Positions 1 through 38,756 of a stretch of DNA of 38,756 nt are shown here, piece after piece. The notes beneath the pieces are model-generated. The model was given only the letters and a program-made list of their open reading frames with translations, was not told where the DNA came from and ran no database searches. Position numbers and translations under genes: made by a program. Source of the stretch: Nemertoderma westbladi (lineage: Eukaryota > Animalia > Xenacoelomorpha); NCBI GenBank assembly GCA_032718475.1, contig JAUCBJ010002475.1:1-38756 (forward strand), read 5' to 3'. The stretch's first letter is position 1, and the number at the start of each line of letters is the position of its first letter.

Positions 1-115
1 ACTCGGCTGCGGAGAAACTGAGTAGCGCTGGATTTGCCGTTTTCAAGACGTTTGTATACAGAACTCACATTCATCTGTTATACAAAGACCCCGAATACCT
101 ACAGGTTATTCTGTC

Positions 116-1258
116 GTGGAAATACAGACAGTGGATCCACTTACTGAGACAGACGCACCCACTTCGTCTATACAACTGGAGGATGAACCAGTGTGCTTGG
201 AATCAGAAGCGATTCAGCCTACAACTTCCCGGAGCAGTGACAATGATTATGTCATAGAGTGGTATCAAGGTCCACAGCGTCTCACAGCGTACGATTATCG
301 ACACGCCAACTACGTTTCTCGAAAACGTTGTCGATTATGCGCATCGAGAGACCACTTCACTCCTCTAGACTCGAGCGTACCTTGTTCCTATTTCCTCAAA
401 CAACCGATGATGGAAATATATTGTGCTTATTGCCGGCTTAATAACTCTCATATATTTGCCGTCTGCCCACAATTTATGACTCAATGTCACTACTGTCAAT
501 TTAAAGGACATGAAAGTTACAATTGTCCCTTTAATCGCGATTTAGAGAGCGTAGACGAGATGATCACCCTGCGATACATCCGAGCTTGGGAAGCGAACGC
601 CGATTTACATTGCGAATCCCGACATCGCTATTACCCTGGAAGAGCTTACGAGGGAGTTTACGCGTTCCATCCTTATCTATTCGCGTCGATTGAACAGAAA
701 ACACGCGTACCAAGTTACGAGTTAATGAAGCGTGTTAGTGAGTGTATTTCCACCAAGTTTGTCAGGAAATACCTTAGAAACGTTAACCCTAATGATATAA
801 CCACATATCACCTGATCAATTGTATCCGTCAGGACCCGGAGTATGGCGACATCTTTGTGAACTCGCATCCTGAACTACAGGAAATATCTCGGCGACCATA
901 TGAATATCGAACCCGAGAACGCGAGCTGGAGAGAACCATTAAACCGAGAAAGTTCCTCACTACTCACGGTCCACCCACCGCTAGTGTCCAGACGACCCGT
1001 CAAGGACCCGTAGGAGCTGCTGTCCTGAGATGCGCTCTAAAGGCCGTTAGACCTCACTCCACTGAGGTTGATATTAATCAACCTGGTACTTCGACCGGCG
1101 GGTATACCGATCGTAACCCTGCACCTTCTGATGCAATTATATTGCACCCTTCGCCTAGGAGCTACAGCCCTCCTCGTAAAGTGGCTCGCCCCAAAGAGAA
1201 AATGACTCTTGCTAGCTTTAAAAAACTGCGTAAACGCCGTCCGCGCAAGAAAGACTAA
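116..1258 (+). CDS. Accessory (env-position) ORF of LTR element A: three CCHC-type zinc knuckles and a basic C-terminal tail. True start uncertain (frame open from 26, GTG at 116).
   Basis: Motifs CRLCASRDH-x9-C, CAYCRLNNSHIFAVC and CHYCQFKGHESYNC; C-terminus KKLRKRRPRKKD; stop lies ~70 nt upstream of the PPT and 3' LTR, in sense orientation. Confidence 0.7.
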   Translation: MEIQTVDPLTETDAPTSSIQLEDEPVCLESEAIQPTTSRSSDNDYVIEWYQGPQRLTAYDYRHANYVSRKRCRLCASRDHFTPLDSSVPCSYFLKQPMMEIYCAYCRLNNSHIFAVCPQFMTQCHYCQFKGHESYNCPFNRDLESVDEMITLRYIRAWEANADLHCESRHRYYPGRAYEGVYAFHPYLFASIEQKTRVPSYELMKRVSECISTKFVRKYLRNVNPNDITTYHLINCIRQDPEYGDIFVNSHPELQEISRRPYEYRTRERELERTIKPRKFLTTHGPPTASVQTTRQGPVGAAVLRCALKAVRPHSTEVDINQPGTSTGGYTDRNPAPSDAIILHPSPRSYSPPRKVARPKEKMTLASFKKLRKRRPRKKD

Positions 1259-1328
1259 CTGTTTAGAGTATTTTTATATTTTAGAAACTGTGATTTTGTA
1301 TATTTTATAGACTTAAATCCCATTTTCT

Positions 1329-1336
1329 GGGAGCGG
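1329..1336 (+). promoter_or_regulatory. Polypurine tract of element A
   Basis: GGGAGCGG immediately before the LTR start TGTAAAAGC; the same arrangement occurs on the - strand at 3055-3062. Confidence 0.7.
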
Positions 1337-2607
1337 TGTAAAAGCTTTTGTGGGATAACTGATTCGTTTGCCTTGTTGGCCAGTTCCCCCCCGGTCGCTA
1401 GAATACTCTAAAGGGGATCTATAGCTAAAATAGTGCAAGCTACCAGCTTATTGGCTGATTTGCTGTACGCAGGTATCTGGGCTCTGTTTAATCGGCCAAC
1501 CAGCCTAGGAAGGTTGCGTCATAGCCTTGTTTTTGTATCTCCCAATAGAATTTGAGTTAGCCTTGATTTTGACCTATCACAGAGCTACTGAACTGAAATT
1601 TTCCTATCTCACTGCTCTTTCTCTGTGTTGAACGGGAGCTTCGTGGAATAAGGGTAGTTGGTATCCTCGTATAGAGTAGTAGTCACGAGTTTTTCAAAGC
1701 CACGAAAGAACGGCTTTGTAGTGTTTTGTGCTTTCTGCTTTTTAGCTCAACACTAGTAGGTTTAATTATAAGGACATATATCCTTTAACTGCAATTTCGT
1801 AATAACTGCAATTTCGTAATAACTGCAATTTCGTAATAACTGCAATTTCGTAATAACTGCTGACACACGGCACACACGGCTTTTAATAACTGCCGTATAA
1901 CTGCTGAAACTGCTAAAATTACCTGCTCAATCGATACTGTATACTGCTATTTGTTGTCGGTTATTCATTATATTTGTTGATGAATTATTATATTGGAATA
2001 ACGAGAAATAACCCCGAAAACCCAATATTCTTGATATACCGAAGGTAAGAGAGAAAGGTTACCAATAACGATTGTGACTTATGTTAAAGTGGTTTGAAGT
2101 GAATCTAATGTTATTTGATAGACCCTACATGAGTCAGTCTGTGTTCCTTTTATATGTGACTAAAATCAGTGAAGATTGGCAGATTAGTGTGCAGTATTGT
2201 GCAGCATTGTGTATGAGTGAGTCTGTTAAAGAAGCAATTCCTAAAGAATGCGCCATATATGTGAATTATAATTAAGCCATATCGTTGTGAGTAGTTTAAG
2301 TCATAACTCTGTTTATATAAATAAAGCGCCACGTCCTAAAGGAACTGTTAATATTCCCTAAGGTGAATAATATTGTCAGAGATTATATAATACTGTCAGT
2401 CGAATAATACATTAGGCTTACATAGCAATAAAATTAAACCGTCGAACCCAATCTCCCGGGAATATCCAGCGGGTGAATGATCGCGCACAGATTGGTTTCG
2501 ACTAGTGTAGTGAATCAAATACTTGTCATAGGCTAAAAAGCGATTTAATATCTAGAAGACATCTTAATTTGGCGGATTAAACTGCCAAAGGTCTGAAAGC
2601 GCGAACA
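1337..2607 (+). mobile_element. 3' LTR of BEL/Pao element A (~1271 bp)
   Basis: Starts TGTAAAAGCTTTTG and ends GAAAGCGCGAACA; collinear with the reverse complements of 13427-14634 and 22067-23247; homology stops exactly at ACA 2607. Confidence 0.85.
1786..1860 (+). repeat. 17-bp tandem repeat (TAACTGCAATTTCGTAA, about 4.4 copies) inside LTR A
   Basis: Perfect copies read directly from the sequence. Confidence 0.95.
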
Positions 2608-3054
2608 GATATATGTCCTTATAATTAAGCCTACTAGTGTAGGACTAAAACTGAAAACACGGAGGTGCCAAAAGCCGGTTCTTAGGCTCTGGGCAAAAAC
2701 ATAACACTGAACTACTGAGTTTCTGTATACACCTCCAACACAGAGACAACAAACGCTCTGATTGGTCAACCTAAACAACGAGAGAACAAAGAAACAAAGA
2801 AACGTCGACGTGGCAATATCAGCTGCTAGCCGTCGTCATGGTAGCGACACTGTTTTCAAAAGTATCCAGCTATTGCGTCACGAGATTGTGGATTATGTCC
2901 TCTAAAGTACAAATACAGTACAAATACATAAGAAATGACTTTTATGTCCTCTAAAACACCAGTACAGCAAGGACACGGCCTTTTTATGCCTGGCAAACCA
3001 ACTACAGAGTACTTTAAGGGAAAATAACCGGCTAATTACGCAAAAGCTTTTACA
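2608..3054 (-). mobile_element. Interrupted 3' LTR (U3 part) of element B
   Basis: Nearly identical to 14184-14634 apart from one small indel near 2705; begins TGTAAAAGCTTTTG on - at 3054, preceded by PPT GGGAGCGG (3062-3055). Confidence 0.9.
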
Positions 3055-3132
3055 CCGCTCCCAGAAAATGGGATTTAAGTCTATAAAATATAACAAATCA
3101 CAGTTTCTAAAATATAAAGATACTCTAAACAG

Positions 3133-4418
3133 TTAGTCTTTCTTACGCAGACGGCGTTTACGCAGTTTTTTGAGGCTAGCAAGAGTCTTTTTCTCTTTGG
3201 GGGGAGCCACTTTACTAGGAGGGCCATAACTCCTGGGTGAAGGGTGCAATATGATTGCATCAGAAGGTGTAGGATTGTGGTCGAGGTATCTGCCGTTTCG
3301 ATATGCTTCTCCTCGAGCTGATTTTCCTCCGCTCGTAGCTGGATATGTTCATCCAAAAACTCTCGCAGAGAATAGGATCGTCCAAGTTCGATAACTTCTT
3401 AGAGATTCTGGATTTCCCAATCGAATTGAGATAAGGCCAATTCGTTTATCGATTGGACTTACTGTTATAACTTACGTTTATCTGAACAAACGCAGGTTTC
3501 CTTTTTGATCTTTATAGAATAGCGTTTAACTCGTTTCGTACAACGCTCTCCTTCACCTTGATGAGGGGTTGTATTGCGTTAAACGGGGACGACCATACGG
3601 TTGGATAGTGATATTAGGTGTCCGCGTCACAATCCGGCTAGGTAAGATGGGCGGCTAGCTAGAAATCACTGTCGGAGTGTTACCGATTAATTGTTAGGGT
3701 AGCACTAGATCTTTGAACAGTGAATACAGTCCGCGAGGATCCGCGACACCACCAGGATCGCAGGTCTGAGGTCCAACTAAGGAATGAGGAGGTTTGACCG
3801 AGTATTCCGGGACTCTGATCGTAGGTTTACTCCAGGATCGTTCGAGCCGAGTGAGCATAGGTGATACGTCAACAAGTTTCGGTTTCCGTGGATGTTTATG
3901 TCTTTCCGTTTATTAGTTGGGTCTAGGGCATTTATCGTAATAATACCAAAGACGCACGTCTGGTAAGGTAAACGCGGGTGATATTTATTTGTTGTTACAA
4001 TGCTTCTATCAAGAATTCCAAATATACGTTGGAGTTACCGCGTCCATTTGTTTCTTTAGTGTCTTTTCTTTCGAGTCGATTTCGAATAGAATTTTCGCAT
4101 TCGAATTTCTGTTTATGGTTCCGACTCCGCTGGGCAGGATATATAGTCGACATAGTCCGTATTGTGTAAATCGATAGGATGACCAGTAGTTAAGAAGCCC
4201 ATATACGTACCATTACGCTGCGTATATCGAGCAGCGAATTTTCTATAGTCCAACTCACGCGTGAGCTGCTCTTGGGACATTGGCGGTTCGATATAACGAC
4301 CATCGTCCTCCGCAGCAGTTGGACTAACGTCGCCGCGTATTAAGCTATCAACAAACGCTTGTAAAAGTAGAGTATATCGCTCCCCGATACCAAGACCATC
4401 TTCTATCAACTCCGTCAT
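3133..4418 (-). pseudogene. Degraded accessory ORF region of element B
   Basis: ORF MTELIEDGLG... (4418-4113) is followed by in-frame stops. The last ~50 codons (NPTPSDAIILHPSPRSYGPPSKVAPPKEKKTLASLKKLRKRRLRKKD*, stop 3135-3133) are homologous to the C-terminus of ORF 116-1258. Confidence 0.5.
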
Positions 4419-5239
4419 ATCTGCTATATATGAGTTTATCCATATTATAATGAGTTTATATTTAGGCGAGCGGGCGTCGCTGCCTACCCCAATCAACCCC
4501 CGGACAGTACGAGATCCTCAGCGCCGATGTGTCGTCGCCGCTGTACTTTCGCCAACGACGTAGCCGCACAACGACAACGACAACCGGCACAAGTCACTCG
4601 ACTGTCCGTCCCAAAGGCTTAGATGTACTTCAGGTTTTCCTTGGAGAGTTAGGTTACTTTTACGATTGCGACTAGCTACTGTAAACACACTTTAGCAGTA
4701 ACATTCACCTATAAACTCACAAATACCACACAACTGGTCACAACTACGCACATTCGGGCCATTTGTCCGTTAGTCAATGCCTTCCAGAATGTCACTGTAT
4801 TATTATGTATCCTTGGATACTAGTAGTGCGCTATTTATTCCCTATGCTATTCAATGGGACAAGCTTTCTATTGTTCTTTTAACTCAATTCTAATTCTAGC
4901 GTGGTTGTTGCTATGGTGACATTATGCAAAGCTAGCGGTAGAATTAGGGTAATTCCAATGCATACAGATCTGGGATGTTATTTAATAGTATTCTTTAATA
5001 GTCAATGTTCTGTTTTATACATGACTTTATGAATTTTATCGGCTATTGACTATGTTTGGGAGACTTTCGCACACTCATACGCATAATAAGATAAATCTCC
5101 GCTCCCTTGATCTATTAATTAATGGAATTTTGGGAATGTTATAAATTGCGTAAAAATGGCAATTTATTAAATTCATTAAGAGACATGAATTTAAATTTAT
5201 TCCCTGAAATTTTATTATTTGATAATTAAATTGACATAT

Positions 5240-5560
5240 TTTGATTCTAGAACATGTCTGGGGACACAAGATCCTTAATTCTATGACAATTGTCTTTTTA
5301 AGGATATCGGTAAATGCTACGATATCTTAATTGACTAGAATTGTTGAAGGATCTGAATTTTACAGATTTTGACTTATTAGATTTGCAAATATTAAATAAT
5401 TAATATTTGAGATGGGCACCGATTTATTCCAGAACTTGTCTGGGGACGTTAACCACTGATTCTAGAATTTGTCTTTCAAGTATATCGGTGGGTGCCGCGA
5501 TATCTTAATCGACTAGAATTACAGATGGTCAAAGGGTTTAACAGATTTATTTTGCGTTAT
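5240..5560. repeat. Diverged ~180-bp tandem duplication in the 3' non-coding region of element B
   Basis: AGAACATGTCTGGGGAC...GATATCTTAATTGACTAGAATT recurs as AGAACTTGTCTGGGGAC...GATATCTTAATCGACTAGAATT. Confidence 0.7.
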
Positions 5561-6066
5561 ACGCTACTGTTAAAGGGACATCACGCTACTATATGTATTA
5601 TTTAATATACGGTATGAGAGCAATATCGCACGAAGCAATGTCAGTGTGAAGAGGCAAGTCGTTTCCAAGGTCTACCCAGAGCTTGGTTTAGCCGAGACAC
5701 GAGGATCTGAACTTTGCATTCCTAATACTCTGCCTACCAATAATACTTGAATATAGTAGTGGCTTTATTGTACTTTAATAAGTACGGACATTTCATCTTA
5801 CTGTAGTTACGTATTTGTAATGTAATACGGACAGTAAGGAAGAAGGAAAAGAATTATTTCTTGCCGTCGCACTAAATATAATATATACGTAATTACGTAC
5901 GCAATAAACACGAATATATTGCACTATTCTACTAAATAATCGCTAAATAAGATTCTACTAAATTAAATAAAACGATTATAATAAAATTACGTAGTAATAC
6001 ATACATAAATATAAAAATAATAAAATAATATAAAATAATAGAGTCACACACCCACTCCATATGTTT

Positions 6067-9000
6067 TTACGTTATGGAGTCCCTAGATGTTTGAAGGATT
6101 AGGGAGGTGGTCGTGGGAAGAGAATCTTGCCTTCCACAGTTTCCGGAGAGTCCTCCATTCCCTTCCGGTAAACACAAACGACCAGCTGGGCGATTGAGTC
6201 GCTGCATCCCGAATACAATTCCAGGTTTCCTCTTCGTCCTGGAATAGTGACGATAGAAACATCGCTCTAAGTACACGACGGCCTTACAAAGCCGATTCCA
6301 GGAGCTATAGTGGTCCGTCGCTCCCTGCAGGAGAGGTGAGAGTCCCTGCGAGACGTCTGATGTTCCAGAGCTCCAATCGCTCTCTCTGATCTTCATGAAG
6401 GATCCACTTGCGGTGGGGAGGTCCAGATCCACGGCGTCGTCCCTGGCAATATGTAATACCGACAGATCTATCCCGGGTTCAAATAACTCCGCTCCACCCG
6501 TCCGGGTTTTAGGTTTAACTTTCTCCGCTCCCTTGGCTGGTCTAATCTCAGTCAGAGTAAGATGGGGAGGCCATTCATCCTCCTTACTCAGGAAGTCGGG
6601 TTCACCTAACCGGTCTGTAGTATCTGTCAGTTCTTGAGGAGTTGCTCCTCTGGAAGCGATGTCAGTTATATTCATCGTCTTGGGGCAATATCTCCATTGG
6701 TCTACATTGGAGTTAAGATTGTCATTATCTGAGGAGTGTGGTGTTCCCTCAGTTGGGTCGTCTCCCTCACTAGTATCGTCTTCCCATTCACTCACCTGGC
6801 AGACGCGATCTTGAAGCAGTCTTTCTCTGAGCGTTCTACGGGAAGGTCCAGTAAGGTACCAACCTACTCTAGTTCTTACCGCATAGGTCTGAAGTGGTTG
6901 CGGTTGAGTAGGTCGTTTCTCTAATGTCTCCAGCGCCTCATGCGCGTTTTGACCGATTAATATTTGTACTCCAGGATAATCGGTGTCGAATCTAGGGATG
7001 TTAAGTTGTTGGGCATGATCATCTTCGTCCCAATTATAAGGTTCCACTTGGGTGGTAGCGAAGTTCTTTATTGCCACCATTTTTACTGACCTTATACTGT
7101 ATTCTCCTAGTTTATCCTGTGGAGTGGACAACTCACCTATATAATAGTCGGCAGCTACAGTAGAATTCCAAACCTGCATGATCCCTGACAAGTTTAGCTT
7201 GGTTCGGAACTTGGGTTGTCCAGCAAAGATGACTTCGGCTAGTTCTTTATCGATGAATGTTCCTGTGCTACCGGAGTCCAGGAGAGCGTTCACTATATAG
7301 CTCTTCTGAGGTCCGTGGACCCGTAACTGGACTACAGGAAATTCTCGGATTCCTATATTGGAAGTTGGCGCTTTCCAAGATGGTTGTTGATCTGAAGTAG
7401 TTAGGGTGAGGTCGCTGTCTGTGTCTTTCTCATACATGAGTGCTCGATACACTGCGGTGGTGTTTATTAAGTAACAGGATTCGTTTTCGTCGGAGAACTC
7501 GTCCGTATAGAATCCTTCCATCTCAGATTGATCAGTGTCGTTCACATCACTGAATTGGACATGTAGTTCGGACTCACTTACCTGACTCGGGCTGTTTCGT
7601 TCGAATTCCGTGTGCAACAAGATATGATGTTTTGCGCCGCACTTTGCACACCTTGCGTCGGAGTAACAGGTTCGCCGTTGGTGTCCTCGTCTGAGGCAAT
7701 TATAACACAACCGCTTATCCCACATGACTTCACGTCTATCCTTTAGTGATTTCCTCAGGAATTTATCACACGCATTTAAACGGTGGGTCCCGTCGCACAG
7801 CGCACATTTCGGTTTGATGTTACTTACCTTATTTTGAGTCACATTGTGTACACTTGCCTTTTCTTCGGGCTTTCTCACCTGAATTCTTTTAGGAGACGTA
7901 GGAAGGGTTTTTTGTACCGGTTCCCTTCTGTCATTGGGTCGAGACTCGGATTTACTTACCTGATCTTTAGGCATTTTATTGACATAATAAGATCTGTCAG
8001 TGTCTTTCCCGCTGTCCTCTCCTTGAGAAGTTTGGCTTTCACCGTCGTCGGTATAACATACTGGTGTTACCCTTCTCCTAGAAACGGGTTTCTCACTTAC
8101 CTTACTTTCCGCTGTCTTCTCTCTGGACTGCTTTATGAGCTGTAATTTCACCTCGCTATCCAAGAATGACATGAGATCAGCCATGGTAGGGCCTCGTTGT
8201 TGTTGTTCCATCATATATAACACCTTCTTGTCCCAGCGTGTACCTACTCCACCCTTGGGCAAAGTAGATGCTAAGGCTCCTACAACCATAGAATTCTGGT
8301 ATTCATGAGACTTACCTAACCAATCTAGTTGTCTACAGATCTCCTGAATCTCATCGGAAAACTCTATAATCCCGCTGCTAAGAAACTTTCGGGGCGCCAT
8401 TAATTTCGCATATAAATACCTAGCTATGTTAGTCCTATTACCATACCTGATGTTTAGTGTATCCCAAACTTGTCTTAATCCATCTGGATGTCCAATAAAT
8501 TTTAACGCCATTGACTTGGGAGATCCTTCCAAGCACTCAATGAGGTATCTAAGTTTTTCTCCATTAGATAGTACAGAGTTCTGTATGTTATCTTTGTAAT
8601 ATTCATTAAAAGGTAACCATTTCATCTCATCTCCATTGAATTTGACTATCTCTCCCACCTTCACCGCTTGACGGGCTTCGGTTCTAGCCATTTGACGCGT
8701 AAAACTTTCTTGGGCCATCGTGTTATTTAATATCGAGTTATCGGTATATAAATTTCTCGGATTATGATCAAGTCTATAGGGAATGTCATTATCAACAGGT
8801 CTATAATTACCCTTAATAGGGTTCACTATAGGAGTTTCTACTTCGCTAGCAGTATAGATGCGTGTAGGCTCCACACCTTGCGCATGAGATATTTCAGACC
8901 TAACAGGTTGACACATTGTTACAGGGGGTGGTGGTATACCCTTTTGTAAATTTACTAATTTATCGCGTTCTAGCGCGATATTTTGCTGCACTTCTTGCAA

Positions 9001-11103
9001 CTCTAGCCTACTTTCCCTTACTGTGCCCTTTAACTGTTGAACAGTCCCTTCTAACTCTCGGACCTGTTGAGAGGAGCGTGCTTGATTCTCCTCCATCTTT
9101 CCGAGGAGAATGTCCATCCCCCGCCGTCTCTCGTCCACCCAATCAACCGCCGAAACGGGATCCGCCAACGTCGTAGCGGGCAGACGAGGGACAACGGGCG
9201 ACAAATCAGTAATATTTCGCTCGGGGTCCAGGACCTGAACTGTCTTCTGGGCAGTTCTACTGGGCACAGGTAGCTTAGTGCTATGCAGAGGGAATGTAGA
9301 GGTAGCTTCAGGGAGCACAGGTGTGTCTATCACCGAAGGGGTGATTTCAAAAACAGGCCTAATTATTTCAGGCTCATCTACTATAGTAGGGAGTCTTTCT
9401 ATTTTAATTATTTGGTCTGTGGGTTCTGTACTGCCTAAGTTGGTGTTATTTAGTTGCCTTCTAACAGCTGGAGGCAAATCAGGCAATTTCTGACGGTGGA
9501 ATGTTCTTTTACGTCTGCTTAGACGAGATCTATTTCCTTTGCCTTCAGTATCGGTGGTATCGCCTTCTTCAGATGATGTATATCCCTGTCTTTTGGGAGT
9601 AGATCGATTCATCATCTGCATATTACTAGCTGTTAATTGTTTACTGAAGTCGTCTTGCTTCTCTTGAAGATTTTCCAACTCCAGTTGGGTGATCTCTTCA
9701 GCCGCTCTCCGTTCTGCTTCCGCCACCGCTGCCGCTTTTGCCTCTGCCGCTGCCGCTTTTGCCTCTGCCGCTGTCGCTTTTGCCTTTGCCTCGGCTTCTG
9801 CTGCTGCCGCTTTTGCCTCTGCCGCTGCCGCTTTTGCCTTTGCCTCGGCTTCTGCTGCTGCCGCTTTTGCCTCTGCCGCTGCTTCTGCCAAGGTCGCCTT
9901 TCTTTCTGCCTCTGCCACTGCTGCTATCTTTCTGTCTTCTATACGTTTTTTCCTTACTTGTTCTTCCTTTTCTCTAGCGATGCGGAGTTGTTCATCGAAT
10001 TTAGCTTGGTTCGCCGCTAACCTATCTACATCTATTGCATCCAACACACGCTGGGCTCCTTCACTATTAGGGCTAAGTCCATCTAGCCTTCTCCTCAACT
10101 CTTCATCTCCCAAAAAACGCTGATAGTCTGACAGATAGATGTCAATGGCATCCTTCTTATGCGGTTTCTCTGCCGTCGCTTCACTTTCCACTTGGGAAAA
10201 AGTAGCGTCCGTTGATTCTCCATGGGTTGAGCGCTCCTCCAGCTGAGCTTTCCACTGAGCTGCTCCTTGAACCTGGCGACTCACCCGTTGAAACCAAGTC
10301 TTTACGGCAACTTGCAACGACGTGTCTTGTCTTCGTTTAGAAGCCTCCTCAAAGGCCGATAATATTAACCTGATTCGTAGAATTCTTTCTCTTACTTGAT
10401 AAAGCAGCTGTCCCTGCTCTTGAGGTCCTTGAGGTTGTTGTAACAGTTGTTTTTCTACTCGCTCCATAGAGCTGAAGAATCCCTGTGCGTATCCGGCTGC
10501 GGACCTCTTCCACACAGCTGGATCTATGGTTTCCTCGGCTACTCCCATCCGGTGTATGTCTTCCCAGGCAGCTTCGGATAAATCAAACGGGAATCCGGGT
10601 CCGGGAAAGTTCCATTGCGACTCGACCATGGAGTTCAGTTCTTCCCTTGTGTATCCAGCATAACTATCTCTAGTTGAACGCTGGCTTCTTGCCCAATCGA
10701 TCTGGTGTTCTTCCACAGCGATCAATAACCTAGTGAGTACGGCTGCAGGAAGGATGAGAAGGGGATCTGAATAAGCCTCATCCGTCATCCTTGCTCCGCG
10801 TTCGGGTGTCAGTTCTACCGTATCTTCACTACTGGAGCTGTCGGGCCGCTGAGAAATAAGTTCTTGGCTCGCGGGTTGTTGCTGTTCCGCTGCTTCTTGG
10901 TCCCGCTTGACCTGAGCTCGAGTGCCTATGATAGACCTACGATGTTGGACCAGCCTAGGTTCTGTTATTACTACTGGAGGGATGGCCTTCCTCACAGTGG
11001 GAGGTGAACTGAACTTACGACCAGACAGTTCTACGTCTCTATCTGAGTCGCAGATAGTTACATCTAATAAACTGTCTGACAGGTTCTGCTTAGTATCAGA
11101 CAT
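6067..11103 (-). CDS. gag-pol: BEL/Pao Gag-protease polyprotein, 1678 aa, with internally deleted pol
   Basis: DUF1759-like FNGDEMKWLPF...EKLRYLIECLEG...RYGN; BEL-type triple knuckle CALCDGTHRLNAC / CYNCLRRGHQRRTC / CAKCGAKHHILLH; aspartic protease ALLDSGS; RNase H tail WRYCPKTMNITDIASRG; YSSWNRL motif; terminal RPAGRLCL motif. Confidence 0.92.
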   Translation of the reverse strand: MSDTKQNLSDSLLDVTICDSDRDVELSGRKFSSPPTVRKAIPPVVITEPRLVQHRRSIIGTRAQVKRDQEAAEQQQPASQELISQRPDSSSSEDTVELTPERGARMTDEAYSDPLLILPAAVLTRLLIAVEEHQIDWARSQRSTRDSYAGYTREELNSMVESQWNFPGPGFPFDLSEAAWEDIHRMGVAEETIDPAVWKRSAAGYAQGFFSSMERVEKQLLQQPQGPQEQGQLLYQVRERILRIRLILSAFEEASKRRQDTSLQVAVKTWFQRVSRQVQGAAQWKAQLEERSTHGESTDATFSQVESEATAEKPHKKDAIDIYLSDYQRFLGDEELRRRLDGLSPNSEGAQRVLDAIDVDRLAANQAKFDEQLRIAREKEEQVRKKRIEDRKIAAVAEAERKATLAEAAAEAKAAAAEAEAKAKAAAAEAKAAAAEAEAKAKATAAEAKAAAAEAKAAAVAEAERRAAEEITQLELENLQEKQDDFSKQLTASNMQMMNRSTPKRQGYTSSEEGDTTDTEGKGNRSRLSRRKRTFHRQKLPDLPPAVRRQLNNTNLGSTEPTDQIIKIERLPTIVDEPEIIRPVFEITPSVIDTPVLPEATSTFPLHSTKLPVPSRTAQKTVQVLDPERNITDLSPVVPRLPATTLADPVSAVDWVDERRRGMDILLGKMEENQARSSQQVRELEGTVQQLKGTVRESRLELQEVQQNIALERDKLVNLQKGIPPPPVTMCQPVRSEISHAQGVEPTRIYTASEVETPIVNPIKGNYRPVDNDIPYRLDHNPRNLYTDNSILNNTMAQESFTRQMARTEARQAVKVGEIVKFNGDEMKWLPFNEYYKDNIQNSVLSNGEKLRYLIECLEGSPKSMALKFIGHPDGLRQVWDTLNIRYGNRTNIARYLYAKLMAPRKFLSSGIIEFSDEIQEICRQLDWLGKSHEYQNSMVVGALASTLPKGGVGTRWDKKVLYMMEQQQRGPTMADLMSFLDSEVKLQLIKQSREKTAESKVSEKPVSRRRVTPVCYTDDGESQTSQGEDSGKDTDRSYYVNKMPKDQVSKSESRPNDRREPVQKTLPTSPKRIQVRKPEEKASVHNVTQNKVSNIKPKCALCDGTHRLNACDKFLRKSLKDRREVMWDKRLCYNCLRRGHQRRTCYSDARCAKCGAKHHILLHTEFERNSPSQVSESELHVQFSDVNDTDQSEMEGFYTDEFSDENESCYLINTTAVYRALMYEKDTDSDLTLTTSDQQPSWKAPTSNIGIREFPVVQLRVHGPQKSYIVNALLDSGSTGTFIDKELAEVIFAGQPKFRTKLNLSGIMQVWNSTVAADYYIGELSTPQDKLGEYSIRSVKMVAIKNFATTQVEPYNWDEDDHAQQLNIPRFDTDYPGVQILIGQNAHEALETLEKRPTQPQPLQTYAVRTRVGWYLTGPSRRTLRERLLQDRVCQVSEWEDDTSEGDDPTEGTPHSSDNDNLNSNVDQWRYCPKTMNITDIASRGATPQELTDTTDRLGEPDFLSKEDEWPPHLTLTEIRPAKGAEKVKPKTRTGGAELFEPGIDLSVLHIARDDAVDLDLPTASGSFMKIRESDWSSGTSDVSQGLSPLLQGATDHYSSWNRLCKAVVYLERCFYRHYSRTKRKPGIVFGMQRLNRPAGRLCLPEGNGGLSGNCGRQDSLPTTTSLILQTSRDSIT
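9700..9925 (-). repeat. Coding minisatellite for an (AAAEAKA)n helical Ala/Glu/Lys tract in Gag B
   Basis: GCCGCTTTTGCCTCTGCCGCT-type units on +; translation AEAKAAAAEAEAKAK... Confidence 0.9.
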
Positions 11104-11240
11104 GTCTACGTATACCGTTGAATGTCTACTGCTGTATTACAGTCTGAGCAAGTCTAGTAATTCAGTATTAACTGCTAGCCTAGTAATTAATTACCAATAC
11201 TGCTACTCAATGTAGCGTGATATATATATAATATATTAGA

Positions 11241-11487
11241 ATACCGGTATACTTATAGTATATATAACTATATAAGTATTATTACAGACTAGGTTTATCA
11301 AAGAATACCGGTATAATTTTTAGCACAAATATATATAAATATATAATAGACCTATCGGGAATACCGGTATACAGCTTACAGTTTGTAGTATATTTAATTC
11401 TGGAATAGAATTAATTACAAGTACCGGTATAATTTCAGCCTAGATTTATAGAAATAAAGATAATAGGCCTATCGTAAATACCGGTAT
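11241..11487. repeat. Five ~60-bp-spaced copies of palindrome ATACCGGTAT in the leader of element B
   Basis: Copies at 11241, 11305, 11361, 11421 (GTACCGGTAT) and 11478. Confidence 0.9.
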
Positions 11488-12429
11488 ATCAATTATTTTA
11501 AATAATTGAATTTCTGAATTTTAGGGTTACTTTGTTACTTTACTTACTTTATTACCGTTATTTGAGCAGTAGTCCAACTGATATGGAGACCTAATGGTTG
11601 TATGGTAGGCCTACTATTTATAAATCTTTTGAGTTGATTTATAATATATATATACCCTTTAATGGGTTTTGTCAATGTTTGAAATAAATGTTATTATTTC
11701 TGGGGAGTAATCACTACACAAAGCGGTGCGCTTTCAGTGAAGTGTTACTTATAGGACACTAAAACAAATAATTCTAATTTACCTAAGTTACTTAATACTA
11801 CAAATTACGTACAATTCGGTGAGATTACAATCTCTAAATAAACGCAAAAATTTACAAAGAACACAAAATACGAATTTTCAGGGTAATTTTACAAGAAGTC
11901 TACAAACCAGCCTAACAAAGGGTTAGAAATCTGGTTATTACAACGGACAGGGTTCTACGGTATTTGAAAATAATACGTAGTAGTAAGTACACTGCGTTGT
12001 CCAGATAGGAAAATACCACCGCCTGACGACCTATAGCCGTATCGCTATAGGTTCTACGTTATGTATCACGGAGTGTTCCTACCTAGAAGTTAATAGAGCT
12101 AATCGAAAGTGCCTATCAACCACTTTACAACACAAATGTAATGCCTACACTAATTACTTTCGGAAAGCACTGTACACTAAACCCTAAATTAGGTACGAGT
12201 ACTTGTACAACATATAATCAGTAGTTAAATATACTTGAACAGCTAAAAGAACCACGGCATCTGCTGGAGTGACCGATGCACAAAATCACCAGTCTTTACC
12301 TACGCCAAGCAGCCCGTGTAGTACCGGGGTTAATTTAACTATAGCGGTATGTATAACAAACACAATTACTGTAGGAACAAACTTGGGGAATGAATGTTGC
12401 GGATAATCGCATAAACTCTGAATAATAAA

Positions 12430-13000
12430 TATTACGCTACGCGTACAAACTACTCAAACAAAATGCAGACCGAACACTGACAGACTACTATCAAGCCTAA
12501 ACAAACTACGGTATATGCAGACTCCGAAATAATTAGGTAGTATGCGTTCTAACCCAGTAGTACGACTTATTCTTTAGTTGGGGGTTTACCTTACAGCATT
12601 CGCTGCCCCTACTTCCTAACCGTTCTTTATCGGACAAGTGATCTACACACGCTGCAATCCGTTCAGACCTAATAACAGCCAGACAACTATCCAGCCTACA
12701 AATTATCTAAATAAATATTATACGCTACCCGTACAGACTTACACAAACAAAGTACAGACTCAACGATGGCAGACTACTCTCAAGCCTAAATAAACTACAG
12801 GACATGAAGACTCCGAAATAATTAGGTAGTATGCGTTCTAACCCAGTAGTACGACTTATTCTTTAATTGGGGGTTTACCTTACAGCATTCGCTGCCCCTA
12901 CTTCCTAACCGTTCTTTATCGGACAGATGATCTACACACACTGCAATCCGTTCAGACTTAACAACAATCAGACAACAGCTCAGCCTACAAATTGTCTGTA
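12430..13000. repeat. ~287-bp tandem duplication in the leader of element B
   Basis: GACTCCGAAATAATTAGGTAGTATGCGTTCTAACCCAGTAG... occurs at ~12520 and ~12810. Confidence 0.9.
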
Positions 13001-13415
13001 CAATCTGATCAGGCTTACACGCCTTCTGTTCAATACTGGCCTACAAACAAATAAAACTTGACAGAAATAAGTAAAATCTCAATAAAAACCAGGCGTCCCC
13101 GATTAATTATTAAGACCTACCGGCATATATAATCAAATCGAATAATACTGCTGTACTTATACGGGAAGTACCGGTTAGGACAGTTAGGCCTACCGACCTA
13201 CTGAAGTATCGGTTCTGGCAGTTGGACCTACGGGCCTACGGCAGTACCGGTTCTGGCAGTTGGGCCTACTGACCTACAGATGGACCGTTCAGGTTTACCG
13301 GTTGACCGGTACTTTCAACTTTATTGCTTACTGCAATAAAGAAGCTATATCCGTTATTGTTCTTACCAGAACAATATTAAACTGTATTTAATGCCTACAC
13401 TGCAATACAGACTAC

Positions 13416-13426
13416 ATATCCGTTAT
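13416..13426 (-). promoter_or_regulatory. Non-tRNA primer-binding site of element B (ATAACGGATAT); a second copy lies at 13346-13357
   Basis: Directly follows the LTR end ...GCGAACA; exact reverse complement of LTR-internal ATATCCGTTAT (14188-14178 on -). Confidence 0.75.
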
Positions 13427-14634
13427 TGTTCGCGCTTTCAGACCTTTGGCAGATTAACCCGCCAAATTATGATGTCTTCTAGATAATAAATCACTTTTAG
13501 CCTATGACAAGTATTTAATTCACTACACTAGTCGAAACCAATCTGTGCGCGATCATTCACCCGCTGGATATACCCGGGAGATTGGGTTCAACGGCTTAAT
13601 TTTATTGCTATGTAAGCCTAATGTATTATTCGACTGACAGTATTATATAATCTCTGACAATATTATTCACCTTTGGGGAATATTAACAGTTCCTTTAGGA
13701 CGTGGCGCTCTATCTATACAAACAGAGTTATGACTTAAACTACTCACAACGATATGGCTTAGTTATAATTCACATATATGGCGCATTCTTTAGGAAATGC
13801 TTCGTTATCAGTCTCACTCATACACAATGCTGCACAATACTGCACACTGATCTGCCGATCTTCACTGATTTTAGTTATATATAAAAGGAACACGGACCGA
13901 ATCATGTAGGGTCTATCAAATAACATTAGATTCACTTCAAACCACTTTAACATAAGTCACAATCGTTATATGTAACCTTTCTCTCTTACCTTCGGTATAT
14001 CAAGAATATTGGGTTTCGGGGTTATTTATCGTTATTCCAAATATAATAATTCATCAACCATATTATGAAGAACTGACAGTAAATAGCAGTATAACAATAT
14101 AAAGTATGCACAGGTTGTTTGATTAGGTATGGTATGTTATGAGTTGAGTTGAGGTATGAGTTGAGATCAGACATCAGATAACGGATATATGTCCTTATAA
14201 TTAAGCCTACTAGTGTAGGACTAAAACTGAAAACACGGAGGTGCCAAAAGCCGGTTCTTAGGCTCTGGGCAAAAACATAACTGAACATGAACTACTGAGT
14301 TTCTGTATACACCTCCAACACAGAGACAACAAACGCTCTGATTGGTCAACCTAAACAACGAGAGAACAAAGAAACAAAGAAACGTCGACGTGGCAATATC
14401 AGCTGCTAGCCGTCGTCATGGTAGCGACACTGTTTTCAAAAGTATCCAGCTATTGCGTCACGAGATTGTGGATTATGTCCTCTAAAGTACAAATACAGTA
14501 CAAATACATAAGAAATGACTTTTATGTCCTCTAAAACACCAGTACAGCAAGGACACGGCCTTTTTATGCCTGGCAAACCAACTACAGAGTACTTTAAGGG
14601 AAAATAACCGGCTAATTACGCAAAAGCTTTTACA
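13427..14634 (-). mobile_element. 5' LTR of element B (~1208 bp)
   Basis: TGTAAAAGC...GCGCGAACA on -; U3 matches 3054-2608 and R/U5 matches 1950-2607. Confidence 0.88.
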
Positions 14635-15182
14635 ATCACCTCTTTAGAGAAGGCTTCTCGGTTGTCATCCGCAGTGGTGCGCACCACTGAACAGGCGTTT
14701 GAAGGGCTTGAGATTATCCCAAAAGCCTGGATGGTCATCCAGTACTCCACCGGTTTCTGGTTGAGGTCTCCTTCAGGCCACCACAGAAATCGTAGGCTAT
14801 CTCGATCCCTATCCAGCGCCTTGACTTGTAAGAACATGCCTTCTATATCTGAGGTGAAAGCGATTGAATATTGGCCTAATCTTAAAAGTATTCCCAACAA
14901 GGATTGGAGTAAGTTGGGTCCGGGTAACAATTTGGAATTAAGGGATTGGCCCATGTAGAGGGCGGAGCCGTCAAACACTACTCGTACCTCATGGGGTTTA
15001 CCGGGTTTGGGAACGTAATGGTGAGTTAAATAATACGTTCTCTCAGTTGTAGGTGTTTCTTCCGGCACTCGCTCCGCATATCCCTTGCTAATAAATTTCT
15101 TCAACTGCGTTTGATACATTTCTTTAGCTGAAGAGTTTGCCGTAAGGCGTCGATGTAGTTGAGCAATTCTTTTCTCCGCCAA
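14635..15182 (-). pseudogene. pol: N-terminal half of the Pao reverse transcriptase of element C, cut by element B
   Basis: YYLTHHYVPKPGKPHEVRVVFDGSA, SLNSKLLPGPNL, DIEGMFLQV, RDSLRFLWW, FGIISSP; ends at the LTR B terminus before the expected YVDD motif. Confidence 0.92.
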
Positions 15183-15209
15183 GGGTCTGTTGTTTATGAA
15201 CTTTGGTTC

Positions 15210-16163
15210 TCACTTTCGGAAAGGTAGACCGATTTCATATCTACCTTGATCTTTAAGAAAACGTGTAGTTGTCTCTTGGATCTGCTTGGCTCTTTCTTCT
15301 TCTACCGATAGGGCCTTATCGTAGGAATTGGGCTCTACAGCCTCTTGAGTAAAGAATCGTACGGCGTGTTCATCCCGAGTCTTGGCATTATAACGTTCAA
15401 TGACGTCATTCAGTTCGTCGTTATATTCGTCTCGGTCTAATGGACGAAGGTGCTGACATAAGTTCACTTGGTTTTGCCAAGTCTCGTTTTCCTTAAGGAG
15501 ATCAATGGTATTCTCCTCGTCGAAGAGTTGGTGGACATCGTCATTATCTGAGGAGCATGGTGTTCCCTCAGTTGGATCGTCTAACTCACTGCTCTCAACC
15601 TCCCATTCTCTTACTTGATATACCTGATCTTTCGGTAATCTTTCCATGAGAGTTCTACAGGAAGGGCCAGTAAAGTACCAACCCACTCTAGTTCTTCCCG
15701 CATAGGCTTGCAGTGGTTGCGGTTGAGCAGGCCGTTTCTCCAATGTCTCGAGCGCCTCATGCGCATTTTGACCGATGAGTATTTGCACTCCAGGGTAATC
15801 GGTGTTGAATCTAGGTATATCAAGCTGCTGGGTGAAATCGTCCTCATCCCAGTTATAAGGTTCCACTTGGCTGGTAGCGAAGTTCTTTATCGCCACCAAT
15901 TTTACTGACCTTATGCTATGTTCTCCTAGTTCATCCTGGGGGGTGGACAATGCACCTACATAATAATCCGCTATTACTGTAGATTTCCAAACCTGCATAA
16001 TTCCTGACATGTTTAGCTTAGTTCGGAACTTGGGTTGTCCAGCAAAGATGTCTTCGGCTAGTTCTTTTTCGATGAATGTTCCTGTGCTACCGGAATCAAG
16101 GAGGGCGTTCACTATATAACTCCTTGTAGGTCCGTGGACCCTTAGTTGTACTACAGGAAATTC
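15210..16163 (-). pseudogene. pol: Aspartic protease region of element C (frameshifted at both ends)
   Basis: ALLDSGSTGT, QILIGQN, RTRVGWYFTGP, GRYEIGLPF; highly similar to the B protein. Confidence 0.9.
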
Positions 16164-19100
16164 TCAGATTCCTACATTGGAAGTTGGTGCTTTCCAAGAT
16201 GGTGGTCGGTCAGAAGTAGTTAGGGTGAGCTCGCTGTCGGTGTCCTTTTCATACGTAAGTGCTCGATACACTGCGGTATTTATCATGTAACAGGATTCGT
16301 CTTCGTCGGAGAATTCGTCCGTATAGAATCCTTCCATCTCAGAACTTTGGTCAGTGTCGTTCACATCACTGAATTGGACATGCAGTTCGGAATCACTTAC
16401 CTGACTCGGGCTGTTTCGCTCGAATTCAGTGTGCAACAAGATATGATGTTTCGCACCGCACTTTGCAAACCTTGAGTCGGAGTAACAGGTTTGCCGTTGG
16501 CGTTCTTGTCTGAGGCAATTATAACACAACCGCTTATCCCACATGACTTCCCGTCTATCCGTTAATGATTTCTTTAGGAATTCATCACATACATTCAAAC
16601 GGTGGGGCCCGTCACACAACGCACATTTCGGTTTGATGTTACTTACCTTATTTTGAATAACGTTGTGCACACTCGTTCTTTCTTCGGGCTTTCTTACCTG
16701 AATTCTTTTAGGAGACGGAGGAGGAGTTTTTCTTACCTGTTCTCTCCTGTCATTAGTTCGAGACCTGAATTTACTTACGTCTTTGGGCGTTTTGTTGACA
16801 TAATAAGATCTTTCAGTGTCTTTCCCGCTGTCCTCTCCTTGAGAAGCCTGGCTTTCGCCGTCGTCGGTATAACACACTGGTGTTACCTTTCTCCTAGAAA
16901 CGGGTTTCTCACTTACCTTATTTTCCGGTGTCTTTTCTCTGGACTGCTTTAGGAGCTGTAATTTCACTTCTCCATCTAAGAATGACATGAGATCAGCCAT
17001 GGTAGGGTCTCGTCGTTGTTGTTCCATCATATATAACACTTTCTTATCCCAGCGTGTACCTACTCCACCCTTCGGTAAAGTAGAGGCCACGGCTCCAATA
17101 ACCATAGAACTCTGATATTCATGAGACTTACCTAGCCAATCTAATTGTCTACAGATCTCCTGAATTTCATCGTAAAACTCTATAATCCCGCTGCTAATGA
17201 ATTTTCGGGGAGCTACCAATTTTGCATACAAATACCTAGCTATGTTATTCCTATTACCATACCTGATGTTTAGGGTATCCCAAACTTGTCTTAATCCATC
17301 TGGATGTCCAATAAACTTTAACGCCATTAACTTGGGAGATCCTTCCAAGCACTCGATGAGGAATCTAAGTTTCTCTTCGTTAGATAGCACAGAGTTCTGT
17401 ATGTTATCTTTGTAATATTCATTAAAAGGTAACCATTTCATCTCATCTCCATTGAACTTGACAATCTCTCCCACCTTTACCGCTTGACGGGCTTCGGTTC
17501 TAGCCATTTGACGCGTAAAACTTTCTTGGGCCATCGTGTTATTTAATATCGAGTTATCGGTATATAAATTTCTCGGATTATGATCAAGTCTATAGGGAAT
17601 ATCATTGTCAACAGGATTATAATTACCCTTAATAGGGTTCACTATAGGAGTTTCTACTTCGCTAGCAGTATAGATGCGTGTAGGCTCCACACCTTGCGCA
17701 TGAAATACTTCAGACCTAACAGGTTGACACATTGTTACCGGGGTTGGTGGTATACCCTTTTGTGTATTTACTAATTTATCACGTTCTAACGCAATACTTT
17801 GCTGCACTTCTTGCAACTCTAACCTACTCTCTCTAATTGTTCCCTTTAACTGCTGCACAGTTCCCTCCATCTCCTGGGCCTGCTGAGAGGAGCGAGAATG
17901 TTGTTCCCTCAGCTGTCCGAGCAGGAGACCCATCTCCCGTCGTCCCTCATCTACCCACTCGACCGCCGAAGCGGGAGGCGCCAATGTTGTAGCGGGCGGA
18001 CGAGGGACAACGGGCGACAAGTCATGAATATTTCGCTCGGAGTCCAGGACATGAACAATTTCAGGGGTGGTTCTGTGGGGCACAGGTAGCTTCGTGCTGT
18101 GCAGAGGGAATTTAGAGGTAGGTTCAGGGAGTACAGGTGTCTCTATCACCGAAGGGGTGGCTTCGAGAACAGGCCTAATTATTTCAGGCTCATCTACTAT
18201 AGTAGGGAGTCTTTCTATGTTAATTATTTGGTCTGTGGGTTCTATACTACCTAAGGTTGTGTTATTTAGTTGCCTTCTAACAGCTGGGGGCAAATCAGGC
18301 AATTTCTGACGGTGGGACATTCTTCTATGTCTGCTTAGACGAGATCTATTTCCTCCGCCTTCAGGATCGGTGGTATCGCCTTCCTCAGATGATGTATATC
18401 CCTGTCTTTTGGGAGTTGATCGACCCATCATCTGCATTTGACTAGCTGTTAACTGTTTATTTATGCAGTCTTGATTCTCCTGAATGTTTTCCAATTCTAG
18501 TTGGGTGGTTTTTCAGAGGCTCTGCCTCTGCCGCTGCCACTGCCGCCTTTCTTTCCGCTTCGGCCACTGCCGCCTTTCTTTCCACTTCTACCGCCTTTCT
18601 TTCCACTTCTACCGCCTTTCTTTCCGCTTCTACTTCTGCCGCTGCCACTGCCGCTTTTCTTTCCGCTTCTGCCACTGCCACTGCTGCTGCCACTGCCGCT
18701 GTCTTTCTGTCTGCTATACGTTTTTTCTTTACTTGTTCTTCTTGGACCCTAGTGATGCGGAGGCGTTCATCAAATGTAGCTTGGTTCGAAGCTCTCATAT
18801 CCGCATCGATTGCGTCCAACACAAGGTTGGCTCCTTCACTATTAGGGCTAAGTCCATCTAGCCTTCTCCTCAACTCTTGATCACCTACAAAGCGTTGATA
18901 GTCTGACAGATAGATGTCAATGGCATCCCTCTTATGCGGTTTCTCTGCTGTCGCTTCACTTTCCACTTGGGAAAATGTAGCGTCTGTTGATTCTCCATGG
19001 GTTGAGCGCTCATCCAGCTGAGCTTTCCACTGAGCCGTTCCTTGAACCTGGAGACTCACCCGTTGAAACCAAGTCTTTACGGCAACTTGCAACGACGTGT

Positions 19101-19878
19101 CTTGTCTTCTTTTAGAAGCCTCCTCAAAGGCCGATAAGATTAGCCTGATTCGTAGAATTCTTTCTCTAACTTGATAAAGCAGCTGTCCCTGCTCTTGAGG
19201 TCCTTGGGGTTGTTGAAACAGTTGTTCTTTTAATCGCTCCATAGAGCCGAAGAATCCCTGTACGTATCCTGCTGCTGACCTCTTCCACACAGCTGGATCG
19301 ATGGTTTCTTTTGTTACTCCCATCCTGTGTATGTCTTCCCAGGCAGCTTCCGATAAGTCAAACGGGAGTCCGGGTCCGGGGAAGTTCCATTGCGACTCGA
19401 CAATAGACTTCAGTTCTTCCCTTATGTATCCCGCATAACTATCCTTGGTCGATCGCTTACTTGTCGCCCAATCAATCTGGTGTTCTTCCACCACAATCAA
19501 TACCCTAGTGAGTACGGCTGCAGGAAGGATGAGAAGGGGATCTGAATAAACCGCATCCGTCATCTTTGTTCCGCGCTCGGGTGTCCGCTCTACAGTATCC
19601 TCACTACTGGAGCTGTCGGGCCGCTGAGAAATACGTTCTCGGCTCGAATGTTGCTGCCGTTCCGCTGCTTCGTGGTCCCGCTTAACCTGAGCTCGAGTGC
19701 CTATGATAGACCTACGGTGTTGGACTAGCCTAGGGTGTGATACTACTACTGGAGGGATGATCTTTCTTACAGTAGGAGGTGAGTTGAACTTCGGTCTCAC
19801 ACGTTCCACACTCCTGTCTGGGTCACAGATGGTTGTATCTAGGAGACTGTCTGACAGGTTTTGCTTTGTGTCAGACAT
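16164..19878 (-). pseudogene. gag: Gag of element C, split by a frameshift near 18500
   Basis: ORFs 19878-18457 and 18494-16164 together match B Gag. Knuckles 2 and 3 are mutated (CYNCLRQERQRQTC, FAKC). Confidence 0.9.
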
Positions 19879-20014
19879 GTTTGTTTGTACAGTTGAATGT
19901 CTACTGCTATATTACAGTTTAAGCAAGTCTAGTAATTCAGTATCACTGTTAGCCTAGTAATTAATTACCGATACTGCTACTCAGTGTAGCGTGATATATA
20001 TATAATATATTAGA

Positions 20015-20264
20015 ATACTGGTATGCTTATAGTATATATATAAGTATTATTACAGACTAGGTTTGTCACAGAATACCGGTATGTAATTTCAGCACAAATA
20101 TATAGCAATATATGATAAGCCTATCGTGAATACCGGTATGCAGCTTACGCTTATAGTATATATATAAGTATAATTTCAGACTAGAATTGATTACAGAATA
20201 CCGGTATGATTTCAGCCTAAATTTATAGAAATAAATATAATAAGCCTTTGGTAAATACCGGTAT
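20015..20264. repeat. Five ATACCGGTAT palindrome units in the leader of element C
   Basis: Copies at 20015 (ATACTGGTAT), 20073, 20130, 20198 and 20255. Confidence 0.88.
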
Positions 20265-21214
20265 GTCAATTATTTTAGAATAATTGAATTTCTGAAATTT
20301 TAGGGATTACTTGGTTACTTTGCTTTACTTGATTACCGTTATTTAAGCAGTAGTCCAACTGATATTTAGACCTAATTGTTGTATGACAGGACTACTATTT
20401 TATAAATCGGTTTGAGTTGATTTATAATATATATACCCCTATAATGGGTTTTGTCAATATTTGAAATAAATGTTATTATTTCTGGGGGGAGTCACTACAC
20501 AGAAGCTGTGCGCTCTCAGTGAGGTGCTACTTGTTGGACACTAAAACAAATAATTCTAATTTACCTAAGATACTTAATACTACAAATTACGTACAATTCG
20601 GGGTGAGATTACAATCTCTAAATAAACACAAAAATTACACGTACGAAATTTTAGGGTAATTTTACAAGAAGTCTACAAACCAGCCTAACAAAGGGTTAGA
20701 ATATCTGGTTATTACAACGAACAGGGTACTACGGTGTTTGAAAATAATAAGTAGTAGTAAATATACTGCGTTGTCCAGATAGGAAAATACCACCGTCTGA
20801 CGACTTATAGCCGTATCGCTATAAGTACTACGTTATGTATCACGGAGTGTTCCTACCTAGAAGTTAATTACCGCGGTCTACCAGAACCAACGTGCCTATT
20901 AACCACTTTACAACACAAATATACTGCCTATACACTAATTACCTTCGGAAAGCACTGTACACTAAACCCTAAATTAGGTACAAGTACTCATACAACCAAT
21001 AATCAGTAGTTAAAATACTTGAACAGCTAAAAGAACCACTGTATCTGCTGGAGTGACCGGGGCACAAAATCACCAGTCTTTACCTACGCCTAGCAGCCCT
21101 GATGTAGTACCGGGGTTAATTTAACTATAACGGTATATATAACAAGCACAATTACTGTAGGAATAAACTTGGGGATATGAATGTTGCGAATAATCGCATA
21201 AACTCTGAATAATA

Positions 21215-21790
21215 AATATTACGCTACGCGTACAGACTACTCAAACAAAATGCAGACCAATTGCTGACAGACTACTATCAAGCCCAAACAAACTACGGTA
21301 TATGCAGACTCCGAAATGGTTAGTTAGTATGCGTTCTAACCGAGTAGTACGGCTTATTCTTTCGAGGGGGTTTACCTCACAGCTCTGGAAGCCCCTACGT
21401 TCCCAACTGGCACTTTATCGGACATACACTCTACACACACCGCGATCTCTTCAAACCTAACAACAGCTAGACAACAATCCAGCCTACAAATTATCTAAAT
21501 AAGAAATATTACACTACCCGTACAAACTACACAAACAAAATACAGACCAAACGCTGGCAGACTACTATCAAGCCTAAATACACTACAGTATATGCAGACT
21601 CCGAAATGGTTAGTTAGTATGCGTTCTAACCGAGTAGTACGACTTATTCTTTCGAGGGGGTTTACCTCACAGCTCTGGAAGCCCCTACTTTCCTAACTAG
21701 TACTTTTTCGGACATACGCTCTACACACACTACAGTAACTTCAGACTTAACAACAGTCAGACAACAGTCCAGCCTACAAATTATCTGTAC
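21215..21790. repeat. ~290-bp tandem duplication in the leader of element C
   Basis: GACTCCGAAATGGTTAGTTAGTATGCGTTCTAACCGAGTAG occurs at ~21307 and ~21597. Confidence 0.88.
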
Positions 21791-22054
21791 AATCTGAGCA
21801 GGCTTACACGCCTTCTGCTCAATATTAACCTACAAATAAATAAAACCTGACAGAAACAAGTAAAATCTCAATAAAAAACCAGGGCAGCCGTCCCTGATTA
21901 ATTATTAAGGCCTACCGGTATATAATTATCAAATTCGAATAATACTGCTGTACCTGTACTGCTGTAGGTACCGGTCCGGGTGGTTAGGTAGTCAAGCCTA
22001 CTGGGTACCGGTTGGCCGGTACTTCAGCTTTATTGCCTACTGCAATACAGATGC

Positions 22055-22066
22055 TATATCTGTTAT
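22055..22066 (-). promoter_or_regulatory. Non-tRNA primer-binding site of element C (ATAACAGATATA)
   Basis: Follows the LTR end ...GCGTACA; exact reverse complement of LTR-internal TATATCTGTTAT (22811-22800 on -). Confidence 0.75.
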
Positions 22067-23247
22067 TGTACGCGCTTTCAGACATTTAGCAGTTTAACCT
22101 GCCAAATTGGGATGTCTTCGAGATAATAAATCGACTTTAGCCTATGACGAGTATTTGATACACTACATTAGCCGAAGCCAGTCTATGCGCGTCCATTCAC
22201 CCGTTGGATATACCCGGGAGACTGGATTCGGAAGCTTAATCTTATTGCGGTGTAGGCCTACTGTATTATTCGACTGATCGTAATATGTAATCTCTGACAA
22301 ATATTATTCACTTTCGGGAAATATTAACAGTTCCTTTAGGACGTGGCGCTCTAAATATGTAAACAGAGTTATGACTTAAACTAGACACAACGGGATGGCT
22401 ATAGATTCACGTATATGGCGCATTCTTTAGGATATGCTTTGTTATCAGTCACAATCATACACAATACTGCACAATGCTGATGCACACTGATCTGCCGACC
22501 TTCACTAATTTTAGTCACATATAAAGAGAACAACAGACAATACATGTAGTGCCCATGAAATAGCATTAGATTCACTTCAAACCACTTTAATGTAAGTCGC
22601 AATCGTTATATGTAACCGGTCTCTCTAACCTTCAGTATATCAAGAAGATTGGGGTGTCTGATTATTGATTGATATTCTCCAATATAATAATATTCCATCA
22701 ACAGATATAATGAATAACCGACAGTAAATAGCAGTACAAGTGTTAAGGTATAAATTGATATGATCGATTTGGTTTGTTTGATTGATATGAATTGTTAATA
22801 TAACAGATATACGTTCTATAATTAAGCCTACTAATGTTGGGCTAAAGACTGAAAAACACAGAGATTCCAAAAGCCGGTCTTCTAGGCTCAGGACAAAATG
22901 TAAACATTGACCCTGTGAGCTGTTGCAGATAGCTTTCAACACAAAGAGGAAAAGCTCTCATTGGCAGAGCTCCATATTCCACAGATTCCACGAATGTCTA
23001 AATGCCGAACTATTCGGGTTTTTGCAGCCCTTAGCCAACACACAGGATGAATCACTCTGCTTGGTTGACCTTGCTCTGGTTGGTTGATCGAACAGAACAA
23101 AGAGGCCATACGTACAGCAAATCAGCCAATCAGCCGGTAGCTTGCATCATTTGAGTTAGGGAGTTTTTCTTTAGAGTATTTGAGCGCATTGAGGGAAACT
23201 GGATTGCGAAGCAAAAGGGCCAGTTATATCCCACAAAAGCTTTTACA
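22067..23247 (-). mobile_element. 5' LTR of element C (~1181 bp)
   Basis: TGTAAAAGCTTTTGTGGG...GCGCGTACA (TGTA/TACA termini); homologous to LTRs A and B. Confidence 0.85.
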
Positions 23248-23261
23248 AGTTCTTTAATTGG

Positions 23262-23400
23262 CAATGTTACATTCGGGCTTAGTAATTTTGTATATCGAAT
23301 GTAACATATTTATAGGATCCAATGTAACATAATTGCGGTTACGTTCGATACGTAATAACTATGTTAGTATGTTACATTCGATCCTGATTACGTTCGGTCA
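23262..23400. repeat. Short GTTACATTCG / CGAATGTAAC direct and inverted repeat cluster flanking element C
   Basis: Several ATGTTACATTCG, TTACGTTCG and AATGTAACAT units; resembles a MITE remnant. Confidence 0.5.
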
Positions 23401-23785
23401 TGTATCCGTTCCGTGCATTGGCATATGTATGGATACGCCAGTACGCCGAGAAGTTTAACCCTTCATTTCTGACTAGCTGTCCTCTACAGTAGTCACACAG
23501 CACGACAGCGCAGCACAGTCGTCCTACTGTCCTACTCCAGTCTGCCAGTCAGCCAGTACTCTACTCCCAGACTCCTGCCTGCCTGTACGCCAGTCTGCCA
23601 TTTCCAATACCGTACTCCTGCTGCTGCTGTCAGGCTGTCCTGCCTGCCTGCTGCCTGCCTGCCCTGCTGTCTGCGAATCTGAATGCCTAAGACATTAGGC
23701 GGAGTAGGCCTATCACCTAAGACTGTGACTGTAAGACATGAAGGTGAAGACCTCAATTTTATAAAAATGCACAGGTGCAATTACA

Positions 23786-23934
23786 ATGGAACATTGCGAA
23801 GCGAATAACAATAACAACTGCGGAAGAGGAATGAATGCTGCCGGTGTAGCTGTGATCAACAAAGACACGGATCTGCCGACGAAGCTAAACGCATCAGAGT
23901 TAGATCTCTTGGCTAAATTGGATAATCAGAATAG
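23786..23934 (+). CDS. EVI5: EVI5-like TBC Rab-GAP, first visible coding exon
   Basis: MEHCEANNNNNCGRGMNAAGVAVINKDTDLPTKLNASELDLLAKLDNQN(R), resembling EVI5 LELLAKLEEQNR; phase-2 donor AG|GTTGGT joins in frame to 32351. Not in the ORF track. Confidence 0.75.
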
Positions 23935-26900
23935 GTTGGTTTAGGCATTGGGTGTCGGGTAGGTATTACTGTCTTCATCTTCAGGTATTGGGCCTTCCTG
24001 TCGGCGTATGGCAGTTGGGCAGTACTGCCTGACTCCAGTATGCTGGTATGGTATAGCTATAAATGTATAACTGCTGAACTGTATAATACTGTGTACTGGC
24101 TGGCTGGCAGTCCGGAGTTCCGGAGCGGTACGCATATTACCATGCGGGTACCGGTACGCTATGCGCGAAATTATAATGTCAAATGTATAAACTTGTTGTT
24201 CCACAACAACGTCATGAACAAACGGGGTTCATTCTTCATTGAAATATGTGTTTAACTTTAGCATCTACCGTAGAAATGGCGATATAATTAATTCGTTTTC
24301 AGCAGTTTTATTAGGCCTTTATTTATGCAGTTATGTATTTAGCCAGTTAGCAGGTTCGTGCTTCGTGGTAAGGAAAATAATAACACTACCTGCACCTGAC
24401 TACATCACTACTGCACTACGGTACCAGACCAGCAACCGGTAGGCCTAATAAAAACATGAAATCGAATTCAGGAATTGCAATGTTTTTTTCTGTGACCTGT
24501 CCTGTCCGTCTAGAATACTTACAAAAATCGCGCCACGCGGGTTCAGTTCAGGTTTATATGAGAAGCGCGCCATCACATCACACGCCCCATATCATTTCAC
24601 GCCAGGACCCTTAATTGGAGGACCCTTAAAAGGACCCACACTGGTCTAGGCATGTTGAGTAAAGTCGACCTAAATTCCACTACCGGTACAGTTACAGACT
24701 GACAGACAGACAGATAGTTCAATAATTTTAAATTTGTTATACCGGTACTGATATATATATAATGATATAACAGATATAACAGAAAGACAAGTTCCATTTC
24801 AGCGGTCAGTAATGGTTGACCGATGCGCCTGTAATTTGCCTCTCGTCAACAAGTCAACCCCACCGACTAGCGGTACTGGCTGTTTTTGCTGACGGGGCTC
24901 TGTCGAACAACGCGCTCCTGATAGCAGTAAAGGGGGTCTCTTTATTGAGAGGCATTATTATTATTGCCGCGGAACTGCCCCAACTCATCACCTCTCCCAC
25001 TCTTGCTCTCCGACGAAAATAACATAAAATCAACATACACCAACCCACTACCCTACCCCACACCGCGACACCCACCCACACCTACGATCTGAAAGATTGT
25101 ACCCAATACAAAAAAACAGGATAAGTTGAATCATACAAATAAAGCGGTAAGCTTGCAAGACGAATGCATGATTTACTGAGAATATCGGTCATAATCTCAC
25201 TTAATGGAATACTGTAGGCCTACATATTGTTCAAAACTTTTAACTAAATTAATTGCAATGCTCACCTATCATTTCGCCGAGTGTCAATACATACTCTTAC
25301 ATACTCATGCATGTTAAAAATTAAGGTAAATGGTACTGTACAAATCTGACAAATACTGGGATTGTAATTCAACTAGCATGATATAAACTAACGAACAATT
25401 GGCAATTAATATGGCTGATATTTACTTCTTTTTCATGTATATTTTTCAGAAATATTTCAATTGCATTAATTTACATATTTTCAGGCCCTTTCATCCCATT
25501 TTACCAAATTTTATATTTTCAGGGATTTTAATTTCCATGCGGTATAGGGTTCCGCAACTTTTAGTGGCAAAACTAGAGACATCTAACCCAGGTTAGGGTA
25601 TTCCTTAAATACCCCCTACGTAGGTGTTGGGCTGGGCTCCTATAATGGGTAAGATACAGCATAGCGCACTACCCAACTAACAAATTTCCAACTAAATCTT
25701 TCACTTGTTTTCTCTAAAACGCTCAAACTACCGTCCCAACTTCAGAAAAACAGATTAAAATTGGATTAGTTAGTAATAAATACTATTACTATTTAATAAA
25801 GGTTCTATACTTATAATGATAACGGACAATATCTCTCCTAAATACCCAACAAAACAATCCATCTAAACACTATTCCCCTCCCAATTAACAGATTACCACT
25901 ACATCTCACTATACCACATCAAAAATCAATGTCACATCACCACTGCCCTTTCATTACATTTATAATGATATCAACAACCCAAAGATACCCCATTTGCTAT
26001 AATCTTATTGATAAAGCGCGATTTTATCGATGGAGATAAAATTATACCCCTGTTATATTGAATATATACACCAAGCATCATCCTGAAAAGAACAAACCAA
26101 CAACAGCTATGGGAAATTTTTTTAAAACGAATAAACATGTCAACTGTTGATTTATGACTCCAGCTAATGGACTATAATAAACAAACTCCAAGTGACTCTC
26201 GAATTACAGACCTTCCAACCACCACGCAATGCTCCCATTCCTACACCATTAATGAAACACTCATAACCGACCTTAGGATTAGCCTCCCCTCCATTCCCCA
26301 CACGGCGGGCAGCATTATTAGTCCTTCAGAATAAAAAATAAAATGTGGTAAAATTTTACAATTCCGTCTCCCAGCCAGACTACAAATCGCAGACAAGTCT
26401 ACGCTTGACAAGACTACATTTGTAGTCTTGTACACCTTCCAAGACTACATTGTAACCTTGGATACTTGCTTATTTCCCACAATATGATATCTTGGAATGT
26501 CACATGGTAGCATGGCCCAAAAAAGACAACAGATGAATGACACGAGCATCATCAAGTTTATATTATTATAATTCATCATTTTCATTAATTAAAATTTATT
26601 ATGATCCTCAGATAATGTGAACGGTGTTAATACTGTAGTAATGGACTACAAGTTAAAAATTAATCGTCTTTAATTAAGGTACAGAGTATTTCATCTTTAA
26701 ACCTTACTTTACGTACCTAACTGTTCATTCAATATACTACTATTGATTAGCCTAAATCGAACAATTACCACTAACGGAACTCTACAGATTACGTCTACAT
26801 TTATATAAAATTGATTAACAATCAAACTAAGTCACATGATTTCGATATTAGGCCGTCAACCGCAGGACAATTTATAGTGTAAACAAACATAGGCTCTTTT

Positions 26901-26938
26901 TATATACTGTTTGGTATAACAGTGGGCATACACCTCTG

Positions 26939-27619
26939 TCCTCAGCAAGTCTCTGATCGGATGAGCATAACCTCAAAAGATGGTATGCTTGAGCATGTGG
27001 ACGACTTCTGTTACCTGGGATCATGGATCCGGAAGTCAGGTGAGGACCTTCGAATACGTAAGGGAAAGGCATGGGCAGCCTTGAATAGGCTTTCCGGGAT
27101 TTGGAAGTCACCGAGAATTAATCGGAAACTTAAGGTCCGATTATTTAGAGCAGCAGTAGTTCCAGTACTCCTCTACGGGAGTCCATGCTTGGCTCTAACT
27201 GCTGAGGACACCAAATCTCTGGATGGCACATTCACAAGAATGCTACGCCGGGTTCATTGTGTCAAGTACAATGCACACATCTCCAACCAGACGCTATAAC
27301 ATTGGAGGTGTCTCATTGGTTCCCCCAAGCTTGACACTAGAACAAAATCGCCTCCGCTTTGCAGGACATTGCTTTCGCCGTGAGGACCAACCAGTGCATA
27401 ATCTTGTACTTTGGCAGCCTCATGGAGTGAATAAGCATGGTGGACAGCCCATGACTTTCTTGAGACGCATCTTAAAGGACACTGGCCTTGAAGATGCGGA
27501 TGATCTAGCAAATGTCATGGGTGATAGGGAGTTGTGGCGGTGCAATTTTGTCGATAAGCCGGCACAGCATTCTTAAAAATGCAGCTGCAATGCAGCATGC
27601 CGATCCTAGTAGTAGTAGT
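26939..27619 (+). mobile_element. 5'-truncated RTE/RTEX-type LINE, copy 1
   Basis: FCYLGSW and RLRFAGHCFR motifs; (TAG)n tail; 11-bp TSD ATACACCTCTG at 26928-26938 and 27620-27630; near-identical to 35089-35770. Confidence 0.9.
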
Positions 27620-27985
27620 ATACACCTCTGCAGCAATGTTTGAATAAGTTATAATACTCAAAACTTTCGCCCATCATTATGCCTGTAATTTCGCCCCATA
27701 TAAATTTGTTGGATGGGCAATTGCCCTCCTTGCCCCCTTGTCCCGTACGCCTATGGGACTATTAATTGTTGACAAGTTACGCATTTCATATGTAACTTAT
27801 TTGTGTCAAGAAGATATGTATACTTGTCCACCAATTTACAGTATTCACGAGGTCATTGTTACAAGACTACTATATTTAGGGACAAACCACACAATATTTG
27901 ACAAGTCTACTTTGACAAGACTACTTTTTTTATAATAGTCTTGGAAACAATAGCTATTGTAGCCAAACTACAGTTCATTAAAAAT

Positions 27986-28741
27986 TAGGGTTAAAAAAAC
28001 ACAAGGGTTGTTTTAAACACATGTTTCGAAACACTTGTTTTTTTTGTTTTTTTAAAGATAAAAAGCAATGTTTTTTTGAACAAAGACTGCATAAACAATA
28101 TGAGCTATAAATGCATGGTATACCTATAATTCACACCACCACTCCCATATACTGTATATGTAGTAGTACAGTAATAGGCCGAAGCTTTCAGTTGAGCGGG
28201 TGAACTGAACAGCCGCCAGCTCCTCATGCACTCCAAGGCGTGGAACCGGCTCTTCGCTCATCGTGTAAACCAGTTGATGTTGATTGTATTCAATCGCTTC
28301 CTGGAGTCAACTGCAGCTGCTAAGGCGAGGGAAAGGGAGGCTGTGGCCTACTGCAGCACTGCTTCTGAGGGGCCAAGAACATGTGTCGGTGGTTCCTGAA
28401 CAGTCCGAGGACTGTGTTAAGATTGACGAGGGGGAGTGACTGTTACTGGACTGATTGTGAGTATGTTTCTGTGCAGTTTGATGTTACTGTCAGTACGGTA
28501 GTGTGAATGTTGCTGTTGGTGTCAGGGTAGGTCATTGTACAATAAATTGTATAATAAAATATTAAATATTGTATAACATTTATTTAATAGGCCTACTGTA
28601 GACCTTAAAAATACGAGATACTAATATTGAAGCAACAGCTTAAAAAAAACATAAAAAACAATAAAAACCTAATAAAAAAAAAACAAAAAAAAAACGTTTT
28701 AAATAAATTGGTTTTGAAAATCGTGTTTTTTTAGAACTCTA
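27986..28741 (+). mobile_element. Non-autonomous hAT DNA transposon with a transposase C-terminal remnant
   Basis: Imperfect TIRs TAGGGTTAAAAAAACAC / GTGTTTTTTTAGAACTCTA; 8-bp TSD TTAAAAAT/TTATAAAT; remnant ASVERVN...LMHSKAWNRLFAHRVNQLMLIVFN at ~28184-28300, resembling the hAT dimerisation domain. Confidence 0.7.
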
Positions 28742-31700
28742 TTATAAATATGACACTTAATGCATATGAAGACTAACTCAATTATAGGTAGTCTTGGAAG
28801 CATAACATTGGATTTTCAAGGATCTAGTCTATGTATTTTTTTATATGCTTGAATTTTGATTTCCAAGGAACAGCTTGTCTCAATATTTCGCGTAGTTGTA
28901 ATAAACTTTAACCCAATTTCATACCACTAATAGTTAATAGATATTAAATATATTTTAGATGGTTCCACCGAAAAGAACATAAAATTTTAGTATAGAAAAA
29001 TTATATGAAATATAATACTGAAATTTCAAGATATATTTTTTTATGCAAAGAAGATGTTACAGAGGATTCTCGACACATAGAATTTCCTTACACTTTATAC
29101 TTGGGTTTCCTGTCGCGATAAAATCGATGGAAATGTACTGCAAGTAGTTTTACTGAACTGCAAATTATATGACGATCACATAGGTATGTAATATATTTGC
29201 TAAACTTGTTTTTAATTCTTCATTTTCGATCTATTATGACGCCAAAACAACACAAATTTTCTACGTCTACGTTTTTATGTAATTTGGAATTTACATTCTC
29301 ATGTTGTGTTTAATTAAATTTGTGCTACTATTTTACAATTTATATATGTTAAAGAGCAAGAAATTAGCTTTCAACGATACTTTAATGACAGAAATCCGTT
29401 CAGCGGTTCAAATTATATGTTCAAGACTCAAGACTGCCAAAGTGCCAAAAAGCACAATATCGCAGTATGCACAGGCTGGTCTTAACTCCGAAAGGGATAC
29501 ATCAAGAAGATGCGAACCTACAACACCTGTCACCGGCGATCACTGAGCCATACACATTTATAGGAAAAATATAAGGGAGCAAACGTTTTCCACAAGTGTT
29601 GCACGACCACGCAGGGCAAATTGCCCTCACCTCCGCCCTGACAAAATTTTTTAACTTCATTAAAATATATCCCCAACTGTTAAAGAGAATCGCTGTGAAA
29701 AATTTAGGAACAATCACACAGCAATACTACAGGCAATGGTGTAGGCTGGGGAAAAACGTAACTTAACTGGTAATTAGAGACAAGGGGGTGAAAAGATTAT
29801 GGTACCTATCGTATGGACGATATCTTCCGTATGTGACTATCCTGTAGGCGTGAATCGAAGTTTGGTCACCATTACACTTTATATACCGTATCTTTGTTCA
29901 CACTCCTACATATATTTTATATATTTCAGTACGAGTTGCACTTAATCAATCAATATTATTAGTAATTTACCAATTTGTATACAACTCTAACTTATTCCCA
30001 ATCCTAAATAATCTGTATTTGGTATATTCATTTTTTGCTTTGATCCTCTCTGAATACGGCAATCAACGTACAACACTAACCCCACCCCGGGCCCGGCCAA
30101 TACATTATATGTATGTAATCACCATTTACTACATAAAGTTCTTTGATTTCTGAATCCTTTAATAAAAATGTCCTATTCTAGGTAATGCAACAAAATCGTC
30201 CGTTCCAATTAATCCATTAATATTATAGGTAGAGGATGTGTGTTTTAATTTTAGTATGTGATACTAGCAGTGGGACATTCTTATCTATGTTTGACCACTT
30301 CCATCAGCTCTGAACAAAGTCTGTAGTTTTATATAACTAACTAAATGGTATTATAACATTGGCGTGTTAATTGTCCGTTTAGTAGTCCTCTGTTCTACCT
30401 ACTTATTTATTACAGTGTAGGTTTGTAATTATTGTGGAATTATAAAGGCAGAAGATCTTTTTAAAGTGAAATTCTATTGTGATATAGTTTGTAGTCTTAG
30501 TTAAAAAATTTACTCATTATTTACCATATTATTTTATTACCATATTAATATTACCATATATTATTTACCATTTTTACCATATTTATAAACAACTGTCTCA
30601 AACGTTACTATGAGTACGTATACTATTCATAATATTCTATATAACCATATTCACCTTTTCTAGACATCCATTTACCACGGCATCATACATAGTATAGAGT
30701 CAACCTAGGAAGAATAAAACAGTTTTGGACGCAAGTTGAGTCTTTACTGGTCAGGTTTTAGTTCACTAATTAATTGTTGTCGCTATAATTACCGGGTCAT
30801 TTTATATTGATTTTGCCTTGTTGTACACGCTGCTTGTTATTGATTCGATTTATGTAAATTTACAACACAATTCTCAAACACCGTTTATACTAATAAAATG
30901 AAGATAATAATGATGAATATAATAGATATAATGTAATATATTTCATTATAATTATTGCTCAGCTGATATCGGCAACCAGTCCTTCGATACTATTGCGTGC
31001 GTCGCGTCCTCAGCCTTATTCGAGAATTTCTATCATTAGCCGATGACCATTATTTTCCAATCCACAACATTAATACTGTATATTATTGAGGGAAATAGGC
31101 CATTGTTATTCCTTGTTGTATATTTTTTTATGTTAATTTTTGGAATTGTACGCTGTGCTTTTAGCTGTGCTCTTGTGCTTTTAGCTGTGCTCTGTGCTTG
31201 TAGACAGATTATAGTTTGGTTTGGTTATAATTTTTTTTATAGGCTTTTACATTCCTGTTTTATGAATAATATATTTATGGACGTATTGCTTCAACTTGAT
31301 ATAATTTGTATATTATCCAGTGTGGTAGGCCTATACCTGTATATACTAGCATAATTATTGATAATTTGTTTTTTTTTGTTAATTATGTTTAACCATATAT
31401 AATACCGGTTCCTAAATAATATTATCGGTTTATCATTTTAGGCTAATACTTGGCGACTGTAAATCTCCCATGCAATTGCGCAGACTAAAAGGACAGAGAT
31501 CGCCTAATACTATTTCCTCAAATTCAAGGTATACCTATAAAGTAATTCCAGACGTACTGCGGTACGCCGGAATTCGAGCCACTCTTTATGTATCTGATTA
31601 AATGTTTAGTTTAGTGACTAATGTAGGACACGTCTCATTAAAATATATAAATATTTAATTAATAACCTACGTTTTGGTCTTACGTCTGAGAACTATGGGA

Positions 31701-32078
31701 TCTTAAATTCATCCCTACCAGATGGTCACGCCAATGGAATTTTCAATAAACCAATGGGTTTCAAAAAAAATACAAAATATTATTTTTAACCACGACAATG
31801 ACTTCCCTTAATATTATTTTATTTGTAACCTAACCAATTGGCTTCCCTTAATACTATTTTTTATTTTTAACCTAAAAATACCCCAGATGTAAAACTTTCA
31901 TGTTGCTTGTGTAATAAAAAGCATGGACCTTGTGTTAGTTGATAGTTTCGTAGATTCATTTTCATTATATCCAGAGCTGTTGGTTAGTACATCTTAATTA
32001 ATAATATAAGTAAAGTTCAGTAGACGTTCTCTAGGTGCAAGATATGGGGTGGGTTGCCAGAGACACCAACACTAACTT

Positions 32079-32130
32079 GGGCTCGAACTCACGACCTCCC
32101 GCTTGGAACACCAACGTTCTCACCATCTCG
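32079..32130 (-). mobile_element. tRNA-like SINE head remnant
   Basis: The - strand reads CGAGATGGTGAGAACG...GGTCGTGAGTTCGAGCCC (Pol III A- and B-box-like); no full cloverleaf. Confidence 0.4.
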
Positions 32131-32350
32131 TAAACTTGTACCGAATTATTCATAAGCCCTTCAGACTAACGTGCGTGTAAAAATGTGTTGTTTCAATCTA
32201 TTCCAAACGCAGTTTAATTCTAAACTTTTTATTTTTACAAAATAGGCAGCCTTTACAAAATTGTAGTTAAGTTACAAATATTTTATTGGTATTATTATTA
32301 ATTAATAGTATTAATATTATTAGTAAATGGTTGTTTATTTTAAATTGTAG

Positions 32351-32594
32351 GTTAATTGAATCTGATATCCGGTCTGTGAAGTCCTTTAACGGATTGGGCG
32401 CCTTCACGGGGTCTCTAAGCAGACAGGGTTCCAGTAGCAGTCTCCATAGCCAATCGTCTGTGTCTTCCTGGTATAGTTACCCGATAGGGGGCTGTGATAT
32501 GGAAGATGACGGCTCCTTACTCGACGCCTGGGGCAAAGTATTCGTGGACTTCGAAAACAATGCAAAGAAGAAACATTTTTTGGGCTACATAAGG
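32351..32594 (+). CDS. EVI5: EVI5-like exon 2
   Basis: TTGTAG| acceptor and |GTAAGT donor; LIESDIRSVKSFNG...SSSSL...DAWGKVFVDFE...YIR. Confidence 0.85.
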
Positions 32595-32783
32595 GTAAGT
32601 TATGATAGCGGGGAGGAGGGGGTAGGACTTAATGTGAAGTCAATTTCAAGTTGTTAATAAAGCATGTACCGGTACGTGATTTGTTTTGTGACACCCTGTA
32701 TGAAGCATGAAGGTGAACTAGTATCCAGATTGTTATCCAATCTTGTGACGTTTTGTCTATTTATTTATTGATCTTCCCATTAG

Positions 32784-32960
32784 GATCTAACTCGTCGGGG
32801 TGTTCCCTCCATCTGCCGACGACGACTCTGGTTGTTCCTCGCCAACGCCGATAAATCTCTTTACGAACAGTATAAACTTTATATTAAAGGCGTTTCGCCG
32901 TGCGAGAAGAGTATCCGACGCGATATCGCTAGAACCTACCCGGAACACGATTTCTTTAAG
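32784..32960 (+). CDS. EVI5: EVI5-like exon 3 (TBC arginine finger)
   Basis: CATTAG| acceptor and |GTAATA donor; DLTRRGVP...SPCEKSIRRDIARTYPEHDFFK contains IxxDxxR. Confidence 0.92.
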
Positions 32961-33293
32961 GTAATACCGAAGTGTTTGTCTGAAATATAATATTTTGGGA
33001 AATAGTTTGAATAATTCAAGGTAAATCCGTTGGCCTGACCTTAAAGTATCCTTAGCATACGGGTACGGGTGCCACTGTTTAAACTGTTTCTTAGTCGCCC
33101 TCCAGCAGGAGACTAGAGAACTGCTATTTTTATTATTAATTAATTAACCTCTCGACGACAGATACGATTGATACTGCTGTACCGGTCTATTAAGTTCGCT
33201 TACTTCGTCGTCAGACAACATTATTTTGTGATAATATAATTAAGTTAAACCAGTTAGTAATTCTGTTAGTTTAGTGATTGTTTATTTACAATA

Positions 33294-33532
33294 TACTAGG
33301 ATCGGCATGCTGCATTGCAGCTGCATTTTTAAGAATGCTGTGCCGGCTTATCGACAAAATTGCGCCGCCACAACTCCCTATCACCCATGACATTTGCTAG
33401 ATCATCCGCATCTTCAAGGCCAGTATCCTTAAGATGCGTCTCAAGAAAGTCATGGGCTGTCCACCATGCTTATTCACTCCATGAGGCTGCCAAAGTACAA
33501 GATTATGCACTGGCTGGTCCTCACGGCGAAAG
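33294..33532 (-). mobile_element. Short 3' fragment of the same LINE, copy 2
   Basis: Reverse complement of ~27373-27611; possible TSD GTTTATTTA. Confidence 0.9.
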
Positions 33533-34529
33533 TTTATTTAGGTTTGGTTTGTATCCCCTGTCTGGAATGTTCAGTCAATCATTGGTAACGATATGGACGT
33601 ATTTTTAATCAAACCTACTAAACATCGCCTATAGTGAGTGTAGAGCTGCTGTAGGTATAATATGGTAATTGGTAATACAAGGTTGGGTGTGGTGCTGGTG
33701 ACACATTGTATTGTTTCTACCTACAATAAATTAGTGGGTAATTAATTAATTGGTTATGGAATTTCTACTGACGCTGACAGTGGACATCGTGGATTATTAT
33801 GAAAATGAAAAATTAGATAATTTTTTGATATTTATTAAGTATTAGTTATTAGTATTAATAATATTAATTTTCTTTATATGTGTGAGCGAAGAAAGGATAA
33901 AACCTCGATGTTTCCTTGTCCTAAAATTGAGCGAAAATTGAATTTAGTAGTGAAACAGCAGCGAAGCACAAATAAATAAATGTTCAGCTCGAGTATTGAT
34001 TGCAGCAATAATAGGTGATATTAATTAAATTAATTGGAATTGAGCTGTTAATACCGGCAACCTGTAATGATGTAATATAATCGTTTTGTTCAGAAATATA
34101 ACGAATGAGGAAGTCCGTGGTTGATGAATAGTATTTTTTGTATTAAACAATGATTCATCTTTTCGATTTCGAAATATTGTTCGAAACCGTCGGAATCGAA
34201 TATTGGCGGGAATTTATCGTTAAGATATATTCCTTCCTTTATTTAACGAACTAATTATTGTCACGATCGATTCTACAGACTCTAATAGTTGGTAAAGGTA
34301 CTAAATTAAAGGTGATGAATCTAAAAATTTATATTATGTATCGTTTTTTTGAATAAAATGTCAAGAATAAAATGATGCGGCCAATATTCTATAAAAATAT
34401 GTACAGCTGGTAGCAGTCAGGGAATGCAACCCACAGAGTTGGATAGCTGATTAATCTTGTTTCAAATCAATACATCTGGAGTTTAGTGATTTAAGCTAAT
34501 TTATTTGTTTAGATTTTAAATTTATAGAT

Positions 34530-35770
34530 TATGGAATCCATTTTGGCACTTATATAGAAGGATAATTGAAGAGTTATCAAAAAAGAAAGACAGGCACCTG
34601 GCTGTTATCTTTGTTGACTTCTTCAAGGCCTTTGATTCAGTCTCCCGCTCACGTATGTTCAGCATACTTTCATTATATGGGATTCCTGATGAAATTATTG
34701 CAGCAATCAGATCAGTATACGATGGTTCAACAACATTTGTGTCTACTGTTGATGGTGACACAGAACCATTTGCGGTGTTATGGGGCGTCCTCCAAGGAGA
34801 CACACTTGCACCATTCTTGTTCATTATTGTGGTTGACTATGTTCTACGCATGTCCTTAGATCATCATAATGATGATGGGGTGATGATAACTCCACCTACT
34901 GGCTCCAGAAGTCGAGGAAATCCTGCCAAGTACCTAACTGATCTAGACTTTGCTGATGACTTAGGAGTACTCTCAGAATCATTAGAGGGAGCCCAACGGC
35001 TCCTCAGCTCATTAGAACATGCTGCTTCTAGTGTTGGTCTTTTTATTAACTCCAGAAAGACCAAAATTTTGACAGTTAACTTTGAAAATCCTCAGCAAGT
35101 CTCTGATCGGATGAGCATAAGCTCAAAGGATGGTATGCGTGAGCATGTGGACGACTTCTGTTACCTGGGATCATGGATCCGGAAGTCAGGTGAGGACCTT
35201 CGAATACGTAAGGGAAAGGCATGGGCAGCCTTGAATAGGCTTTCCGGATTTGGAAGTCACCGAGAATTAATCGGAAACTTAAGGTCCGGTTATTTAGAGC
35301 AGCAGTAGTTCCAGTACTCCTCTATGGGAGTCCATGCTGGGCTCTAACTGCTGAGGACACCAAATCTCTGGATGGCACATTCACAAGAATGCTACGCCGG
35401 GTTCATTGTGTCAAGTACAATGCACACATCTCCAACCAGACACTATATAACATTGGAGGTGTCTCATTGGTTCCCCCAAGCTTGACACTAGAACAAAGTC
35501 GCCTCCGCTTTGCAGGACATTGCTTTCGCCGTGAGGACCAGCCAGTGCATAATCTTGTACTTTGGCAGCCTCATGGAGTGAATAAGCATGGTGGACAGCC
35601 CATGACTTTCTTGAGACGCATCTTAAAGGACACTGGCCTTGTAGATGCGGATGATCTAGCAAATGTCATGGGTGATAGGGAGTTGTGGCGGCGCAATTTT
35701 GTCGACAAGCCGGCACAGCATTTTTAAAAATGCAGCTGCAATGCAGCATGTCGATCCTAGTAATAGTAGT
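34530..35770 (+). mobile_element. 5'-truncated RTE/RTEX-type LINE, copy 3, with RT domain
   Basis: RRIIEE...FVDFFKAFDSV, GVLQGDTLAPFLF, LDFADDL, FCYLGS; 1-nt frameshift near 35248; TAG-repeat tail. Confidence 0.92.
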
Positions 35771-36034
35771 ATTAGTTTAATAATGAATAGAATTGATTTA
35801 GTAATCGGGTAACGTTTTTAATTGCCGATATTTAATGTCACCGGTCTGCTCCGCACGTTGTACATCATCTCCTCAGCTTTCTAAAGATAAGTCTCTGTGT
35901 TCCCGCAATTTATTCTTAAGTAAATAAATAAACATATTTCAATATTTACAAATTTTTTGGATCGTTTCAGTGTATTTTCTTTTTTTTCTGAATTTTTTGT
36001 CGGAATCTCCTTCACAGTTCTCATTGTCTTTCAG

Positions 36035-36154
36035 GAGAAGGACGGGATGGGTCAGGAGACATTATTTAATGTAATGAAGGCCTACAGCCTGCACGATAGG
36101 GAGGTTGGTTACTGCCAGGGCAGCGCGTTTATTGTCGGTTTACTCTTGTTGCAG
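36035..36154 (+). CDS. EVI5: EVI5-like exon 4 (TBC glutamine finger)
   Basis: TTTCAG| acceptor and |GTGAGT donor; EKDGMGQETLFNVMKAYSLHDREVGYCQGSAFIVGLLLLQ. Confidence 0.95.
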
Positions 36155-36861
36155 GTGAGTTTGTCGGTTTCTTTATGTTGGATTTGGACTTTAGTAAACC
36201 GAATTCCAAACACCAACGAGGATAATAAATATTTATTATTTAATTTTAACTCATAAATTATCCGAATGATAAACTATATAGAACCGCTGTAATCACTCAA
36301 TCATACTATAGCCAATGCAATTTTATATTTGTCATGTAATTGTTATGAAGTTAAGCCGCCCTTTTTTTAATTAAATAATTACGTATGTGATTCTACTTAT
36401 AGTCTCTAAGTCACATACAGTACAGTAGTGTTGTAACATAATCCCGATTGAGAAATATTTGGCTTTTTCAGGATTAGCTATTTGCTGAACCTTTATATGC
36501 CTTGTAGCTATCTAAACATCTTAAAAACAGTTAAATTAATTCAGCCCCAGAACTGATACCTTAATTTTCGCTCGTGGATGTGTGTGGTTTAAACGGGATC
36601 CCGACAGTTACATTACCGGTCCCAAATTCCCAATCCGACCAACACGCAGCACGTGACTTAAACTCTCCTACATCATTGGTACGGAGTCAGTTGAAGTAGA
36701 CAGACATTTACTGAGAAAATAGCCTTATCAGACCGACTGACAAACAACTGCACGCGGCTCATGTTAAGTCTCTTACACTTCAGATGAGGTAGACACACTT
36801 CATGATGATGTGCTGGATAGTGGATGGATACGAACTTATTAACTCTGTTTTATTTCCATAG

Positions 36862-37221
36862 TTACCCGAAGAGGAAGCCTTCTGCGTGTTGGTGAAGTTA
36901 ATGCAATCCTTCAGATTGCGGGAATTATTTAAGCCGAACATGGCGGAGTTGGGACTGTGCATGTACCAGTTGGAGTGCATGGTGCAGGAGTTGTTGCCCG
37001 AACTGCACACACACTTCCAGTCCCAGAGCTTCCACACGTCCATGTACGCGAGTTCCTGGTTCCTAACGCTGTTCGCTACCGGACTCCCGCTGCAGGCGGC
37101 CTGTCGGGTGATGGATCTTTTCTTAAACGACGGGTTAGAGATTATATTCCGCGTGGGATTCGCTTTGTTGCAAGTCGCACACGATGAACTAATACAGATG
37201 GATATGGAATCGATGTTACGG
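36862..37221 (+). CDS. EVI5: EVI5-like exon 5; gene presumably continues beyond the window
   Basis: CCATAG| acceptor and |GTATGT donor; LPEEEAFCVLVKLMQ...FHTSMYASSWFLTLF...DMESMLR. Confidence 0.95.
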
Positions 37222-37374
37222 GTATGTTGAGGAGAATATTAATTATTCAGTTACCAATTTCTGCTGTTTTTTTAAATATCTTTATAGTTTTGTATTTCAT
37301 ATTCTTATTTGTCGGCAGGTTGCTAATGTCTTAAACTGTTGTAAACAGTTAACACAGTAAACTGTCAAGGATAT

Positions 37375-37591
37375 CAAGGATATTTTACGTTACGTTACGT
37401 TACGGTATTACGTTACGTTACGGTTGAAAAATTGAACTTTTTACGTTACGATATTACATTACGGAATAATTTCCAAATTACGTTACGTTACGGTATTGAA
37501 AAAGCTATTACGTTACGGTTTACGTTACGGAAAAATATTGAGCTACGGTATTCCTGTAAAGATACCGTAACGTAACGTAATAACATCCTTG
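37375..37591. repeat. (GTTAC)n-rich MITE-like element
   Basis: Termini CAAGGATATTTTACGTTACG and CGTAACGTAATAACATCCTTG are inverted; internal pentamer repeats; no TSD seen. Confidence 0.6.
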
Positions 37592-37769
37592 CGTGCTATG
37601 TTTGTTTATGTTTCAAGAAGTGTACCAGGTAAACGAAACAATGTAATACGGTGAAAAATGTAATAGTTTATTAGTTGTTCGTCCGAATATTGGAATATAC
37701 TCCAAAATCGTGAGTCAGATGATGCGCCCTTTCTGGTCCTAAAATAAAGTATTCGTGCCGAAACGAAAT

Positions 37770-37853
37770 TCCACTGGGGGATCGGTCCCGGTCTCCACGG
37801 GATCGAACCCACGACCTCAGAGAAGTGAATTCAATGCAACCACTACAATAGTG
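37770..37853 (-). mobile_element. tRNA-like SINE head remnant
   Basis: The - strand reads GTAGTGGTTGCA...GGTCGTGGGTTCGATCCC (A/B-box-like). Confidence 0.45.
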
Positions 37854-37923
37854 AAAAACGTTATACTTTTTTCCCAAGTAATAATTGTTATTATAATTAT
37901 GTATTGTATGCAACTTATACACG

Positions 37924-38254
37924 TTCGTGGGGCCTTCGCGCAGCACGAAGTGAGCCAAGCCTTTAGCATATGGGCACCATTAACGAGTTGTCTGCCGTTA
38001 GTCAGAAGTCTTCAACACAATACTCGCCCTCCTCTTGTGCCTCGTTGAGTTCGTTCGTTTTTTACCAAACTTCCGATTCTTTCTAAACTTTTGACGGACT
38101 ACATACGTACCAAGTTTCGTTTAATTTCATCAAGGAATAACCGAGTTATTTAAGCGATCAAAAATTTACGACGACAGGCGACGACGATGATAGACAACTC
38201 GCCAATGGCACCCATATGCTAAGGCTTCGCTCACTTCGTGGCTCGCCCCACGAA
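37924..38254. mobile_element. MITE-like element with ~65-bp imperfect inverted ends
   Basis: TTCGTGGGGC...CACGAAGTGAGC...TAGCATATGGG...CGAGTTGTCT versus AGACAACTCG...CCCATATGCTA...GCTCACTTCGTG...GCCCCACGAA. Confidence 0.7.
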
Positions 38255-38756
38255 GAGACACATTGACAATAATTTGTGATATCCCAATGTCGTTAACCCC
38301 AGAAAATTGGGATATCACATAATTCATTCGATAAACTATTTCAGAGGAAATCTTGTAAGGAAACCTTCAGTAAATGGAAATGCTAGAGAAATTGTAACTT
38401 GATACTCCTGAGAAACCACGTCATTAAAATTCAAAGGAAAAAAGAAAATATCCGTTAACCTGATCTGTTAATATCGTTATCCTTTGATATCCATTTAGTA
38501 TCCGTCAACCCATTATTGTCTTCCCGAGATAGGAGGACAGTTTGAATGTCTTTAAAGTCAGAGAATTACCTTAAACGGCCCTCTAGTATCGGAAATAATA
38601 ATAATAATATTTATACCGCGTCTTTTACGTTCGTAACAATTAAAGACTCAAAAAAATCAGACCAAAACAAAATAATACTCATAAAATAATTGAGGCTAAT
38701 ACAATGTACAGTATTAGCAGCTAGTATTTGCAATAATTGTAAATGCGTCCAAAACC

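Follow-up and report, generated by a model that had tools for sequence, protein, structure and literature searches.

Self-priming of reverse transcription, as recounted in the excerpts of the literature drawn on here, is exemplified by Tf1, in which the RNA's initial 11 bases pair with the primer-binding site (PBS), RNase H cleaving between bases 11 and 12 (PMC7175516). It has been proposed on sequence grounds for Tj1 of S. japonicus (PMC4600332), is described for the Tf1/sushi and Tcn1 groups, and is predicted for TAR, Houba and Osr-1 (PMC6317226, PMC4600332), the criterion for these last three being an LTR segment complementary to at least 10 nt that start 0-5 nt past the LTR (PMC6317226). 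Hairpin priming has also been speculated to predate tRNA priming (in an excerpt of PMC3601003). The ICTV profile of the Belpaoviridae specifies an 18-nt PBS that pairs with the 3' end of tRNA-Arg or tRNA-Gly (PMC8742986), which bears out the premise, adopted in a sequence-only reading of the present locus, that BEL/Pao elements are generally described as tRNA-primed. A word search of the available text of four BEL/Pao surveys (PMC554778, PMC3118150, PMC6238403, PMC8556966) returned no mention of a PBS or a tRNA, and the available portions of PMC3286476 and PMC5443660 hold nothing further on BEL/Pao self-priming. Our literature search, the range of which stopped short of subscription papers, Repbase entries and supplements, found no paper on self-priming in this superfamily.

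The window, by which we mean the entire 38,756-nt stretch of DNA analysed, contains three nested, related LTR elements, here termed A, B and C (Table 1). They are BEL/Pao elements by their predicted proteins (gag in B and C, RT in C), an identity already claimed in the sequence-only reading and sustained by the DUF1759 gag domain, recovered in both B (E 1e-13) and C (8.6e-12), and by the Pao-type RT of C. The RT piece of C has 576 protein matches; among the matches listed, those with names are 41-51% identical to it, derive from marine invertebrates and fish, and mostly carry the Pao domain PF05380. A protease-like motif lies upstream of the RT in C, the RNase H and integrase of which fall beyond the window, and the TG...CA LTR ends and polypurine tract typical of BEL/Pao elements are present. 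The protein of B has three Cys/His clusters, and tblastn with two full-length homologues as queries detected no RT in this element, which is non-autonomous. Its frame (6067-11136) stays open despite the missing RT, and includes a long N-terminal part of gag and a low-complexity Ala/Glu/Lys repeat; Gag and protease may still be produced by B, non-autonomous though it is. The surviving 3' LTR remnant of B differs from its 5' LTR by 0 mismatches and 4 gap columns, indicating that B is young.

Table 1. Positions of the LTRs, coding regions and candidate priming sequences of elements A, B and C within the window
Feature	Position	Strand	Remarks
A 3' LTR	1337..2607	+	1271 bp; PBS of A beyond window
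B 3' LTR remnant	2608..3054	-	first 447 bp survive; element A cuts inside primer motif
B open frame	6067..11136	-	1689 aa, first Met 11103; gag (DUF1759, CCHC knuckles), protease-like region, short tail
Second PBS copy in B	13346..13357	-	ATAACGGATATA; 12-nt match, 69 nt downstream; from 69-nt leader duplication
PBS of B	13416..13426	-	ATAACGGATAT; abuts 5' LTR, no gap
B 5' LTR	13427..14634	-	1208 bp, TGT...ACA, last bases GCGAACA; X5 contigs likewise mark its end
Candidate self-primer in B LTR	14178..14188	-	ATATCCGTTAT; LTR position 447-457
C coding region	14635..19911	-	four frame pieces: gag (DUF1759), protease-like, start of Pao-type RT; B cuts at 14635
PBS of C	22055..22066	-	ATAACAGATATA; offset 0
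C 5' LTR	22067..23247	-	1181 bp
Candidate self-primer in C LTR	22800..22811	-	TATATCTGTTAT; LTR position 437-448

Several further features of the window deserve record. Element A, on the plus strand, is represented by its LTR, a purine tract and a 3' ORF. The ORF, of 410 aa (26-1258, plus strand), stands directly before the purine tract, encodes three Cys/His clusters and a basic tail, and matched no Pfam family; B retains the last 41 codons of an A-type 3' ORF at 3175-3297 (minus strand; 78% identity), and the 410-aa frame is an additional 3' ORF of the A/B family. We rejected a DIRS-like interpretation of the LTR copy that lies inverted at 1337-2607: this copy is part of a distinct element that has a purine tract and an ORF of its own, and the proteins are of the BEL/Pao type. 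Between its 5' LTR and the 1689-aa frame B has a 2.3-kb leader, and a tandem duplication of 289-290 nt is present in the 2.3-kb leader of B (12424-12997) and in that of C (21204-21786). ORFs with RVT_1 and DUF6451 and partial repeats at 34520-35727, 26939-27621 and 35089-35772 probably represent a non-LTR retrotransposon unrelated to self-priming. Over 13300-14300 of the window, runs X1 and X3 show a summed contig depth of about a million, with 10,699 contigs from X1; this depth, which is not a copy number, suggests that the family is very large and diverse. A 30-nt LTR pattern had 0 matches among metagenome and viral contigs.

The PBS of B, ATAACGGATAT, is an exact complement (11 of 11 positions) of the motif ATATCCGTTAT in the LTR of the same element, and begins at offset 0 from the LTR end. 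A T at 14189 would permit one extra G-U pair beyond the motif. The sequence-only reading had described just this arrangement, an 11-nt reverse complement flush with the LTR boundary in place of TGG, and its geometry proves exact: the LTR end (13427), PBS (13426-13416) and motif (14188-14178) were all correctly placed on the minus strand, and the motif that it located about 450 nt from the LTR start lies at LTR position 447. From base composition 0.0007 such matches are expected, and in a control across B a complement of at least 11 nt anywhere in the LTR was found at 5 of 8,870 internal positions (0.0006). The LTR end itself is fixed independently of the PBS, in that the match to the LTR copy of element A stops at 13427 and contigs of run X5 start or break at 13426-13427. 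No tRNA gene was detected in the window by ARAGORN, and the leader and LTR gave no tRNA match, Rfam returning only a hit of chance level (E 0.94). Neither B and C nor 10 relatives have TGG within the first 8 nt past the LTR, and by this measure B and C lack the 18-nt PBS for tRNA-Arg or tRNA-Gly.

Contigs from independent runs corroborate the PBS. In two runs most PBS-bearing contigs track that of B through its last base, and in X1 a set of 20 contigs matches it to 13416 and then continues like the second PBS copy. The leader duplication that gave rise to this second copy is skipped by contigs of X1, X3 and X4 (joints 13341/13345/13346 to 13416). Contigs that diverge downstream converge again on B immediately beyond the motif, at 14174-14177, and among the 40 of 143 contig variant rows listed no variant falls in the motif or PBS of B.

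Element C has the same arrangement. Its PBS ATAACAGATATA pairs with its LTR motif TATATCTGTTAT at 12 of 12 positions, a match length reached at 0 of 6,870 positions in the corresponding control (chance < 0.0002). Hence both B (11 nt) and C (12 nt) possess a PBS that adjoins the LTR at offset 0 and is complementary over at least 10 nt to their own LTR. The last 500 bases of the two LTRs are 84% alike (426 of 507 columns), and one base differs between the motifs, with the partner base differing in the PBS (C:G to T:A); the covariation sought by the sequence-only reading is thus present between B and C as one paired change, which within the family amounts to a single event. Placing the B motif on the C PBS produces a mismatch with a pairing energy of -7.1 kcal/mol as against -11.8 for C's own pair, a loss of about 5 kcal/mol; the reciprocal combination, C motif on B PBS, is tolerated via a G-U pair. 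A spliced primer was also considered for B and C and rejected, the best GT-AG junction at offset 0 giving 8 nt as opposed to the 11-12 nt of the contiguous match.

By RT alignment we retrieved 79 BEL/Pao loci from metagenomes, forming 50 families at 85% RT identity; viral contigs yielded no relative by the same alignment. For 12 loci (11 families) the LTR ends were set ahead of all primer testing, by comparing one LTR copy with the other, with that of L003 shifted by one base to CA. In none of these 11 families does TGG follow the LTR, and 10 of them have a match of 10-15 nt to their own LTR. In nine the match, of 11-15 nt and 0-4 nt past the LTR end, exists only across a predicted GT-AG junction, the corresponding introns lying inside the LTR, measuring 76-186 nt and having GTAAGT, GTAAGC or GTACGT as donors. 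The tenth, L058, has a contiguous match of 10 nt; the remaining family, L063, has none at the automatically set LTR end and a spliced one of 11 nt only once that end is shifted by 10 nt. LTR ends of 14 further families were set by eye after the candidate had been seen, and hence not blind. Together the 25 families comprise 20 spliced and 5 contiguous cases, each exceeding all 40 random anchors, with the same proviso for the 14 not scored blind. The other 25 of the 50 families were left out because no LTR end could be set, L013, L018, L022 and L077 having also been viewed by eye to no effect. In a blind scan of 62 loci, 15 of 39 families had junction matches of at least 11 nt following CA or TA; reversed junctions gave 0 of 39, and 30 cross-family shuffles without a distance limit gave a median of 3 families (range 1-10).

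In a 12 x 12 matrix of PBSs against LTRs, own-LTR scores range from 10 to 15 and cross scores are at most 9 in 127 of 132 cells, four of the five exceptions involving the PBS common to the sister families L003 and L006. Compensatory change of the kind expected of Tf1-type self-priming is thus present in the predicted pairings, both in the one base pair that differs between B and C and in the family-specific fits across 12 elements. Across 27 elements many different PBS sequences occur, each fitting its own LTR, in 20 cases only across an intron junction. The helix ends at the LTR end, or 2-5 nt from it, in all 27, and in 26 the primer falls within 0.29-0.70 of the LTR length, several LTR starts being approximate. 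Judged from these predicted pairings, the same arrangement with different letters recurs in many distant BEL/Pao families, of which B and C display the intron-free form of the putative self-primer.

The RT tree (68 rows, one per family) shows the families with spliced matches scattered over its breadth. Three of the contiguous families, L008, L026 and L053, share a clade with a fish protein, and L058 is placed elsewhere. The fifth, L004, forms a supported clade with the spliced L044 and the family of the likewise spliced L067, and the last seven primer bases of L004 and L044 are identical, making this clade the best case for a putative loss or gain of an intron at the primer. Element C, on a long branch (1.33), groups with two unnamed proteins (100/96), no retrieved locus lying beside it.

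These observations suggest that the B/C family likely primes reverse transcription in a Tf1-like manner with the LTR motif of its own RNA rather than with a host tRNA. By analogy with Tf1, the motif would form the 5' end of the genomic RNA, or lie close to it, and would fold onto the PBS about 750 nt downstream. The RNase H of the RT, which in the case of B would have to be supplied in trans, would then cut after the last motif base, and the freed 3' end would be extended into U5. The resulting strong-stop DNA would terminate just beyond the motif before jumping to the 3' LTR copy, so that the 3' LTR would be the template from which the motif, any intron within the LTR and U3 are copied anew. 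In most relatives an LTR intron would have to be spliced out to assemble the primer, which B and C would carry ready-made. This raises the possibility of a broader scenario, to which we assign about an even chance, wherein a broad animal branch of BEL/Pao gave up tRNA priming, and in most of its families the host spliceosome builds an 11-15-nt self-primer from an LTR intron. Under this scenario only the spliced RNA would prime, renewed copying from the 3' LTR would keep the intron in existence, and elements of the B/C type would have lost the intron, with the junction fixed as a ready-made primer.

The TATA evidence is mixed. The only TATA-like box of B, TATAAG, is at -11 from the motif; taken as a TATA box it would set the start just downstream of the motif, an ill fit with a start at the motif, which the sequence-only reading had put at about TATATC. 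Within 40 nt upstream of the motif of C there is no TATA-like box, and a clear one near -30 was seen in 1 of 25 relatives (L037, TATATAA 31 nt before the primer), a second relative having TATTAT at -33. In folds begun at the motif the helix of C has a probability of 0.5-0.6; B pairs instead with its second PBS copy, the probability for the first being 0.0. Folds of both B and C include a U5 hairpin and an imperfect U5-leader pairing, and neither contains a perfect U5-leader stem of at least 9 bp.

Around the motif the LTRs of all three elements are mosaic, those of A and B being 46-60% alike before position 600 and 93-97% thereafter; such mosaicism is expected near a strand-transfer point, which fits the proposed mechanism and does not prove it. 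A variant of the motif in the LTR of A, TATATCCTTTAA at 1777-1788, predicts a third PBS, which was not found among the contig rows listed. The stretch just downstream of the motif (14100-14177; 1786-1860) varies greatly between the three elements and the run contigs, with indels and, in A, a 17-nt tandem repeat; it coincides with the place where the proposed strong-stop DNA would end and jump, again a fit rather than a proof. At 2607-2608 the LTR end of A meets the 3' LTR of B in opposite orientation in mid-motif, after ATATC. Insertion there has a likelihood of about 1% for a random LTR site, and the junction is most likely an ordinary nested insertion.

Self-priming could also operate with another geometry, in which the RNA would begin either past the motif or far ahead of it, and cleavage would release the primer from the 3' LTR copy (the RNA closing into a circle) or from within an extended leader, whether in cis or on the second packaged RNA. 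The box at -11 in B speaks for it, as does the exon-1 share of the match in the spliced relatives, which at just 4-10 nt would make a very short first exon if transcription started there; the motif should moreover be present in both LTR copies of the RNA. Against this stand the TATA box at -31 from the primer in L037, the location of the primers along the LTR (given above with its approximate LTR starts), which is a common position for U3/R, and the precedent of Tf1, which in the account excerpted from PMC7175516 employs the RNA 5' end. We regard this variant as unlikely. That the pairing is structural or regulatory, serving packaging, dimer formation, a translation switch or the sensing of splicing as something else primes, seems less probable again: sequence alone cannot separate priming from other uses of a helix, but the helix consistently ends at or close to the LTR end, where the 3' end of a primer must lie, and none of the 12 elements checked has a TGG site there.

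The description of the Belpaoviridae as tRNA-primed in the ICTV profile (PMC8742986), along with half-tRNA priming in copia lineages (PMC6317226, in excerpt), lends some plausibility to a host tRNA half or other small RNA as the primer, with the LTR motif a captured copy of it. Yet a fixed host RNA would not vary with the LTR between B and C, and would not account for the diversity of PBSs among the 27 elements, each suited to its own LTR and 20 of them only across an intron junction; together with the lack of a tRNA gene in the window and of a tRNA match in leader or LTR, this renders the proposal quite improbable. Least credible, to the point of being very improbable, is that the match arose by chance or that a local inverted duplication, peculiar to this one copy or introduced in assembly, produced it as an artefact. 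The sequence is A+T-rich and the locus heavily nested, but the control frequencies for B and C are low (0.0006 and < 0.0002), the PBS is found in independent runs and the trait recurs in distant families.

If BEL/Pao elements are self-primed, they would be the third LTR superfamily of this kind, after gypsy (described) and copia (predicted), implying that tRNA-free priming has either arisen repeatedly or is old. A splicing-dependent primer, if real, would tie replication to host RNA processing. A PBS complementary to the element itself would explain why tRNA-based annotation reports no PBS in such elements, and the match between PBS and own LTR offers a simple new rule for locating LTR ends. 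Under the ICTV definition, Belpaoviridae replication is primed by a host tRNA; B and C lack the PBS that it specifies.

In their general organization B and C resemble the Belpaoviridae (genus Semotivirus), sharing the DUF1759 gag, the order of protease then RT, the Pao-type RT, TG...CA LTRs of about 1.2 kb and a purine-rich tract before the 3' LTR; unlike in the profile of that family, a tRNA-Arg or tRNA-Gly PBS is absent (PMC8742986). With the plant Ty1/copia elements of the TAR lineage, Houba and Osr-1 they share a complement of at least 10 nt starting 0-5 nt past the LTR, the feature on which self-priming was predicted for those elements, which differ in being copia elements of plants and, in the excerpted descriptions, in having a contiguous primer only. 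The closest parallel is with Tf1/Tf2 of Schizosaccharomyces pombe, Tj1, and the Tf1/sushi and Tcn1 groups of Ty3/gypsy, which likewise have no tRNA PBS and in which about 11 bases past the 5' LTR pair with an LTR segment. B and C do not possess the Ty3/gypsy RT and gag that define Tf1/sushi membership, and would be Tf1-like in working without being members of that group. They differ from Tf1-type elements in superfamily (BEL/Pao by gag and RT) and in their animal host, and the start and cleavage proposed for them are modelled on the latter. A further difference from Tf1-type elements, in the excerpted descriptions of which no intron is mentioned, is that the BEL/Pao relatives of B and C appear to build the primer across a predicted intron.
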